Origin: a virus
Length of the DNA: 64,000 nucleotides
IMG/VR virus record: IMGVR_UViG_3300047510_001668
Location: 1-64,000 of that record
Reading direction: 5' to 3' (one strand)
Numbering within the stretch: position 1 is the first letter of the stretch; every line of letters starts with the position of its first letter. Below, in pieces: positions 1 to 64,000 of this stretch. The notes below the pieces were generated by a model, which saw only the letters and a list, made by a program, of their open reading frames with translations, ran no database searches and was not told the origin of the DNA. The position numbers were made by a program, and so were the translations under genes.

Positions 1-391
1 ATATTTCTTTTATTTTGGTTTTAACTATTTTTAATTGACCGTGTGCGGTTACTAAAATAGAATTCTTTAATTCATCCCAATCAATCTTATAGGACTTATC
101 TATCTTACCGCCGTTCTTACTTGCAATCAATGCATTAAGTGCATTAATTGTATATATTGTATTTGTTTGCTTCTTTCTATGTACTGAAATGGTAGAAGCA
201 GGTGGTTGATGTCCAGATTTTAATGACCCAACAATAATATTGTATGTTAAAATAAGTTGATTGGCGTCATCAACATTTTCCAATACATAAATATTATTGA
301 AAGCGAGGGTATAAGAATCTTGTATAGATTTAATGTGCACATCTAATTCCGCTGCTGGAATAAAAGTGCAAAGTAGCTGAGTTTCGTTCAT
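1..391 (-). CDS. Conserved phage hypothetical protein, truncated at the left window edge (not in ORF track)
   Basis: Hand translation from ATG at 391: MNETQLLCTFIPAAELDVHIKS...TISVHRKKQTNTIYTINALNALI...NGGKIDKSYKIDWDELKNSILVT...KIKEI. Open for 130 codons to the edge. Confidence 0.8.
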   Translation of the reverse strand, partial: MNETQLLCTFIPAAELDVHIKSIQDSYTLAFNNIYVLENVDDANQLILTYNIIVGSLKSGHQPPASTISVHRKKQTNTIYTINALNALIASKNGGKIDKSYKIDWDELKNSILVTAHGQLKIVKTKIKEI

Positions 392-453
392 AAGATACTC
401 GTAAGACTGTTTATTTCCGTCATCTTATAAGTATCAAATTTACTTCAATAACA

Positions 454-1725
454 CTATATTTTGTATAGATTTAATTCATTATAATTATGACCACGATACT
501 GACGAACGGGGTATCCACCAGCACTCAATAACTTGGATACATTGTCCATAGAATTCAGCTCATCGTTGTGCACATCCAGTAGAATTGCATCATAGGTATA
601 GAGAATGACCTTGGATTCATACATCCCCAAGAAACGGTAGACATCCTCAACTCTGGATATGGCTTCTTCGGTTTCGGTCAATTGCATCATATAATTGAAT
701 ACCTTGTTCTTTGAAGAGTCCACCAAGGTCACTTTGCGACCCGTTCCTGACAATACAAATCCATTCTGACGGTATTCGTCCCACAGTTTGGAGGAATACC
801 CCTTAATCTTTTGGAAGAACTCTACGCCACCCGTATCGTCGGACTGACCATACATCAAGGCAAAGGTACGGGCCTTAGACTCCTCATACTGCTCTTCGGT
901 CACTTCATCCACTCCATAATACTGCTGAGCGAGATAGGTGTGAAGTGAGGTGGGTGGGAGTTGGTAATCCATCAACTTCCCAGCCAACCGCAAGTGGAAC
1001 GCCTCATAATCGAACTGAACCAATGTTCCGTTCTCACCAAACCTACTGATGAACTTCTCACGACTACCATCGTTCTTATTGAGGGCGGCAAAGTTGATAC
1101 CACCGAAGGCATTACTTGGACGACCTGTCGATGTATAGATATTGTAATCAGAGTATACCATTCCGTCCGTCGTGTATATTCCCGACTTCTCGATATTCGC
1201 CAATGTAGGAATCGTTATTTGATTGATAAACTGGAACGATGGGTCAAGTTCCATAGATTCGTATCGTTTATGGAGATGTTCACAATGTTGGAGAAATGCT
1301 TCTGCCGTTTCTACCCACGAAGTCAATGGGATACTATAATGAAGATTCTTGAACTTGAACTGATTTTTGATTTGATGAATACCCATCGTATAGAATTCAC
1401 GATATATCGGAATCACATCATTGTTGAGATGTAACACCGTTGCCAAATCAATCACATTAATCGCATTAGTGAGATGACGAAGTTCCTTTTGATAAAGGGT
1501 CACCAGCTTATAGGCACGTGACAGGTCAATCTCAAAGTGTGGGGCATCGGGATGATTTATCGATACTGTATAGAATGTCCCATCTTCGAATCGGAAATGG
1601 AGCGAGGACAATTTATTCTGGACGGGATGTAGAAACGCATCAACCGCCACGGGATAGACATAAGCAGTCTCTTCCTGTAAGCGGTTGGTGAGTTTTGTAA
1701 CATCATCTAGATTTGTAATAACCAT
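454..1725 (-). CDS. polA: Short family-A DNA polymerase (Pol I-like, no 5'-3' exonuclease domain)
   Basis: Motifs TSTGRPSN, A (QFDYEAFHLR), B (KARTFALMYG) and C (YTYDAILLD). SD GAGGA upstream. Confidence 0.85.
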   Translation of the reverse strand: MVITNLDDVTKLTNRLQEETAYVYPVAVDAFLHPVQNKLSSLHFRFEDGTFYTVSINHPDAPHFEIDLSRAYKLVTLYQKELRHLTNAINVIDLATVLHLNNDVIPIYREFYTMGIHQIKNQFKFKNLHYSIPLTSWVETAEAFLQHCEHLHKRYESMELDPSFQFINQITIPTLANIEKSGIYTTDGMVYSDYNIYTSTGRPSNAFGGINFAALNKNDGSREKFISRFGENGTLVQFDYEAFHLRLAGKLMDYQLPPTSLHTYLAQQYYGVDEVTEEQYEESKARTFALMYGQSDDTGGVEFFQKIKGYSSKLWDEYRQNGFVLSGTGRKVTLVDSSKNKVFNYMMQLTETEEAISRVEDVYRFLGMYESKVILYTYDAILLDVHNDELNSMDNVSKLLSAGGYPVRQYRGHNYNELNLYKI

Positions 1726-1753
1726 TCGTTCCTCAATAATATATTATATTTTA

Positions 1754-1782
1754 AATATAGTATTACTCAGTACGATTGTCAA
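1754..1782 (-). promoter_or_regulatory. Sigma70-type promoter for the polymerase gene
   Basis: Minus strand TTGACA (1782-1777), 17-nt spacer, TATATT (1759-1754), about 30 nt upstream of ATG 1725. Confidence 0.65.
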
Positions 1783-2119
1783 CCCCTATTACATACTGCG
1801 AATTACTTCGGATAATATATGTTAATTCTGGCATGATTACTTTATAATAGTTTAGTATAGTAGAATTTTTACTTAGTACACCCTTGATTACTCCATTAGC
1901 AGATTCAGTATCTTCTAATCTTCCGTTAATATACCATTTAAAAGAAATCACAGCATATAATGGATTCTTACCAAATCTATCATATTGTGTCTTATCTATT
2001 TCAATCACCGTTTTATTAGATAAAATCTGCAAGAAGTACCGAGTAACATACCCGGCTCGTATATCATCTAAAGTTATTTTTGGTACTGTCCCATATGGGA
2101 TTGTAAAATTATTCTTCAT
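1763..2119 (-). CDS. Hypothetical protein at the end of the tail/baseplate operon
   Basis: 118-aa ORF overlapping the stop of the upstream hub-like gene; same strand and codon style. Confidence 0.7.
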   Translation of the reverse strand: MKNNFTIPYGTVPKITLDDIRAGYVTRYFLQILSNKTVIEIDKTQYDRFGKNPLYAVISFKWYINGRLEDTESANGVIKGVLSKNSTILNYYKVIMPELTYIIRSNSQYVIGVDNRTE

Positions 2120-5100
2120 TTTGTGGTCTATATCTAAAGCGTCCTTGAACTTTGGTAATCCATCCAGTTTGTAAATTAAATTCGTGAACTATCTTTGTAA
2201 CTATATATACTCCACGTTTTAATATTTGAGGTACACGGTCCACTGCAAATGTTTGGAACAGTTGAATTCCACCGATACCAGGCATAGTTAAATCAACAAT
2301 GCTCTTTGTTAAATTACTACTATTAAATGGATGCACTTTATCTCTTGTTCCAGTACCACCACTATTACTATCCAATGCCTTTAACATCTTAGGTGGATTT
2401 AATTCGATAAGTTGTATAGCTTGACCAAGATATCCATATTCACGAACCGCAGCCACTCCATTTGGATTTTGAGTCACTAGTGCTTTTGCCGTAGCTGTAC
2501 GTTCTTCGAATTGTGTTGTTAATGCTTCGGTAGAACCAAATCCACCACTAAATGGACTAAACCCCGTGGTTAATAGAGTTGCGGATGGAGATGGAGCTGC
2601 CCCTCCCAAAAATTCTGGACGTTGTGTTGGTGGATTTAGTGATGCCGCAGTTACTTCAACTCTTACATCATCTGGACACGTACCCGTTGTGGTTGCTGCA
2701 CTACAAGTTGCATAAATTTCTGGAATTAATGACAAGCTTTGTAATTCATTAATATCGATAGCATTGATAGTTCCACGTTGAGCAACCCCACCGATATTTG
2801 CGATTGCTTGTACTGCAATAACTTGTGGTAAATCAAATGAAATATTGATATCGAGAAGTTCACTACCCAAATCGTCGTCAGTCAGTTGCTTTGTTTTACG
2901 ATTAAACATATACAAATATTTTGGTCGATTAATTTGTATAGATTCGGTACTACTTACTTGTATTGTTTTCTTCTCACCAGTAAACCCTTCTAGCTGAAGC
3001 TTTGGGTCATCGGTTCTAGTAATACTGGATTCATCCATCGCATCTAAATCAGAAACAGTTTGTGTATTTTCTGGGAATTTTGGTAAGGTATCAATAACGT
3101 GCATTCCGGGTCGTGAGGTATCGTTGGAAATTAATTGTAAGTTCCAATACCCACTTACACTGGCGTTCATATATCCTAATAAATTACTGATTCCAGCGGA
3201 TACCGTGTCCGCTGCAGTAAATGCTTGTTTGATAGCGTTGGTGTTAATCCATACACCATTACTTAAGAATGAAGTATCTCCATCACTCTTGAAATCACCA
3301 ACATCTTGATTTCCTACGATTTTACCAAAAATACTACTATCTGAAAAATTCGTTGGTGGGGTTGTGCCCGTCTGTTCAGCTCTTCGTACCGCTTCTGCCA
3401 ATACATTAACATATTCAAATGTAGCATCATACAATTCTTGCTGCCCAGAATTGTATATTAACATTACGCCTGGATTTGTTGACCGAAGAGCCGGATTGTA
3501 TGCAACTTCATCTGCCAACAATAAGTTTCTGTCTGATGATGGTTGTGTCCCTCTATCACCAAGTGGCTTGATAAAGTTTGAACGTAGATATGTTTCGTTT
3601 TCTACACTGTTGTTACCGAACAAACTCATTAAACCATAATTCTTATCATTTAATATTACGTTCACAAAGAACTTCCATGATACGAAATATCCACCAATAC
3701 CTGTACCGGCGTCTGGATTGTTAGCCCCAGTAGATTGATTACCACCGTCGGTTGCATTTGTTGTTGCGATAGGTACTACGTGACTAATCCATTCTTTTGA
3801 AATTTCCGAACTATCATCTGTAATTACTTTCGTTAATAGATATTGTAACGAATTTGTTTTTCTGGACGCTGCATCATCAAAATATTCGTGTACGTCTGTA
3901 ACCTTGCATTCTGGGTCACTTACTGATGTACCAGTACGACATAAAGGTTTTGCTCCAGTATACTTTGACGGTATTTCAAATTGTTGTACTGAGTGTACCG
4001 TAAGTTCGATTTCGTATGTATTGTTCTTTCCGTATTTGAGTCCAAACTTTACTACGTACCCAATGAAAATTTCATAGTTTCCATTATTTCTGTAAACATA
4101 CTTTTCTATGAACGCCGTTTGGCTACTTTCCAAAGTAATTAATTTCTTAAATCCATCTTCTGAATCGTTTATGACCGAAGAGTCTGTACGTATATTACCT
4201 TGTTTATCAAATGTCCAATTGTATGGTTCTATATCCTCTGGATTTTGGTCCGATGCTAGTCTACCATATTCTAATACAACTCTGGTAGCTGGTCGCATGA
4301 AATACTTCATTAATGCATTTAACTGACCAACAGAATATGCAGTTATCTTTATCGTCGCTTTAAATAGGCCACCACGAACGCCCATAGGTCCAGTAGTACT
4401 CCTTTCGGTAATTATACTGGTGATGCCTGGTGGTGGAATGTTTGGTTGGTCTAGTTGTACATCTTCTTCGGTAACAACTATGGGTACTCGACCAGTTGTA
4501 CTTGTAGCATATCCTACAATACTTCTCTTAGATGTACCTTGACCAAGGTATATATCTTCAAACTTTAAGTCTTGTCGGTCGTGAACGCCTAATGTTGGAC
4601 ACCACGCTGACTTATGTTGTCCAGAAAGTAAATTACTTCCAGACACATACATCAATGACGTAAGCTTAACAAATGGAGTATGAGAATGTATAGTATTTCC
4701 TGCTAGTCTACGTCTGGTTAATTCATATTGAATATTTGGGTGGAATGATTCAATCGATGAAATATAAGGAGTAATATTTGTAGTCGTTGTAGACCGTGAA
4801 CGACGAGTACTTAATCGGGGAACAGCTGCCCCGTCTGCTCTAGAATATAGAGTACTAGCTGGAATTACCGCATTTTGTGATGGTGGAACTTGTGTTAGTT
4901 CTACCGATTCAAGTAATGTATATGTGAATAATTCTCTATGTAGTGTACGCTTACTACGCACAATATTCATAAACTGGTAGAAATCACCAGCTGTCTTAAA
5001 TACCTGACATCCAGCACTATAATTGTTTACCGCTAATGTAGTGCCACTTGCGTTTGCTCGGTGAATATTGATACCTAAGTCATTACTTTCTTCTACGATA

Positions 5101-5516
5101 ACTCCGGGGCCAGAGTTATCTAAGATATTATTCTTGTTACCATCTCTCCAGATTTTTACCTTTCCGTTTCGTTGGCACAATGCTTCATATTGTCCACGAT
5201 GTAAATCTATCTTATATACATTAACATATTGACCAGGTATTAGTTGTGACACCCCACGAAGATCTTCTGGTCCTCGTCCTGCCAAAGAATAGGTAAGACC
5301 TGGGTCCGTTGTGGCAGCGTACTGATAATATTCATATCGTCCCGCATTATTATATATCACCAGTATCCAATCATTAAATGAATTGGTATTTAACTTTCCT
5401 GGTATGGAATTACGCACACCGATAATGTTCAGCTTTCCATCTTCATACCAAACATATCCTTTGCGTTGGAATAACTGCCTTAGTTCATTTATATTAAATT
5501 GATTTACTTGCGTCAT
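2109..5516 (-). CDS. Large baseplate hub-like protein with N-terminal L,D-transpeptidase (YkuD)-like domain
   Basis: Start moved to ATG 5516 (ATGA overlap with the LysM gene stop). N-terminal GINIHRANASGTTLAVNNYSAGCQVF fits the His...Ser-x-Gly-Cys YkuD signature. C-terminal LTMPGIGGIQLFQTFAVDRVP...YIVTKIVHEF...WITKV resembles phage late-control D/gp27-type hub ends. Follows the LysM and tube-initiator genes. Confidence 0.65.
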   Translation of the reverse strand: MTQVNQFNINELRQLFQRKGYVWYEDGKLNIIGVRNSIPGKLNTNSFNDWILVIYNNAGRYEYYQYAATTDPGLTYSLAGRGPEDLRGVSQLIPGQYVNVYKIDLHRGQYEALCQRNGKVKIWRDGNKNNILDNSGPGVIVEESNDLGINIHRANASGTTLAVNNYSAGCQVFKTAGDFYQFMNIVRSKRTLHRELFTYTLLESVELTQVPPSQNAVIPASTLYSRADGAAVPRLSTRRSRSTTTTNITPYISSIESFHPNIQYELTRRRLAGNTIHSHTPFVKLTSLMYVSGSNLLSGQHKSAWCPTLGVHDRQDLKFEDIYLGQGTSKRSIVGYATSTTGRVPIVVTEEDVQLDQPNIPPPGITSIITERSTTGPMGVRGGLFKATIKITAYSVGQLNALMKYFMRPATRVVLEYGRLASDQNPEDIEPYNWTFDKQGNIRTDSSVINDSEDGFKKLITLESSQTAFIEKYVYRNNGNYEIFIGYVVKFGLKYGKNNTYEIELTVHSVQQFEIPSKYTGAKPLCRTGTSVSDPECKVTDVHEYFDDAASRKTNSLQYLLTKVITDDSSEISKEWISHVVPIATTNATDGGNQSTGANNPDAGTGIGGYFVSWKFFVNVILNDKNYGLMSLFGNNSVENETYLRSNFIKPLGDRGTQPSSDRNLLLADEVAYNPALRSTNPGVMLIYNSGQQELYDATFEYVNVLAEAVRRAEQTGTTPPTNFSDSSIFGKIVGNQDVGDFKSDGDTSFLSNGVWINTNAIKQAFTAADTVSAGISNLLGYMNASVSGYWNLQLISNDTSRPGMHVIDTLPKFPENTQTVSDLDAMDESSITRTDDPKLQLEGFTGEKKTIQVSSTESIQINRPKYLYMFNRKTKQLTDDDLGSELLDINISFDLPQVIAVQAIANIGGVAQRGTINAIDINELQSLSLIPEIYATCSAATTTGTCPDDVRVEVTAASLNPPTQRPEFLGGAAPSPSATLLTTGFSPFSGGFGSTEALTTQFEERTATAKALVTQNPNGVAAVREYGYLGQAIQLIELNPPKMLKALDSNSGGTGTRDKVHPFNSSNLTKSIVDLTMPGIGGIQLFQTFAVDRVPQILKRGVYIVTKIVHEFNLQTGWITKVQGRFRYRPQNEE

Positions 5517-5773
5517 AGATTTGGTATTCTTAATACGGTACCAGCCGGAACGGTTAGTGTACCGTTCGATAGTTGATTTGCTTGTGCGATTATCCACCAG
5601 TTATTTGGTGTTTTATAAAAAATATTAGAAATAGTATCTAATCTGTCCCCATCACGTGCTTCATAATAAAATGGCACCGCTTCGGTTGGTATACTGGTTG
5701 GTATACTTGATGCATAATATGCCGGTGCATTTGGTGATTCAATTCTTTGTAAGGTATCAATATATCGATTCAT
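5513..5773 (-). CDS. LysM / P2 gpX-like baseplate protein
   Basis: YEARDGDRLDTISNIFYKTPNNWWIIAQAN...VPAGTVLRIP is a LysM/tail-X pattern; position in the baseplate operon. Confidence 0.8.
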   Translation of the reverse strand: MNRYIDTLQRIESPNAPAYYASSIPTSIPTEAVPFYYEARDGDRLDTISNIFYKTPNNWWIIAQANQLSNGTLTVPAGTVLRIPNL

Positions 5774-7530
5774 TATCGTGCACTTATGGTAGGTTGGGTT
5801 GTTGAGAATACTGATGAAGTACCACGACCAACTGCTTGAGTTCTTCTAACAGCTAAATCCAGATTGACATCGAAACGAGTTAATAATGGATTGTAATTAC
5901 TTCTATTACCGAACTGAGGAAATGCTTGCTCAAATGGTGTGGTAGGACGTTGAGCACCAGTTGTAGATGTTACTCCTGTTCTAATATTACCTACAGTCGG
6001 AGGACCATTTGGATTTATAGGTACTTGTGGTGTTGCCCCTACTTTTGTACCTTGACTACTCTGTGCACGTTCAGTTGCTACACGTTCTCTTCTGCCCTCT
6101 TCTCGTTGTGCAGCTGATGGCGTTGGGGGTGTCGGTGGTGTGCCAGCAGTTACCGCAGGTGTTACAGGTGTTTGTGCAACACGTTCCTTCGTACCTTCCA
6201 TAGCTTGTGTAATTTCATAGAACGGACTATCATATGTTTTTGTTCTCTTTTCCAATAATACTAAATTCATTTGTACGTTGATAACCTGAGATACTTCTCT
6301 ATCTACGTCAAATACGATACTTTCATCCAAAAAGTCAAAATCTAAATTATCGATATAGCATGGTTGGTCTTTATAGATATTTCCTATAGTCATTCTAAAC
6401 AGTGGTGGAACCATAAATCCATTTCGTGAAATAGCCTTTGGAAATGCCCGACCAGATAAATTATTAATGCGTAACCACATCGAATCCAATTCTGCTGCGG
6501 TCATCGCTGCAATATTAAATTGTAATGATACGGAACGTTTTGCTCCCGTATATGTTACAAATCGTTCAACACGACCAACATATCGTTGTTCATTATATTC
6601 TGGCTTAACATTTTCTTTGATAGAAGAAATGAATGCTCTAAAATGTATTGGATTGGTACCATCGGCATCACTGAATATAAACTTAATGATATCTGCGTTA
6701 ACGTTATTATTAGAATCTATTTGTGATGTGTTATTATCTATGATCGTACTATAAGAAATTTGATTTTGAAATAAATTTTGTTTATCAACGTTTCCACCAG
6801 ATGACAGATTGTAGACATCCCCATTAGCGAAATACCCACCAGTATTTTCTAAGTCTCTAAATGTTCTTGACCCAGATTGAGCTTGGTCTACATAACTAAA
6901 CTTTCTTAAATAAAAATCGGTAGAAGATGATTGTTCAGCATACAATCCAGCCGGTCGCTTGATACCTTGGTCTGTGATGTCTTGTTTTGCTAATAGTCTT
7001 GGGTACCAACTTGCATTGTCTTCTGGTCGTTCGAAATAATTTTGTCTTAATCGGGTAGGTTGTGCATTTAATGCACGAATAGGAGATAATGCTGTATTTA
7101 CAACTGATTGTATAAATCCATTTGCTCCATTCTTAAAACTATCAATAGTTTCTTTTTGTAACGCACCACGATTTTTACCTAGAATACTTGGAAATGCGAT
7201 ATTTCTACGAATAAATAATGCCGGGGGTACATTGAGTAAGGCTTCTAATGGATTATATAATCGTGTTTCTGCGAATGTATTTCCCGTTTGAAGTAATGTT
7301 TGCTTAGCAAGAAACAATACCCCTTTATCAGAACCTAAAAATTTACTAATCCGTGATGTATCCCGAACTGTTGATACGAATGGAGTAAGTCGGCTATCAT
7401 CTTTTATTCTACTCTTACTTTGAGCGGAGTCTGGCTTTATTTCGGTGACCGAATCATTTTGATTGGAAAATCTTCCATAAATTTCCCGTGCCGATGCATT
7501 AAACCGTTGTTCTAACGTAGTAAACGCCAT
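5773..7530 (-). CDS. Tail tube initiator / baseplate-junction-like protein with Pro/Thr-rich C-terminal tail
   Basis: IHFRAFISSIKENVKPEYNEQRYVGRVERFVTYTGAKRSVSLQF...PPLFRMTIGNIY resembles tube-fold initiator proteins of contractile systems; lies between tape measure and LysM genes. Confidence 0.6.
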   Translation of the reverse strand: MAFTTLEQRFNASAREIYGRFSNQNDSVTEIKPDSAQSKSRIKDDSRLTPFVSTVRDTSRISKFLGSDKGVLFLAKQTLLQTGNTFAETRLYNPLEALLNVPPALFIRRNIAFPSILGKNRGALQKETIDSFKNGANGFIQSVVNTALSPIRALNAQPTRLRQNYFERPEDNASWYPRLLAKQDITDQGIKRPAGLYAEQSSSTDFYLRKFSYVDQAQSGSRTFRDLENTGGYFANGDVYNLSSGGNVDKQNLFQNQISYSTIIDNNTSQIDSNNNVNADIIKFIFSDADGTNPIHFRAFISSIKENVKPEYNEQRYVGRVERFVTYTGAKRSVSLQFNIAAMTAAELDSMWLRINNLSGRAFPKAISRNGFMVPPLFRMTIGNIYKDQPCYIDNLDFDFLDESIVFDVDREVSQVINVQMNLVLLEKRTKTYDSPFYEITQAMEGTKERVAQTPVTPAVTAGTPPTPPTPSAAQREEGRRERVATERAQSSQGTKVGATPQVPINPNGPPTVGNIRTGVTSTTGAQRPTTPFEQAFPQFGNRSNYNPLLTRFDVNLDLAVRRTQAVGRGTSSVFSTTQPTISAR

Positions 7531-7533
7531 AGG

Positions 7534-9438
7534 TTACTCCACTTCATTTCTAGAGTGTACACCAACCAATTGAAAACGAGGAACCCGTTGTACTTGACCA
7601 CCCACATTAATTGTGGTGGTTGCGTTTTGAATCGTGTCAACCAATCTATCAATCTTGTCGAGCAGTCTGGAGTTTTCTCCAGTTGGAGCTTGTAATGTAC
7701 CCTTATTGAATAGATTGGTACCTGCCATCACTGTATCGTTATTGTTTAATGCGAATGTTCCAGTTGGGGTGACCAAAGTGCGATTACCATATCCAGGTGA
7801 AGAAATCATATCATCCGCTGTCATCTTAGATGCAAGTACACCAGCCGCAGTTGCTCCTAATCCAGACATAGTTGCAATTAATGTTGGTCCAATTGCTGCA
7901 GCGATTGGGGCACCAAATCCAGTAGCTGCTAATCCACCAACTAATGCTCCTCCAAGTGCACCACCTAGTAATCCACCGAGAATAGGAGCGATGGTCATAA
8001 TAATTGCTTTCTTCCACCCACCGCCTTGTAATGCTGTTGTCATACCCCCAACTAGTCCTGCTCCAACACCAACTCCGGCACCCATTCCTACACCAGTTTT
8101 AACACCCATAGTAGCTGGGGGTGTGGTAGTTGTTGGTGCACCACCTGTAGTTGTTGGGGCTCCACCAGCTTTAGCTGCAAGAGCGTTAAGTGTTTGTAAT
8201 GTTCGTACAGATGCTACAGCTTGAACCACAAATGCTGTTAATGAAACAACCGCAGCGGCCAATCCTCCAATAAATAATACTAATTTATTTTTACTTATAA
8301 CATCTATAACTTGACCTAAAAACGTAAGAACTGTGTTAGCTTTGTCTGTGGTATCCGCTTGTTTTGTTACCGCCTCTTCTAACTTAGTAAAATTTCCAGC
8401 TCCCTTAACTTTGATAATTTCATCAACATTAATACCAGCAATTTGACCTAATAATGCTCTGTAACTTGCACTACGTAAATCTTCTGCGTTTACAAGTGAT
8501 GCTACATACTTTTGAGCTTCACCAGGTGCTCCAAATTCTTGAAGCATGGTAAGCTTTTCAAAATCAATTGCAGTTCCTAGTTGTCCAAGTTGAGCGACAG
8601 CATCAATTTGTTGATCTAGACTGGTGACGTAAGATTCTGCTCCCTTATTTAAGGAATCAAGAGAAATCCCTAAACGTTCAAAGTCTAATGCACGTTTTAA
8701 TACAGAAGTTCCGAAAATATTAACAGATGTTAAATTTCTATTTATTACACCACTTAACGTACTAGTTTGTATCGATTGTCTACCAGTCGCTGCTCTAAGT
8801 GTTTCGAATTCTGCTGCGGTGGTTGTACCTGTCAGTGCTAAAGCACGGAATGTTTCTGCTGTAGCTGGACCAATAATTCCCGCTTGACCCAAATTCTGAT
8901 TAAATGTTCTAAGTCCTTCTGCTGATGGTGTTAATCCCGTCGAGAATCCACCCAAGGCTTGTGCCGCGGCTTTAGAGGTATTTCTTATTTCTTCAGCATT
9001 AAATATTTGATTTGGGTCAAGACTAAATATTGACCGTATCGATTCTATTTGACTTCCAAGTTCTAGTGCTACACCTTCTTGTGCAGCGATACCAATATCA
9101 CGTGCATTTCTGATACCTTCTACTACAAGTTGAACTCCATCACCTAATGATTTACCTACGGCCTTTAATCGTGTAGATAATCCATCAAATACCGCTAGCA
9201 TCGCACTAGACCGTTGACCAAACGCATTATTAAACAATTCTTGTTTTAATGAATAGTCTTTAAGAGTTTTAGCAATCTTATCTGATTGTTCTTTAATTGG
9301 GTCTTTTGGTGGGGTGGGTGGCTTTTGCTTAGCAGCAGTATTTTTATCTAAAGCCTCAGTGAGAGGTTTTAGAACATCTTGCATCGCTTGGCTTATAGAT
9401 TGTGCTAAACTATTTGCAAGTTCTTCATTATCTGCCAT
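7534..9438 (-). CDS. Tape measure-like protein
   Basis: Ala/Leu/Gln-rich helical protein with Gly/Ala-rich hydrophobic segments in the C-terminal third; directly downstream of the chaperone pair. Confidence 0.65.
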   Translation of the reverse strand: MADNEELANSLAQSISQAMQDVLKPLTEALDKNTAAKQKPPTPPKDPIKEQSDKIAKTLKDYSLKQELFNNAFGQRSSAMLAVFDGLSTRLKAVGKSLGDGVQLVVEGIRNARDIGIAAQEGVALELGSQIESIRSIFSLDPNQIFNAEEIRNTSKAAAQALGGFSTGLTPSAEGLRTFNQNLGQAGIIGPATAETFRALALTGTTTAAEFETLRAATGRQSIQTSTLSGVINRNLTSVNIFGTSVLKRALDFERLGISLDSLNKGAESYVTSLDQQIDAVAQLGQLGTAIDFEKLTMLQEFGAPGEAQKYVASLVNAEDLRSASYRALLGQIAGINVDEIIKVKGAGNFTKLEEAVTKQADTTDKANTVLTFLGQVIDVISKNKLVLFIGGLAAAVVSLTAFVVQAVASVRTLQTLNALAAKAGGAPTTTGGAPTTTTPPATMGVKTGVGMGAGVGVGAGLVGGMTTALQGGGWKKAIIMTIAPILGGLLGGALGGALVGGLAATGFGAPIAAAIGPTLIATMSGLGATAAGVLASKMTADDMISSPGYGNRTLVTPTGTFALNNNDTVMAGTNLFNKGTLQAPTGENSRLLDKIDRLVDTIQNATTTINVGGQVQRVPRFQLVGVHSRNEVE

Positions 9439-9440
9439 AT

Positions 9441-9665
9441 CTATCTCTTATTAGATGATTTACCTTTAGACTGCTTTTGTACCATATCTGCTTCTTTTTG
9501 TTTAGTTTCTTCTAGGTGCTTCAAATAGAAGTTACGAAGATAGACCGGCATATGATACACTTGTTCAAACGTAAACCCACCATTACTAAAATACGATAGT
9601 GTGAATATCGATTGGTGTATTGCGACCTTATGCTCCGAGGTCAGGCCAAAAAAAGTTGGCCCCAA
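9441..9665 (-). CDS. Tail assembly chaperone C-terminal extension (GT-like / gp51-like), probably reached by frameshift
   Basis: 74-aa frame overlapping the end of 9628..10383. TTG start with no clear SD. FTFEQVYHMPVYLRNFYL resembles short chaperone/gp51-type C-terminal modules. Confidence 0.6.
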   Translation of the reverse strand: MGPTFFGLTSEHKVAIHQSIFTLSYFSNGGFTFEQVYHMPVYLRNFYLKHLEETKQKEADMVQKQSKGKSSNKR

Positions 9666-10383
9666 AGGGCATCCTCAACTTATTTTCGGTATTACATGCA
9701 TCACACATTACCACAATATCAAAATCAACATCTGGAGATACTCGCTTCATTTCTTGACGAAGTGCTCGAATATCACGAATAATCATTGAATCAACGAAAT
9801 CTCGAACAAACTTTCTATCACGATTTCCGTTAACTGAAGTGACGGTATACTTTAACCTGGTTGATGCATCTGGTTCTATTGAATTGTTAAACTTCTTTAA
9901 TGCATCAACTTCAGCCTTAATTGCTTTTTCATCCCCACGGGTCAATAACTTATAAGTAATAACAATTCCAGTTGGTAAGGTTAATTCACGTTCACCGTTG
10001 ACCCACCCTTCACTTTCTGGAAGCTGCATTGGGAGTTCGGCTAAATTAATCGTGTGTTCAAATACGTGTTGACACGAATTACACGTAATTTTAACTGGGT
10101 ATTCCTTTCCATATGCGAGAATGCGTGATGCAACCATCACTGCATTCAAATCACCCAATAACATATCATCTGGCTTAACTCCTTTAGTTACAACCAAACT
10201 ATCCATCAATTTGTCCAACACCGTTCCCTTTTGAATCAAATTCGTTGACGTAAGGATATCTTCTTCCTTTGCCGTCATATACTTGATGTCCACTTGACCG
10301 CTTCGTAATGGGCTTTGGTCTGGATATAGCAGCCCCTTACTTGGGAGGTCAATTGTTTCTGTTGGGAATCCATAATCTGACAT
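9628..10383 (-). CDS. Tail/baseplate assembly chaperone (T4 gp26-like)
   Basis: FPTETIDLPSKGLLYP...VDIKYMTAKEEDIL...CNSC...CDAC...PFGANFFWP; SD GGAG; upstream of the tape measure gene. Confidence 0.7.
   Translation of the reverse strand: MSDYGFPTETIDLPSKGLLYPDQSPLRSGQVDIKYMTAKEEDILTSTNLIQKGTVLDKLMDSLVVTKGVKPDDMLLGDLNAVMVASRILAYGKEYPVKITCNSCQHVFEHTINLAELPMQLPESEGWVNGERELTLPTGIVITYKLLTRGDEKAIKAEVDALKKFNNSIEPDASTRLKYTVTSVNGNRDRKFVRDFVDSMIIRDIRALRQEMKRVSPDVDFDIVVMCDACNTENKLRMPFGANFFWPDLGA
9648..9654 (-). promoter_or_regulatory. Candidate ribosomal slippery site (U7) joining the chaperone ORFs
   Basis: Minus strand AAC TTT TTT TGG; the downstream ORF frame ACT TTT TTT GGC is +1 (or -2). Confidence 0.55.
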
Positions 10384-10417
10384 AATAACTCCTTAAACTA
10401 TTTGGTTTTACCACCTA

Positions 10418-10425
10418 TATAAATA
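10418..10425 (-). promoter_or_regulatory. Left-type putative late promoter motif (TATTTATA on the coding strand)
   Basis: 35 nt upstream of the chaperone/tape-measure operon start; same motif recurs at 14650 and 20960. Confidence 0.5.
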
Positions 10426-10428
10426 TCC

Positions 10429-12315
10429 TTACTCCACGTTTTTAGTAGAAATATCCTGCTTATAAACCTGGTTTATTTTACTCACAAATTCCTTAAAATA
10501 AGACTTTGACCGCTCAGGGGTGACCAACGCCCCATCCACCACCAAATCTGCGACTTGTTGTTTCTCTTTCAGGATATCTCGCATATATTCGTCAATGGTA
10601 TCGGCACATAACATATAATACACCTGCACCTGTCCTTTTTGACCAATACGGTGGGTTCTGTCCTCTGCTTGTTCGTGATTCGCGGGTACCCAGTCACAGT
10701 TGAGAAAAACAACGGTATCTATTTGATGTTGGAGTCCGTCAATACCCATACCTGCTGCCATCAAACTGAATAATCCAACTTTTGCCTCACCCTTGGTCAG
10801 TCGGTCAATAGATACTTGTCGTTCTTTACTATTCATCTCCCCCGTCAACATTGCTGCTTTGTCTCCGTATTGTTCAGCCAAGAACTTCAATGGGGCAAGG
10901 TAATTACTGAAAATAAGGATAGGTTTGTCATTATCTAAGAATTCATCCACCATTTCGACCAGCCGTGGAATTTTCTTTTCAATCAAGAAGTTTTGAAGTT
11001 TTGGCATGTGACCTATCGTTGGCTTTTCCACCTTCCAACGACCAAAAACTTCCCGCAGTAGTTCCTTATATTGTTTCTGTTCGTCTTTGGTCAGTTCCAC
11101 ATACAAGTCATTCCGTTGTTTTGCTGGAAGTTCCGTAAGAATCTGTTCCTTCTTTCGACGAATGACCAAATCCTTCGTGCGGTCATGCAAGTCTTGAAGG
11201 TTACGAGGTGCTTCTCCTTTCCATCCACCGTAGCGTTGGGTGAAATGGAAGAAATTATTGAAACGCTCTTTGTCAAGGAAGTTCAACAAAGCAAACGCTT
11301 CGATTGGACGAGACATCACGGGAGTACCAGTAAGAAATAGGCAGTACTTCGTTTTTATGCCTGGATATTTGCGTCGTTCTTTATACGAACCCAAAATACT
11401 TTTTGCTCGTATAGTTTGTCTGTTTTTTAGATAGGTTGCTTCGTCACATACCAATAAGTCAAATTCTTGCTTCCGTAAGTCATTGACGACCTTACCGACC
11501 GCATCATAATGGACAATATGGAACTGGTTAGAGAGCTTTCCATCATAACTCTTACTATCCCAAATGGTAGCATCTTTGCCAGTGAACTTTTTAATTTCAC
11601 GTTTCCAGTTGACCACAACCGATAAAGGACAGACGATAATGGTTTTGAGTTTCTTGTGTTGGGCAAATCCAATAGCTTGTGCAGTCTTACCCAACCCAGG
11701 CGCATCGGCAATCAAACACCGACCATCTGCTCGTTCGACGAACTTGACACCGACTTTCTGATATGGGTAGAGTTGGAGTTGCATCCCCTTAATATCAAAT
11801 TCTACATCTTCTTTGACTCGAATCTCATCCAAATCTTCACGGCGGTCTTTGAGTTTCTCCAATAATGTCAATACTTTTTCGTCACACTTGATATTCGTTG
11901 GACCAAATACATTGAATGCTTTGGGAAGATGTACCGCAGGAAACTCCCACCACTTTTCTTCTCCGTTCCACTTCCGACCATCAACCTCATACTTAAACTT
12001 TGCCATCAAGTTGGGGTTGTATGGCATAACAACTACCGCAGTTTTACTATCCTTTAAATGAATAGTAACTGTGGTATCTGTAGATGTTTGTGGTGTATTG
12101 GTGACAGTCGGATTATTGGTTCTCGCTATTTTTAAATGCGAGATATCTTCCCCACGGAGCGTCAATATCGCTGCTTCTTTCCAGACTTCGGGAATCCCGA
12201 CTGTCTGCGTCATCCAAGTTAGGTATGACTGATTGTTATAGTATACGTGAGCTAGTGAGTGTCCTCTGAACTTCCCGAATGTCAGTATTGCGTTATTCGC
12301 TGACTGATGGAGCAT
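10429..12315 (-). CDS. SNF2-family helicase, SMARCAL1/HARP-like
   Basis: Walker A region LIADAPGLGKT, Walker B CDEATYLKN, LTGTP, QAEDRTHRIGQ. N-terminal LTFGKFRG module and a HARP-like VVMPYNPNL...GRKWNGEEKWWEFP segment. Confidence 0.9.
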   Translation of the reverse strand: MLHQSANNAILTFGKFRGHSLAHVYYNNQSYLTWMTQTVGIPEVWKEAAILTLRGEDISHLKIARTNNPTVTNTPQTSTDTTVTIHLKDSKTAVVVMPYNPNLMAKFKYEVDGRKWNGEEKWWEFPAVHLPKAFNVFGPTNIKCDEKVLTLLEKLKDRREDLDEIRVKEDVEFDIKGMQLQLYPYQKVGVKFVERADGRCLIADAPGLGKTAQAIGFAQHKKLKTIIVCPLSVVVNWKREIKKFTGKDATIWDSKSYDGKLSNQFHIVHYDAVGKVVNDLRKQEFDLLVCDEATYLKNRQTIRAKSILGSYKERRKYPGIKTKYCLFLTGTPVMSRPIEAFALLNFLDKERFNNFFHFTQRYGGWKGEAPRNLQDLHDRTKDLVIRRKKEQILTELPAKQRNDLYVELTKDEQKQYKELLREVFGRWKVEKPTIGHMPKLQNFLIEKKIPRLVEMVDEFLDNDKPILIFSNYLAPLKFLAEQYGDKAAMLTGEMNSKERQVSIDRLTKGEAKVGLFSLMAAGMGIDGLQHQIDTVVFLNCDWVPANHEQAEDRTHRIGQKGQVQVYYMLCADTIDEYMRDILKEKQQVADLVVDGALVTPERSKSYFKEFVSKINQVYKQDISTKNVE

Positions 12316-12517
12316 CGGTATTTTCTAGTTTAATGTATGTGAATGTTTCAATATCAAGTCTCCACCCATCTTTTGGGTCGAGTCCCATCATTCTCATCAT
12401 TTCTTCATTGGCGACTACTACTTTTGAAGTCAACTCATTACGATAATTTTCTAACAATTGATTATTACTTTCAATTAAATGGCGTAATGCCAAAGGTACT
12501 GGAACCGTTGTTGTCAT
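12293..12517 (-). CDS. Small hypothetical protein
   Basis: 74-aa ORF overlapping the helicase start; SD-like GGCAGG upstream. Confidence 0.65.
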   Translation of the reverse strand: MTTTVPVPLALRHLIESNNQLLENYRNELTSKVVVANEEMMRMMGLDPKDGWRLDIETFTYIKLENTDAPSVSE

Positions 12518-12542
12518 AATACCTGCCTATAGTGTTTAGTTA

Positions 12543-12571
12543 AATTTAAAATACTGTTTAATAAATGTCAA
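12543..12571 (-). promoter_or_regulatory. Possible sigma70-type promoter for the 74-aa ORF and helicase
   Basis: TTGACA (12571-12566), 17-nt spacer, TAAATT (12548-12543). Confidence 0.45.
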
Positions 12572-12573
12572 GG

Positions 12574-13023
12574 TTATGGAATAGTTGGTAGTGTATATCC
12601 CGGCGATGTTGGTAAATAGTCTGGGCAAATTATAGTTGATTGTATATATCCTGCCGTTTCAATACATACAATACTAAATTGGGAACCAGAAGCTCTATTC
12701 GGATTTACAAACAAGGATAACGAAGTAATCAATCCAGGACATTCTTTTGTACCAGGCGGACACGATGTAACATCTGTGCCCAATGGACCGAGTGGACCAG
12801 TCGGACCTGTACTGCCCGGTGCTGCGGTTTCTGTACATGCTGCTTCCAAGACATTAGCACCAGCTGTTCCAGCTGGTGGAGTATTTGTTGTTGATGTAGC
12901 AAATGATGCGGTTGGTACGAATACAGAATTTAAAATAAAACCCGCGGTGGTTGCAGAAAATGATTGGCTGATACTAAATACTGATATTGCTTCAGCATTA
13001 CCAAACGGAAAAAAATATGACAT
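12574..13023 (-). CDS. Small fibre/decoration protein with short collagen stretch and Cys-rich C-terminus
   Basis: Start moved to MSYFFPFG (ATG 13023, TAATG overlap). [13 protein letters not shown] stretch; several Cys. Confidence 0.65.
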   Translation of the reverse strand: MSYFFPFGNAEAISVFSISQSFSATTAGFILNSVFVPTASFATSTTNTPPAGTAGANVLEAACTETAAPGSTGPTGPLGPLGTDVTSCPPGTKECPGLITSLSLFVNPNRASGSQFSIVCIETAGYIQSTIICPDYLPTSPGYTLPTIP

Positions 13024-13550
13024 TATATAAAGCTCCCACAAGTGCCCGAGGTGGTGATTACTCCAGAACCATCCGTTGAAAACACCGAATTACTAGCTAC
13101 ATCGAACTTATTAGACAAACTTGATGCTAATGTAGAACATGCCGAATCATAATATAATACCACACCATTTGATATGGTAGAGGAGTTTGCATAGAAAGTT
13201 TGTAATAAACCGAAATCACAAGTATATTGCATACCATTAAAAGTAGCATCTCCAATTTCATTAATTGTATGACATATAGAATTTGCTCCTGTACTCCAAC
13301 CTGCTGCTAGTAAGTAAGCATGCTTACCACTAAACCCTCTAGGTCCAGATGGTCCTTGTGGACCAGTTACGCCAGTTTTTGTAAAGTTAGATCCTGGTGC
13401 ACCGGCAGATCCTGAAATATTTAATGCTAGTCCAGCAAGGTTCGTTGCTGTTGCTGCTGAATTACTTACAAACGAAGCGCTGATTGCTAAACTAGCACTT
13501 GTCGCCAATCCTACGATTGTTGGGGGTACTCTATGAGGAAAAAAGTCCAT
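13023..13550 (-). CDS. Small fibre/decoration protein with short collagen stretch and Cys-containing tip domain
   Basis: MDFFPH start; GVTGPQGPSGPRG; C-terminal TFYANSSTISNGVVLYYDSAC...FSTDGSGVITTSGTC. Confidence 0.65.
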   Translation of the reverse strand: MDFFPHRVPPTIVGLATSASLAISASFVSNSAATATNLAGLALNISGSAGAPGSNFTKTGVTGPQGPSGPRGFSGKHAYLLAAGWSTGANSICHTINEIGDATFNGMQYTCDFGLLQTFYANSSTISNGVVLYYDSACSTLASSLSNKFDVASNSVFSTDGSGVITTSGTCGSFI

Positions 13551-13564
13551 GATAGTATCCTAGA

Positions 13565-13816
13565 TTATGGATATGGAAGTGCGTTTGAAACAGTGCCGTT
13601 GAATCCACTTGGACCAGTAGACCCACTTGGACCAGTTGCTCCCTTTACATAAATACATTGACCAGATGGACCATCAATTCCAGGTACACCATTTGTTGCT
13701 ACAGACGCAGTAAACACTCTAGTTGCAGCACTAGCAGTTAATGCATATGTTGCTAGTGATGCAGTAAGAGCTAAACTAATGTCTACAGATCCTGACCCAA
13801 AAGGATAAAATCTCAT
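13565..13816 (-). CDS. Small fibre/decoration protein with short collagen stretch
   Basis: MRFYPFGSGS start; GVPGIDGPSG and GATGPSGSTGPSG. Confidence 0.65.
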   Translation of the reverse strand: MRFYPFGSGSVDISLALTASLATYALTASAATRVFTASVATNGVPGIDGPSGQCIYVKGATGPSGSTGPSGFNGTVSNALPYP

Positions 13817-13817
13817 A

Positions 13818-14624
13818 TTATTCTTCTGTTGAGTAAATGTATAGTGATGCGGTAACGTCCGATGTACCTACTGACCGATTTTCTAATTGGTAACCAATAA
13901 TTCCAGTTCCGATAGTATATTCGTTATCTGACCACGTATATGCTTCTAATGTTGGTACAAACTTATATGAGAAACTTGCACTATCAAACATAAAGTCTGC
14001 AATCAACTTAGAGTTGCCTACCGATGCCGTACCGAATGAACGAGTTTGTTCCGCTACAGGCACGTTATTTAGTGTGGTTGAATATAATCGTAATCTAGAC
14101 TCAGAAGTGGCACTACCACTTAATAAGAAGAAACTTTTCTTGGTTGTTATACTACCAGACACTCCATATCCTGTTGTTGGTATTGATGAACCAGAAATTT
14201 TAAGTATACTTCTATCGGTTAAACTATCACCGATATTTCCAAGACTGTATGCCTCGAAACTAACAATTGTATTTCCTAAAGACGAACTAGCGTGATACCA
14301 AGTATCTCCATTACCAAATGTATTACCGATAACAGGCGGGTCTAAATTTAATGTACTACCACTATCTAGTACCGCATCTAAAATCAATCCAACATTTTGA
14401 TTTAAAGTAAATGTAGTTGGACTTCTACTTGCATCAAGATTCACACTGGCACTATCAGAATACAACCTCAAACGTGTAGCTTTATTTGAGGTTACATTCA
14501 ATAGAATATACGACCCCCCGGGCGTTTGTACAGACCCACTAAGTGTGTTTGTAGCAAACGTTGGGAGGATTACTGTTTTACGAGAAAATATAGTACCTGC
14601 TGCGATTTGTTCTACTAAACCCAT
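13818..14624 (-). CDS. Virion structural protein with two internal homologous halves
   Basis: SYILLNVTSNKATRLRLYS...SRSP...GLILDAVL and SFFLLSGSATSESRLRLYS...TRSF...KLIADFMF. Confidence 0.6.
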   Translation of the reverse strand: MGLVEQIAAGTIFSRKTVILPTFATNTLSGSVQTPGGSYILLNVTSNKATRLRLYSDSASVNLDASRSPTTFTLNQNVGLILDAVLDSGSTLNLDPPVIGNTFGNGDTWYHASSSLGNTIVSFEAYSLGNIGDSLTDRSILKISGSSIPTTGYGVSGSITTKKSFFLLSGSATSESRLRLYSTTLNNVPVAEQTRSFGTASVGNSKLIADFMFDSASFSYKFVPTLEAYTWSDNEYTIGTGIIGYQLENRSVGTSDVTASLYIYSTEE

Positions 14625-14649
14625 GTATTTCTCTTATAAAAGGTACTAG

Positions 14650-14657
14650 TATAAATA
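14650..14657 (-). promoter_or_regulatory. Left-type putative late promoter motif (TATTTATA on the coding strand)
   Basis: 26 nt upstream of ATG 14624. Confidence 0.5.
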
Positions 14658-14684
14658 TCTAATTTGCCCAATAATAGACAAATT

Positions 14685-15269
14685 TTACCGATAATGTTCA
14701 CCGCCAAGCCATAATACGAACGAACGACGAGTTCCCTTAGTAACTGCGGTTACTCTATGCATCATATATGATGGGAAAATAACCACATTTCCACGGCCCC
14801 GTGGTGCTTTAATTGGACCATCTCCACCCTGCCAGATTTCTAAATCACCATCATCATATTCGTCTGTTGCTGATAATTGGACGGTAATAGATACTTTACG
14901 GAGTGATAACATACCAGGTCCGATGTCTTGATGCCATCCATAATGACCACCAGCAGAAGCATGGTATTCAGTATATTGGATTGCTTCTGGGGCTGTATGT
15001 AGGTCGAAGTTCCATAGTACGTCATTAGCTTCGATTGCCATATTCATCATCTTTTCGTATAACCAATCCCACTTTTCTGTTTGTGGAACCCACTTAATGG
15101 ATGAGGAACGCATTTGCTTATTACCACCAACGGTTGTAGCTTCTTGGAAAGAAATTTCACCAACTTCACGATAAATCTTGTCCAGCTCTTGGTCAGAAAA
15201 CCCCTTATCAAACCAATAATAGTTCTGTGCGTCTACATGCTTCTTTGGAAAAATTAAACTGTGTTGCAT
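14685..15269 (-). CDS. 2OG-Fe(II) oxygenase, prolyl-hydroxylase/PKHD-like
   Basis: WHQD (HxD), RKVSITVQLS, YDDGDLE, IFPSYMMHRVTAVTKGTRRSFVLW. Confidence 0.9.
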   Translation of the reverse strand: MQHSLIFPKKHVDAQNYYWFDKGFSDQELDKIYREVGEISFQEATTVGGNKQMRSSSIKWVPQTEKWDWLYEKMMNMAIEANDVLWNFDLHTAPEAIQYTEYHASAGGHYGWHQDIGPGMLSLRKVSITVQLSATDEYDDGDLEIWQGGDGPIKAPRGRGNVVIFPSYMMHRVTAVTKGTRRSFVLWLGGEHYR

Positions 15270-15279
15270 ACATCACTCC

Positions 15280-15936
15280 TTAATTAGAATATTTAGAGAA
15301 ATAAATTTGTCTATCGTTTTCAGTAACAGGTGAAAACATCGGCAATCGTGATGTGATTGACCATTCTGTTACACAGACGTTTTTGATGGAATATATTATA
15401 TTTCCTGCTTTTGTAAAACATGTCGTTATAAAATCATCTCCGAACCAAACTTTTAATTCATGCGGGATAGGTGTCCAATTTGTTCTCTTTAGTAAAAATA
15501 AACATCCCCATCCAGTCCCGCGGCCTTCTGTATTTACAAATTCAACATTTTTGTATTGGGCTTCTGTTATATCCTCACATAAAAAACAACTAGTGGACAA
15601 CCCATAAATCCCATTATCTTTATCGAAATGTGCTTGATGTTCCGTGAATATCCGCCTAATAGATGGTGTACACCACACATCGTCGTTTAATATCATTACG
15701 TATTCACTTGTGGCCAGTTGTACACCCAAGTTCCATGCAGGATTAACATAAATGTTTTCTGTTTGTGGTATATATCGTAATTTATCTGATATTATTTCCG
15801 TATGATGGGTGGTTGTTACATCATTGTCTATCAATATAATTTCGCTGACCAATGGTTCTGATTCCAGTTCAGCCAACGTTTGTTTGAATAACGTGATGTT
15901 TTGTTTCCACATTGTTGGAATAATAACTGAATACAT
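15280..15936 (-). CDS. GT-A fold (GT2-like) glycosyltransferase
   Basis: YSVIIPT, EIILIDND, NIYVNPAWNLGV, ILNDD, WFGDD. Confidence 0.85.
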   Translation of the reverse strand: MYSVIIPTMWKQNITLFKQTLAELESEPLVSEIILIDNDVTTTHHTEIISDKLRYIPQTENIYVNPAWNLGVQLATSEYVMILNDDVWCTPSIRRIFTEHQAHFDKDNGIYGLSTSCFLCEDITEAQYKNVEFVNTEGRGTGWGCLFLLKRTNWTPIPHELKVWFGDDFITTCFTKAGNIIYSIKNVCVTEWSITSRLPMFSPVTENDRQIYFSKYSN

Positions 15937-15937
15937 A

Positions 15938-17755
15938 TTACCCTTCGTAGATATAATTTACATAATTTTCATCCGCACCAAACCGACTTGGCACACTAAG
16001 CGGGTCATTTTTATTAATCTGATATGGATAATCTTGTACGCCTAGTTCTTCAAATCGTTTACTAATACGTTCATTATAATGATGCATAATAGTTCTGACT
16101 CGACGTTGAATGTCTGCCCGAGACAAATCGTGCGTATTTTGTCCAGTATGATTATTATAAATAAACTGAATGTATCCCAATTTTGGTATCTTGACAAACT
16201 TAGTGTGTAAGAAGGTACGAACAATCAATTCATAATCATCTGCAATTGCTAAGTCTCTATTGTGACCACCTACTGCGAAATATACATCCCTTCTCCACAC
16301 TCGCACGTGATTTGGAACACCCACAATATGGCGAATGGTTTTTGGATTGATATTCGAGGTCACTGCTACATCCCATATAAGTCCTTTGTAGTTAACCTTT
16401 CTATATTTTCCATAACCTAAAGAAAACCCTTCACCATACGTTAACGAAGTCCAATCTTCTCGCACTTCTACACTATCATTATAAATGAATCCAGCATCTG
16501 GATATTTGTTAGCCGCTGCCATTACATCTGCTGAACAGTTTTCTGTGAGTAGGTCGTCGTGGTCTAATTCAGCTAACCATTGTCCTCTGGTTAAGCATGC
16601 TGCACGATATTTTGATTCACCGATAATACCTTTTGTTTTTTCTCTAAAGTCATACACTCTAACTCTGTTATCCATCGCTGCAATCTTCTCTGCGATTTTT
16701 AGAGTTTTACCTCCATCCGATGAATCATTGACCATTACCCATTCCCAATTTGGATAGGATTGTGCTTTCAACGATTCATATGTACGAAGTAATTTATTAC
16801 CCGTATTATATATCGGAGTGAAATATGAGATTAGTGTGTCCGTATTCTGTTCTAATATTTGGTTCATCGCACAATTATATGCGATTTCACCCACATACTC
16901 TTGTGTTGGTGGAAGTGTCATCCACCGCTTACGAACTTCCAAATTTGAATGGCATAAATTAGGGAAGTTGTTATAATCGTCGGATATTGTAATAATAGAA
17001 TCTGGTTTAAAATTAACCAGATATGATGTCAGATTCTCATCTGTTTTTGCATATTGTATGTCCAAACTAGTATCTTCGTATCCAAGATATTTTACACTTT
17101 CTAGCGTAGGTTCGTCTGGACCGATATATAATACCTTAGGTACTCGTGCTTTTTTTGCTGGTGTTAAGTAGTTGTAGAAACACAATACCTTGTGAATGAA
17201 ATGAAATTGGTCTGCGGATTGATTATATAACGGTTCAATAAACCGACCATCAGCATCATATCCGCCCTCATAGGTATGTAACTTGTATAATGATGTATGT
17301 AGAACATATTGAGCAGAATCGATATGACGTAACTTCATATGTTCTGGCCCAACTTTTCTAATTTCTAATCCAGTAAAATCGTTTCCACCTACATATTGTT
17401 CAAATACAAATCCTAATTTTATTGGATTTGATTGAATCGCAGTATATAGTTCGTTATAAAAGTCAGGATGCATAATGTTATCATCGTCCAATATGCACAC
17501 GAACCCATCATCAAATGTACTGATAATTTGACTTAATTGTGGGTATAAATAATCTGTGCCGTTACCTTTTACAAAATGTAACTTGGTACTGTCGTTCTGT
17601 AACTCATGTAATAGTTCTGCATCTATATCTTTAAGCGTAGTGGTATCAAAGATAAGATGCCATACTACATTAAACGGTGACGGAAAGACAGTCTGTTTAA
17701 TACGAAGTAAATTATGTAACCGAGTACAGCGAGTTAAAACATTTAGTGTTACCAT
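15938..17755 (-). CDS. Tandem two-domain GT-A (GT2-like) glycosyltransferase
   Basis: Domain 1 VLTRCTR...ILDDDNIMHPDF; domain 2 ISYFTPIYN...QSYPNWEWVMVNDSSD...LAELDHDDLL...DDYELIVR. Confidence 0.85.
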   Translation of the reverse strand: MVTLNVLTRCTRLHNLLRIKQTVFPSPFNVVWHLIFDTTTLKDIDAELLHELQNDSTKLHFVKGNGTDYLYPQLSQIISTFDDGFVCILDDDNIMHPDFYNELYTAIQSNPIKLGFVFEQYVGGNDFTGLEIRKVGPEHMKLRHIDSAQYVLHTSLYKLHTYEGGYDADGRFIEPLYNQSADQFHFIHKVLCFYNYLTPAKKARVPKVLYIGPDEPTLESVKYLGYEDTSLDIQYAKTDENLTSYLVNFKPDSIITISDDYNNFPNLCHSNLEVRKRWMTLPPTQEYVGEIAYNCAMNQILEQNTDTLISYFTPIYNTGNKLLRTYESLKAQSYPNWEWVMVNDSSDGGKTLKIAEKIAAMDNRVRVYDFREKTKGIIGESKYRAACLTRGQWLAELDHDDLLTENCSADVMAAANKYPDAGFIYNDSVEVREDWTSLTYGEGFSLGYGKYRKVNYKGLIWDVAVTSNINPKTIRHIVGVPNHVRVWRRDVYFAVGGHNRDLAIADDYELIVRTFLHTKFVKIPKLGYIQFIYNNHTGQNTHDLSRADIQRRVRTIMHHYNERISKRFEELGVQDYPYQINKNDPLSVPSRFGADENYVNYIYEG

Positions 17756-18693
17756 GCGACATCAAAGAAAAATAGTTGAAAGAAACGAGCGTTGTTGATT
17801 GCATCACCGAAATATCCAGTTGCAGCGTGAATAGCCTTAGCATCGAACATCACCAGTCTATTATATACATTTGCCATACTATCAACTAATTCATAGGTGG
17901 TGTTATCGTAGAAATTCATTTGGTTACTGACACCCTTGAATGTTTTAGTATATATTTCTTCATTCCCTTCATATGAATCAAATCGGGTAGCTCCGGTAAT
18001 CTTACTTCTGTAGGTAGCTGTACCAGTATTCAATGGAGCATCTGGGGTGAGGTATACCATTGCCGCATAAGTTTGCGTATCCACGTGATATACGATTGGG
18101 TCCATCGCTGTACAATACTGGAACTTACCATTTGCATACGATGGGTCATTCCAATTGATAATTTCTCTACCCAAAATTGATTCTAACTTTTCCTTAGTTC
18201 CATTTAAAATAAATCGTTCTTCACTGCGCTTTCCACGATGATAGTCAGACCCACTAAACGTCAAGTTTCTCATTGCGAAATCACGAACAAAATCTGGATC
18301 GGCGTAGAAATTATCTACTACGACAACTCCTTTCTTTTCCGTACGGAATCCAGAATAAAATGCTGCCCAACGTTCAAATGTACCAACATTGTGTACCATT
18401 TCACCATTCTTTAAAATCAATCCGATTTGACTTTGCAAATGTGTTTTGTGTAACCGAATAGTGACCCCTAAATTATCAGATTGTAAGTGTGAGTAAACTT
18501 TACGGACATCTGGTCGTGCATTAATTCCCATTGCTGGAAGGAGTTGGCCCCCTATCGTTAATCCTACTACTTCTTGTGTGGAATGTGCAATCCATCCATT
18601 AAAGGTATATGTATCGTCATTATGTACTTCCATTTTGTCCATATACCACAATACATTTTCTATACTTGTAGTGTGATTAATAAAATCTAGCAT
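17749..18693 (-). CDS. DUF6445-like 2OG-Fe(II) oxygenase with an extra N-terminal domain
   Basis: VVVVDNFYADPDFVR, YHVD (HxD), AAMVYLTPD, YNRLVMFDAKAIHAATGYFG...ARFFQLFFF. Confidence 0.7.
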   Translation of the reverse strand: MLDFINHTTSIENVLWYMDKMEVHNDDTYTFNGWIAHSTQEVVGLTIGGQLLPAMGINARPDVRKVYSHLQSDNLGVTIRLHKTHLQSQIGLILKNGEMVHNVGTFERWAAFYSGFRTEKKGVVVVDNFYADPDFVRDFAMRNLTFSGSDYHRGKRSEERFILNGTKEKLESILGREIINWNDPSYANGKFQYCTAMDPIVYHVDTQTYAAMVYLTPDAPLNTGTATYRSKITGATRFDSYEGNEEIYTKTFKGVSNQMNFYDNTTYELVDSMANVYNRLVMFDAKAIHAATGYFGDAINNARFFQLFFFDVAW

Positions 18694-18730
18694 CGTCTAA
18701 CTCCTATTATTAATAAGTTTGGTATCAAGC

Positions 18731-18769
18731 AAAAGAGAGTTGAGGGCAATTATATCTGCCCCCAACTCT
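18731..18769 (-). terminator. Rho-independent terminator after the collagen fibre gene
   Basis: Minus strand AGAGTTGGGGGCA-GATATAAT-TGCCCTCAACTCT-CTTTT: 13-bp stem with one G-U pair. Confidence 0.75.
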
Positions 18770-18854
18770 ATTATTTACATTTGAATTTGTCGTAGTGACG
18801 CAACCTTTATTCATTTAATATCCTTTATTATAAAACCTAATTTAGTATACTACA

Positions 18855-20933
18855 TTATTCGTTATTTGTCAAGTCCTTATTCTTTAATTTTTCAATTTCT
18901 AGGTCTAATTCCTTGATTGCTTGAATTAATAGGGCGACAATCTTTTCATAACGAACGGCCATATACCCATTTTCTCTGGTGATAACGACTTCAGGAATGA
19001 CTCTTTCAATTTCTTGTGCGATAACCCCGATATCATGTCCATAGTTTTCGTGAATACCTTCCATTGGTATCCAATCAAATTCATATCCACCTAGTTGACG
19101 AATCTTTTCAATTGCACTAGCGATAAATTGCTTATTCTTCTTTAAGCGTTCATCTGATGAGTAGTATGCTACGATATCATTCGTTGCTCGAATATTACCA
19201 GCCGTACCCGATGCAGCTGTGCCAACGCCTAAAGAGTTTACTTGGGCGTTAGAGTTTGTAGTAAATCCACCAGCTGCACCTTGTGGTCCGGTTGGACCGG
19301 TTGGTCCTTGACGGCCTTGTGGTCCGGTTGGGCCGGTTGGTCCGGCGCCACCAGTTGGACCGGTTGGTCCTTGATTGCCTTGTGGACCAGTTGGTCCTGT
19401 ACCTCCTGCCGATCCAGTTGGACCGGTTGGTCCTTGACGGCCTTGTGGGCCGTCTGGGCCTGTTGGGCCAGTACCACCAGCTGATCCGGTTGGGCCTTGT
19501 CGGCCTTGTGGTCCGTCTATACCAGTTGGACCTTGACGGCCTTGTGGGCCTGTTGGGCCAGTGCCACCTGTTGGGCCTGTTGGACCTTGGTTCCCCTGTG
19601 GTCCGGCTGGGCCTGTACCGCCGGTTGGTCCTTGATTACCTTGTGGTCCGGTTGGGCCTGTACCGCCGGTTGGTCCTTGATTGCCTTGTGGACCAGTGCC
19701 ACCTGTATTTCCGGTTGGTCCTTGATTGCCTTGTGGGCCTTGGCGCCCTTGTGGTCCCAAATTTCCTTGTGGTCCTGTTGGTCCTTGGTTACCTTGCGGT
19801 CCTTGGTTTCCTTGCGGTCCTTGATTACCTTGTGGGCCTTGATTACCTTGTGGGCCTTGATTGCCTTGTGGGCCTTGATTGCCTTGTGGGCCTTGATTGC
19901 CTTGTGGTCCGGTTGGTCCTTGGTTTCCTTGTGGGCCAGTTGGTCCTGTACTGCCTGTTGGACCTTGGTTACCTTGAGCGCCAGTTGGGCCTTGATTACC
20001 TTGCGGACCAATTACTCCTTGCGGTCCTGTTGGTCCTTGGTTACCTTGTGGACCTTGTGGAGTTAACGCAAATGCGGCGTTTTGTGCAAATGAAGCGGAG
20101 GTAGCGAAACTACTGGTACCAAATAATGACCCAGTAAATGATGCTGCGGTAATTGAACTGGTGACCACAAGACTTCCTGCTATGCCTACGGTAGTACCAT
20201 TATCACTGATTTGTGAATTTACAATGTGGTCACCACTAGTTCCTGCTTTTGGTACAAGGTTTGCTGTCAAGAATTGTTCACTACCCAACGTGCCAGTATT
20301 TTCTGGACCTGTAATCAATATACTACTGGTGTTGGATGTACCAGCGTGGACGTATAACCAGACGTTATGTAAACTATCCCAGAATAGTGACCCAGATTGA
20401 TTTGCTGAACCCGAGTCAAATATAGTTAATCCACCAAAGCGTAGTGCTTCTGTGGTATTTAAAATGATGTCGTTTGACCCAACGTCTAATTGAGATGAAC
20501 TAATATATTGAACAGATTGTGATGTTGCGGTCAACAATCCATTGATGGTTACATTTAATGGGAACGTAAAATTATTATTGGAAAATGTAGTTCCCGTGAT
20601 TTGACTAAGTTGAATTTGCGAAGAACCGCTGACAGTTCCAGTTGGTAATAGTGGGGTAACTTGTGCCGCTCCACTAACGATACCTGCTGGAATATTACCC
20701 AATCCAACATAATCAACTTGTCCAGAGGATGATACGGTACCAGTTGGTAAAAATGCGGTGACTTGACCGCTACTACTAACTGTATTCGTTGGTAATGCAG
20801 CGACAATTTGCGCAGAACTGGATACAGTTCCTGGTGTGGTTGAGGACGATACAGATGCTGCGAAGTTTTGAATAGCGGAAGTCGGGATACTGCCTGTTTT
20901 AATTAAGACACCGGATAGACGAGTTTCTGTCAC
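18855..20933 (-). CDS. Collagen-like tail fibre with C-terminal S74 intramolecular chaperone
   Basis: GTG start with SD GGAG. Long Gly-X-Y run; [11 protein letters not shown]...[10 protein letters not shown]...[18 protein letters not shown]. Confidence 0.9.
19272..20054 (-). repeat. Collagen Gly-X-Y repeat (87 triplets by coordinates), including an 18-bp GPQGNQ tandem near 19790-19910
   Basis: Uninterrupted [15 protein letters not shown] triplets in the translation; 783 nt = 87 x 9. Confidence 0.95.
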
Positions 20934-20959
20934 GTATAACTCCGTAAAAAGACCTATAG

Positions 20960-21000
20960 TATAAATAGAGTACGTTTAAATTATGACCTTGATATAAATA
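20960..21000 (-). promoter_or_regulatory. Two left-type putative late promoter motifs (TATTTATA on the coding strand)
   Basis: Copies at 20960-20967 and 20993-21000; the first is 27 nt upstream of the collagen fibre start. Confidence 0.5.
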
Positions 21001-21022
21001 TCATTTTTTTATCCAAGATACA

Positions 21023-21052
21023 AAAAAGACACGCCAAATAGCGTGTCTTTTT
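21023..21052. terminator. Bidirectional Rho-independent terminator
   Basis: Perfect inverted repeat AAAAAGACACGC-CAAATA-GCGTGTCTTTTT just after the stop of 21070..21501. Confidence 0.85.
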
Positions 21053-21069
21053 ATATGTACCCGATTGAA

Positions 21070-21501
21070 TTAGACTAACTTAAGTTCGGTTGGTGGTTCG
21101 TCTACCACTAGTGGGTATAGAGCCGAAAGCATTGCTGGTTCTAATTCCATTGAATCTGGGAAATCAGACAACTTGAAACTGACGTTGGTGACTTCTACGG
21201 TTTGCTTTAACAATTCATCCATTTCTTGGTTGACCGTTGCAATCTTGTCATTTGGAATGGTGACAGTATTTGGAATTGTATTTCCTTCGTTATCCGTTGC
21301 TTCAACAAAGTTTCCCAAGTGGTCACGGGTTGCATACTTGGTACGAATGTCCTTCAATGGTTCATCCACTGCCTTAGCAAATGGTTCGAGAGTACGAACT
21401 GCGGTGGTGACCTTCCACGCTAACTTAATTGGGAGCTTTTGCTGACCAATAGAATTTAATGCTTGCATTGCATTCAAAACCTGAACGTTCGTTAACTGCA
21501 T
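21070..21501 (-). CDS. Hypothetical helical protein (possibly DUF1617-like)
   Basis: 143-aa ORF with SD GGAGG, its own promoter and its own terminator. Confidence 0.75.
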   Translation of the reverse strand: MQLTNVQVLNAMQALNSIGQQKLPIKLAWKVTTAVRTLEPFAKAVDEPLKDIRTKYATRDHLGNFVEATDNEGNTIPNTVTIPNDKIATVNQEMDELLKQTVEVTNVSFKLSDFPDSMELEPAMLSALYPLVVDEPPTELKLV

Positions 21502-21549
21502 TGTGTAACCTCCAAAAAATATAATAGGTTGGTATATACCGTGTTTATA

Positions 21550-21578
21550 AGTATATAATTAGTGTCAAATTCTGTCAA
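21550..21578 (-). promoter_or_regulatory. Near-consensus sigma70 promoter
   Basis: TTGACA (21578-21573), 17-nt spacer, TATACT (21555-21550). Confidence 0.8.
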
Positions 21579-21612
21579 GTCCTACAAAAATATTGTATAT
21601 TAAATTGATAAA

Positions 21613-21987
21613 TTATGGAGCGGATCCTGATACCGCTGGGTTTGGTCCTCCAAGATTTTGTCCCCACGGAGTTTCCGTTACGTCAGACCACGGGTCATTC
21701 TTCTTGGTGATTTGCTTGATGATTTGTTCTTGTACGTGGTCAAGATAATTTTCTACAACGATACCTTGAATCCAACTTAATACTTGTTCTTTGGTTAAAT
21801 CTTCGTATGCGGTAAAACTACCACTTGCGGGTAATGGAAGTGGCGTTGCGCCTTGGAATTGACCTGTGGTACCATTTTCATCGGTACCTGTGCATGTCCA
21901 ACGTACATGAACGATGACGTTATTCATGCCTTCAAGAGTTGGTGCCTTCCGAATATTAGTGATGTCCCATGTATATGTTATTGCCAT
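21613..21987 (-). CDS. Small fibre-associated protein
   Basis: MAITYTWDIT...VHVRWTCTGTD...FTAYEDLTKEQVLSWI; SD AGGAG; directly follows an S74 fibre gene. Confidence 0.75.
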   Translation of the reverse strand: MAITYTWDITNIRKAPTLEGMNNVIVHVRWTCTGTDENGTTGQFQGATPLPLPASGSFTAYEDLTKEQVLSWIQGIVVENYLDHVQEQIIKQITKKNDPWSDVTETPWGQNLGGPNPAVSGSAP

Positions 21988-22025
21988 TGTGTTCTCCTAC
22001 CAGTTAATCTGGTTCTGTTTGAGAG

Positions 22026-25000
22026 TTATGAGTTATTTATACGATTTTCCAGCTCTTCAATTTTTGCTTGTTGTGTTGCAATTTGTTGTTTCAATATTTC
22101 AATGTCATCGGTTTTCTTCAAAATGTTTCTTAATGCTGCGTGATAGTAAGGAATCATTTGCACATAATCCACAGTAAACTGTTCATTTGCAGGAGATGTA
22201 TGTCCATAAATATCAGTTTCGGCGGGTAATCCTTCCTTTGGTACAGCTGCCACAAGATGTCGGAATCCATTACGAATAACATCTTGAGCAATAAACCCTG
22301 TTTTCAATTCTCTGTCTAGTAATCCTTCATTTCCTATCTTTGCATTCTTCCAACGATAATGCACAGGATCAATATCACGTATGAAACTTAACCCTTCATT
22401 TTCAGAAATGATATTCACAACATCTTTTAAACGTCTATCAGAGTGGGTCATGTATTCTGCACAAATAATACGACTTCCATCATCAACATAAATGGCAAGT
22501 CCTACGCCTTGAGCACCGTTACCATAAGAACCATATCCAACGCCGGATGAAAGATAATAATATGATGCAGGGGAAGTGAATCCTATATTTCCAAGAACGG
22601 TGAGCATTGCGTAATTAGTACCATTATTTCCTATATGTGCTCTGTACATTCTAGATACATTGTTTGGGTCTGTATACCAAGCGGTGTCATTTTGGTCATA
22701 GAAGATAGGGGAACGTGAACTTCCTCCATGTATGGTATATCCATATGGGAATTCCGTATAACTTCCGTTCCAATACCAGATCCATCCACGACTGTTATCA
22801 TGCACCCCTACGTTGTCACCAGTAGTGGACATGAACACGTGACGAGAACCGATACCCCAACCACTCCATCCGTTACGTCCTGAACCGTATGTGGTGGCGT
22901 TTCCATAACTGTTACCAGCCGAATGTGCCCACCATGCTCCGTACCCATATGCTTGAGAATACCAACCAGTATCGGAGTGGTTTCTGAACCATCCGTAATT
23001 GTATATTTCGTTGGGGTCTATGCGACCCATGCGGCTGAAGTCGTTTGGATCCACATAATATCCGGTGTTGTTATAATCATAGAATATTGTTCCTCTCACA
23101 TCACTTGAAGCAACAACATTGTAAGACATTGATGACCCGAATCCACCATTAATTAACACCAATAATCCGTGGCTACTCATGTTTCCTGCCACACCACCTG
23201 CATTGGGATGTGACCATGCTATACCATACAAATTACCTGTGCTTGTGCCGTCAATAGGCAACTTATATGAGTTACCCATAGCGAATACGCCTTGATATCG
23301 TGTAGAAGCATATGCACCTACAATGGAACATCCGTAATTGTAATCTAAATAAAGATTTTCATTACCATCAATTCTGATACCACCGTTTGCCACGACATAG
23401 GATAAACGAGCGGTACCAGCGGGGTCTGTGTAATATGCTGTATTATTACTATCATAGAAAATGGGTGCCCTTAATGATCCCGCGGCTTCCAAATAAACAT
23501 CCGTATAGATGTAAGATGCGTTAAAGCCCATTTTTCTAGAACCCGCATACATTAAACTAACATCATGTGAACTATAACTACCTATAAAAACTGAACTGGG
23601 TGTATGAACATACATACCAGCTTCAATACCGGGTGTTCTAGCGTGTAAAACAAACTTTACGTGCGGTCCGTTACTAAATCTTATTTGTGTGCCCCATCCC
23701 CCTGGATCAGACCAATCATCTCCACTATCACCAACATAGAGGTTTCTTAAACGAGAACCTCCTGCTGGATTTAAATAAAACGCGGTATCATTATTATCAT
23801 AGAAAACGGGTGACCGCATTGATCCCACTGCCCAAAGATTACCAGAGGTATCACCATAGGTTACGTTTGAACCACTACCATTTCTAAAAATAAATTCTGA
23901 TCCATATTGGAAATACCAGTTGCTACTATGATATTGAATTTTTCCAGCAAATTCACCATCCCATGTTGCTGAATCTGCTCGCCAACTACCTACGGTACGT
24001 ATTGCTGTAGTCGAAGTTGGGTCTATGTAATATCCTGTATTATTACTATCATAGAAGATGGGGGATCTTACATCAGACCCCACATATAAAATATTTTCTA
24101 CACGAACATTACTATCACCTCTAGCAACAGAAAATACTTCGCTACCTTCATAATACTTAACAGAATTATTATAGAAACGTATGCCACCGTAAGTAGCGGC
24201 CGCACCTATTTTGATGCCTGTGTGCCAATCTAAAGTTAACTTAGTGTAATTACCATTATAATTTTCTAAAGTAGTGCCAATAGAATATCCTTGAATATCA
24301 CTTTCCCCATGATTATTGAAGAACAATGTACCCTGTACTGCTGTGGTATATACTTGTCCTGATGTGTATCCTAAATCAAGAGATTGTAATTCACTTTTAC
24401 TATTAGGGTTAACATAAAATGTGGTGTCATTACTATCATAGAAGATGGGAGCACGGAAATCACCACTGGTGGTGTAGGTGCCTGTGCCACCTGTTTTGCT
24501 ACTCAACCCATCAAAAGACAATCCTGTGATGTATCCAGAATTGTTTGTGAACTGGGATATGTTCATGCTGGTTAATGCACCTGCCGTGGTGGCAGTTGTG
24601 GCATTGCCACTTAATGCCGCTGTAATAGTGCCAGCTGTGAAGTTACCTGAACCATCACGCGCCACGATGGTTGATGCTGTGTTGGCTGATGTGGCGTTGC
24701 TGGTGACAGTGAATGTTGCAGCTCCAGACCCATTGTAGGTTTGTGACCCTGACAATCCTGTGCCAGACACGCCCATTGTTAATGTTGCTAAATTACTGCC
24801 TAGTGCCACACCTGAAATGGTACTATTAGCCAATTTGTTGTTGGCAATACTGCCTGCCAACATGGTGTTGGTCACAGTGCCTGTGTCTGTGGTGTACACA
24901 CCGTTTGTGACAGTTGAGGCATTGCCTGACAAAGCGCCAACGAATGTACCTGCCACGAAATTTTGCGACCCCACGGTCCATCTATCATTGGTTTCATCCC

Positions 25001-26135
25001 AAAGCAATGTGACATTGCTGGATGTGCCACGTTCCACTTCAATGCCTGCATCTTGTGACGGCGTGCCAGTTTCATTGCTGTTCAACACCACGGTGTTGTC
25101 AGCCAAATTGATGGTTTCTGTATTGATGGTGGTGGTGGTGCCTGATACTGTGAGATTGCCTGACACCACAACATCATTGAAGGTCACATTGTCTGAGGTA
25201 CCGACAGCTTGTCCAATGGCAACTTGTCCGGATGAGATGGTGACACCTGTGCCTGCCGAGAAATGTGCTCGAACTTCAGAAGCACTAGGTCCTGTATATG
25301 TAAACACACCTGTGCCTGAATCATATGTGAAACTACCATCACCGCCAGCATCAGTGGCACTCATGGCACCACGAGCACGTGTGTTGGTGAACCAGAGGTT
25401 TACAGGTGAAGCATCTTCAGCAACATCATCTGTGACGAGAGTTCTAGTACCACCCAATGATACTGATGTGCCATTGATGGTGATGCTACTATTTGTCAAT
25501 GAACTATTACCAATATTTGAAATGGTGTTGTCACCACCACTAATGGTCTTGTTGGTGAGTGTTTGTGCTCCCGTCAATGTGGCCACGGTGTTGTCAATGT
25601 CCAATGTTACCGTGTTGTTGGTGACGGTGGATGACAATCCTGTACCGCCTGCCACAGTCAAGGTATCGGAAATCAATGACACACTATCTGTACCCGTGTC
25701 ACCTGCAATGTTTATGGAAGAACTGACTGATGCTGTGGTGGCTGAGGTGATGCGACCATATGTGTCAATGGTCAACACAGGAACGGCTGTTGATGAGCCA
25801 TAGCTGCTGGCTGTGACACCAGATGCAGCCAATGCCACAGTGACAGCAGCAGATTCACCTGACCCTGTGGCGGTGATGCCTGTGCCTGCCGCCACAGAAG
25901 CCACATAATCACCTGTGGTGTCAGTTCCCAAGGTGATGCTGTTTCCAGACACCGTGGCAGTTAATGTAATATCATGAGCACCGCTGATACTAGCACTTCC
26001 GGATACATCACCTGATAGTGTCAGAGTTCGAGCTGTTTCCCAGGCACTAGCTGTGGCAGCATTCGTGGTGATGGTGCCTGTAGCTGACACATGGGAGCCT
26101 AATTTTGAAAACTTTCTACTAATGGATTCAGTCAT
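22026..26135 (-). CDS. Long tail fibre 1 with S74 chaperone domain
   Basis: Thr/Ser/Gly-rich shaft, six RxPIFYD repeats, C-terminal THSDRRLKD...TGFIAQDV...VDYVQMIPY plus coiled coil. Confidence 0.9.
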   Translation of the reverse strand: MTESISRKFSKLGSHVSATGTITTNAATASAWETARTLTLSGDVSGSASISGAHDITLTATVSGNSITLGTDTTGDYVASVAAGTGITATGSGESAAVTVALAASGVTASSYGSSTAVPVLTIDTYGRITSATTASVSSSINIAGDTGTDSVSLISDTLTVAGGTGLSSTVTNNTVTLDIDNTVATLTGAQTLTNKTISGGDNTISNIGNSSLTNSSITINGTSVSLGGTRTLVTDDVAEDASPVNLWFTNTRARGAMSATDAGGDGSFTYDSGTGVFTYTGPSASEVRAHFSAGTGVTISSGQVAIGQAVGTSDNVTFNDVVVSGNLTVSGTTTTINTETINLADNTVVLNSNETGTPSQDAGIEVERGTSSNVTLLWDETNDRWTVGSQNFVAGTFVGALSGNASTVTNGVYTTDTGTVTNTMLAGSIANNKLANSTISGVALGSNLATLTMGVSGTGLSGSQTYNGSGAATFTVTSNATSANTASTIVARDGSGNFTAGTITAALSGNATTATTAGALTSMNISQFTNNSGYITGLSFDGLSSKTGGTGTYTTSGDFRAPIFYDSNDTTFYVNPNSKSELQSLDLGYTSGQVYTTAVQGTLFFNNHGESDIQGYSIGTTLENYNGNYTKLTLDWHTGIKIGAAATYGGIRFYNNSVKYYEGSEVFSVARGDSNVRVENILYVGSDVRSPIFYDSNNTGYYIDPTSTTAIRTVGSWRADSATWDGEFAGKIQYHSSNWYFQYGSEFIFRNGSGSNVTYGDTSGNLWAVGSMRSPVFYDNNDTAFYLNPAGGSRLRNLYVGDSGDDWSDPGGWGTQIRFSNGPHVKFVLHARTPGIEAGMYVHTPSSVFIGSYSSHDVSLMYAGSRKMGFNASYIYTDVYLEAAGSLRAPIFYDSNNTAYYTDPAGTARLSYVVANGGIRIDGNENLYLDYNYGCSIVGAYASTRYQGVFAMGNSYKLPIDGTSTGNLYGIAWSHPNAGGVAGNMSSHGLLVLINGGFGSSMSYNVVASSDVRGTIFYDYNNTGYYVDPNDFSRMGRIDPNEIYNYGWFRNHSDTGWYSQAYGYGAWWAHSAGNSYGNATTYGSGRNGWSGWGIGSRHVFMSTTGDNVGVHDNSRGWIWYWNGSYTEFPYGYTIHGGSSRSPIFYDQNDTAWYTDPNNVSRMYRAHIGNNGTNYAMLTVLGNIGFTSPASYYYLSSGVGYGSYGNGAQGVGLAIYVDDGSRIICAEYMTHSDRRLKDVVNIISENEGLSFIRDIDPVHYRWKNAKIGNEGLLDRELKTGFIAQDVIRNGFRHLVAAVPKEGLPAETDIYGHTSPANEQFTVDYVQMIPYYHAALRNILKKTDDIEILKQQIATQQAKIEELENRINNS
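22681..24465 (-). repeat. Six dispersed RxP(I/V)FYDxNxT repeats bounding fibre modules
   Basis: FRAPIFYDSNDT, VRSPIFYDSNNT, MRSPVFYDNNDT, LRAPIFYDSNNT, VRGTIFYDYNNT, SRSPIFYDQNDT; plus-strand DNA core near ttactatcatagaa. Confidence 0.85.
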
Positions 26136-26165
26136 GTCCGTCCTCTACGAGTGTTATCGTATGAG

Positions 26166-26173
26166 TATTTATT
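26166..26173 (-). promoter_or_regulatory. T4-like late promoter variant (AATAAATA)
   Basis: 31 nt upstream of the fibre 1 start. Confidence 0.5.
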
Positions 26174-26408
26174 GAGGTTCTGTATGATATGTAGCTTTGG
26201 CATTTGGGTCAGGTATTTTTACAAAACCAATATCAATTTTATTTACCGTGGAATCAATGATGCTTTGTAAAAATGTTTCATCCACATGTCCTGTGTCTGT
26301 TCGAGGTACAGGAAATGTTCGTGTGATGCAATGTGATGCTTCGTTAGTAAACGTCACCGTGATGGTTTCATCACTAGCGGTGATGTCAGGATATGTTACT
26401 GTAATCAT
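26169..26408 (-). CDS. Small fibre-associated hypothetical protein
   Basis: 79-aa ORF with ATGA overlap to the fibre 2 stop. Confidence 0.65.
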   Translation of the reverse strand: MITVTYPDITASDETITVTFTNEASHCITRTFPVPRTDTGHVDETFLQSIIDSTVNKIDIGFVKIPDPNAKATYHTEPQ

Positions 26409-29400
26409 TCTATACCTCGTGATTTCTTTAATTCATCAATTTGTTTTTGTTGTTCCTTGATGGCTTCAATCAATACAGCCACGAAGTTACCATAGGACAC
26501 TGCCTTTCTCATTTCTCCTGTCGTGGTGGGGACTTCCAACACCAATTCAGGAAGCACTTCTTCCACATCTTGTGCAATCAACCCTACACCTGCTTTGTCA
26601 TTTTCAATCAACTTGTAGGTGACACCTTGAAGTCGTTGAACTAGTTCCAATCCATTTTCAATGTTCTTGATGTCCTTCTTGATTCTTCTGTCTGAGTAGG
26701 CAGTGACGTTGCCTGCAAATACACCATTGCCGCTTCTGTCAATGGACAACACTGTGGTACCCCATCCACCATTTCTCCATCCGTGGTCACGATTCACACG
26801 GAAATATTCCGCGTCATTGTAACCGAACCCTATGGTATAGGTGTTGTTATTTTGACCTTGAGAAAACAGAATGGAAGGTTTATCGTATCCTGCACCTGAA
26901 TCAATTCTGAATTCTGCCACAACACCCCAAGAATGGTCACCATGAGTGTTTACAAACATTGCAGTTGCTGCATTTCCTGCTGCACTTGATGTATTTCTAA
27001 ACAGATATACGTGATTGGTGCCACTGAATGATCCAATAAAGTGAAATCTATGTAATGGTTCACTATTGGCGCCATATGCACCCCAATCAGCGTCCCATCC
27101 AAATCCCATGCGTCCGTTGGTACGAACTGTCATGAAGGTGGCACCTGCATATCCGGCAATACCATTATGAGGATTGTAGTCGGTGTTGCCGAAATCTCCA
27201 CTGGAGAATCCCATGTCAAATTTTGTACCATCACCACTAGTTCCAATCAGCCATTGACGAGCGCCTAGTCCATCATGAGCAAATTGAATGGTGGGACCAT
27301 GAGATGTATTACCTGTGGCAGTGTGGTCCAGTACCAGTGCAGGATACTGCCCACGAAGATACATGGTGGGGCGAGCATTTGCATCAACCAAGGTGTAAGG
27401 GAAACTAGTTTGACCTGACCCTATCACGACACGCGAACCATTTGCATCCGATACGTGACGCATCGTGGTGGTGTTATTATGAACGTGGTCTATAAATTTA
27501 CCAGATTCAGTTGACACGCTAATACTATTATCACCGTAAATACCACCACGATTCCACGCTGCACCTAAACGAATTTCACCGGAGTAGGATTCTGGGCTAC
27601 TAATACTAATATTTCTTGAACTGTTTATCAATGGAATGGTGCTTGTACTAGTGCCTACATGATATCCATCTACTAAGTCTGCATCCAATCCAGAACCCGC
27701 ACCATCATTCGTAGAGGTCCAGGCATAACTTCCTACGTTACCCGCGTGAAGAACTTGATTTCCACCCTGTTGAAGAGCAACTAATGAATTGATAGCACTA
27801 CCATTCAACGTCATCCAGGCACCATCATAACCAGTACCAATCCATGCCCATGTAAGAGCGTCATTTCCACCAAGTGCACCAAATCCAGCTCGGGTTGTTC
27901 CGGCACTTCCTTGAAAATATGTTCCCATTGACCATCCGCCGACCTCACCTCGCATGGCAATATATCCACCGCCAGTATTTAATTCAATAGAACGCCCACC
28001 CGTCAACGTACCGCCGCCTATAGGTAGGGCGTAAGTACTTACGTTACCAGCATGCAATACAGTATTTCCGCTCCAAGTAATTCCTGAACGGGTGATACGA
28101 GCCACTTCTGTATATGTGGCAGGTTGAGAAGATTTGAAGAACCATCCTGTTGTATCATTGGCTTCAGCATATTCAACAAGGCACATTTGATGTCCTGCGG
28201 TATATGTTGGGGATCCATTACCTGCCGTAGCTCCTGTGATATTGGCACGCATGGTTATCAAATGATTGGTGTTTGGATACCCACGAATTAATCCATAAGT
28301 GTTTACACCACCCGTGTTCAATACTAAATCTGCGCCTGTTATTGTAAGTCCACCAGTAAGTGTGCCGCCACTCAACGGAAGAGCGTAAGAAGAATAGTTA
28401 CTAGTTGTGAGTAATCCTAGCTGACTGATAACATGAGCTGGCGTTGATTTGCGATTATAATTATCAGAACTACTATTGGTCCAGAAAGCTGCAATAGTTG
28501 GATTTTCTGAATTGCTGGATGATTGATTGAAATGTACTCCAAAGAAATATCTGCCTGTGATATCAGCTCCACTGTCACGTAATACAATTGTGTTTGCGGT
28601 TGCTGCTGTAGCAGAACTATAACCATCCAGCAAATCAGCATCCAACCCAGATCCTGCTCCATCATTTCCAGCTGTCCAAATGGCGTTTCCGTTGTATCGA
28701 AAAGCTCCATTGCCATCACCTGAAGCAACATCTAAATTGCCTCCTGTGGCACGAACACTCCAAGAGCGTGTTCCTGATTGGTCAAATTGTAATAAATTAG
28801 CGCCAAACTGTAAATTACCTGTAAGTGAACCTCCACTGATAGGTAAGGCATCTGTGATACCAAACCCTGACAACGTAGTAGGCTTACTTGTAATACCTGA
28901 CCATGCAACATTTGTTGCTGTTGATGCGTTGCCTGATAATGCCGCTGTAATTGTTCCTGCACTAAAATTACCTGAACCATCACGTGCTACTATTGTAGAT
29001 GCTGTATTGGCACTTGTGGCATTACTTGTGATGGTATACGTGGCATTCTCACCTGAGCCTGAGACAGACAATCCTGTACCTGATACTGCAACAGTTGCAA
29101 CATAATCACCTGTAGTATCAGTTCCCAGAGCAACACTATCAGCAGCAATCGTAGTAGAAATACTAATGTTCCCTGACCCATCAAATGCGGCTGAGGTGCC
29201 TGTGACATCACCTGACAGGGTTAATGTTCTACCTGTTGCCCAAGCAGATGCCGTGCTGGCATTGCCTGTTAAACTTCCGATGAATGATGAGGCTTGAACT
29301 GGAGCCAAGGCAAATGACGCATGGGTGATGTCAATGTAAGCAGAAGCATCAGGTTCCGGAGTGTACTGATGAAAGAACTTCCATCTTCCATCAGATTCAT

Positions 29401-30439
29401 CACGGAACAATCCAGCATGTCGGTATGTGCCATCATTGTAATTACCTGCAAATCCCAAGTCAGGATGAGTCACCGTTGATCCACTATTCAAGTAAATCAT
29501 GTTATCTTCCACGGCAAGATTCGTGGCGTTGATGGTCACGGTGGTGCCTGATACTGTTAGATTACCATCAATTTGCAAGTTGCCTGTGACATTGACATCA
29601 TCATCCATCACCGTGGTGCCACCTGTGGAATCCAGGGTCAAGTTGCCTGCACTGGTGTCAATCTCACCGGCGGCAGTGACGCCTACTCTAATATTATCTG
29701 CTGTGACACCGGCAAATGTCACATTGTCAGTTGTAGCAACAGCCTGTCCAATTGAAACCTGACCTGAAGAAATTGCAACACCCGTACCTGCTGAGAAGTG
29801 AGCGCGAACTTCAGATGCTGAAGGGCCTGTGTATGTAATAACTCCTGTGCCTGAGGTATATGATAGGCTACCATCACCACCGGCATCCGTGACGCTGATG
29901 GCGGCTCTGGCACGACCATCCGTGTACCAAAGATTTACAGGTGACCCATCTTCAGCAATATCATCTGTGACCAGAGTTCTTGTGCCACCCAAGGCAGTTG
30001 AAGTGCCGTTGATGGTGATGCTGCTATTGGTCAATGATGCATTGGCGATGTTACTTAAGGTGTTGTTTGCTCCACTAATTGTTTTGTTGGTGAGAGTTTG
30101 TTCACCTGTTAATGTTGCAACCGTGTTATCAATAGAAACAGTCACGGCAGCAGTTTCTGTGCCAGACCCGGTGACGGTGATACCTGACCCAGCTGATATT
30201 GTGGCCACGTAATTGCCTGTGGTGTCAGTACCCAGGGCTACGGTGTTGCCTGACACGGTGGCAGTCAGCGTGACATTTTCACTTCCATCAATACTCACGT
30301 TCCCTGATAAATCACCACCCAACGTGATGGTTCGAGCATTTTGCCAAGTGGATGCTGTGGCGGCATTTGTAGTGATGCTACCTGTACCACTGACATTTTG
30401 CGCTAATCGTCCCAGTTTTCTATTGAATGATTCCGTCAT
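26405..30439 (-). CDS. Long tail fibre 2 with S74 chaperone domain
   Basis: N-terminus paralogous to fibre 1 (MTESFNRKLG vs MTESISRKFS); C-terminal AYSDRRIKKD...GVGLIAQDVEEVLPELV...AVSYGNFVAVLIEAIKE. Confidence 0.9.
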   Translation of the reverse strand: MTESFNRKLGRLAQNVSGTGSITTNAATASTWQNARTITLGGDLSGNVSIDGSENVTLTATVSGNTVALGTDTTGNYVATISAGSGITVTGSGTETAAVTVSIDNTVATLTGEQTLTNKTISGANNTLSNIANASLTNSSITINGTSTALGGTRTLVTDDIAEDGSPVNLWYTDGRARAAISVTDAGGDGSLSYTSGTGVITYTGPSASEVRAHFSAGTGVAISSGQVSIGQAVATTDNVTFAGVTADNIRVGVTAAGEIDTSAGNLTLDSTGGTTVMDDDVNVTGNLQIDGNLTVSGTTVTINATNLAVEDNMIYLNSGSTVTHPDLGFAGNYNDGTYRHAGLFRDESDGRWKFFHQYTPEPDASAYIDITHASFALAPVQASSFIGSLTGNASTASAWATGRTLTLSGDVTGTSAAFDGSGNISISTTIAADSVALGTDTTGDYVATVAVSGTGLSVSGSGENATYTITSNATSANTASTIVARDGSGNFSAGTITAALSGNASTATNVAWSGITSKPTTLSGFGITDALPISGGSLTGNLQFGANLLQFDQSGTRSWSVRATGGNLDVASGDGNGAFRYNGNAIWTAGNDGAGSGLDADLLDGYSSATAATANTIVLRDSGADITGRYFFGVHFNQSSSNSENPTIAAFWTNSSSDNYNRKSTPAHVISQLGLLTTSNYSSYALPLSGGTLTGGLTITGADLVLNTGGVNTYGLIRGYPNTNHLITMRANITGATAGNGSPTYTAGHQMCLVEYAEANDTTGWFFKSSQPATYTEVARITRSGITWSGNTVLHAGNVSTYALPIGGGTLTGGRSIELNTGGGYIAMRGEVGGWSMGTYFQGSAGTTRAGFGALGGNDALTWAWIGTGYDGAWMTLNGSAINSLVALQQGGNQVLHAGNVGSYAWTSTNDGAGSGLDADLVDGYHVGTSTSTIPLINSSRNISISSPESYSGEIRLGAAWNRGGIYGDNSISVSTESGKFIDHVHNNTTTMRHVSDANGSRVVIGSGQTSFPYTLVDANARPTMYLRGQYPALVLDHTATGNTSHGPTIQFAHDGLGARQWLIGTSGDGTKFDMGFSSGDFGNTDYNPHNGIAGYAGATFMTVRTNGRMGFGWDADWGAYGANSEPLHRFHFIGSFSGTNHVYLFRNTSSAAGNAATAMFVNTHGDHSWGVVAEFRIDSGAGYDKPSILFSQGQNNNTYTIGFGYNDAEYFRVNRDHGWRNGGWGTTVLSIDRSGNGVFAGNVTAYSDRRIKKDIKNIENGLELVQRLQGVTYKLIENDKAGVGLIAQDVEEVLPELVLEVPTTTGEMRKAVSYGNFVAVLIEAIKEQQKQIDELKKSRGIE

Positions 30440-30453
30440 AGGTATCCTCTAAA

Positions 30454-30879
30454 TTAACAAGTACAACTGTATTGAGCATCTATTACACCACTGCTATTGG
30501 TGGTGTAGATGTAGGTGCCATCATAGAATACAGCATTGGTCCAAGGACTGCTGGTGTTGTTGGTGTTGTACATCACACAACTTGTGGATAAAGACCCACA
30601 ATTGCTATATTTTTGTGTTCCTGTGAATCCACAACAATCATACACCGTGGACATCACCTGAACAAACACACCATACACAGACACTGCATTATGATTGTAT
30701 CCATACCATTCATTCATGGAATTCGGGGTGGCGCCGTCAGGACGAGATGTTGATGCCGTATTGATGGCACCATACGACCCGGATTCTGCTTGATTCAACC
30801 CAATGGTTGCTGTCCCTGAACGACCCAATTCAACATTGATGTTGTTCATGGAAATAGCGCCGTTTGTTTGTAATGTCAT
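30454..30879 (-). CDS. Small fibre-tip/adhesin-like protein
   Basis: N-terminal MTLQTNGAISMNNINVELG...PDGATPNSMNEWYGYNH motif shared with 46984..51219; Cys-rich C-terminal domain. Confidence 0.7.
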   Translation of the reverse strand: MTLQTNGAISMNNINVELGRSGTATIGLNQAESGSYGAINTASTSRPDGATPNSMNEWYGYNHNAVSVYGVFVQVMSTVYDCCGFTGTQKYSNCGSLSTSCVMYNTNNTSSPWTNAVFYDGTYIYTTNSSGVIDAQYSCTC

Positions 30880-30904
30880 ATGAGTATACTCCTGAAAGTA
30901 TGAC

Positions 30905-30912
30905 TATTTATT
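30905..30912 (-). promoter_or_regulatory. T4-like late promoter variant (AATAAATA)
   Basis: 26 nt upstream of ATG 30879. Confidence 0.5.
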
Positions 30913-30917
30913 CGTAG

Positions 30918-33900
30918 TTAATTGTTCTCTAATTTGTTGATACGAGTTGTTAACACTTCATTTTCTTTCTTCAATTCCTTGATGGCTTCAATTAACAGAC
31001 CCACCATGTTTCCATATGCCACATGTTTGATACCTGAGGAATTTTCTTCCACAACTTCAGGAAGAACTTGTTCCACTTCTTGTGCAATCACACCTGCATG
31101 ACGTTTTGTTGTGTCTCCTGTGTCATTGCGTGTGTACGTGATGCCACGAATGTGTTGAACTTTATCCAGAGCATTTTCAATGTTCATGATGTTTTCTTTT
31201 AATCGAACATCAGAATATGCCGTGATGTTGCCTGATGCTGTGATGCCACTGCTATTGAATGTCACGGTCCAGGTGCTGCCATAACCCACGTTATCAAATT
31301 GGAAGGCGCTGGCGTTGATGGTATGATTACCGCCACTTGTATAATGACGAGATCCCCAACTATTAGCATTTCCAACTGTTCCACCCATGTAAAGGTAATT
31401 GCCCCCATTGCCAATATGCACATATCCATTCACGCTCAAGGCAACATCAGGCGCATGACTTCCTCCAATACCCACGTTGTTCAAGAAACGATGATTTCCT
31501 CGGTGGGACACTTTGATGGCTTTCCATCCAGAGATGTACGAGGTATTTTGTCCTCCATAATTGAACAAAGCTTGTGGTGTCCAGTATTTGGTACCCGACA
31601 CGAATTGTCCTGTGGAACTACCGAACCCTCCAATATACCCTACATATCGTGTCCATGAAGTTCCAGGATAGGATCCTAACATCACCCAATAGCCATAGGA
31701 CCCAGGATTTCCTCCAAGACTACTAAAGCTTGCATTGTAATCTATGGACCCCATGTAATGTCCATTGGTACCAGCCACGTCCTTGATCCAACATTCCATC
31801 ATGAACACATCATCTTGATCCACAGGAATGTATGGAAACCCTGAATTGTATACACCACCCACATATACAGGACCTGAAAGTTGTATGGCATATCCTCCTG
31901 GAGCTGTTGAATCAGACACCCAAGATACACTACTTGAACCAAAATATTCTTGCAGTTCAGATTGACTCCATGTGGGGTCAATTTCAAATACGGTTTCACC
32001 TGGTGTGTAATGTCCTAGAGGATAATTCTGGTCACTAGACACTCTAACATTGGTGCGTCGTACTCCTCCATAAAAATCTACTGTATCTCCAAAATATGCG
32101 CCGCCGGTGCCTAACACATAAAATGTTCTTGTTCCTGAAGCATTTAAACCTGTAAAATTAAAATATGCATTGTTAGTAACTCGAGCACCGAAGGCATTGT
32201 ATCCTGATAGATAAGAACTCACCGCACCCGAATCAACACTTCCACCTACATTAAGTGTTCCTGCTGTTGTAAGTTCCATTCTTAATGTGGCAGATCCATT
32301 AGTATAAAACTTAAGACTATTACTTGTTTCTGATGCAATTGCTAAATTGTTAGATGACCCAGATCCTGTCCAATTTTTTTCGTATCCAATAAATGCAGAC
32401 CTAGTTCCGCCGGTTTCATCAACTACCAATCCAAGCATTCTAGCATAGCCAGTAATATGAAGTGCTTGTGATGGACTTGATGTACCTACACCTAAACTAC
32501 CTCGAATGTATACATTACCACTGTCATAGATAATCATGTTGTTGTAAGCATCATTACTACTATTGAATCTATAACCAGTGGCACTATCAGCAGTGAAATA
32601 TGCGGTGGAGTTTAAACGAACAACGCCAGTTAGTGTCCCTCCGCTTAGAGGTAACGCATATGAACCATAGTTGCCTGAATGAAGTGCAGTATATGCAGTG
32701 CCGCCTCCATAGGTACCACTATAAATGTAAAAGACACCACTTTCATGATAATACTTCCAGCCGTAGGTGTGATTGTAAAATCCAGTAGTATTTCCAGTAG
32801 TCATCCATCCTGCGTTACCTACACCGGTGGAAAACATGGCTCCCCAATATCCGTTTCTACTTCCATCCACCATGAATGACCCATAGGTTGTGGCACTAGG
32901 GTACATATGAGTCATGGATCCTGAACTTGGGAAATATAATCCGTATGCTGTTCCACCATGGAAATGAGCCCAGGTGTAAAAATTCACATAGGAACTTGCT
33001 GTTGTGCTAAAACGACTACCATTAACTTCAGTGGAAGTTCCTCCGTTAGCCGGAGCAGAACCTGCAGTTCCTGTCACATTGATGCTCCAAGTACCTGAAG
33101 CACCTGTTCCTGTCAATGTTGGTGAATATGAGTTGTAATTGCCTGCATGAAGGATAATATTTCCACTTGGACCTGTGAGGCTACCTCCTTGGGGAGCAAT
33201 ATTAATGGTAGACCCATTGATATTAAGAATTCCATATGATGTCGTATCGCGGTTGTATGCGATAAGGTATCCTTGTCCACCGCTTATACCGGCTTCAGTC
33301 GCAAAACCAGTCGCAGCATTGCCGCTGTACCACCCAGTGAATCTTCCTTGCCCGGTGGTGCTGATGTCGCTAGTAAACGCACGCTGCGATGTTGTTGTGG
33401 CATTTCCACTTAATGCTGCCGTGATGGTGCCTGCCGTGAAGTTGCCAGAGCTATCCCGAGCTACAATTGTACTTGCTGTATTAGCACTTGTGGCATTGCT
33501 TGTGACCGTGAATGTGACAGCAGATGATCCGTTATAGGTTTGTGACCCAGATAATCCCGTGCCCGATACAGCCAATGTTAGTGTATCTAAATTTGTTCCT
33601 AGTGCTTTACCTGAAATGGTACTGTTGGCCAACTTGTTGTTGGCGATACTTCCTGCCAGCATGGCGTTAGTAACTGTTCCCGTATCTGTTGTATATACAC
33701 CATTAGTAACAGTTGACGCATTGCCACTCAATGTGGCTGTAATTGTTCCAGCACTGAAGTTGCCACTGGCGTCACGTGCCACAACTTTTGATGCTGTATT
33801 GGCACTGGTGGCATCCACCGCCAATGTTAAGGCAGCTCCTTCGGACCCACCGTTGCCGCCTGTGATGTAACTACCGTTCGTGATGCTGGCAACGTAATTT

Positions 33901-35588
33901 CCTGTGGTGTCAGTACCCAATGCCACACTATCAGCAGCAATCGTGGTGGTAATGCTGATGTTCCCTGACCCATCAAATGCAGCACTTGTGCCTGTGACAT
34001 CACCCGACAATGTTAATGTACGTGCCGTTTGCCATGCAGTAGCTGTTGAAGCATTTCCAGTGACGTTACCTGTCACACTACCTATAAACGATGATGCTTG
34101 AACTGGCGCTAAAGCAAACGAGGCATGAGTGATGTCAATGTACGCCGAGGCATCAGGCTCAGGTGTGTACTGATGAAAGAACTTCCAACGACCATCTGAT
34201 TCATCTCGAAATAATCCAGCATGTCGGTATGTACCATCATTGTAATTACCGGCAAATCCCAAGTCAGGATGTGTGACAGTTGACCCAGAGTTGAGATAAA
34301 TCATGTTATCTTCAACCGCTAAGTTTGTGGCATTGATGGTCACAGTGGTACCTGACACGGTCAAGTTGCCGTCAATCACCATGTTACCCGTCACGTTCAC
34401 ATCATCATCCATGACAGTAGTACCACCTGTGGAATCAATGGTGAGATTTCCCGCAGAGGTATCAATTTCACCGGCGGCAGTGACACCAATACGAACATTG
34501 TCTGCCGTAACACCTGCAAATGTCACATTGTCAGTAGTGGCAACAGCTTGTCCAATTGAAATTTGTCCGGATGTGATGCTGACACCTGTACCTGCCGAGA
34601 AGTGAGCGCGAACTTCAGCAGCACTGGGTCCTGTATAAGTGATGACACCCGTACCTGAATTGTAACTTAAACTTCCGTCGCCCCCTGAATCAGTAACACT
34701 AATGGCAGCACGACTTCTTGTGTCCGTGTACCAAAGATTGATGGGACTGCCATCTTCAGCAATGTCATCTGTGACCAATGTTCTGGTGCCACCTAACGAT
34801 GTGGCAGTGCCATTGATGGTGATGCTGCTGTTGGTTAATGAACTGTTACCAATGTTACTTAATGTATTATCAGCTCCGCTGATGGTCTTGTTAGTGAGAA
34901 CTTGTGTTCCCGTCAATGTGGCAACAGTACTATCAATGGCGAACTGTCCTGACGTATAAGTTAATCCTGTGCCAGCACTTAAATGTGCGCGAACTTCTGT
35001 GGCGGAAGGACCTGTATAGGTGATGATACCAGTGCCATTATCATATGACAAACTTCCGTCACCGCCTGAATCCGTAACGCTGATGGCAGTTCTGGCACGA
35101 CTGTTTGTGAACCAAAGATTGACAGGTGTACCATCTTCTGAAATATCATCCGTGTACAATGTACCAGAAGCACCCAACGCCACCGACACACCATTGAAGG
35201 ATACACTGCTATTGGTGAGTGAACTGTTCCCAATGTTCGAGAGAGTGTTATTGCTTCCCGAAATTGTTTTGTTGGTAAGTGTATCCGATGTGGCTCTTCC
35301 CACCAATGTGTCAGTTGATGTTGGGAGTGTCAAGGTCCCAGTGTTACTGATACTGCTAATGATGGGTGAGGTTAATGTCTTGTTGGTAAGAACTTGTGAC
35401 CCAGTAAGAGTCACTAATGTATCATTACCTGCGGGGAGTGTAAGTGTAGCTGTGCCAGAAATGGCAATGGTCAAATCACCCGTCCCGGAAAGCCCTAGAC
35501 TGTTACCAGAGGCTCCAAGATTCGTGATGGTTTGATTATTGTTATCTAGCCCATTTTTTGCTACAAACCTTTTGTTAGTTGTCGCCAT
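30918..35588 (-). CDS. Long tail fibre 3 with S74 chaperone domain
   Basis: MATTNKRFVAKNGL start; shaft blocks shared with fibres 1 and 2; AYSDVRLKEN...HAGVIAQEVEQVLPEVV...VAYGNMVGLLIEAIKEL. Confidence 0.9.
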   Translation of the reverse strand: MATTNKRFVAKNGLDNNNQTITNLGASGNSLGLSGTGDLTIAISGTATLTLPAGNDTLVTLTGSQVLTNKTLTSPIISSISNTGTLTLPTSTDTLVGRATSDTLTNKTISGSNNTLSNIGNSSLTNSSVSFNGVSVALGASGTLYTDDISEDGTPVNLWFTNSRARTAISVTDSGGDGSLSYDNGTGIITYTGPSATEVRAHLSAGTGLTYTSGQFAIDSTVATLTGTQVLTNKTISGADNTLSNIGNSSLTNSSITINGTATSLGGTRTLVTDDIAEDGSPINLWYTDTRSRAAISVTDSGGDGSLSYNSGTGVITYTGPSAAEVRAHFSAGTGVSITSGQISIGQAVATTDNVTFAGVTADNVRIGVTAAGEIDTSAGNLTIDSTGGTTVMDDDVNVTGNMVIDGNLTVSGTTVTINATNLAVEDNMIYLNSGSTVTHPDLGFAGNYNDGTYRHAGLFRDESDGRWKFFHQYTPEPDASAYIDITHASFALAPVQASSFIGSVTGNVTGNASTATAWQTARTLTLSGDVTGTSAAFDGSGNISITTTIAADSVALGTDTTGNYVASITNGSYITGGNGGSEGAALTLAVDATSANTASKVVARDASGNFSAGTITATLSGNASTVTNGVYTTDTGTVTNAMLAGSIANNKLANSTISGKALGTNLDTLTLAVSGTGLSGSQTYNGSSAVTFTVTSNATSANTASTIVARDSSGNFTAGTITAALSGNATTTSQRAFTSDISTTGQGRFTGWYSGNAATGFATEAGISGGQGYLIAYNRDTTSYGILNINGSTINIAPQGGSLTGPSGNIILHAGNYNSYSPTLTGTGASGTWSINVTGTAGSAPANGGTSTEVNGSRFSTTASSYVNFYTWAHFHGGTAYGLYFPSSGSMTHMYPSATTYGSFMVDGSRNGYWGAMFSTGVGNAGWMTTGNTTGFYNHTYGWKYYHESGVFYIYSGTYGGGTAYTALHSGNYGSYALPLSGGTLTGVVRLNSTAYFTADSATGYRFNSSNDAYNNMIIYDSGNVYIRGSLGVGTSSPSQALHITGYARMLGLVVDETGGTRSAFIGYEKNWTGSGSSNNLAIASETSNSLKFYTNGSATLRMELTTAGTLNVGGSVDSGAVSSYLSGYNAFGARVTNNAYFNFTGLNASGTRTFYVLGTGGAYFGDTVDFYGGVRRTNVRVSSDQNYPLGHYTPGETVFEIDPTWSQSELQEYFGSSSVSWVSDSTAPGGYAIQLSGPVYVGGVYNSGFPYIPVDQDDVFMMECWIKDVAGTNGHYMGSIDYNASFSSLGGNPGSYGYWVMLGSYPGTSWTRYVGYIGGFGSSTGQFVSGTKYWTPQALFNYGGQNTSYISGWKAIKVSHRGNHRFLNNVGIGGSHAPDVALSVNGYVHIGNGGNYLYMGGTVGNANSWGSRHYTSGGNHTINASAFQFDNVGYGSTWTVTFNSSGITASGNITAYSDVRLKENIMNIENALDKVQHIRGITYTRNDTGDTTKRHAGVIAQEVEQVLPEVVEENSSGIKHVAYGNMVGLLIEAIKELKKENEVLTTRINKLENN

Positions 35589-35600
35589 GATTCTCTATCC

Positions 35601-36731
35601 TCATGCGTTGATTGCCGTGGCAATCACTTTATAGGTTGTAACTGCATTGGTGGGTGTTGTCAGTAAACGAAGATTGCCACCAGAAACATCAGCCGTGAAC
35701 GTGGCCAAACTTCCTGATGTAGTAACGGTGCCATATTCTGTTATGAATGTATCTGTACCATCATGTATCACCATGACTTCTGTGACATGATAACTGGTAC
35801 TTGAAGTAACTTGAATGTGATATTTCACACTACGAAATGTTGAGGCAGAAATGCTATCCAACACTTGATCCACAGTGGTTGTGGAAGTTGTCAATGTCAC
35901 ACTTCTCACACCACCATTGGCAAATGTCACGCCAGCAAATGTAGGTGTAGCACCTGTGTGTATGTTTTGTGGGAGACTCAGGGTGACATCGGCAGAAACG
36001 GCACCTGACCCAACAACAGTGATTTGATTAGCGGTGCCGGTTATTGTGGACACATAGCTATCATTGGTAAGATTTAAATTCTTGTATGATAGAAGTTCCA
36101 CAACATCATTCAATGCCGCACCTGTATCAAGCACAAGACTTGTACCGTTGGTAGCGGTGTAATCATCTTCTGTCAATTTCACACCGTTCAAGAACACAGT
36201 GATGTGTCCTGCCTCATAATCCAATGTTTGAGCATTATCATCAGCACCTGTGAACGTGGTTTGTGATGCCGTGGCTGTGTATTTGTAGGTCTTGAATTGT
36301 GCAGTAATTTCATTCCAAATGTTCACAGTCTTGAATGAAACAATTTCAACCAGTTCACCCACATCGGCAGCAGTATCTAGAACAACACTTGTGCCATTGG
36401 TTGCTGTGTAATCTGATTCAGAAATTTTAATACCGTTGATGAACACGGTGAGATATCCAGGGGCGTAATCCAGGGTGTTGGCGTTATCATCAGCACCTGA
36501 GAACGTGGTTCGTGCAGACCCAGCAACAGTATAGGCAAATATTTCAAACTCTGAATTGGTGATGATACCACCTGTACTTCCTGATTGAAAGTAATCAATA
36601 GAGTTTGTATTTGTTCTATAGTATAATCTACCGTCTGTGTAATTCAGCGCCAGTTCGCCATAATCCAAATCACCGGTGGTGGGCGTTTTCGCCGCCACGG
36701 ATGACCGTTTGAGAATAACTTTATTTCCCAT
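35601..36731 (-). CDS. Fibre-base/structural protein with Mtd-N-like N-terminus and two repeated beta modules
   Basis: KVILKRSSVAAKTPTTGDLDYGELALNYTDGRLY; two copies of QTTFxGADDNxxTLDYxxGxxxVFxNGxKxxExDYTATNGTSxVLD; C-terminal FRSVKYHIQV...EVMVIHDGT domain. Confidence 0.75.
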   Translation of the reverse strand: MGNKVILKRSSVAAKTPTTGDLDYGELALNYTDGRLYYRTNTNSIDYFQSGSTGGIITNSEFEIFAYTVAGSARTTFSGADDNANTLDYAPGYLTVFINGIKISESDYTATNGTSVVLDTAADVGELVEIVSFKTVNIWNEITAQFKTYKYTATASQTTFTGADDNAQTLDYEAGHITVFLNGVKLTEDDYTATNGTSLVLDTGAALNDVVELLSYKNLNLTNDSYVSTITGTANQITVVGSGAVSADVTLSLPQNIHTGATPTFAGVTFANGGVRSVTLTTSTTTVDQVLDSISASTFRSVKYHIQVTSSTSYHVTEVMVIHDGTDTFITEYGTVTTSGSLATFTADVSGGNLRLLTTPTNAVTTYKVIATAINA

Positions 36732-36783
36732 GTACAAAGCCCCTAAAAAGGATGAAACTAGATATAAAAATACCTAGTATGAG

Positions 36784-36817
36784 AAGAACTAGAGAGGTTG
36801 TTTCCCCTCTAGTTCTT
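36784..36817 (-). terminator. Probable terminator hairpin
   Basis: Minus strand AAGAACTAGAGGGG-AAACAA-CCTCTCTAGTTCTT: 14-bp stem with one G-U pair. Confidence 0.6.
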
Positions 36818-36947
36818 TTTTTAACTTCTCAATTTCTTCAGTTAGCAACTTCACTTGTGTTGACAACATGATGTTGTCCATCATAGCGGACTTGTATCGT
36901 TCGCTTATTATAGTCATGTACTCATTCAATAATTTCGCATTATCCAT
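36789..36947 (-). CDS. Small coiled-coil protein (52 aa, below the ORF-track cutoff)
   Basis: Hand translation MDNAKLLNEYMTIISERYKSAMMDNIMLSTQVKLLTEEIEKLKKELEGKQPL*; SD AGGTG; fills the gap between two genes. Confidence 0.7.
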   Translation of the reverse strand: MDNAKLLNEYMTIISERYKSAMMDNIMLSTQVKLLTEEIEKLKKELEGKQPL

Positions 36948-36957
36948 TGTTCACCTA

Positions 36958-38361
36958 TTAATATGTACCGCCGTCAATCACGTTTGACCAAGTGGGAACA
37001 CCTGCGTTTGACTTCAAGATGTATGTGTCTGTGCCAGCTGCTGTGGCTTGAATGGCGCCTGTGCCGTTACCATACAATACACCGTTTGTGGTGAATGTTG
37101 TAGCACCTGTACCACCGTTAGGAACAGTCAAGGCCGAGGCAAGATTGGAAATGGTGCCGCCAGAAAGATTGGCGACGATGGTACCAATGGTGTATCCTGT
37201 GCCTGATGGATTCACTGTGGTTGAAGGTTCAGCTTCTAGACCTACGAAGAACTTGAAGATGTTGCTATCTGAAGCATCACGGAAGTACCCAGCATATTTC
37301 GTGGTGGCAGATTCTACATATTCACCGTACACACCTGAGTCCACAGAGTTGCCAGTGTTGTTATCAGCCAATTTCAACAATACGTCATCAATGGTGACGG
37401 TTGTAGAATTCACGATGGTGGATGAACCGTTCACTGTCAAGTTACCTGCAACAGTAACGTCAGCACCTGACAATGTGATGGCGGTTGAGCCTGATGATGA
37501 CTTGATATCATTACCTGTAACCTTCAAATCACCCACAACTTCCACATCACCTGAACCTGACATGGTAATGGCGGTTGTACCACCTGACATCTTGATGTCG
37601 TTGCCTGAAACAGTTAAATCACCTGCTACAGCAACATCACCTGAGCCAGAGAAAGTCAAAGCAGTTGTACCGCCTGACATCTTCACATCATTACCTGAAA
37701 CAGTCAAATCACCTGCCACGGCAACATCACCTGAACCTGACATGGTAATGGCGGTTGTACCACCTGACATCTTGATGTCGTTGCCACCTACTGTGATATC
37801 ACCTGTGATGGACACATCTGTGGCAAGAGCAAATGCTACTTGATTATTTGAAACTGTTGTAACAATCTGATTTGTAGTACCAGCAAATGTTAAAGTTTCA
37901 CCTGTGTTCAATGTGTCGGTGTTGGGTGTACCTTGATTGTCAGAAATGGTGATGCTGCTAACAACTTGACCCCAGGAAAGATTTCCTGAACCATCAGTTT
38001 GTAAGAAATACCCGTTGGTTGGTGTGATGGGTAAGGTGTATGTGATGTCTGCGGCCAATGTGTTTGGCGCCTTCATGATAATCTTGTTGCTACCGTTACC
38101 TGTACCTTCGAAGAATTCAACGGCACCACCCACACTTGATGTGGCAGGTGTCAAGAGTTCATCTACGGTATTGGTGTAATATTTACCACCAATCTTATCA
38201 ATAACTGCTGTGGTGCCGTCGGATGCAATGCTTTCGATATACAGAACAGCACCGGCACCATTCCCGGTTCTATCTTCTGAATATGCCAACTCGCCTTCGG
38301 CAAGGTCGCCCGTGGTGGGTGCTGCCACACCAGAAGAGCGTTTAATTTGAATAACTGTCAT
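36958..38361 (-). CDS. Fibre protein with Mtd-N-like N-terminus and 30-aa tandem shaft repeats
   Basis: MTVIQIKRSSGVAAPTTGDLAEGELAYS; repeats GDLTVSGNDIKMSGGTTAITMSGSGDVAV; ends IDGGTY. Confidence 0.8.
   Translation of the reverse strand: MTVIQIKRSSGVAAPTTGDLAEGELAYSEDRTGNGAGAVLYIESIASDGTTAVIDKIGGKYYTNTVDELLTPATSSVGGAVEFFEGTGNGSNKIIMKAPNTLAADITYTLPITPTNGYFLQTDGSGNLSWGQVVSSITISDNQGTPNTDTLNTGETLTFAGTTNQIVTTVSNNQVAFALATDVSITGDITVGGNDIKMSGGTTAITMSGSGDVAVAGDLTVSGNDVKMSGGTTALTFSGSGDVAVAGDLTVSGNDIKMSGGTTAITMSGSGDVEVVGDLKVTGNDIKSSSGSTAITLSGADVTVAGNLTVNGSSTIVNSTTVTIDDVLLKLADNNTGNSVDSGVYGEYVESATTKYAGYFRDASDSNIFKFFVGLEAEPSTTVNPSGTGYTIGTIVANLSGGTISNLASALTVPNGGTGATTFTTNGVLYGNGTGAIQATAAGTDTYILKSNAGVPTWSNVIDGGTY
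37480..37800 (-). repeat. 90-bp period tandem repeat (about 3.5 units)
   Basis: The block catggtaatggcggttgtaccacctgacatcttgatgtcgttgcc recurs exactly at 37561 and 37741 with a diverged copy between. Confidence 0.85.
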
Positions 38362-38379
38362 GTCTTACTCCAAAAGTGT

Positions 38380-38634
38380 TTAGTAGGTTCCACCATCTAT
38401 GTTAGGTAAATTTAATGATAATTCTTCGGGTGATTGTGTCACCCATGTTTCTTCCACAGAATCATAAATTAAGGTGTAACCATTATCTAAATCGTTGGAA
38501 TTGACATTTTTCAATTCTTCGAGATTCACAAGTGGCAATGATACCTTACGAATTGTTGTATTGATATCAGGTGCCGCATTTCCAACAGTTGTGGTGATGG
38601 CTCTGTTGGATGATGTTCTTACTGTTAAAGCCAT
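38380..38634 (-). CDS. Small structural/hypothetical protein
   Basis: 84 aa ending IDGGTY, like the downstream fibre protein. Confidence 0.7.
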   Translation of the reverse strand: MALTVRTSSNRAITTTVGNAAPDINTTIRKVSLPLVNLEELKNVNSNDLDNGYTLIYDSVEETWVTQSPEELSLNLPNIDGGTY

Positions 38635-38975
38635 TAACGTGTGACCTCGGGTGTAACGGTAATGATGCCTTCAAGAACTCTTGTGACTTCACTGCCATCA
38701 CCTACAGGAGACACGATTTCCACATCATAGACATATCGTCCAGCCTTCAATGTTGATGTTTGAGCATCTGTCAATGAAATGGTTAATTCTCCTGAGGCGG
38801 GAGTTGCTGACACCACTGTGAACGCAGTGTATGACGTGGCACCATAACTCTTGCGCATTTGACTTCGTAGAGTGTATCCTGTCAGGTTCAATGCGTTTCC
38901 ATTGGCATCAGCTACTGTGATACTCAATGAGAATGTGGTGCCTTGGTCAATGACCAGATTCTTGATAGTTGCCAT
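38634..38975 (-). CDS. Ig/BppU-N-like virion protein
   Basis: Start moved to MATIKN (SD GGAG). LVIDQGTTF...LNLTGYTLRSQMRKSY...LTISLTDAQTSTLKAGRYVYDVEI...RVLEGIITVTPEVTR. Confidence 0.75.
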   Translation of the reverse strand: MATIKNLVIDQGTTFSLSITVADANGNALNLTGYTLRSQMRKSYGATSYTAFTVVSATPASGELTISLTDAQTSTLKAGRYVYDVEIVSPVGDGSEVTRVLEGIITVTPEVTR

Positions 38976-38999
38976 AGGACTCCCGGAAAATACAACCAA

Positions 39000-39019
39000 T
39001 ATTTATATGTTTATTTATA
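39000..39019 (-). promoter_or_regulatory. Tandem T4-type late promoters (TATAAATA x2)
   Basis: Copies at 39000-39007 and 39012-39019; the first is 25 nt upstream of ATG 38975. Confidence 0.75.
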
Positions 39020-39030
39020 ACTGTCAGGCG

Positions 39031-39687
39031 TTAAACTATGGCATCCCACTTTCCCAAGGGGCAGGATGCTGCAGCTAACTGTGTTTTTGTTTTCATGAAA
39101 CACCCACATTCAGTGCACCGTTCAGTTTTGGAGTCGAATTTGTCACAGAATCTACACAGTTCCAATCTACGGTATCCTTCCTTGGCAGATGCCAGTACTG
39201 GTAGTCCTTTGGCGGCATTTTTGCCTGTTTTCCAGATGTCTTTGGCTAGATTTCTGGCTTGATGGAACACAGATGGATATTCTGACAAATCCTCATGAAT
39301 GTACTGCTCGGACTTCAGAACCTGCTCTTGCATCTTCTTACCAAATTTAGCCTCGTAGTACTCCAATCCTTCTTCCATCATCTTGTACGCCGTGTCAATA
39401 TCATGTTGCACATCATCTATGCAGTTGGTGGGACCACGCCAAAATGCCACGTTCAGGTTGTTGGGAAGAAAATAGTACAGTGAATTGGTCAACACTCTAG
39501 GGAAGGGCATGGAATCCTCTTGAAAACACATGGAGAACAACCCCACTGGTCGTGGATGTTTCTGCACTTCTTCCTTCAATTTTTCATGTAACACATTGTT
39601 GTCACAGTGTTCCATCACGAAAAACAGCACAGGATGATTGGAGGTGTTGATGATGTTGGTGATTTCTTTGTTGGTGTTTGGCAGCAT
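39031..39687 (-). CDS. Thioredoxin-like N-terminal region fused to a C-terminal Cys-rich (putative Zn-binding) domain
   Basis: PVLFFVMEHC at the N-terminus without a CxxC; C-terminal CRFC...CTECGCFMKTKTQLAAASCPLGKW. Confidence 0.6.
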   Translation of the reverse strand: MLPNTNKEITNIINTSNHPVLFFVMEHCDNNVLHEKLKEEVQKHPRPVGLFSMCFQEDSMPFPRVLTNSLYYFLPNNLNVAFWRGPTNCIDDVQHDIDTAYKMMEEGLEYYEAKFGKKMQEQVLKSEQYIHEDLSEYPSVFHQARNLAKDIWKTGKNAAKGLPVLASAKEGYRRLELCRFCDKFDSKTERCTECGCFMKTKTQLAAASCPLGKWDAIV

Positions 39688-39688
39688 C

Positions 39689-41959
39689 TCAGTTTTCTCG
39701 ACGTTCTTCAGGTTTATAATGAGCTATTCTATTATGTAGTATGGGTGATGCCAGTAGCACAGCAGGACGAATGTTACCTTTTCTGGTTTCTTGAAAAATA
39801 TGGCTCATCCAGGTTTGTTCATAAGGATGTTCCCACGTGGTATCCAGAAACACTTTTTGATTGCCTTCTTTTCCCATAATCATGGGCCAATTGGCGTAGT
39901 ACACATCTCCTGAAGCATACAACATCCCATCAAAATAGTCAATCTTTTTGAATTCTGTTCTTGGACAATCTGGATCCAAACCTGTGATGGGTAAACTGTT
40001 GTAATCAGGCCATACACTTGTTCGAACTGCTTGAGGCACGTTGTACCAGGAACATTGAATGTAATTATCCATGAATACTTCTGTGAAAGACAGTTTCAAG
40101 TAATCAAACTTTTCCTTCTTCATGATTTTTTGCACTTTCTGCAACAATCCCGGTACATAGGTTTGTAACCCATTTCGGCAGACATTTATCACAGGGGGTT
40201 GCATTCCCATGTCATCTTCCAAAAAGATGTAGTAGTCACTATCCGACTCTTGAAAATGTTTGGCAGCTAGAAATCTTCCTCGATTGATGCCTAGATTTTC
40301 ATGTGTGATGATGTGTTCAAATCCATATTGTTCACATATCTTCTTGTTTTCCTGTCTTGCTTCTTCATTGGTGGAATTGTCAATCAGGATTTTCCTGGTG
40401 CTGTTCAACCATTCTGGATGTTTTTCATACGTGGATAGCGTATGACGAACCTGTTCAGGGAAATTGAAAGTCAACATGTACAAGGACAATTTCGTGTTGG
40501 ACAAGTCTAAATTCACAGGAGCGAATTTTTTTCGTTTCACTGGAACCGGTTCCAACACCACATTGTCATCAATGACATTTTGTACAAACTTCACAACCAA
40601 TCCATTACCATCTAATGCATATCGACGATACTTCTCAGGATGAAGATAGGACATAATGGTGAATACACTTTCTTCAGTTCCCAAATAGCCTTGATTGATG
40701 CTGCTGGACAATAGTGAGTAGTAGGTGCTATTGGCTTCTCGTATGATGTCTTTATGACCCCCAAATAATCCCCCTCGACATACGTAATTCACAGAGGCAT
40801 CTGACATCTTGTTCATTCCCTTGATGTCGAACCCATGAATTTCTGTATTGGTTTCATACGGATAGGATAGAAACAGGAAAGGATACAAATACATTTCCAA
40901 TTTTTCAAAGAAGTTGCTTTCTGTGAACAGTTTCCCATGTACTGTTTGTGTGATACCTGCGTCCAACCAGATGAAGTAGTCAGTGCTGAAAGGATTCCAA
41001 CACACGCTATCATGCAGAAGAAACATCTTGCTCATCACGATGGGGTTGTAATATTCCAGGGTGGCTTGAGGAGAATTTTTCAACCAACCATGCTCACCGG
41101 TTTGATTCACCCATTTTTCACTGGTTCTGATGGATTGCAATTTATCCCAGAATGGAGAAAACAAATTTTTCACATCATCTAGATTGAAAACTTTAATCAG
41201 TGTGTTGGCAGGATTTCTCCGTTCACGAACAAAATTTTCAAATTGTTCAGGAACAAACACAATCATGTTTTCATCACACTCCAGAAGATGGCTGAAATGT
41301 TCTAGATAATGTTCTGCGTTTCTTCCTGGGCGTTGAATGTCCCATAATCCTGTGACCACAGTGACGTTTTTTCTGTCGCTCTTGTATATCACCACATGAT
41401 TTCCTAGATTTTCCACTCTATGACCTAATGTAAACGCTTCAAATTCTTCCTTGTATTCAATGAACAATTCTTCAGTGCCTGGATATCCTCCAATGTCCTC
41501 AATCACATAGATGCCACCAGGATTCAATCTAGCCCATAAATTTTTCAAGGTTTTCATTTGGTACTTTGGGTCATGATTACCATCATCTATGATGATGTCA
41601 AAACGTAAATGGCTTAGATGATTTTGACATAGCATTTCATTGGATGAATCAAACAGAAGGGTTGTGATTCTGTTTTCTGAAAACATGCAATCATCGGCAA
41701 TGTCCACACCATACACGTGCGCATTAGAGAAATAATCTCTCCATACACGCAAAGACCCTCCTGGGGTGTAGTGACTGTAGTGTTGGGTGTTGCCTTGAAA
41801 ACTACTAGGATGTTCAGGATTCAATGTGCCTATCCCAATTTCCAAGATGGCTTTCACATTGGTTTTTATAGGTTCGAAAATTCTGGAATAGGTACGAGTG
41901 TAACCACTTAATGATTTATCCGTCCCGTATTTCTCCACCAATTCAATTAAGTTGCTCAT
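39689..41959 (-). CDS. Triple fusion: SAM-dependent (sugar O-)methyltransferase + HtrL/WlaTC-like domain + GT-A domain
   Basis: YGTDKS...ILEIGIG...FDIIIDDGNH...GGIYVIEDI; VTVVTGLWDI...YFIWLDAGI...GGLFGG...GTEES; LYMLTFN...LIDNST...YYIFLEDD. Confidence 0.8.
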   Translation of the reverse strand: MSNLIELVEKYGTDKSLSGYTRTYSRIFEPIKTNVKAILEIGIGTLNPEHPSSFQGNTQHYSHYTPGGSLRVWRDYFSNAHVYGVDIADDCMFSENRITTLLFDSSNEMLCQNHLSHLRFDIIIDDGNHDPKYQMKTLKNLWARLNPGGIYVIEDIGGYPGTEELFIEYKEEFEAFTLGHRVENLGNHVVIYKSDRKNVTVVTGLWDIQRPGRNAEHYLEHFSHLLECDENMIVFVPEQFENFVRERRNPANTLIKVFNLDDVKNLFSPFWDKLQSIRTSEKWVNQTGEHGWLKNSPQATLEYYNPIVMSKMFLLHDSVCWNPFSTDYFIWLDAGITQTVHGKLFTESNFFEKLEMYLYPFLFLSYPYETNTEIHGFDIKGMNKMSDASVNYVCRGGLFGGHKDIIREANSTYYSLLSSSINQGYLGTEESVFTIMSYLHPEKYRRYALDGNGLVVKFVQNVIDDNVVLEPVPVKRKKFAPVNLDLSNTKLSLYMLTFNFPEQVRHTLSTYEKHPEWLNSTRKILIDNSTNEEARQENKKICEQYGFEHIITHENLGINRGRFLAAKHFQESDSDYYIFLEDDMGMQPPVINVCRNGLQTYVPGLLQKVQKIMKKEKFDYLKLSFTEVFMDNYIQCSWYNVPQAVRTSVWPDYNSLPITGLDPDCPRTEFKKIDYFDGMLYASGDVYYANWPMIMGKEGNQKVFLDTTWEHPYEQTWMSHIFQETRKGNIRPAVLLASPILHNRIAHYKPEERREN

Positions 41960-43578
41960 GATTGTATTTTTCTGAAGTAGTAGTGTTCAATAATTAAACT
42001 ATCCAACTGTGTTTTCTCTAAAATCGTGAAGGCATCTTGCACTGTGGATAATATAGGTTTTCCATCCACGTTGAATGAGGTGTTCAACAATACTCCTATA
42101 CCTGTTTGTTTCTCAAACTCAGTTAACAAATCATATAACCAAGGATTCTGTTCCCTGGTCACAGTTTGCACACGAGCGGTGCCATCCACATGTGTGATGG
42201 CTGACAGCTTTTCCTTCCATTCCTCACGTACCTGAGGACAGAAGGACATCCATCTGGATTCTTTGTCCCACTGAAAATATTTGTTCACATCCTCCAGACG
42301 AACCACAGGTGCGAAAGGACGATACCATTCTCTGTGTTTCACTTTGGCATTCAGAATATCCTTCATCATGGGGATGGATGGGTTACATATGATGCTTCTG
42401 TTTCCTAATGCACGTGGTCCGTGTTCCGACCTCCCACGAGCTACACCTATAATTTTACCTTGAACCAACTCATTTACGATGTCCACATCATCCAGAAAGT
42501 GGGAAGTGAATCTGACATTGCTGTTTTGTATATAGTAAGAAAGATTGTCCAAGTCCAACAATTCAGTTCCTGAATAGGTGGTGTCCGCGGCGTGTACGGG
42601 TTTCATGTGATTCAACAAAATACCTAGCGCCACACCACAGTCATTAGGATCAGGACCCACGAACACATCTCGGTGGAATTCTTCTACTAACCGCGTGTTC
42701 AGCAATATGTTCAGACCACAACCGCCAGTCATGCCAATCGGTAATGTGGGATATTCTTCCATGAAGGGAACAGCCACCTCCAGGAAACTATCCTCAAATG
42801 CACGTTGGGACGTGGCTGCTATGTCCCAGGCTAACTGACCTTCCAAACGTTCAGTGGTGGTGAATTTCACTCCTATCTTCTCACCTAACTCATCCACGTG
42901 AGTTTGAAAGTTCAGCCCATCTAAATTGGACTTGTAGAATTCCATGAATGCAGGCATCCACACCTGATTAACCACACCATAGGAAGAAAGACCCATCAAT
43001 TTACCAGGATACACCAGATTACCATCACCCAAACATTCAAACTTGATGTCTTTCAGATAGTTGCCTAGTGCCATGTATGGGAACCCTAAATCATAATAGA
43101 CATGAGTGCTATCTATGTTGGGATTGTTGACTTGTTTCAGTAGTTTCGGTGACTCACCACGAACACAGTAATAGATGTTGAACTTGCCATCATTGCCTCC
43201 TCCATCAAAAGAAAACACCAACATTTCTTGATGAGGTGATTGATAGAAACAACCAGCAGCATGTCCTTGATGATGCAAACAATGAATGTAGTTTTTTGCA
43301 GGAATGAATTGTTCCAACTGATGTTTTTCATAGATGATGACATCAGAATTCAAATAATAGCAGTTTTCAAATTGTTCTATGCCAAGCTTGTTCATGATCC
43401 ATTTAGGAATGAACTCGGCGTAAAACAACAGGTCCTCAGTTTTAGGACACTTGTATTGTGCCAACCCGCTGTTTTTGTAATTCAGAAAACGTTCCAGTTC
43501 CAACACCATAAGGATTTCATTGTTTTCTTCCACCACGTATGCGGCGTTATGGGAACCGTAAAAAGAAATATTGGCCAT
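41956..43578 (-). CDS. O-carbamoyltransferase, NodU/CmcH/TobZ family
   Basis: Start moved to MANISFYGSHNA. ELERF, HHQGHAA, FDGGG, GKLMGLSSYG, GGCGLN, EHGPRALGNRSI, KHREWYRPFAP, HVDGTARVQTV, LNTSFN. Confidence 0.93.
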   Translation of the reverse strand: MANISFYGSHNAAYVVEENNEILMVLELERFLNYKNSGLAQYKCPKTEDLLFYAEFIPKWIMNKLGIEQFENCYYLNSDVIIYEKHQLEQFIPAKNYIHCLHHQGHAAGCFYQSPHQEMLVFSFDGGGNDGKFNIYYCVRGESPKLLKQVNNPNIDSTHVYYDLGFPYMALGNYLKDIKFECLGDGNLVYPGKLMGLSSYGVVNQVWMPAFMEFYKSNLDGLNFQTHVDELGEKIGVKFTTTERLEGQLAWDIAATSQRAFEDSFLEVAVPFMEEYPTLPIGMTGGCGLNILLNTRLVEEFHRDVFVGPDPNDCGVALGILLNHMKPVHAADTTYSGTELLDLDNLSYYIQNSNVRFTSHFLDDVDIVNELVQGKIIGVARGRSEHGPRALGNRSIICNPSIPMMKDILNAKVKHREWYRPFAPVVRLEDVNKYFQWDKESRWMSFCPQVREEWKEKLSAITHVDGTARVQTVTREQNPWLYDLLTEFEKQTGIGVLLNTSFNVDGKPILSTVQDAFTILEKTQLDSLIIEHYYFRKIQS

Positions 43579-43580
43579 GG

Positions 43581-44492
43581 TTACACTAGAGGCTTCAAAA
43601 AGAAGTGAGAGAAGGAAATTTGACCTGGTTGAAACGCGTTGGTCCAATCTTCATGATAGAACGTATCAAACACCCAATTTTTGAACCAGGTTCTGTGTGT
43701 AGCATTCACATAGGCCATGATGGACTGGTCACTACACACTTCATTAGCAGACAACACCTGTTCTATAACATTTTCACATGTGTTCAAGTATGGAAGCAGT
43801 TTCTCGGAAGACCCTCCAAAAAATCCTCCCACAGGGTGAGTGGACTGATAATCTACATTTATATTCAATATTTTATTGAAATTTGCAGGTGAATCATCTG
43901 ACGTAGCTCGACAGAGATTTATGATGCCATCACCTGCATACTGATTGATACCATCCAATACACTGGGAGTGAATGCCTGGTCATAATGATACACTTTGTA
44001 TTCGTTATCTTGGAAATTTTGCGGATAATGCGGGAACTCAAGCTCACTTCCATACCGACTAGAAAATGATGGAAACAATCCTGTGTGTGATAATCCAGAA
44101 TCAATCCAATACATCATGGTGTTAGGCTTATGTTCCATGCCTAGGAATAGAAATTTCATCCAGTACACCACTGTGGGCCTTGTATAGAATCCCACAGCTT
44201 CTGGACTGTTGTATTTTTCTTTCTTACTGGTACGTATGGCGTACACCCGGTCTTGGTATGGATTGTTTTCCAATTCATAGATTTTGATGGACAAATTCTG
44301 TAAGTTGAATGTTTCTTTCAATTCCACCAATTGATTGTATCCTCTATCACCTGGATCTGTGTAGCACACGATTTCTCCCATGTTACTGATGGTTGCCAGA
44401 GAATATTTGTACCATCGGTCGCGGTTCACCTGACCCCAAAAGGGCTCCCCTGCGTGGAACGGATAGTAAGAAGTTACCAGTTTTGTTTTCAT
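43581..44492 (-). CDS. HtrL/WlaTC-like putative glycosyltransferase
   Basis: KLVTSYY...YWIDSGLSH...VGGFFGGS...SDQSIM pattern parallels the middle domain of 39689..41959. Confidence 0.6.
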   Translation of the reverse strand: MKTKLVTSYYPFHAGEPFWGQVNRDRWYKYSLATISNMGEIVCYTDPGDRGYNQLVELKETFNLQNLSIKIYELENNPYQDRVYAIRTSKKEKYNSPEAVGFYTRPTVVYWMKFLFLGMEHKPNTMMYWIDSGLSHTGLFPSFSSRYGSELEFPHYPQNFQDNEYKVYHYDQAFTPSVLDGINQYAGDGIINLCRATSDDSPANFNKILNINVDYQSTHPVGGFFGGSSEKLLPYLNTCENVIEQVLSANEVCSDQSIMAYVNATHRTWFKNWVFDTFYHEDWTNAFQPGQISFSHFFLKPLV

Positions 44493-45727
44493 AGTTTGTG
44501 TTCTATCCGTTCAGCCCATCCTCGAGATTCACTATAGGCCCACGCCACCATTCGTTTTGGTTCTTTTTCAAAATACTGAAAATATTCTTCATAGTGAACA
44601 GGAATGTTCTGTGTTAAAAAAAGTTGTAGTTGATGTCCTTCAATGCTCTTAGTATGGACAGCTTTACCATCTTCATCATCAAATGCCACTAGGATGGATT
44701 TATAATCATCCGCTGGCAATTCATTTCTATTTATTGTGACTAGATGATAGAAAGATTTAGACCAGGGACTATCAGCAGGAGTGGGAGGATATCCATTATG
44801 TAATGTGTGCTTCTGTACCGATTTATTTTTAAAATTCACACCTGCATAGGCTTCATAATCTTCAATGGTTCTGGCCGTGCCTAAATCATATCCAGACAAA
44901 TCAAATCCATTGTCTTCCACTCGGAACAATTGGCGAATTTTTGCTCGAGCAATGTTCTGTTTTTCACCCCAATTCACACCCAATTTACTATCATCATCCC
45001 ACTTCAATTTTCCAGCACGTTCTTCTCTCATGGTGGAATGCCATATCACCAACTTATGAGGATGAAACATGTCATACCCATGTGTGTATGAACGCACCGT
45101 CAGATTGATTTCTTCACCACTGAAGTAGATGTCTGGGTCATGGAGAATTTCCTTGGCCCACTCACTTCGCGCAAAACAGAAATGTCCGGATAGAAATCTA
45201 CTCATGGGAGGTTCCGTCATGGTCTCCCAGCCGTGTAACAATGAGGGTCTGATGAAAATGGTACCATGGGGATAAAAACATGCAAATTGTTGTTGCCATG
45301 GCTCCATGGACCTGCCATCTGGATCATTGAATGGGTCATACAATGGGAGATAGGCTGCTAGAATAGGTTTGTGCCCTTTCTGTTCCAGTTGTTGATGCAT
45401 GTCAATCAACGTTTCATCCCAATGTTTAGCGAACCGATGATGAGAATCCAACTGTAGAATGTAATCCTGGTCAGTCAACAACTTCTCATTGATTTGAGCG
45501 CGCGCCCAAGGGAGCCCTTGTGCTTCTGTGTACAACACATCCATGATATGAAATCTGGCATCATTTCGATATTCATCTAGATTGTCGAATCCATCCTCAG
45601 GATGATATTGTCTGCAAATACCAAAATGCACTCTGTCCGGATGTTTAGCCTTGTTCAATGCATCTTGAATGGTGGGGACCAGCTCAGGATCCCGATAGGC
45701 AGGGAGGTGTAATAGTATAGTTTTCAT
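44489..45727 (-). CDS. GT60/Gnt1-like polypeptide alpha-GlcNAc transferase, paralogue 2
   Basis: Start moved to MKTILLH (ATGA overlap). AYRDPEL, VHFGICRQ, AQGLPWARAQI, LQLDSHHRF, FLSGHFCF, DPDIYFSGEEINLTVRSYTHGYDMFHP. Confidence 0.85.
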   Translation of the reverse strand: MKTILLHLPAYRDPELVPTIQDALNKAKHPDRVHFGICRQYHPEDGFDNLDEYRNDARFHIMDVLYTEAQGLPWARAQINEKLLTDQDYILQLDSHHRFAKHWDETLIDMHQQLEQKGHKPILAAYLPLYDPFNDPDGRSMEPWQQQFACFYPHGTIFIRPSLLHGWETMTEPPMSRFLSGHFCFARSEWAKEILHDPDIYFSGEEINLTVRSYTHGYDMFHPHKLVIWHSTMREERAGKLKWDDDSKLGVNWGEKQNIARAKIRQLFRVEDNGFDLSGYDLGTARTIEDYEAYAGVNFKNKSVQKHTLHNGYPPTPADSPWSKSFYHLVTINRNELPADDYKSILVAFDDEDGKAVHTKSIEGHQLQLFLTQNIPVHYEEYFQYFEKEPKRMVAWAYSESRGWAERIEHKL

Positions 45728-46950
45728 AATGTACCTTTGATGGGGTCCAACCAACCGTTGGAATGAGTCTGTGGCCATACCACCCAGGATTTGGCTTCCA
45801 CATTGGAGTAGAATTTTCTCCAGATTTGCACGAATTTATTTTCTGGATCCTGAGTCATGATTCGATGTATTTCTTCAGGTGAGGCATCTTCTCGGTGTAT
45901 TTCATTACCTTCTGCATCTTTAAATGCCACAGCCCAACAAATGTAATCTTTTTCAGATACACTAGGACGGTAGACATCTATGCAGTATTTCTTGTATCCA
46001 GATAACTGAGCTTCATAATTTTCCAAAGGCGTGGGAGGATTCTTCTCTTCCACTGTGTGTTTATGAACACGCCGAGTAAGAAATTCAATACCAGCATATC
46101 TTTCATACTCTTGTAATGTTCTACTAGTTCCTAATCCATAGGTTTCAATAGGCGTGGCAGGTTCATCCACACCCAACAATTTTCTGTTTCGTTCTTTAGC
46201 CTTTTTGTCCTTCTCTGACCAGTTGTTGTCAGCCCAATGTTTGGACTTGTCCTTTCTGGTGTATTCATGCCATATGTACACCTTGTGTGGGTGAAACAAA
46301 TCATACCCATGAGTATAGGCACGCACAGCCAAAGAGATTTCCTCCCCATGAAAATAGTATTCTGGGTCATAAGGAACGTTTGTACAAAATTCACCTAAAG
46401 TGAAAATGTAATGTGCTGAAAGAAACCTGGCTGGGATGGGGGCGTGTAGCTGTGTATGATTTGGTATCGTGCCAGGTGTGAAATGCACCACGCCATCAGG
46501 TGCAAATCTATCGAAATTCAATTTCCAAGGTTCTTGGCCTCGTTCTTCCTTGCCTGGTGTGTAGGCGGTGGCGTAGGCAGTCAACAACGGTTTCTCATGG
46601 CCGCTGGATTGCAAGCCTTGCAACATCTTCACCAACTTGATGTCCCAGTGTTTGTCAAATCTATGGTGAGAATCCAACTGGAGATAGTAGGTTTCACCTT
46701 GATACAATTTCTGCATCTCATGACGGGCCCAACACACACCCTGGGACAACTTGTAGTCCACATCCACAATTTTGAATTGTGGATGATTCCTGTATTCTTC
46801 TATGGTGTCCCAGGTGTCCTCTGCGGCATGTTGCCACATGATGCCAAAATGCAGCCGTTCTGGAAAAGCTGCTTGTTCCAAACAATTTTTTATGGTAGCC
46901 AACAATTCAGGGTCACGGTAGGCAGCAATGGCAATGAATATTGTGTTCAT
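45724..46950 (-). CDS. GT60/Gnt1-like polypeptide alpha-GlcNAc transferase, paralogue 1
   Basis: TIFIAIAAYRDPEL, LHFGIMWQ, SQGVCWAR, YLQLDSHHRF, FLSAHYIF, VPYDPEYYFHGEEISLAVRAYTHGYDLFHP. Confidence 0.88.
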   Translation of the reverse strand: MNTIFIAIAAYRDPELLATIKNCLEQAAFPERLHFGIMWQHAAEDTWDTIEEYRNHPQFKIVDVDYKLSQGVCWARHEMQKLYQGETYYLQLDSHHRFDKHWDIKLVKMLQGLQSSGHEKPLLTAYATAYTPGKEERGQEPWKLNFDRFAPDGVVHFTPGTIPNHTQLHAPIPARFLSAHYIFTLGEFCTNVPYDPEYYFHGEEISLAVRAYTHGYDLFHPHKVYIWHEYTRKDKSKHWADNNWSEKDKKAKERNRKLLGVDEPATPIETYGLGTSRTLQEYERYAGIEFLTRRVHKHTVEEKNPPTPLENYEAQLSGYKKYCIDVYRPSVSEKDYICWAVAFKDAEGNEIHREDASPEEIHRIMTQDPENKFVQIWRKFYSNVEAKSWVVWPQTHSNGWLDPIKGTL

Positions 46951-46975
46951 ACATCCTCATAGTATCATTTTCAAT

Positions 46976-46983
46976 TATTTATA
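46976..46983 (-). promoter_or_regulatory. T4-type late promoter (TATAAATA) heading the glycosylation cluster
   Basis: Exact motif 26 nt upstream of ATG 46950. Confidence 0.75.
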
Positions 46984-49900
46984 TTAACATCCTGGGTTGT
47001 TTATGTCAATCACCTGACCACCAACGTTGGTTTGTGCATTGTCACCATTGGCATATTGAATGTATTGGCTTGCGATGCTACCTGAGCAATTGCTGTTGGT
47101 GTACAGATAGCAATTGATTCCTAGAGTGAAACAATCAGAGTATGATTGGTATGGATAATTACCCACCTGACAATCATTTATACCAGTCACATATTCAAAG
47201 GATCCAAGGTTGTAACAGGTGACTGCTGAAGGTGTGGGTGATGGTGTCACGCTAGGTGTTGGTGTTACAGGAGGTGTGGGAGATGGCGTGGTGGAAGGTG
47301 TTCTGGTAGGTGTTATGGATGGTGTGATGCTGATGCTAGGTGTGGTGCTTGGTGTCACACTAGGTGTTGGTGTTGGACTTGGGCAGGTGGATGGACCACC
47401 TGTCACCATGTAGGTACCACCATTGTTGCCGTAAGTCCAATATTGTCCGTTGTTTGTGTTGTATCCTACATAACCGCTGGCACCTAGATTGTAATTGACG
47501 GTTAGTGCAGCACTAGTGTACCCAATACAACCTGTGGTGAGTGCGGCAGAGCAGGTTGCATTGAAGTAGATTGGGTCACCATTGCTAGTACAAACCTGAG
47601 TTAAGTCTGTGGATACATCCAACCGTTGACCTTGAGAAGTTGGTGTTGGTGTAGGGGTGGGTGTGCGAGTCACCGAAGGTGTGACACTAGGTGTGGTGGT
47701 GTTACTTGGTGTGACAGTTGGTGTGATGCTTGGTGTCACAGATGGTGTTACCGATGGTGTCACTGTGTTACTTGGTGTTCTGGTTGGTGTGATGCTTGGT
47801 GTTACAGATGGTGTGACTGAAGGTGTGGCAGTGTTACTTGGTGTTCTGGTTGGTGTGATGCTTGGTGTTACAGATGGTGTGACTGAAGGTGTGGCAGTGT
47901 TACTTGGCGTGATGCTAGGTGTGACTGAAGGTGTAGCTGTGGTACTTGGTGTTATGGTTGGTGTGATGCTGATGCTAGGTGTGGTGCTTGGTGTCACACT
48001 TGGTGTTCTGGTAGGTGTTGGTGATGGAGTTGGTGATGGGCAGGTTTCTTGAGTGCCATAAGCTGTGAAATTGCCAGGTGAACCATCATACAAGAAATAC
48101 ACACCTTGTGTTGTGGTGGCATAACCAGCCACTTCAAAGGCAGATGTCAATTGAATATCATTGTACAACTTACAACCAGCTCCAAAATTGGTGTAGCAAG
48201 AAGTGTTCACATACTTTTGCACATATGTGGCACCTGAGAACGCACATATTTGTGTATCAACTTCTGCAAAGTGTGCTAGTTGTCCTGCTGAAGATGTAGA
48301 TGGTGTTACAGAAGGTGTTACGCTAGGTGTCACACTAGGTGTAGCTGTGTTACTTGGCGTGACAGATGGCGTGATGCTTGGTGTCACAGATGCAGTCACA
48401 CTAGGTGTTGCTGTGATGCTAGGTGTGATGCTAGGTGTCACACTAGGAGTAGCTGAAATTGAAATGCTTGGTGTGGTAGATGGTGTGATGCTTGGTGTCA
48501 CTGAAGGTGTGGCAGTGTTACTTGGTGTCACACTTGGTGTCACACTTGGTGTCATGCTAGGTGTTGGTGATGGACAGGTTTGTTGAGAACCGGTTACTTC
48601 GTATGTGCCACCATTGTTCTCATAGCGCCAGTAAGTACCAACAGCGCCAGGCTTATATACCCAACCTGCAATATTAACAGGATTGGTTAGACCAGCGTTG
48701 GTGTATAACCGGCATCCAGCTGATATGGTGGCGGCACAGGTGGGATTGGCGTAGTATGGATCACCTCCATCAAGACAAGCATCCGCTTCAGTGGCAGCTA
48801 ACCGTAGGAAAGCACCTGGTGTTGTTGGTGAAGGTGTGACTGAAGGTGTTTTTGAAGGTGTGACTGATGGAGTTGCTGTTTCAGATGGTGTGATGCTAGG
48901 TGTCACTGAAGGTGTGATGCTAGGTGTCACTGAAGGTGTAGCAGTTTCAGATGGGGTTACACTTGGTGTTGCTGTTTCAGATGGTGTGATGCTAGGTGTC
49001 ACTGAAGGTGTAGCAGTTTCAGATGGGGTTACACTTGGTGTTGCTGAAGGTGTGGCACTTGGAGTTGGTGATGGGCAGAATTGCTTACTACCCACCACTT
49101 GACTGAATGTGTAATCCCAATATTCACCTTGGATGGTTGAAGCGAGACCGTCTACATTGTACACTGTCAACAATTGAATTTCATCATACAACACACATCC
49201 CGCACCAAATGATGCTCCTGCACAACTTGGGCTGGTGTATTTCAATACTGTGGTACCAGTAAGTGAACAAATGTCAGCTTCATAACTGGCAATGTAAACT
49301 CCGGAACCAGCAGGTGATGTGGATGGTGTCACGCTTGGTGTCACACTAGGTGTGGCTGAAATGGATTCAGATGGTGTGATGCTTGGCGTGATGCTAGGTG
49401 TGATGGAAGGACTGGCGCATGTATATGGTCCAAGAATTGCTTCGTAACTTCCACCATTGTTACCATAAGTCCAGTACTGACCCACAGTACTGGTGGTGTA
49501 TACATAACCATCACCTGTGAATGAATTAGTTAACCCTGCATTTGTGTACAACTTACATCCGGTTGTGAAGGATGAGGCACAACTGTTGTTGATGTAATAT
49601 GGGTCACCTTGGTCTGCACATACTTCACCGATTGTGGCTGCAAATCTAGCTTGCAACACACCCGGGCTGGTGGGTGAAGGTGTTGTGGAAGGTGTTCTGG
49701 TAGGTGTTGGTGTTGGATCAGGAGTTACAGAAATGGAAGGTGTTACTGAAGGTGTTATAGATGGTGTTCTGGTAGGTGTTGGTGTTGGGTCAGGTGTAGG
49801 ACATGGCTGTTGTGTACCATAGGCCTGATAGTTACCTGGGCTACCACCATACAGGAAGTACACACCTTGAGTTACCGTGGCATAACCATCCAATTCAAAT

Positions 49901-51219
49901 GGTGTAGTTAAAGCACCATCATCGTACAACTTACAACCAGCTGTGAAGCTAGTGTAACATGTGTTGTTAACATACTTCTGCACATAGGAGGCACCGCTGA
50001 ATGAACAGATGTCAGCTTCATAGATGGCAAAGTGTGCCAAAGAAGCTCCTGCTGATGTGGAAGGAGTTACAGATGGTGTGACAGACGGAGTAGCTGAAAT
50101 GGATTCAGATGGTGTGATGCTTGGCGTGATGCTTGGTGTTGCTGAAGGTGTGGCACATGTGAATGGGCCTCCTGTTACTTCCCAACTTCCACCATTGTTC
50201 TGATAGTTCCAATACGTGCCCACGGTGCTGGTGGTGTATACGTACCAAGGACCAGAGCCAGTTAACTCACCATTATCTACACTATTAGTTAATGAAGGAT
50301 TTGTGTATAGCTTACATCCTATAGTGAATGTCGTGGCACATGAAGCATTCACATAGTATGGGTCACCTTGGTCGGCGCAAGCATCATTGATGGTGTAAGC
50401 CAACCGTGCGACATTGGAGCCATTGGTAGATGGTGTTGGGGTGGGTGAAGGAATTGCGCAAGAAGTTGGTCCGGATAGTACGCCGGATGCCACTTGATAA
50501 TAATTACCTGAACCGTCACCATAATAACCATTAGATGCCATCACACTACAATCAGGTTGTGTGTATGTTTCGATGCCTCCTCCACTCACATAAAGAGTGA
50601 TGGCTACAGGTGCCGCACAAGCAGATGCAATAGAAGCTTGAACCGTGGACACAAGACCCACAGTGGACCCATAACACGGTGTAGGTGTTGGAGTTGGAGT
50701 TAAGCTAATCGTGGGTGATGGAGAAGGACAACTTTGTAATGTTCCATATGTTATGAAATTACCAGGAGTGCCATCATACAAGAAATATGAGCCCTGAGTC
50801 ACCGCGGCATATCCACCCACTTCAAATGGTGTGGTTAAAAGATTATCATCATACAACTTACATCCAGCTGTAAAGCTGTTGTAACATGTGTTGTTTACAT
50901 ATTTTTGTACATAGGTGGCACCTGAGAATGAACATATATCAGCTTCATAAACAGCAAAATGTGCCAATTGAGCGGCAGCACTTGTTGATGGAGTTATTGA
51001 AGGAGTGATGCTAGGTGTAGGAGTGATAGCAAATGTGTGGTCATACCCATAAAACTCACTCATTGCGTGAGGAGCTATTGCATCCGGCTTAGCTGGACTA
51101 TCATTGTTTATCCCGGAGGTAGATAGTGATGCTAAACTGGAATTGGCAGCAGTAGGTGATAATCCCTTTTCAGAGTTGATATCACTGATTTTAATTTCCC
51201 CGCTCGCAACTATGGCCAT
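46984..51219 (-). CDS. Mucin-like virion protein: Cys-rich modules separated by Pro/Thr/Ser repeat linkers
   Basis: Long TPSVTPSITP tracts alternating with about 70-80-aa Cys-containing modules; N-terminal motif shared with 30454..30879. Confidence 0.85.
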   Translation of the reverse strand: MAIVASGEIKISDINSEKGLSPTAANSSLASLSTSGINNDSPAKPDAIAPHAMSEFYGYDHTFAITPTPSITPSITPSTSAAAQLAHFAVYEADICSFSGATYVQKYVNNTCYNSFTAGCKLYDDNLLTTPFEVGGYAAVTQGSYFLYDGTPGNFITYGTLQSCPSPSPTISLTPTPTPTPCYGSTVGLVSTVQASIASACAAPVAITLYVSGGGIETYTQPDCSVMASNGYYGDGSGNYYQVASGVLSGPTSCAIPSPTPTPSTNGSNVARLAYTINDACADQGDPYYVNASCATTFTIGCKLYTNPSLTNSVDNGELTGSGPWYVYTTSTVGTYWNYQNNGGSWEVTGGPFTCATPSATPSITPSITPSESISATPSVTPSVTPSTSAGASLAHFAIYEADICSFSGASYVQKYVNNTCYTSFTAGCKLYDDGALTTPFELDGYATVTQGVYFLYGGSPGNYQAYGTQQPCPTPDPTPTPTRTPSITPSVTPSISVTPDPTPTPTRTPSTTPSPTSPGVLQARFAATIGEVCADQGDPYYINNSCASSFTTGCKLYTNAGLTNSFTGDGYVYTTSTVGQYWTYGNNGGSYEAILGPYTCASPSITPSITPSITPSESISATPSVTPSVTPSTSPAGSGVYIASYEADICSLTGTTVLKYTSPSCAGASFGAGCVLYDEIQLLTVYNVDGLASTIQGEYWDYTFSQVVGSKQFCPSPTPSATPSATPSVTPSETATPSVTPSITPSETATPSVTPSETATPSVTPSITPSVTPSITPSETATPSVTPSKTPSVTPSPTTPGAFLRLAATEADACLDGGDPYYANPTCAATISAGCRLYTNAGLTNPVNIAGWVYKPGAVGTYWRYENNGGTYEVTGSQQTCPSPTPSMTPSVTPSVTPSNTATPSVTPSITPSTTPSISISATPSVTPSITPSITATPSVTASVTPSITPSVTPSNTATPSVTPSVTPSVTPSTSSAGQLAHFAEVDTQICAFSGATYVQKYVNTSCYTNFGAGCKLYNDIQLTSAFEVAGYATTTQGVYFLYDGSPGNFTAYGTQETCPSPTPSPTPTRTPSVTPSTTPSISITPTITPSTTATPSVTPSITPSNTATPSVTPSVTPSITPTRTPSNTATPSVTPSVTPSITPTRTPSNTVTPSVTPSVTPSITPTVTPSNTTTPSVTPSVTRTPTPTPTPTSQGQRLDVSTDLTQVCTSNGDPIYFNATCSAALTTGCIGYTSAALTVNYNLGASGYVGYNTNNGQYWTYGNNGGTYMVTGGPSTCPSPTPTPSVTPSTTPSISITPSITPTRTPSTTPSPTPPVTPTPSVTPSPTPSAVTCYNLGSFEYVTGINDCQVGNYPYQSYSDCFTLGINCYLYTNSNCSGSIASQYIQYANGDNAQTNVGGQVIDINNPGC
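47620..49080 (-). repeat. Largest (T-P-S-x)n mucin-type repeat blocks (about 47640-48040, 48290-48570, 48820-49080)
   Basis: 12-bp-based degenerate tandem DNA with larger near-exact duplications (about 63 nt near 47770-47900). Confidence 0.9.
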
Positions 51220-51231
51220 GAACGACTCCGA

Positions 51232-52656
51232 TTACTTATTGCAATTGCACGTATTATTTTCTACTTTTGTATTTAGTTCCTTGATAGCCTCAATTAATAG
51301 TGCAATCACTTTATCATATCGAACAGCCTTGTAACCATCCCAGCGGTCCCGAACTGCCAACGGAAGAACAACTTCCACTTCTTGTGCCACCAATCCCACG
51401 TCATTTCCTGTGAATCCGTGAACTGATTCTAACTCAGGCTTCCAGGTGTAGGTGACACCATTCATAGCCAACACTTTGGTTAATGCGTCTGTGATGTTGG
51501 TGATGTTGTCCTTCAATCGTGAGTCTGATGTGGAAAATGCCACCACATCACCTGCAGCATCAATTCTTCCATTAGTGCCACTTGGTGTGATGCCAGTACC
51601 AACAGCTAACCCTGTACCTGAAACGTGAACTGCACCATACACGGTTAAGCGACCATTCTGGTCAATCACCATTTTCCTGTGATTGTTGTACATGTCGTTG
51701 CCTGAGATGGTTTGATTGGTGCCACCTGTTGCAGGGATGGTGTAAAATTCAATACCATTACCTCCCACAGATGACAACATCATGGAACCACCATTATTTG
51801 TCCCATCACCTATGACAGTGAAATTTCCTGTGGAAGAATCAAACCCTACATTGTAAGCAAACCCACCTTTGTAATCCATGTTGCTACCACTAGGGTCTGT
51901 TCCAAGACTTCCAAATATAGAAGATGACCCCGCTGATACCGTGGACATGAAAGCAGGGCCTGATGTCAAGGCGGCTGAGGTTGAGAAATAGGAACCTTGC
52001 ACACCACCATACAACAATGCCTTGGGTGTGGTTCCATCAGTGGAAAATGCTAGTGCATTATTGGTGCTGGACTTGATAACTAGATTGCCAGCAGAGCTGG
52101 TGTTGTTGTTCAGCACTCCAAATGTTACACCTGCATCCTTCAAGAACACATCTCCATCTTCTGCATCCAGAATGATGTCTCCTGTGGCGTCCACAGTGAA
52201 GTCTGCTGAAGCGTTCACTTGTGCAATGGTGGGTGTTGTGAGAGTTGGGCTGTTGGCAAACACCACACTGCCTGTACCTGTTTCATCTGTGATGGCAGCT
52301 GCCAATTGTGCAGATGTGGCAACCAATGTGTTGCTACTCAAATTGATGGTCTTGTTGGTGAAGGTTTCACTTCCTGACAATGAAGCCAGTTGCAATGCCA
52401 CAGTGCCATTGTAGAACTTCAAGGTGTTGGAATTGTTCCAAACGTCACCTGCCACAGGGGAGGTGGGATTGGTGGCAGATGATGGAAAATTCACACTGGC
52501 ATTGGCCGCGACCGGTGTGTCCAATGTCAACTTGCCCGTCATCGGGATGGTTCCATCCCGTTCTATCTTTTCTGTGTTCAAGTTGGTGAAGTTGGCATCC
52601 ACCTGTGCATTTGTGAGTGGGCCGCCATTCGTTGCTCTGAGTGTAATTGATGCCAT
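51232..52656 (-). CDS. Tail fibre with S74 chaperone domain
   Basis: MASITLRATNGGPLTNAQVDANFTNLN start; STSDSRLKDN...DVGLVAQEVE...AVRYDKVIALLIEAIKEL. Confidence 0.88.
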   Translation of the reverse strand: MASITLRATNGGPLTNAQVDANFTNLNTEKIERDGTIPMTGKLTLDTPVAANASVNFPSSATNPTSPVAGDVWNNSNTLKFYNGTVALQLASLSGSETFTNKTINLSSNTLVATSAQLAAAITDETGTGSVVFANSPTLTTPTIAQVNASADFTVDATGDIILDAEDGDVFLKDAGVTFGVLNNNTSSAGNLVIKSSTNNALAFSTDGTTPKALLYGGVQGSYFSTSAALTSGPAFMSTVSAGSSSIFGSLGTDPSGSNMDYKGGFAYNVGFDSSTGNFTVIGDGTNNGGSMMLSSVGGNGIEFYTIPATGGTNQTISGNDMYNNHRKMVIDQNGRLTVYGAVHVSGTGLAVGTGITPSGTNGRIDAAGDVVAFSTSDSRLKDNITNITDALTKVLAMNGVTYTWKPELESVHGFTGNDVGLVAQEVEVVLPLAVRDRWDGYKAVRYDKVIALLIEAIKELNTKVENNTCNCNK

Positions 52657-52659
52657 TTC

Positions 52660-52857
52660 TTATACCTTAGTAAGAATTTGTTGTAACATATCTTTGATTT
52701 CCATCAGTTCATGCTTGATGTTGTTCACATCCTGTTCCATGTCCTGAATCTTTTGCATTTGTTGTTTTTTTGCCTTGTGGGCACGTATTGCATTGTCATC
52801 TGTGTTCAACAACGCAGATGTTTTTGGGTCACGAAGAAACGTTTCAGAGTATTTCAT
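52660..52857 (-). CDS. Small coiled-coil protein of T4-like structural regions
   Basis: LRDPKTSALLNTD...DVNNIKHELMEIKDMLQQIL. Confidence 0.75.
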   Translation of the reverse strand: MKYSETFLRDPKTSALLNTDDNAIRAHKAKKQQMQKIQDMEQDVNNIKHELMEIKDMLQQILTKV

Positions 52858-55256
52858 TATGATTGTAGAGCTATCACGCCCATGTTGAACACAGAAGGCA
52901 CAACAGCTGGGTTGGAAGTAATCATGGCAATTTTCACGGCAAATGTTTTGAATGTGCTGTATGTGGATGTACCATCCAATGACTTGTATTGGAAGATGGA
53001 AGGTGAAGAACTATTCAAGCCACCCACTGCCGTGTTTTCATCATTGGCATTCTTTCTCAACACATACTGCCAGTTGGCAAATCCCACGTTGGAGCTGGCA
53101 CGTTCCTTTCTCATCAATGTCCAAACACGTCCTGCCATGCCATTGGTGTCAGCAGCACTCAACAACTTCACATACACACGAACATCTGTTTCAGGGGGAA
53201 TGTCAGCATTCAAGTACACGATGATGTCATCAGCATCTTGATTGTTGGCAAGTTCCACGGTCTTGGTGATGTATTGTCCCACACGAATGGTGGCTTCAGA
53301 AGATGCCACGTTGTCAGCCTTGATGGTTTCACCCACGCTGATGGCCTTGGTGCATTCATCATATAGTTGGAGTGAGGTGTTGCTCAACACACCGTTCACC
53401 ACACCCAACACTTCATCATCATCATTTCGAATCACTGACCCCACCACGACATCTGCTATATAGGTGGATAAGGTGCCTGTGATGATGTTGGAAGATGTGC
53501 TAGTGGTGGCTGTACCAGCCAGTTCATCCGTCAAGGCATCCACGTAGTTTTCCAACAATGTCACATTGGTTTTCTCCACATCAATCATAGGAGAGATGTT
53601 ATCTGTGGTTGCCGTGACTGTGGCTTGTAACATCAAGGTGCCTTCAGTGCTTGGATTCAAGGCAGGAACCAAGGTGCTTTGTTCATCTGAATAGGAGTAC
53701 AGCTTTCTTTCACCACGTGTCACAGCAGAAATTTCTGGGAGTGCTTGATATGTGGTGTCCACACCCGTGGTGTCAAACAACTTGTAATCCCAAGCCACAT
53801 CAGTGGTTTTGAAGTTCAAATAGGATAATCCAGGTGCAATCACGTGAACTACGTTACTGTTCAATGTGATGGTGGTGGTGTTTTTCAGATACACACGGCC
53901 TGCCGCCACAGCCACAGCGGCGTTGGCAGTCAACACCAAACTGGTGTCGTTGGTGATGGTGGAGATGGTGCCAATTGTGGTGCCAGAAGAATTCACCAAC
54001 AGATTGCCTGCAGCCAGTTCTGAGGTGAAGCTGGTGCCGGAACCTGTGACTGTGGTGCTACCTGTGGTGCAAGTGATGGTGCCTGCCAGAGGTTCACTTA
54101 AAATCACCACGGTGTCACCTGCACTGGTCACACCTTCAAAATCACCCGAGGTGACCAACACTTCTGCCACAGAGGTGGTGTCATTGAAATACAATACTTC
54201 ACCTTGTGCTGTGGTGGCATCGACTGACGTTTTTCTCACCAGGATGTCACCTGGCATCAATGTTTCTGTGGAAGGCACTGTGATGTAATCCACTTTCTTG
54301 TTCTTCAGTTCTGCTGTACCTGTCACTGTGTAATCAAATTCTGCTGTGTATAGTGTGAACTTGATGTCACGGTCTGTGTACGACACCCAACTGGAGTTGT
54401 TGTTGGCGATGAACAATGTGCCAATGTTAGGCTGTCTGTCCACGATGGTGGTACCACCCACCACTTGACTTCCCAAACGACCCACCCAGACTTCATAGTT
54501 GTTGTTATCACCTGCAGGAATCAACACAAAAGCATATTCTGTGTTGTTCTTCAGATAGACAGGAGCAGGGAACAAGAACACGGTGGGTGTTGAAGCATCA
54601 TCAGAAGGATTCACATCCTTGGGATGTAGCGTGACTGAAGAATATGGTAGAATGCTGTCTCCAGGAAATCCATCCACAACTTCACGAATTTGTAGTGTGA
54701 TGGGAGCATTATCTGCTGCTGTAGATGACGAACTCAAAGATTCAGGACGAGTCTTGAAATACACATCCATCTTGGTGAGTGCCACACCATGAGGATTGTT
54801 TTGCACCAGGAAGGTTTGAGCGATGGGATCCTTGTAGGAGATGCCAAAGGTTTGTCTGGCTGTGATGGGGTCCTGAACCGTTTGAAAACGACCCACAGTA
54901 AGATTGGGTTGTTGTGTGCTGATGATGTTGCTGGAGTCATAGATGCCAGACTTGTTGGTGACAAATGATACCACTGCATTGGCATCAGCATTAGTGGTAT
55001 CTCCTGTGGAATCATTGGTCAACACAAAGAGATTGTTGCCTGTCAGGAATGTGCCAGAAGGAATTCTGAATTGACCCGTGAGTTCACCATTCACATTGGT
55101 TACTAACGGTTGATTGTACTCCACATCAGAATTCATTTTACAATATTCCGAGACATCCTGATTATCAAAGAAAGGATACACCCGTGTGAAGGGCTTCAAT
55201 CCTTTGGCAGTGAAATCAACAACGCTGCCTCGAATATAAGGTATAATAGTTGACAT
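52857..55256 (-). CDS. Virion structural protein, C-terminal part of DUF4815/VrlC-type baseplate proteins
   Basis: IPYIRGSVVDFTAKGLKPFTRVYPFFD, DPIAQTF...LTKMDVYFK, DRDIKFTLY, FKTFAVKIAM; own SD GGAG. Confidence 0.75.
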   Translation of the reverse strand: MSTIIPYIRGSVVDFTAKGLKPFTRVYPFFDNQDVSEYCKMNSDVEYNQPLVTNVNGELTGQFRIPSGTFLTGNNLFVLTNDSTGDTTNADANAVVSFVTNKSGIYDSSNIISTQQPNLTVGRFQTVQDPITARQTFGISYKDPIAQTFLVQNNPHGVALTKMDVYFKTRPESLSSSSTAADNAPITLQIREVVDGFPGDSILPYSSVTLHPKDVNPSDDASTPTVFLFPAPVYLKNNTEYAFVLIPAGDNNNYEVWVGRLGSQVVGGTTIVDRQPNIGTLFIANNNSSWVSYTDRDIKFTLYTAEFDYTVTGTAELKNKKVDYITVPSTETLMPGDILVRKTSVDATTAQGEVLYFNDTTSVAEVLVTSGDFEGVTSAGDTVVILSEPLAGTITCTTGSTTVTGSGTSFTSELAAGNLLVNSSGTTIGTISTITNDTSLVLTANAAVAVAAGRVYLKNTTTITLNSNVVHVIAPGLSYLNFKTTDVAWDYKLFDTTGVDTTYQALPEISAVTRGERKLYSYSDEQSTLVPALNPSTEGTLMLQATVTATTDNISPMIDVEKTNVTLLENYVDALTDELAGTATTSTSSNIITGTLSTYIADVVVGSVIRNDDDEVLGVVNGVLSNTSLQLYDECTKAISVGETIKADNVASSEATIRVGQYITKTVELANNQDADDIIVYLNADIPPETDVRVYVKLLSAADTNGMAGRVWTLMRKERASSNVGFANWQYVLRKNANDENTAVGGLNSSSPSIFQYKSLDGTSTYSTFKTFAVKIAMITSNPAVVPSVFNMGVIALQS

Positions 55257-55275
55257 TATTTGCTAGGCTCCTGGA

Positions 55276-58200
55276 TTATATCAATGTGTTGGTGTAGACT
55301 GGTTCATACGCACCGGTGCTTGGATTATAATTGTACTGAAGACCTGAGCTGCCACCACCATAAGTACCGCCGCTGCTCGTACCACCATCTCCAGTGCCAG
55401 TTGTGGTTCCTGTGGTACTAGTGGTTCCTGATGTGGCAGGAGCTGCAGCCCTTGGTGGAGCAACTACAGATGCAAACCATGATGTGGCGCCTGTGGTTGG
55501 TAGAGTGAAGCTATCTCCTTCAGGTGAGTTTTCTTCATCGAACCAAGGATCTGAAAGAGGTGATAGTTCCACAGTTCCTTCATATGTGAACAACAACTTG
55601 TTTGTAGTATTTATTGACTCGGACGCATAAGGATTTTCAGCATACACAGCTTGTGTGTATGGCAAGGTCACTAGATTGCCTGCTGAAGCTGACACCACGG
55701 CATCTGGACGAAGAATCAATGGCAGAGATGCTGCCAACATGTTGGTCACAGATGATATGTTGGATGGGATGGTGCCTGTGACAGGATCCCCTTCTGAGGT
55801 CAAACTGGTGATGGTGTTTCCTCCTGCAAATGTGCCCGTGACATCTTCCAGATACAACCGAACCCATGTGTAGTTGGTGGTGGTGTCTGTGGCCAACACC
55901 ACTACGTGTTTGATGGTACCTGTGGCAGTTGAGGATGAGGTGGCAGTTTGACCCACTTCATATTCATAGGCGCCGCCAGTTTGTTCCACCACGATGAACA
56001 CATCCTTGGATGTTCGTACCAAATTGGTCAACCCAGCCACATCAAACTTGGCGTTCACAGGCTTCAATGTGGGTTGTAGGATGCCATTGAAAATGGCGCA
56101 ACTGTAGTTGGGGTCATCCACGTCACCACGGCTATGGTCCAGGAAGTCATCCACCAGAATACCATTCTTGGGACGTTCAGCGCCTGCTGATGTGGTGATG
56201 GTGTCATTCAACAACCGTTGTTCCAGGAATGACAGTTCCGTGTACTTCCGTAAATCCTTGACATCTTCAGCAATGGTGTTGATGTCACGCATCGTGAATC
56301 GACGATTTTCCACAGGTGTTGCCACGGCAGCAAATTCTTTTCTGCTCAATGACCGTGCCACTTTAGGTGATGCGGCGGGGAAGGGAGGAATGAACACAGT
56401 ACCTAATGTCATGGCATTACCAGGCTGCGGACGTGCCACTGGTGTTGGGTCAGGAATACCTGTCATCACTTCAAATTCACCTTCCACGTTCAAGATGACT
56501 CTATCCACACGACCCAGATTGTATTGATAGTCTGTGGTGAATTCTTCTTGAGCATGTGGGATGTAGATGCCAGCCAAGAAGGATTTGTTGGCTTCTGTAT
56601 ACACCACAGGATTCATGATGGTGGTGCCAGTGGATGTTGTGATGCCAGAAATTTCATTCACAGTGCCCCGGAAATCCAGCACGTCACGAAGCTCATACTC
56701 CACACCATTAGGTGTTTTGTACTTGGGCATTTCTGTCCATTCAATTTGTGCAGATGAAGCTGCTGTTCCTTGTGCAGGTAGAGGATAACTGTCCACGGTG
56801 AAATACCCACCTAACGAAGCACTGTTGCTATGTTCAAAATAATCAAAGTCAACCACTAAACGCTTGTTGTTGGTGGCATGAGACAAATCAAATGTTTCAT
56901 CCGTCTTTTTGCTGATGGATGACAGTTCGTAGAATGAATTGGTTTGACCGGTGTTCAATTCAAACACACTAGTGGAGTCTGTTGCAATGCTTGTGAATGC
57001 TGTGGTGTTGGACCCAGACAAAACAGAGTTGATTTTGATGACATCATATTGACCCAATGACAAAGAACCATCTAGTGTTTTAGTAGTTGGATTGAAACTT
57101 GGGTGTGTGATACGAACTGTACCACCAGATGCCAAACTGGAAGCAGCAGTAGCAGAGCTGGCAAATGTCACAGTGCCAGTACCTGTGTTGATAGTCCCAA
57201 TGGTACCAATAAGTGTATATACACCATCCGCATCACTGTCATGATACACTTTATCACCAACAGACATGTCATCTGAAGCAATAGAAGCTATAGTGAATGT
57301 TGTAGAGGAGCCAGAAGTGATGGTGGAAGTCGTGGTGAAGTCTTTGGAAATCTGCAACTTCAACTTACGATTTTTACGTAACGTCTTGGTCTTGGGAGAA
57401 GTATCTGTCTTTCTTACTGAGACATACGCAGTTACACCTATGCCACTATCTAAGGTGGTTGCACCATCCGTGTAAATGTCAATCGTCATGGATGTAGAAG
57501 TTAGTGCTGTGATGGCACCTGAAGAAGCTGTTGCTGATGCAGCCAAAGGAATTATTTGCCCCTTTTCATAAATGAATGTGCCGCCGCTATGTGTAGCATC
57601 TGCATTGGCCACCAAAATAACTTCATTGTTTCTTGCTGTTGTGGTGTTAGATGTGAAAGCAAATGTTTCATTACCAGAAAGGGTGAAAGTAACCGCACCA
57701 GTATTTGAGGTTGTACCTGTCAGCATCTTACGATATACAAAATCATTGTTGTATCCTGCGCCTAAGTCCAGCGTAGAAACGTTTCTGCTAGGCAATGAAA
57801 CCAACAATGTATTGTATGATGTATCTTGTAATGTGGCTGGAGTGCTATCAATATCAGCAAAGAAGGCGGGTGCTGTGCTTGCATATATTGTAACAACATT
57901 GGAAAAATCTCCCGCTGTCATCTTGATGTCTGAAAGATACAAACGGTACTTACATGCTTCGTTACCTACAGTACCTGAGTGATATTCCAATGATAGAACT
58001 CGAGCAGTACCCAACTTAGTTCCAGCAGGTGCTGTTGTATCAGAGTTGGTGTTACCGGCAAGAGCTGCAGAATTTGCAGCTGCTGAAGCTGTTCCTGCGT
58101 ACAATTCCACTAATGTGCCAGCATTCAATGATGCCACGCCGCACACTTCCTTCACAATCACGTAGTTGCCATAAGCAGTGCTGACGTTGGCAGATTCCAC

Positions 58201-59307
58201 ATCTCGGGTTTCTGTTTCTTTGTCCACATCAAAATACTGTGTGGCATAGGTTTGATATTCATACCCCTTCACATAGGCTTTACCTGCGGACACACCCAAT
58301 GCCAACTTGGAGGCACTTCCACCATTACCTGAGGTGTACACACCACCGTTATTTCCACTCTTAAGATGTTCACGAATGGACAAGATGAATGGTGTGATGG
58401 TGTAATCACCTGATTCATCATAGGTTCTCCGTGCCAACACCTTGTTCAATTCACCGTAATCCGTCAAATCATATCGACGAGCCACACGACCTGCCACCAG
58501 TTCAAACAACACATTGAAATCATCTGCGGTCACGGCGTTGGGATCAAATGATTCCAACAACGTGGCAACCTTCAATCTATCAGCACCTGGTGCTGTGTAG
58601 TTGTAAGTGCCTGTAGCAGGATCCAACAATGTGCTGTCAGCATCTGCTCCCACGATGCTTTCCACGATGGTGACACCCACCTTCTTGGAAGGTGTGGTGC
58701 TGTAGGCTGACACCACCACAGTTTGTTCCTGATGAATCACAAATGTTCCCTTGCCGTAGATGATGCCATCTTTCAATGAGAACAATGATCCGTAACCTGT
58801 GGGCGTGACACCTGATGGTGCCACCACAAATGTGATGGTGTTGTCAGATTCCAGATACAACACAGCGTCCGCAGGGAAAGCTGTAGTGGTACCGTTGGTG
58901 CCTTGATTCAAATATTGCACATGCAATGTCTTGTAAATGGCAGACTGAGAACCACCTGTGGTCTTCTTGATGACGGCCTTCAATCCTGTGGCACTGTTCA
59001 CCAACACTTCACCTTCATAATCCGCTAGGTCAGCATTGTCAATGGCAACGCTGGCATTATCTGTGTCCAGAATCTTCACATAGGGAACCTTGGTGTTCAA
59101 GGCATAGTCACACCCTGTGATGACTGCGCCTTCTTTGAACACATGATTTCCAAAACGTTCAACCTGTTTCTGAAGGATGGTTTGAATTTGTGTTAATTCA
59201 CGAGCTTGTACAGCATATCCTGGCTTAAACAGGATACGTTGATACTGCTTGTCATCACTGAAATCATCATAATATGGATTAACATTGAGATTGAGATTGT
59301 TTGGCAT
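55276..59307 (-). CDS. DUF4815/VrlC-type virion structural protein, N-terminal part
   Basis: NLNVNPYYDDF...RILFKPGYAVQARELTQIQTILQKQVERFGNHVFKEG; LARRTYDESGDY; GKAYVKGYE; RRFTMRDI; NGILVDDF. Confidence 0.85.
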   Translation of the reverse strand: MPNNLNLNVNPYYDDFSDDKQYQRILFKPGYAVQARELTQIQTILQKQVERFGNHVFKEGAVITGCDYALNTKVPYVKILDTDNASVAIDNADLADYEGEVLVNSATGLKAVIKKTTGGSQSAIYKTLHVQYLNQGTNGTTTAFPADAVLYLESDNTITFVVAPSGVTPTGYGSLFSLKDGIIYGKGTFVIHQEQTVVVSAYSTTPSKKVGVTIVESIVGADADSTLLDPATGTYNYTAPGADRLKVATLLESFDPNAVTADDFNVLFELVAGRVARRYDLTDYGELNKVLARRTYDESGDYTITPFILSIREHLKSGNNGGVYTSGNGGSASKLALGVSAGKAYVKGYEYQTYATQYFDVDKETETRDVESANVSTAYGNYVIVKEVCGVASLNAGTLVELYAGTASAAANSAALAGNTNSDTTAPAGTKLGTARVLSLEYHSGTVGNEACKYRLYLSDIKMTAGDFSNVVTIYASTAPAFFADIDSTPATLQDTSYNTLLVSLPSRNVSTLDLGAGYNNDFVYRKMLTGTTSNTGAVTFTLSGNETFAFTSNTTTARNNEVILVANADATHSGGTFIYEKGQIIPLAASATASSGAITALTSTSMTIDIYTDGATTLDSGIGVTAYVSVRKTDTSPKTKTLRKNRKLKLQISKDFTTTSTITSGSSTTFTIASIASDDMSVGDKVYHDSDADGVYTLIGTIGTINTGTGTVTFASSATAASSLASGGTVRITHPSFNPTTKTLDGSLSLGQYDVIKINSVLSGSNTTAFTSIATDSTSVFELNTGQTNSFYELSSISKKTDETFDLSHATNNKRLVVDFDYFEHSNSASLGGYFTVDSYPLPAQGTAASSAQIEWTEMPKYKTPNGVEYELRDVLDFRGTVNEISGITTSTGTTIMNPVVYTEANKSFLAGIYIPHAQEEFTTDYQYNLGRVDRVILNVEGEFEVMTGIPDPTPVARPQPGNAMTLGTVFIPPFPAASPKVARSLSRKEFAAVATPVENRRFTMRDINTIAEDVKDLRKYTELSFLEQRLLNDTITTSAGAERPKNGILVDDFLDHSRGDVDDPNYSCAIFNGILQPTLKPVNAKFDVAGLTNLVRTSKDVFIVVEQTGGAYEYEVGQTATSSSTATGTIKHVVVLATDTTTNYTWVRLYLEDVTGTFAGGNTITSLTSEGDPVTGTIPSNISSVTNMLAASLPLILRPDAVVSASAGNLVTLPYTQAVYAENPYASESINTTNKLLFTYEGTVELSPLSDPWFDEENSPEGDSFTLPTTGATSWFASVVAPPRAAAPATSGTTSTTGTTTGTGDGGTSSGGTYGGGSSGLQYNYNPSTGAYEPVYTNTLI

Positions 59308-59315
59308 TGTTGTCC

Positions 59316-61139
59316 TTAGAAGCTAAAATAAAGTTTGATTTTTTCAACTTGTTCAGATTGACGAGTGACAGGATTGATGTTTTGTAGGTACACAATGTCA
59401 CCTGTGTGTGAGTCTATTTCTGGAGCTGTTACTGTGGTGAGTGTCAACGTGGTGCCTGATGGAGTGGTTTCATTGGACACCACAGACCCAGCAGCTAAAT
59501 TGATGTCATCATTGATGGGTAACAGATGTAGTGTGGTTCCACTCTTGTAGGTGACAATGAATCTTCCACCTGCTGCCGTGGTGAGAATGTCATCCATGGT
59601 GTAGGGTGTGCCACTTGGTACTGTCACCACGTAGGCAGCATTGCCTGTGTTGGATGTGAATAGTGTGCCACTTTCATATTGTTTCAGATTCTTCACCAAT
59701 CCAAATTGGCGGAAGTTGTTGTTCAAGAAGAAATCAGCTGCCACATCTTCAATGGACACCACGATGCCCACCACGTTGGCTAGGAGTTCCTTGGGAACAT
59801 CACTGCCATGCCCTCCTTGTGGAGAAATCACTGCCTGTAGTGAGGCATTGGAACCCACAGTGGGTGTCAGCGTGGCATAGGTGTAACCTGAACCTGGATT
59901 GGTGACTGTGACCGCTGTGATGACACCTGATGATATGGTAGCTGTGGCTGTGAATCCTGTGCCATCACCTGCCACGTTGATGATGGTGGCACCGCTGTAT
60001 CCTGTGCCTCCGGACACCACGTTCACGAAATCAATGGAGCCATTCTTCACGACAGCATTTGCTGCCACGTCGATGTTCAAAGGATTGGGAACATCTGAGG
60101 TTTCCAAGTTCACGATGGCAGAAGCACCTGAGCCGCCGCCTCCTGAGAAACTAATCAAGGCATATGAGTACCCTTCACCGCCGTTGGTGATAGTGATGCT
60201 GTTCACGCCGCCTGCTGCTATCGTGGCAGTGGCGGTGGCACCCACACCATCTCCCAGGATGGCAACTGAAGGTGCACTAGCATATCCTGAACCAGCACTT
60301 TGAATGGTGGCTGATGCCACCACGCCATTATGGTCGAATGCTGATGAGGTGGCTGTGAAACGAACAGGAATGTACTCGTTGGTCAAGAACTTGGCGCGGT
60401 CACCTACAGGTACTTCATACAAGAACTGCCACTTGTACCCATCAGCCAGTGTTTGAGGACCCACAGCTGTGCTGGTGGGTTGCACTGTGGATGTTGTGCC
60501 TGGTGAGTACACACACTTGTAGATGCGATAGGAGCTGTTCATCACATAGAAATCATTGGCAAGACTTTGCAACACCACATCACTGTCATAGGCGCTGTAG
60601 GTGGTACCTGTCACCCAGTTCACACGTTCAATCATCAATGCCGTGTCATTGGGTTGCACTCGTTTCACTGCCATGATGTCACGGCGTGTTTGTGCATCTG
60701 TTTCACGGGTGTCTGTGGGAGTGGGGGCTGATGCGTCATTGGTCCAGGCAGAAGTTCTACCTAGAAACACATAGTAGTAATCAGAAGGATTAGGATAGGT
60801 GTAGACATCGTATTTCACAATCACAACATTTTGGTTCAATGATGCTCCTGAGTCCAACACCACACTGGTGCCATTGGTGGCCGTGTAGGCATCTGTGGCA
60901 AGTTGTGTGCCATTCACATAAACGGCAATTCTTCCTGGCGTGTATGCCAGAGTTTGACCGTCAGAATCAGCACCTGAAAATGTGGTTTGACCCGCTGTGG
61001 CAATGTACACATACACTGTGTTGCCAGTGGGTGTCAAAGAATTCAAATCAGAAGAAACCACATTTCGTGTGTTGGTGATGTTTCTGTGAAATTCTCTGGC
61101 AAGCTCAGAGCGAAATCTGTAAGGAAGGAGTGCAGGCAT
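59316..61139 (-). CDS. gp8: T4 gp8-like baseplate wedge subunit
   Basis: YYVFLGRTSAW, RVNWVTGTTYSAYD, FYVMNSSYRIYKC, DGYKWQFLYEV, GGHGSD, FRQFGLVKN, SGDIVYLQN-type end (HTGDIVYLQN...QVEKIKLYFSF). Confidence 0.85.
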   Translation of the reverse strand: MPALLPYRFRSELAREFHRNITNTRNVVSSDLNSLTPTGNTVYVYIATAGQTTFSGADSDGQTLAYTPGRIAVYVNGTQLATDAYTATNGTSVVLDSGASLNQNVVIVKYDVYTYPNPSDYYYVFLGRTSAWTNDASAPTPTDTRETDAQTRRDIMAVKRVQPNDTALMIERVNWVTGTTYSAYDSDVVLQSLANDFYVMNSSYRIYKCVYSPGTTSTVQPTSTAVGPQTLADGYKWQFLYEVPVGDRAKFLTNEYIPVRFTATSSAFDHNGVVASATIQSAGSGYASAPSVAILGDGVGATATATIAAGGVNSITITNGGEGYSYALISFSGGGGSGASAIVNLETSDVPNPLNIDVAANAVVKNGSIDFVNVVSGGTGYSGATIINVAGDGTGFTATATISSGVITAVTVTNPGSGYTYATLTPTVGSNASLQAVISPQGGHGSDVPKELLANVVGIVVSIEDVAADFFLNNNFRQFGLVKNLKQYESGTLFTSNTGNAAYVVTVPSGTPYTMDDILTTAAGGRFIVTYKSGTTLHLLPINDDINLAAGSVVSNETTPSGTTLTLTTVTAPEIDSHTGDIVYLQNINPVTRQSEQVEKIKLYFSF

Positions 61140-61162
61140 GGTTTTTTAGGTTGATTTAACAA

Positions 61163-61170
61163 TATTTATA
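61163..61170 (-). promoter_or_regulatory. T4-type late promoter (TATAAATA)
   Basis: Exact motif 24 nt upstream of the gp8 ATG. Confidence 0.75.
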
Positions 61171-61172
61171 CG

Positions 61173-62534
61173 TTACGGCGTAGTGTCTATGGCAGTCAAA
61201 CTGCCTGTGGATGACACAGTGACCGACCCAGTTCCAGTGAGTTCCAGTTCAGCAAACATCTTGAAACCACTGGGGTGAGTGCTATTCAGATACTTGCTAC
61301 CCCATTCATCCATGGGAGTGGTGGAGGTGATGAGATAGGAATAGGGCTGATAATAGTAGTTGTCAAACAATTTGTTGATGTCAGACAGGAATCCTGAGGC
61401 ATCTTTGAAGTAGCCAGGTGCTTTGTACACCAAGCCTGTATTGAATGTCACCGTGGCTGTCTCACCTGATGCATCATAGGGATCAAATCCAATGGTGACA
61501 GTTTCAGCATTGGCATTGAATTTCCAACCAGATTCAATGATGCGCAATCCTGCCAGAGTGTTGTCATCTCCTAGACTGACATAGCCCGCTTCCACGTAAT
61601 CTTCCAGGAAGTACAATTCTGTGTCGAAGTCTTGTATGGAGTTCACACGCACAATGGCTCCATTCACACCAGGTGTTTCTTCAGCCAGATAGCTGTCTGG
61701 CACTTCAAACATGGAGCCATAGGCATCAATGGATGCCACGCTGGTCAATTGTCTGGTCAATCTACCGTACACGGTTTCATCATACACCAGAAAGATTCTG
61801 GTATCTTCATTTCCCAACGCTGAGATGGTTTCATTGGCACCATCACCATCCACATCCACAGCAGTGATGTTCAACAAGTCAGCATGGTCTGGGAACACAT
61901 AGGTGTCAACCAAATCCACTTCCAACATGTAGATGTTGGGTTCGGATGTGCCTATCACATGATAGCAAGAGGCAGAGATGGTGCGAACTTCATCTGTGCC
62001 AGGAAGTGACAGATAGTAGGCCAATTGAATTGCCTGTCCCTCCAAATCAAAAATGTCTCTTGTGGAGATGTTCACAGCAGCCAAAGCACCTTCTGCAATG
62101 GTGCCTGTTGTGTCAACTTTGATGTAGTTCTTTCTGGTCCATTTTCCATCTGAGGCACGTAGAATGTTGTCACCTGGATAGGTAATAGTTGCAGTGCTGT
62201 TCAGGACAATACGGAAAAACAGTTCCGTGGCATTTTCTGACCCTTTGGCTTCATAGTACTGGCTGATGTATTTAATCAGACGGCGTGTGGACAATTCCGT
62301 GTCTGAAGGAAAATCATAGGCATATTGACTTTTGAACTCAGGAATGAACACATCCAATGTGTTGTCAATGTCTCGCCATTCATCACTGTTCAACAACACA
62401 TCATGAACGTTGTCAGTTTGTTCCAGGAAACGATAATAGGCTTCAATGAATTCCACAAACTGTGGATATTCAGCCCGAACAAAGGAAGGAAGATGCCCTG
62501 AAACTAAATGACTGAGTTTGTTTTTGATGGACAT
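61173..62534 (-). CDS. gp7: T4 gp7-like baseplate wedge initiator (short form)
   Basis: HLPSFVRAEYPQFVEFIEAYYRFLE, LIKYISQYYEAKGS, YPGDNILRASDGKW, YYYQPYSYLI...THPSGFKMFAE. Confidence 0.8.
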   Translation of the reverse strand: MSIKNKLSHLVSGHLPSFVRAEYPQFVEFIEAYYRFLEQTDNVHDVLLNSDEWRDIDNTLDVFIPEFKSQYAYDFPSDTELSTRRLIKYISQYYEAKGSENATELFFRIVLNSTATITYPGDNILRASDGKWTRKNYIKVDTTGTIAEGALAAVNISTRDIFDLEGQAIQLAYYLSLPGTDEVRTISASCYHVIGTSEPNIYMLEVDLVDTYVFPDHADLLNITAVDVDGDGANETISALGNEDTRIFLVYDETVYGRLTRQLTSVASIDAYGSMFEVPDSYLAEETPGVNGAIVRVNSIQDFDTELYFLEDYVEAGYVSLGDDNTLAGLRIIESGWKFNANAETVTIGFDPYDASGETATVTFNTGLVYKAPGYFKDASGFLSDINKLFDNYYYQPYSYLITSTTPMDEWGSKYLNSTHPSGFKMFAELELTGTGSVTVSSTGSLTAIDTTP

Positions 62535-64000
62535 TATTCAGAGAAAGGTAATGCGGTGATGGCCAAACCTGAGCTGATGCCTGCACTTGGATCCACTTCA
62601 CTGTCATCCAACACAATGATGGTGTTCTTGGCAGGTTGAGCCAGTACAGCAAATTCTGAGATATCAGATGTTCTGGTTAGTGAGCTGGAAATGTTTTGAT
62701 ACAATGCCTGAGGTGTGGCATGAAGATGCAACTTGGTGGCATTGCCTGCGTAACTTTGTACAAACAGATTGTTCAATGTGATGATGCCTGTGGCATAGTT
62801 CACAGTACCCACATTCACAACTGGAAGACCCGTGGATGCATTAATGAACTTCAAAGTACCTGTGCCTGTATCATTTTGCAAACTGTCATCACTGAAATCT
62901 CTGATATAGCCCAGATAGTTTCTGTTGCTTACTTTGGTTGTGAAGTTGGATGAGTAGATGGTTTCTGGGTCTATGGCAGTGAGCATGTTCACTGTGGCAG
63001 AATAACTGGAATTCAATGTGATGGACAAACGTTTTTGTAAACGCATCTTGAACACAGAGCTGATGATGGCATTATTCAAATCCTTCACTCGTTCAGTCAA
63101 ACGATACAAGAAGAAGGTTTTATCCAATGTACCAAAATCATTTGTGAAGTAGGTTTCAATTTCCGTTTCCACAGCGGCTGCCATTTGTGTGGATGTTGAG
63201 CTGGTCAATTTGTTGTTGTAATTCACGATACCTTCAAACCCTAGATACAAGTATTCAGGATCCACGAATTCATGTTGAATGCTCATCACACTCTTGGGAC
63301 GAATCACAGATTCCAGAAGATATTCCTTGTCTGCGTCTGTGAACACAGCACCTGTGGTGGGATGAACTGAAATGAACACTTTGCCGTATTGTGGTGGGTC
63401 ATTTTCCTCGCCGCCCCATACAGCCACTTCCCGTGCCTTGGCAAGATTGGCTTTGATGAGTGACCGATAATCTTCTGAGGTGACCGCCCGATTTCTTGTG
63501 GCATTGTATTTGGGAGCATTGAAACGAACACTATCAATGGATTCTTTTTCCTGACCGCCGGCGGCAGGAGTCACTGTGGTCACTGTGGCTGTGGTTTCTC
63601 CATTCACAGTGCCTGACAAACTGAATGTTTGTGCACCGTTGGCATCCGGACCCTTGGAGGCATAATAAGACACCGTGACGATGTTACCCACAGTCAAGGC
63701 TTTTCCAATGATGTCATCACCGAACACAATTTGATATTTGCCATCCAGATTTTCTTCTACCCAGAAAACCTTGCTGGTTCCTGTGATGTCCACGATGGTG
63801 GATGTCTTGTTCCATGTAGTAGTTGTGACATCACCCACAGAATTTTGTACCACCACTTCAATGGTGGTGGTGTCCAACGTGTCCACAGGAATCACTAATG
63901 GACCTTGTGTCAAGTCTGCTGTGATGGTGAAGGCATTGGATAATCCCACACCTTCAATCAATTCCACATCAGTGAATGAGAATATTCCACTTGACACTGT
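62534..64000 (-). CDS. gp6: T4 gp6-like baseplate wedge subunit, 5' end outside the window
   Basis: VFWVEENLDGKYQIVFGDDIIG, ESIDSVRFNAP...RAVTSEDY, VWGGEENDPPQYGKVFIS, GTVNYATG. Confidence 0.9.
   Translation of the reverse strand, partial: TVSSGIFSFTDVELIEGVGLSNAFTITADLTQGPLVIPVDTLDTTTIEVVVQNSVGDVTTTTWNKTSTIVDITGTSKVFWVEENLDGKYQIVFGDDIIGKALTVGNIVTVSYYASKGPDANGAQTFSLSGTVNGETTATVTTVTPAAGGQEKESIDSVRFNAPKYNATRNRAVTSEDYRSLIKANLAKAREVAVWGGEENDPPQYGKVFISVHPTTGAVFTDADKEYLLESVIRPKSVMSIQHEFVDPEYLYLGFEGIVNYNNKLTSSTSTQMAAAVETEIETYFTNDFGTLDKTFFLYRLTERVKDLNNAIISSVFKMRLQKRLSITLNSSYSATVNMLTAIDPETIYSSNFTTKVSNRNYLGYIRDFSDDSLQNDTGTGTLKFINASTGLPVVNVGTVNYATGIITLNNLFVQSYAGNATKLHLHATPQALYQNISSSLTRTSDISEFAVLAQPAKNTIIVLDDSEVDPSAGISSGLAITALPFSE

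Follow-up and report, generated by a model that had tools for sequence, protein, structure and literature searches.

Contig structure and origin

The window analyzed here comprises positions 1 to 64,000 of a 177,878-bp viral contig and carries all its genes on the minus strand, the strand to which the features below refer. This contig is very probably an in-silico chimera of two phages joined via a 170-nt stretch identical in both, accompanied by a separate, natural mosaic within the gene for the tail fibre protein fibre 1. On the sequence comparisons presented below, its origin is an assembler mis-join of two T4-like phages, located in a small DUF7936 gene immediately downstream of fibre 1 and not in a fibre repeat. 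Positions 21,719–177,878, a span of 156,160 nt in which 127 nt of overlap are counted, would represent one complete, circularly closed genome (hereinafter right-type). It would belong to a T4-like phage akin to Melnitz, HTVC008M, and the cyanomyoviruses that encodes a single gp55 late sigma factor and has late promoters of the form TATAAATA. Positions 1–21,718 would be a fragment of another T4-like lineage of lower GC, related to Flavobacterium phage immuto and using a different promoter-like motif, (A/C)TATTTATA(A/T) (hereinafter left-type); this fragment reads as foreign to the genome that forms the rest of the contig.

The mis-join is bounded by the mismatch-free limits of two parental contigs, which together define the shared 170-nt interval at 21,719–21,888. 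The right-type parent (L203) matches the window without a mismatch as far down as 21,719, and the left-type parent (L181) shows no mismatch from 21,888 downwards (100% identity from 21,888 to 12,604) and 50 in 22,134–21,889. Separate contigs of the left phage match the left block at 100% identity as far as 21,888, beyond which identity drops to ~80%. An exact copy of the last 127 nt of the contig (177,752–177,878) lies within this interval at 21,719–21,845; in the terminal-repeat alignment 127/127 positions are identical, after which the two copies diverge (174/184 overall). Such an end repeat is what an assembly graph leaves where it branches at k = 127, the largest k in a metaSPAdes-type run. 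Of the Logan contigs, L204 and L205 begin at 177,749. L182 and L183 match the left block at 100% identity and stop at 21,830 and 21,748, respectively. The assembler would have circled the first genome once, re-met the shared 127-mer and exited on the branch of the other phage. The case resembles other chimeric metagenome contigs that arise in de Bruijn graphs by a join through a shared k-mer: the 127-nt overlap at the end recurs at an internal site, each parent is found separately, and one of them closes to a circle of exactly the remaining length.

The mis-join interval falls in an ORF of 124 aa at 21,613–21,987 (PF25590, E = 5.7e-21). As printed, this ORF appears to be a hybrid, with its N-terminal part coming from a right-type DUF7936 gene (gene X) and its C-terminal part from the left-type gene; both parental versions are on record, as 123 aa in L203 and L229 and as 124 aa in L181. 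BLASTP comparisons of the left against the right proteins returned matches limited to the fibre C-termini and two small genes, and this result directed attention to the contig ends. A direct joining of base 1 to base 177,878 was rejected despite compatible reading frames: the gene at the left end needs three further codons (LNF, then stop) in its homologues, and the ORF at the right end is the DUF7936 gene X. In Megablast searches of GenBank phages, neither half had a match.

Separate assemblies of the right-type phage

The right-type phage was recovered without the left block from another sample. Contig Ga0485299_0000012 (JGI 3300047564; 156,160 bp) is 100% identical to window positions 31,609–21,719 and continues from 21,719 into the right end of our contig, with zero mismatches to 177,878–167,277. 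Its length is that of the expected circle (177,878 − 21,718 = 156,160), its record ends at genome position 102,386, matching the prediction for an indel-free circle, and by arithmetic it presumably possesses a 127-nt terminal overlap. The genes along it run fibre 3, fibre 2, fibre 1 (1369 aa), DUF7936 (123 aa) and DUF7936 (121 aa), the last being followed by a 161-aa gene and then gp13–gp20. A second contig (3300043427; 156,692 bp) displays the same closure from fibre 1 through X to gp13 and likewise lacks the left block; in that sample the left-type piece is present as a separate 2.9-kb contig ending at 21,830, and the two phages co-occur in at least one other sample of the series. Five IMG/VR relatives (L101–L105) also pass from fibre 1 through DUF7936 to gp13 without the left block. 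Our contig is probably independent of the 156-kb contigs, as a single assembly should not hold both.

These assemblies bear directly on the alternative that the contig is a natural recombinant, namely a real genome of ~178 kb (or larger) in which an inserted 22-kb left-type block, with DUF7936 copies on either side, separates fibre 1 from gp13. Such an exchange has some precedent in these phages: ~15 genes are 80–89% identical at the amino acid level between the left and right lineages, compared with ~30% for core genes, and a fibre-tip/DUF7936 cassette is common to both. Moreover, the CheckV completeness of the 177.9-kb contig is 99%, which naively favors a 178-kb genome, and the left end of the contig lies just three codons before the end of a gene rather than mid-gene, which also counts against a chimera. 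Nevertheless, we consider a natural origin of the whole contig very improbable, since the same strain, at 100% identity, was assembled independently twice and each time closes the circle without the block, and the synteny of the block in all relatives runs into left-type replication genes and never back to right-type sequence. Further, the promoter-like motif of the block differs from the TATAAATA used in gp55-type late transcription, only one gp55-type sigma factor is encoded in the contig, and an exact look-up of the hybrid 124-aa DUF7936 product found no record in other assemblies, which weakly favors the same conclusion. The first-pass annotation had offered an inter-lineage recombinant as one of two readings of this region; the idea is right in a narrow sense, because the compositional switch at 24.44 kb is a genuine mosaic inside the fibre (see below), but it does not extend to the contig as a whole.

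The gene content of the right part is that expected of a T4-like phage. It encodes T4 core virion genes in T4 order (gp13, 14, 15, 17, 18, 19, 20, 22, and 23, and gp5, 6, 26, 48, 2, and 32). The capsid protein is 69% identical to that of the Methylophilales phage Melnitz and 68% to that of the Pelagibacter phage HTVC008M. A gp55-type sigma factor gene at 158,473–158,985 (phrog_234, E = 4.2e-59), present as a single copy in the contig, codes for a protein 42% identical to T4 gp55. As for late transcription by gp55 from a TATAAATA −10 element, known from T4, cyanomyoviruses, HTVC008M, and Melnitz, the right part displays nothing unusual. The full contig has just one gp55, portal, terminase, and capsid gene but two gp26-type hub genes, and a divPolA1 gene in addition to a T4-type PolB.

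The main value of these observations lies in quality control, in that a public viral contig with a CheckV completeness of 99% consists of a 156-kb genome plus 21.7 kb of a foreign phage. Inferences that unite the first 21.7 kb with the rest, such as two polymerases, two hub modules, or dual promoter use, need to be split between the phages, as does a collagen-fibre modification cluster adjoining a glycosylation operon. The remaining real biology is ordinary: a probable lateral swapping of distal fibre modules by phages that occur together, and a modest lead on a lineage-specific promoter motif.

The left-type fragment

The fragment at 1–21,718 is collinear with the IMG/VR contigs G002, G004, G005, G006, and G007 (GC 0.37–0.41) and appears to derive from an Immutovirus-like T4-like lineage. 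Its genes include those for a divPolA1-like protein, a hub protein, a gp26-like protein, an SNF2 helicase, a glycosyltransferase/oxygenase, and a collagen-fibre protein. The five collinear contigs encode a PolB, sheath, capsid, portal, and terminase of their own, with just 27–44% amino acid identity to those of the right part. The left-type genomes run on into their PolB past the PolA-like end of the block; at the other end, towards the fibre, they part from the contig with fibre, sheath, capsid, portal, and terminase genes of their own. Immutovirus (Flavobacterium phage vB_FspM_immuto) and related divPolA1-encoding myophages have genomes of 155–190 kb (PMC11348598). The kinship of the left block to immuto itself is distant (30–45% amino acid identity), its close relatives all being uncultured freshwater contigs. 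Within the fragment, matches to immuto were seen for the gp26-like protein (45%), the product of 5773–7530 (30%), and DUF7936 (39%), with no other structural-gene matches, and the capsid of the left-type relative G005 is 55.5% identical to that of immuto.

The gene at 454–1725, of the divergent family-A polymerase-like divPolA1 type, had been taken in the first-pass annotation as a sign of a second lineage on the ground that T4-like phages normally use a family-B polymerase. The gene is real, with a weak profile match (PF00476, 34.9 bits); its product is 86–89% identical to its counterparts in G002, G004, and G005 and 30% identical over 99% of its length to immuto 67–1296. However, the argument from it fails: in immuto-like phages divPolA1 is accessory and exists alongside a regular polymerase (PMC11348598), and the left-type relatives G002 and G005–G007 possess a family-B polymerase with 32–33% identity to gp43. 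The regular polymerase gene of the left lineage lies outside the 21.7-kb fragment.

A similar fate befell the proposal that the baseplate genes of the two parts are complementary rather than redundant, at least for the one family tested. The left part codes for a gp26-like baseplate hub protein at 9628–10,383 (phrog_150, E = 4.5e-21; PF12322, E = 2.8e-16), and the right-type gp26 at 71,796–72,485 (phrog_150, E = 6.7e-48) makes it redundant.

Promoter-like motifs of the two phages

The reversal of promoter motif polarity first noted across this region is borne out: TATTTATA occurs on the coding strand in the left part, and the T4-type TATAAATA takes its place from 22 kb to the end of the contig. 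Because the contig is chimeric, this flip is a difference between two phages and not a property of one genome. On the plus strand of the window, TATAAATA (equivalent to TATTTATA on the coding strand) is found at 10,418, 14,650, 16,156, 17,544, 20,960, and 20,993 and nowhere else, while on the minus strand it is found at 22,034, 39,000, 39,012, 46,976, and 61,163, with AATAAATA at 26,166 and 30,905. The 11 TATAAATA sites in the window exceed the 3.07 ± 1.79 expected, a count reached in 0/100 shuffles. The left-hand motifs lie 34, 25, and 26 nt from the start codon and the right-hand ones 30, 25, 25, and 23 nt.

The same partition holds over the full contig, where all 22 sites in the T4-type orientation (TATTTATA on the plus strand) fall within 22,034–176,733, and those in the opposite orientation comprise six sites below 21 kb plus two others, at 70,235 (before a plus-strand gene) and 93,535. 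In the right part, TATAAATA is present in 12/172 upstream regions and TATTTATA in 0/172, and many of the 22 sites lie on the coding strand 23–46 nt before late genes. Two examples at the fibre 1 gene are the T4-type TATAAATA at 22,034–22,041, which belongs to the right-type genome, lies 46 nt before the DUF7936 gene, and is present in L203 (100% identical there), and AATAAATA at 26,166–26,173, 30 nt before fibre 1 itself.

The individual left-type motifs are conserved in the left lineage. The gp26-like gene is preceded at a distance of 34 nt by the motif at 10,418–10,425 (GGATATTTATATAGG on the coding strand), which is retained before the orthologous gene in G002, G004, and G005. That at 14,650–14,657 (AGATATTTATACTAG), 25 nt before the gene at 13,818–14,624, recurs in G001, G002, G004, and G005. 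Of the pair at 20,960–20,967 and 20,993–21,000, situated before the collagen-fibre gene (18,855–20,933), both copies are conserved in G005. Conservation across the lineage thus covers the positions before the gp26-like, 268-aa, and collagen-fibre genes. The ratio of TATTTATA to TATAAATA on the coding strand is 20:0 in G004, 16:1 in G005, 14:4 in G006, and 17:8 in G007; it is 30:15 in immuto, which shows the same bias toward TATTTATA before genes (21 vs 7).

These patterns raise the possibility, which we advance tentatively, that the Immutovirus-like branch has a late promoter of its own, (A/C)TATTTATA(A/T), read by a sigma factor so divergent from gp55 that it is barely detectable with profiles, and that fibre-tip/DUF7936 cassettes would still be traded with phages of the other type. 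The putative element corresponds to the TATAAATA of T4 with the central AA replaced by TT. BLAST, protein, and profile searches detected no gp55 in the left-type contigs; these negatives are no proof of absence, because immuto has a weakly matching gp55-like ORF (E = 0.008) with homologues 36–38% identical in G004, G005, and G006. By inspection, the left motif did not fit the Bacteroidota −7 box TAnnTTTG, and no mention of TATTTATA as a late promoter of phages emerged from a literature search. The left-type relative G005 displays TATAAATA before its DUF7936 gene, suggesting that the cassette may travel with a promoter of the other dialect.

A natural mosaic in fibre 1

Fibre 1 (1369 aa; 22,026–26,135) is a genuine right-type gene, 100% identical in L203. 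It comprises a native N-terminal shaft (75–78% nucleotide identity to its counterparts in fibres 2 and 3), a distal half in which RxP(I/V)FYD repeats occur, and a terminal Peptidase_S74 chaperone (aa 1232–1287). Composition and codon usage change at a module boundary at 24,400–24,462, which contains the first RAPIFYDSN motif. A third-order Markov log-likelihood analysis placed the change-point at 24,440 (aa 563), in agreement with the switch in codon style that the first-pass annotation had perceived by eye at the first RxPIFYD repeat, and the first tetranucleotide principal component (32% of variance) separates 1–24 kb from the other 154 kb of the contig. GC3 drops from 0.44 in the N-terminal half to 0.28 in the distal half, to be compared with gene means of 0.47 in the right part and 0.29 in the left.

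That annotation had offered, as its other reading, a mis-assembly through this fibre repeat; a mis-assembly is supported but not this location, the join being in the DUF7936 gene at 21,719–21,888. A join through the RxPIFYD repeats at ~24.4 kb could have exploited a 21-nt exact match common to repeats 1 and 2 and would account for the change-point at 24,440, yet we give it practically no credence, as it is refuted by independent contigs: L203 is 100% identical to the window from 31,609 to 21,719, straight over 24,440, and L101 and L102 are 94–97% identical across the same point and then carry right-type genes again. The switch therefore reads as a natural fibre mosaic and not as an assembly artefact, because the sequence through 24.44 kb is matched at 100% identity by the independent 156,160-bp contig. 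The same break is found in L101, L102, L104, and L105, flanked on both sides by right-type sequence, and the architecture across it is unchanged in L104 and L105, which are ~70–75% identical there, as in the two closer relatives.

It is conceivable, if unlikely, that the switch reflects nothing more than the amino acid composition of the distal fibre domains, which are rich in N, Y, D, and S, rather than a foreign origin. Its persistence in L104 and L105, with fibre regions just ~70–75% identical in nucleotide sequence, is in keeping with this explanation and implies that any transfer is old. Against it, the fall in GC3 is accompanied by a preference, in Gly, Ala, Tyr, and Asn codons, for the synonyms used in left-type genes, so that amino acid content is no sufficient cause, and homologous repeat domains are present in left-type relatives. 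Under the preferred explanation of a mosaic, a presumably receptor-binding distal half with the codon usage of the left lineage would have been joined to the native shaft at the first RxPIFYD motif. Low GC3 is likewise seen in the distal parts of fibres 2 and 3, and distal fibre modules were presumably gained by lateral exchange.

Mosaics of this kind are familiar from the T-even gp37/gp38 adhesins, in which distal tail-fibre domains are swapped modularly at short conserved motifs. Fibre 1 likewise combines a conserved shaft with a foreign-looking distal half, the boundary coinciding with a short repeated motif (RxPIFYDxN); the position of this boundary suggests recombination at the motif. Judging from its alignment, L101 has additional sequence at the first motif, which may be a further repeat unit.

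Assembly join between two phages

The linear IMG/VR contig measures 177,878 bp, of which the window covers the first 64 kb, and in both almost all genes lie on the minus strand. The first-pass annotation had described a late-promoter motif that flips polarity between the left and right of the window, and this proved exact, with the sites in opposite orientation on each side. The plus strand carries TATAAATA (read as TATTTATA along the coding strand) at 10418, 14650, 16156, 17544, 20960, and 20993, and elsewhere in the contig at only two sites (70,235, before a plus-strand gene, and 93,535). All 22 copies in the T4 orientation fall within 22,034-176,733. The distance from motif to start codon is 25-34 nt for the left-hand genes, against 23-30 nt for those on the right. 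Two left-type motifs (16156-16163 and 17544-17551) lie within a glycosyltransferase ORF (15938-17755) and not ahead of a start codon; they could act as internal promoters or have arisen by chance. The proposal of two 'dialects' within one genome fell away: this is an assembly artefact, the motif types belonging to two joined phages.

Using exact-protein look-ups, we located JGI contig Ga0485299_0000012 (3300047564; 156,160 bp), in which fibres 3, 2, and 1 are followed by two DUF7936 genes (123 and 121 aa), a 161-aa gene, and gp13 to gp20. It matches our contig with zero mismatches at window 31,609-21,719 and likewise at 177,878-167,277, the two alignments sharing a 127-mer: positions 21,719-21,845 are an exact copy of the contig's last 127 nt, with divergence beyond. 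Its length equals 177,878 - 21,718, and its end falls at genome position 102,386, exactly as predicted for an indel-free circle. BLASTP found paralogues of the small genes following fibre 1 (21613-21987 and 21070-21501) at the extreme right contig end, just upstream of gp13. The same link from fibre 1 to gp13 was recovered in a second contig (3300043427, 156,692 bp), in a sample where the left-type sequence is on a separate 2.9-kb contig ending at 21,830; fibre 1, DUF7936, and gp13 also follow one another in that order in five further IMG/VR relatives (L101-L105), and the Logan contigs of the right-type strain begin at 177,749. From the other side, the left-type parent contig shows no difference from the window between 21,888 and 12,604, but 50 mismatches in 22,134-21,889. 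Read together, identity to the right-type contig down to 21,719 and to the left-type parent from 21,888 place the join within 21,719-21,888, a stretch of 170 nt that the two phages share without a mismatch. In the contig, the DUF7936 ORF is a hybrid, and exact-protein look-up found its product in no other assembly.

Our conclusion is that the assembly passed once around a circular 156-kb genome and then left it along the branch of another phage; this exit would have occurred in a de Bruijn graph of k = 127, a value used as an assembler setting. The earlier suspicion of mis-assembly was thus right as to the chimera but not as to its place, which is not the fibre repeat, the right-type contig being 100% identical across 24,440. 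Accordingly, 1-21.7 kb and the rest of the contig are different phages, and findings on each are to be kept apart. CheckV scored the chimeric 177.9-kb contig as 99% complete.

Composition switch within the tail fibres

The codon-style switch reported near the first RxPIFYD repeat was reproduced: a likelihood ratio from third-order Markov models, trained on 1-18 kb versus 30-178 kb, put the change-point at 24,440, where fibre 1 (1369-aa ORF, 22026-26135) has its first RAPIFYDSN motif, and tetranucleotide PC1 set the first 24 kb apart from all other sequence. GC3 falls from 0.44 in the fibre 1 shaft to 0.28 in its distal half (gene means: right, 0.47 +/- 0.08; left, 0.29 +/- 0.08), where Gly, Ala, Tyr, and Asn are encoded with the same synonymous preferences as in left-type genes. 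This switch, lying in sequence shared intact with the right-type contig, is real biology and not an artefact: in L101, L102, L104, and L105, right-type sequence flanks the left-like stretch on both sides. Fibres 2 (26405-30439) and 3 (30918-35588) have a right-type N-terminal shaft in common with fibre 1 (75-78% nucleotide identity) and distal parts of low GC3 (0.21-0.35), so that all three look like a native shaft with a foreign-style tip. Both the fibre-end/DUF7936 cassette and homologues of the RxPIFYD domains are present in left-type relatives; most likely, distal fibre modules were laterally exchanged between two lineages meeting in the same hosts. Some 15 other genes show 80-89% identity from one lineage to the other. 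Such an exchange would be old, being common to relatives just ~70-75% identical in the fibre; the mosaic is genuine but ordinary. In the near-identical relative L101, positions 1-1099 align to window 24901-24028 as two blocks that overlap at window 24,400-24,452 with ~170 unaligned nt between them; from this layout, L101 may have an additional unit bounded by RxPIFYD at the first motif, so that the number of fibre repeats would vary.

The left-type lineage and its promoter motif

Many uncultured contigs are related to the left 21.7 kb, among them four large ones (G001, G002, G004, G005) and two that are near-complete (G006, G007; 164-167 kb), these six having a GC of 0.37-0.41. G002, G004, and G005, and more loosely G006 and G007, are collinear with the left block and run past its left end, G001 being excepted as its contig stops at the helicase. 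The relatives encode a PolB, sheath, capsid, protease, portal, and terminase of their own, which are just 27-44% identical to the right-type genes, and in G005 the capsid shares 55.5% identity with that of Flavobacterium phage vB_FspM_immuto. The 'Pol A' gene of the left block matches the start of the immuto genome and corresponds to divPolA1, a divergent accessory polymerase of immuto-like phages, which encode a regular polymerase besides (PMC11348598). These core genes, the immuto-like capsid, and divPolA1 show the left block to be a fragment of a complete and separate T4-like lineage.

In these relatives, TATTTATA on the coding strand is commoner than TATAAATA (20:0 in G004, 16:1 in G005, 14:4 in G006, and 17:8 in G007) and precedes the same orthologous genes across contigs. 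Likewise, in the cultured phage immuto it is found in 21 upstream regions, against seven with TATAAATA, with the consensus (A/C)TATTTATA(A/T). Searches of the left-type contigs did not detect gp55. A 240-aa immuto ORF (MW353176.1, 78106-78828) gives a weak hit (E = 0.008) to the late-sigma profile of gp55, and G004, G005, and G006 encode homologues of it (36-38% identity); the ORF is a candidate for the late sigma factor, in diverged form, of the TATTTATA lineage. We infer that TATTTATA could be the late promoter read by this gp55-like product.

The right-type genome and gene flow between the lineages

The right part is a standard T4-like genome, with structural genes gp13, 14, 15, 17, 18, 19, 20, and 22 at 163-177 kb, baseplate and nearby genes (gp5, gp6, gp48, gp26, gp2, gp32) at 62-75 kb, a family-B polymerase at 137-140 kb, and a single gp55 at 158.4-159.0 kb. 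Its capsid is 69% identical to that of Methylophilales phage Melnitz and 68% to that of Pelagibacter phage HTVC008M. Beyond the fibres, ~15 right-type genes (99-107 kb, 118.1-120.3 kb, and 128.2-128.8 kb) are 66-89% identical in amino acids to G004/G005 genes, compared with ~30% for core genes. This contrast points to genes having passed extensively between the two T4-like lineages, which probably have hosts in common. A 125-aa right-type gene at ~103.7-104.1 kb (L211, 307-684) has a faint recorded match to Por_Secre_tail, a type IX secretion sorting domain, which would hint at a Bacteroidota host for this phage too. In G005 (36561-37010), an exact TATAAATA, the sole one among its upstream regions, precedes the DUF7936 gene, and its fibre end and the adjoining intergenic sequence are nearly identical to window 21,988-22,074; the fibre-end/DUF7936 cassette seems to travel with a promoter of the other lineage.

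Follow-up and report, generated by a model that had tools for sequence, protein, structure and literature searches.

A phage late operon encoding two GT60-family glycosyltransferases and its candidate Thr-Pro-Ser repeat substrates

In the window analyzed here, a 64,000-nt stretch of an IMG/VR virus record, genes for glycosyltransferases and glycan-tailoring enzymes directly follow a gene for a large protein full of Thr-Pro-Ser repeats. This arrangement raises the question of what these enzymes glycosylate. Our comparative analysis suggests that the locus probably encodes a cytoplasmic, sequential protein O-glycosylation module with which an uncultured T4-like phage acts on its own Thr-Pro-Ser tracts.

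The GT60 operon and its enzymes

Six genes on the minus strand form a late operon, given below in the order of transcription together with the promoter motifs on either side.

46976..46983, minus strand: late promoter, an exact TATAAATA, the T4-type late promoter consensus
45724..46950, minus strand: GT60a, 408 aa, proposed initiating polypeptide glycosyltransferase (PF11397; phrog_24687, E 1.6e-139)
44489..45727, minus strand: GT60b, 412 aa (PF11397), with an ATGA overlap with GT60a
43581..44492, minus strand: 303-aa HtrL-like protein, putative GT-A-type glycosyltransferase (TIGR02192, E 2e-4; paralogy)
41956..43578, minus strand: NodU/CmcH-type O-carbamoyltransferase, 540 aa from its ATG (PF16861, PF02543, phrog_1601)
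39689..41959, minus strand: 756-aa three-domain fusion (O-methyltransferase, residues 1-195; HtrL, 199-444; GT-A, about 490-756)
39031..39687, minus strand: 218-aa product of the last operon gene, with a C-terminal Cys-rich ribbon (DUF6171, E 7e-4; phrog_13558, E 9e-15)
39000..39019, minus strand: two further TATAAATA motifs, at the head of the next operon

The junctions between these genes are -4, -4, +2, -4, and +1 nt. The upstream TATAAATA is located directly 3' of the TAA of the gene for the 1411-aa repeat protein, the ATG of GT60a follows 25 nt downstream, and a GAGGA ribosome-binding site lies between the motif and this start. The first-pass annotation had described an overlapping-gene operon behind a late promoter that abuts the stop codon of the repeat-protein gene, and these features bear it out. 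The motif was found 11 times in the window against 3.07 expected, a count reached in none of 100 shuffles, and in the true 156-kb genome it occurred 22 times on the coding strand vs twice on the opposite strand. Since the two motifs at 39000..39019 head the next operon, they indicate the downstream end of the putative glycosylation operon, which is located between fibre genes, inside the fibre module. The whole operon had no megablast match in 50,697 phage records, and a gp55 late sigma gene was not found in the first 50 kb of the HTVC008M annotation.

GT60a and GT60b matched PF11397 with E-values of 3e-73 (247.8 bits) and 4.5e-50 (171.5 bits), respectively (cut-off 21), and cover model positions 1-45 and 93-350 of 352. 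Four motifs, AYRDPEL, LQLDSHHRF, YF(H/S)GEE, and THGYD(L/M)FHP, are present in both proteins, and the D-x-H within the GT60 motifs is presumably the metal-binding site of this GT-A group. Profile and motifs confirm that the two are tandem paralogues with the GT60 signature, as had been noticed by eye. Their identity of 39% over the full length indicates that they are old paralogues. A conserved C-terminal extension of ~100 aa runs past the end of the PF11397 model. A PDB sequence search with GT60a returned no solved relative. The GT60a protein was recorded from 4 contigs; more than 7000 of the 8000 metagenomic candidates scored were GT60 proteins at E<=1e-10, and the related-locus search retrieved nothing from prokaryote genomes beyond three loci of SAR86 (30% identity). 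Of the GT60 members, PMC6939170 names Gnt1 (acting on Skp1 hydroxyproline) and the Trypanosoma cruzi ppGlcNAcT as characterized; both are polypeptide alpha-GlcNAc transferases, and it is by analogy with these protist enzymes that we infer the UDP-GlcNAc donor, the linkage, and the acceptor residue of the phage GT60s.

The remaining enzymes were also analyzed by profile and structure comparison. Residues 199-444 of the 756-aa protein matched HtrL_YibB (PF09612) with an E-value of 5.8e-14 (52.8 bits; cut-off 24.1). The 303-aa protein matched TIGR02192 weakly (21 bits, E 2e-4) and the HtrL domain of the 756-aa protein by BLASTP (E 4e-8), so that both proposed HtrL-like domains were recovered, one above the PF09612 cut-off and the other weak but paralogous. 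Homologues of the 303-aa protein were found in the viral loci L011, L012, L014, and L020 and in phages XacN1 and RAS14. In the 756-aa protein, residues 4-157 matched MycE/TylE sugar O-methyltransferases (PDB 3ssm, E 7e-15), and the C-terminal ~270 aa form a GT-A domain with a weak GT2 match (E 0.003). An AlphaFold model of its HtrL and C-terminal half (pLDDT 81.5) retrieved LARGE1, Mimivirus R699, K4CP, LH3, and PmHS2, which are two-GT-A-domain enzymes, in a Foldseek search (E 1e-9 to 1e-7); as modeled, this half is folded as tandem GT-A domains like those of bifunctional transferases. Both Pfam halves of the carbamoyltransferase were matched (PF16861, E 8e-66; PF02543, E 1.6e-22). Against the NodU model NF041651 (E 6e-43), its score was far under the equivalog cut-off, indicating that it is a member of the family and not NodU itself. 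The GT-A, methyltransferase, and carbamoyltransferase reported from the first reading are thus all present, on the basis of the weak GT2 match together with the model, the MycE/TylE match, and the two Pfam halves, respectively. A Nod-factor-like free oligosaccharide, considered because a NodU-type enzyme and a methyltransferase occur together, was rejected in view of the missing NodC, NodB, and NodA and the link to repeat proteins. For the 218-aa protein, the homologue search of related loci was empty. No membrane segments were found in any operon enzyme, and these enzymes are soluble. Searches of the whole contig for three families (ThyA, SDR epimerase, and NTP-transferase) found no gene of any of them; for these families, the earlier remark on the absence of visible nucleotide-sugar genes is borne out.

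Thr-Pro-Ser proteins and the distribution of GT60 loci

Three proteins of the fibre genes bear on the candidate acceptor.

46984..51219, minus strand: 1411-aa candidate substrate: N-terminal anchor (64 aa), eleven Cys domains (~80 aa each), and Thr-Pro-Ser linkers
51232..52656, minus strand: short fibre of 474 aa, ending in an S74-type intramolecular chaperone domain (PF13884, E 1.3e-13; many tail-fibre PHROGs)
30454..30879, minus strand: 141-aa paralogue, the anchor plus a single Cys domain with no Pro/Thr/Ser (PTS) linker (AlphaFold pLDDT 85)

Thr, Ser, and Pro make up 17.6%, 13.5%, and 12%, respectively, of the 1411-aa protein. Its PTS tracts comprise about 500 residues, 256 of them Ser or Thr, and separate Cys domains that are mostly of two alternating types. 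With 90 TPS and 45 TPS[VI]TPS motifs, it is indeed full of the TPSVTPSITP tracts first noted by eye. The Ser codons of the TPS repeat are drawn from both the AGY and TCN boxes, indicating that the repeat is maintained at the protein level. The 64-aa anchor has homologues in a viral family of N-terminal modules (510 clusters) and at the N-terminus of the ORF at 30454-30879. This ORF, too, lies directly 3' of a gene for a fibre whose C-terminus is of the S74 type. Gene position and anchor module suggest that the 1411-aa protein is part of the virion, and the 474-aa short fibre, whose gene lies 12 nt upstream, is its probable carrier. A tblastn search with the 1411-aa protein (low-complexity filter on) gave zero matches, and BLASTP of the Cys domains against the ORFs of all compared loci gave no match at 1e-4. 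With the model of the anchor and Cys domain, Foldseek found no significant PDB match, and BFVD gave only uncharacterized phage proteins.

PTS tracts were detected in only 3 of ~169 ORFs of the contig; one of these ORFs adjoins the operon, and another encodes a fibre-like protein that ends in the same TPSV repeat. The 278-aa fibre-like protein encoded at G000:124216-125052 carries a C-terminal (TPSV)n tail, and within the true genome the TPSV unit is confined to two fibre-like proteins.

The co-occurrence of GT60 with repeat genes, proposed earlier as a check, was then evaluated across viruses. Of 17 distinct related viral loci, 12 have a Pro/Thr-rich ORF next to the GT60 gene, among them a complete 181-kb phage contig (G001) without a match to the T4-type baseplate wedge protein of the study phage. 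The five GT60 loci without a Pro/Thr gene are all fragments (2-17% completeness). When contigs were picked by the DNA pattern for (TPTx)3TPT alone, with random 14-mers as controls, PF11397 was present in 12 of 47 pattern contigs and 0 of 50 controls among the matches listed (Fisher p = 7e-5), counts that ignore shared ancestry and shared habitat. When only the listed contigs of at least about 100 kb were counted, the numbers were 8/13 and 0/7. These comparisons of sequences point to a strong linkage between GT60 and Pro/Thr(Ser) repeats across phages.

The acceptor and the alternatives

The first-pass annotation had also suggested that the 2OG-Fe(II) oxygenase at 14685-15269 could supply hydroxyproline acceptors, if the window is one genome. 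However, positions 1 to about 21,850 of the window derive from another phage and were joined on by mis-assembly. In four samples, independent assemblies match 21662-40879 at 99.95-100% identity, a range that includes the downstream operon end and its flank, with the 218-aa gene and a portion of the 756-aa gene. The oxygenase lies in the foreign 21.8-kb piece, inside a collagen-like-fibre cluster of its own; the contig being chimeric, the gene does not belong to the same genome as the operon. Because a PF13640 profile search missed this known oxygenase (a false negative), phmmer was used instead, and no homologue was found in the true 156-kb genome (E<=1). Nor does one lie near GT60 in 19 related loci or in the 80 repeat loci. 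The suggestion was abandoned on these grounds. A hydroxyproline produced by some prolyl hydroxylase could in principle still replace Thr/Ser as the acceptor in a phage protein, as in Skp1: Gnt1, a cytoplasmic GT60 member, is specific for hydroxyproline (PMC6939170), the phage GT60s are soluble like Gnt1, and the repeats offer one Pro per four residues. In the Skp1 type of system, a prolyl 4-hydroxylase is expected in the same genome as the GT60. The phmmer search with the oxygenase as query found none here, and with the only 2OG-Fe(II) oxygenase of the window assigned to the foreign piece, we regard a Skp1-like acceptor as highly improbable.

Alternatively, the glycan that the cassette builds or modifies might not be on protein at all but belong to the infected cell, for example lipo-oligosaccharide (LOS) or another envelope glycan, the PTS protein being an unglycosylated flexible-linker fibre; this could block re-adsorption of progeny to debris or exclude other phages. 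Outside this system, the HtrL_YibB family, which has no assayed function, is known only from LOS/LPS core loci; in PHROGs, both GT60 and the carbamoyltransferase are filed under auxiliary or host-takeover genes, and T4-like marine phages often have carbamoyltransferases and oxygenases away from fibre genes (HTVC008M gp003-005). We nevertheless consider an envelope acceptor unlikely. The operon enzymes lack membrane segments, among the annotated genes of the cluster we noticed neither a lipid-carrier transferase nor a flippase or polymerase, and those characterized GT60 enzymes that PMC6939170 names use polypeptide acceptors; furthermore, the promoter is late, the operon is located in the fibre module, and both adjacency and co-occurrence tie GT60 strongly to Pro/Thr-repeat genes. 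The same location, and a promoter that is neither early nor middle, argue against another reading, in which a decorated glycan would be added to phage DNA as a hypermodification, like the glycosylated bases of T-even and other phages; we consider it extremely improbable. The cassettes of XacN1 and RAS14 do adjoin DNA polymerase and RNase H, and phage glycosyltransferases acting on DNA are well known (PMC12619734); however, the contig has no ThyA-family hydroxymethylase to make the acceptor base, GT60 is a family without a known nucleic-acid acceptor, and the repeat-protein link would be left unexplained. Glycosylation of phage or host proteins outside the PTS tracts, for example on the capsid or the Cys domains, would reduce the repeat association to shared lineage and habitat. 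The co-occurrence statistic ignores phylogeny, and large aquatic phages commonly have Pro/Thr linkers. Against this, repeat genes directly adjoin the cassette in dissimilar phages (the T4-like one, the 181-kb G001, and L005-type contigs) and the TPSV unit occurs in only two fibre-like proteins of the true genome, so that we judge such sites quite improbable.

Glycosylation of the phage's own fibres is the reading that we prefer: since GT60 and the repeats co-occur across phages and the operon stands behind a repeat-protein gene, the phage probably glycosylates its own fibres. The idea of own-appendage glycosylation put forward at the outset gained comparative support, and its family assignments and operon structure hold; its hydroxyproline part fell away. 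It is supported by repeat adjacency and co-occurrence, by the cassette of XacN1 together with the periodic acid-Schiff (PAS)-positive virion proteins of that phage, and by the late promoter, the soluble enzymes, and the lack of a lipid-carrier or DNA-modification context. Glycosyltransferase genes lie among structural genes behind a late promoter, as expected of phage virion glycosylation.

We propose that, late in infection, the T4-type promoter drives the six translationally coupled genes. One or both GT60s would transfer the first sugar from a host nucleotide sugar, by analogy most likely UDP-GlcNAc, onto Thr/Ser hydroxyls of the TPS[V/I] repeats. The 303-aa HtrL-like protein and the bifunctional HtrL and GT-A protein would then add up to three sugars, and the fused methyltransferase and the NodU-type carbamoyltransferase would cap hydroxyl groups. 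As main substrate we propose the 1411-aa protein, which would be joined to a fibre via its widespread anchor and present its eleven small Cys domains on glycosylated spacers; the (TPSV)n tail of the 278-aa fibre-like protein would be the second. The benefit may be spacers that are stiff, protease-resistant, or masked. More tentatively, large aquatic and soil phages in general may possess cytoplasmic mucin-type O-glycosylation in which GT60 initiates on (T/S)-P-(T/S)-x "glyco-tag" spacers or tails of fibres and a variable extension and capping set gives a phage-specific glycan.

If the preferred reading is true, a large class of unnamed phage genes, namely the phage clade of PF11397 and its HtrL and carbamoyltransferase partners, with thousands of metagenomic members, would gain a function, and the Thr-Pro(-Ser) stalks that are common in phage fibres would be glycan carriers. 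Such glycans would influence adsorption, resistance to proteases and grazing, the stickiness of particles in water, and the immune recognition of therapeutic phages. The system would also offer tools for mucin-type glycoengineering in the bacterial cytoplasm, and XacN1 on Xanthomonas provides a tractable model.

Comparison with known glycosylation systems

To our knowledge, mycobacteriophages are so far the only phages in which glycosylation of the virion by the phage's own enzymes has been demonstrated; for a few others there are hints. In the literature on GT60/PF11397 with phages and on Pro-Thr linkers with glycosylated virions, we found no description of the present system. The cultured Xanthomonas jumbo phage XacN1 (ORF334-330) and RAS14 carry a homologous core cassette (38-49% identity) with, like the study phage, a GT60, a carbamoyltransferase, an HtrL-like gene, and an HtrL and GT-A gene; in CM1 and Xoo-sp13, the GT60 homologue alone was seen. 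XacN1 differs in having one GT60 and no fused methyltransferase. Unlike that of the study phage, its cassette lies between the baseplate region and DNA polymerase, adjoining, as in RAS14, DNA polymerase and RNase H and not a repeat gene. At least 15 XacN1 proteins have TPTVTPSVTP-type linkers. The XacN1 paper reports Schiff-stained virion glycoproteins, with the identity of the two bands unstated, and its authors drew no link from ORF334 to GT60, the neighboring genes, or repeats. The PAS-positive bands could stem from the other glycosyltransferase of XacN1.

Mycobacteriophage glycosyltransferases modify the phages' own structural proteins, with glycans on C-terminal extensions of capsid and tail-tube subunits, as PMC12619734 describes with reference to Freeman et al. 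2023; GT60 is not named there for these phages. The fibre-like protein of the study phage likewise has a C-terminal tail, (TPSV)n. By contrast, host group and phage type differ, and candidate acceptors of the study phage are long internal linkers of fibre-module proteins rather than subunit C-termini. Giant viruses such as chlorovirus PBCV-1 and Mimivirus, with its fibrils, also bear decorated glycans on virion proteins. The capsid glycans of PBCV-1 are made by virus-encoded soluble glycosyltransferases without the host secretory pathway, as noted in the XacN1 paper, and our HtrL and GT-A model resembles Mimivirus R699. However, these are eukaryotic viruses with other transferase families and other acceptor motifs.

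The protist GT60 systems resemble the phage operon in that the phage enzymes match PF11397 almost end to end, keep LQLDSHHRF, and are soluble like Gnt1, while the candidate acceptors are Thr/Pro-rich like T. cruzi mucins. Gnt1 is, moreover, followed in the Skp1 pathway by a bifunctional transferase of two domains (PMC6939170). The present system differs in belonging to a bacteriophage and the bacterial cytoplasm, in its two paralogues and their ~100-aa C-terminal extension, and, unlike the Skp1 system, in having no prolyl hydroxylase partner and an extension and capping set of HtrL, GT-A, carbamoyltransferase, and methyltransferase. These likenesses and differences raise the question of kinship between the protist enzymes and the phage GT60 clade, which could be their sister or their source.

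Gene order and enzymes of the GT60 operon

Profile and sequence searches located every element that the first-pass annotation had described (a GT60 pair, tailoring enzymes, a late promoter and a PTS-rich protein), and the observation as a whole was correct. The window covers the opening 64 kb of a 177,878-bp IMG/VR viral contig, with every long ORF on the minus strand. The cluster is arranged as follows.

Features of the GT60 gene cluster, in gene order
51232-52656, minus strand: short fibre with an S74 chaperone domain, 474 aa
46984-51219, minus strand: 1411-aa protein, starting 12 nt after the short-fibre gene
46976-46983, minus strand: T4-type late promoter motif TATAAATA directly after the TAA stop of the 1411-aa gene, followed by a GAGGA ribosome-binding site
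45724-46950, minus strand: GT60a (PF11397)
44489-45727, minus strand: GT60b (PF11397)
43581-44492, minus strand: HtrL-like protein, 303 aa
41956-43578, minus strand: carbamoyltransferase
39689-41959, minus strand: fusion protein, 756 aa
39031-39687, minus strand: 218-aa protein, last gene of the operon, with a C-terminal Cys-rich ribbon (DUF6171-like, phrog_13558)
39000-39019, minus strand: two further TATAAATA motifs, opening the next operon

The gene junctions inside the operon are -4, -4, +2, -4 and +1 nt. GT60a and GT60b are 39% identical, both matched PF11397 far above the cut-off, and both carry the GT60 signature motifs quoted earlier. The 756-aa protein consists of a MycE/TylE-like sugar O-methyltransferase (PDB 3ssm, E 7e-15), an HtrL domain (PF09612, E 6e-14) and a C-terminal domain that matches GT2 weakly. 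The HtrL and C-terminal domains were modelled together with AlphaFold (pLDDT 81.5), and the model matched enzymes with two GT-A domains, namely LARGE1, Mimivirus R699, the chondroitin polymerase K4CP, LH3, COLGALT1 and heparosan synthase (E 1e-9 to 1e-7), and also enzymes with a single GT-A domain, GnT-I and TarP among them. This HtrL domain has a divergent paralogue in the 303-aa protein. By these assignments, five putative transferase domains and two capping enzymes are thus encoded in the operon. No hydrophobic segment of membrane-spanning length was found in any operon protein, and the 218-aa protein had no counterpart in the related GT60 cassettes examined. The reported absence of nucleotide-sugar synthesis genes was borne out for the families searched across the contig: neither an SDR epimerase nor a nucleotidyltransferase gene was detected, so the sugar donors should be host-derived.

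Contig structure and genome assignment

The contig is a mis-join, in which window positions 1 to about 21,850 come from another phage and the junction lies near 21662-22030. Window 40879-21662 is present at 99.95-100% identity in two independent ~156-kb contigs and two shorter ones. Past position 21662, one of these independent contigs continues with the final 1.4 kb of the present contig (100% identity) and not with 1-21,661. Furthermore, the last 184 nt of the contig (177695-177878) repeat window 21662-21845 at 94.6% identity. GC content is 39.2% in the left piece versus 44.7% in the right part, and the counts of TATAAATA on the plus and minus strands are 6 and 0 in the left piece versus 2 and 22 in the right part. 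Taken together, the independent continuation, the end repeat, the GC content and the motif strand indicate that the true genome is ~156 kb and closes on itself.

In the window, T4-type baseplate wedge proteins and large fibre-module proteins are encoded at 52.8-64 kb, and long-tail-fibre-like proteins with S74-type C-termini at 26-36 kb. Judged by the baseplate wedge protein, the nearest cultured relative is Pelagibacter phage HTVC008M (36% identity); the phage is therefore a distant T4-like myovirus. Elsewhere on the contig, a 593-aa DUF6267 protein whose C-terminal part has a cytidylyltransferase-like PHROG match (130217-131998, minus strand; 14218-15999 of the fetched locus L271) adjoins a virion structural gene; it could conceivably activate a sugar.

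The foreign piece has its own cluster at 14685-20933 (minus strand), comprising a collagen-like fibre, DUF6445, two GT2 genes and a 2OG-Fe(II) oxygenase (at 14685), which looks like collagen-type hydroxylation and glycosylation of a phage fibre. The fibre, first in gene order, is a 692-aa collagen-repeat protein with an S74 chaperone. In this piece, TATAAATA is found on the plus strand only (10418, 14650, 16156, 17544, 20960 and 20993), opposite to the long ORFs. Of the six sites, four are intergenic, and their coding-strand reading would be TATTTATA.

Repeat proteins and their association with GT60

The 1411-aa protein comprises a 64-aa N-terminal module and eleven Cys-containing domains of ~80 aa, mostly of two alternating types, joined by linkers made almost entirely of Thr, Pro, Ser, Val and Ile. 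These linkers total ~500 residues with 256 Ser/Thr, and the protein contains 90 TPS and 45 TPS[VI]TPS motifs. The repeat Ser codons are drawn from both the AGY and TCN boxes, and some repeat units of 66-72 nt are recent DNA duplications; thus, the repeat is kept at the protein level and is still expanding. A structure search with an AlphaFold model of the N-terminal module plus one Cys domain found no solved relative of the Cys-domain fold.

The 64-aa module (51031-51219, minus strand; consensus around GQIS..DIN.ELGRS...AIN...P...SEWY.YNH) is shared with a 141-aa ORF (30454-30879, module at 30691-30879, minus strand) that combines it with a single Cys domain, lacks a linker and likewise lies directly downstream of a fibre gene encoding an S74-type C-terminus. 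A full HMMER scan placed the module in 510 protein clusters, always at residues 1-65, followed by widely differing parts (Cys domains, RCC1 repeats, Gly-rich regions, ConA/LamG or BACON). All of these clusters with an assigned taxon are viral. No family in Pfam or PHROG covers the module, which probably serves as a universal means of attachment. Because a conserved N-terminal module is combined with exchangeable distal domains, we read the 1411-aa protein as a candidate fibre-attached appendage.

PTS tracts occur in only 3 of the ~169 ORFs of the contig, one being the 1411-aa protein. Another is a 278-aa fibre-like protein (124216-125052 of the contig, minus strand; 8217-9053 of L271) that matches short tail fibre phrog_4527 (E 1.5e-15) and phrog_1980. 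Its last ~40 residues are (TPSV)n, the same repeat as in the 1411-aa linkers, making it a likely second substrate. The third is a Ser/Ala-rich lipoprotein of a different kind.

We then compared the neighbourhoods of 19 IMG/VR loci with a GT60a relative, 17 of them distinct. A Pro/Thr-rich ORF lies within a few kb of GT60 in 12 of the 17, usually ending ~40 nt before the GT60 start; the other five are all fragments of 2-17% completeness. Most loci that extend far enough to reveal neighbours contain GT60 and a gene for an HtrL domain with a C-terminal GT-A domain (HtrL+GT-A), often with a second Pro/Thr-rich ORF after the latter. Partner enzymes differ (GT34-like, GT10 fucosyltransferase, SDR epimerase/dehydratase, FkbM methyltransferase). 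Among the 12 loci is a complete 181-kb phage (IMGVR_UViG_3300008448_000004, 180,934 bp; L020/L021), in which no match to the T4-type baseplate wedge protein of the present phage was found. Upstream of its GT60 cassette are 1323-aa and 1067-aa proteins, each about half TPTx repeats. An SDR epimerase/dehydratase and a GT10 fucosyltransferase are further members of the cassette and point to a fucosylated variant of the glycan.

In the reverse test, viral contigs were sampled solely by a (TPTx)3TPT DNA pattern. Among the matches listed, GT60 and/or HtrL+GT-A was present within the few kb fetched in 9 of 80 loci, and PF11397 exceeded the cut-off in 12 of 47 whole contigs, including 8 of the 13 of at least 100 kb. 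By contrast, PF11397 was found in none of 50 control contigs sampled by a random 14-mer, 7 of them ~100 kb or more (Fisher p = 7e-5 overall and 0.015 for large contigs; the counts are uncorrected for shared ancestry or habitat).

Four jumbo phages of Xanthomonas and Stenotrophomonas also gave GT60 matches by tblastn. XacN1 (AP018399) and RAS14 share the core cassette of GT60, carbamoyltransferase, HtrL-like and HtrL+GT-A genes. XacN1 has 51 TPTxTPT-coding sites versus 0 in the control and at least 15 proteins with TPTVTPSVTP-type linkers, several being very large ORFs adjoining tail-sheath and baseplate genes. They include the paralogue series ORF232-237, ORF369, 370 and 372 beside tail-sheath genes, and ORF384, a virion-size ORF with a phosphodiesterase annotation. 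Purified XacN1 virions gave at least two Schiff-stained bands, reported simply as glycoproteins, and the authors suggested ORF328 or ORF334 as the maker (PMC5852040). ORF334 is the GT60 homologue.

Alternative functions and relation to known systems

The most likely function, which we hold with moderate confidence, is that the phage O-glycosylates its own Thr-Pro-Ser spacers and tails stepwise, late in infection and in the cytoplasm, with GT60 starting the process. For XacN1 and RAS14, modification of phage DNA is a possible reading because the cassette there adjoins the DNA polymerase. Here glycosylation of DNA is unlikely, because the operon has a late promoter and lies inside the fibre module, and no ThyA-family hydroxymethylase was found in the contig. 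Modification of a host envelope glycan would fit the association of the HtrL family with LOS, but we regard it as improbable: the enzymes are soluble, the characterised GT60 enzymes Gnt1 and T. cruzi ppGlcNAcT act on polypeptides (PMC6939170), and the link to repeat proteins would be left unexplained. Hydroxyproline, the acceptor in the Skp1 pathway, finds no support here. The oxygenase at 14685, once proposed as its supplier, belongs to another phage, and no homologue was found in the true ~156-kb genome or near related GT60 cassettes.

Of the earlier proposal that the phage glycosylates its own mucin-like appendage, the family memberships, the operon structure and the GT60-repeat association across phages are established here. 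Its donor, linkage, acceptor residue, glycan and benefit we infer. A literature search found no published description of GT60-led phage glycosylation of Pro/Thr repeats. Phage-encoded virion glycosylation as such is already known (PMC12619734); the system proposed here would differ in being led by GT60 and acting on Thr-Pro-Ser spacers.
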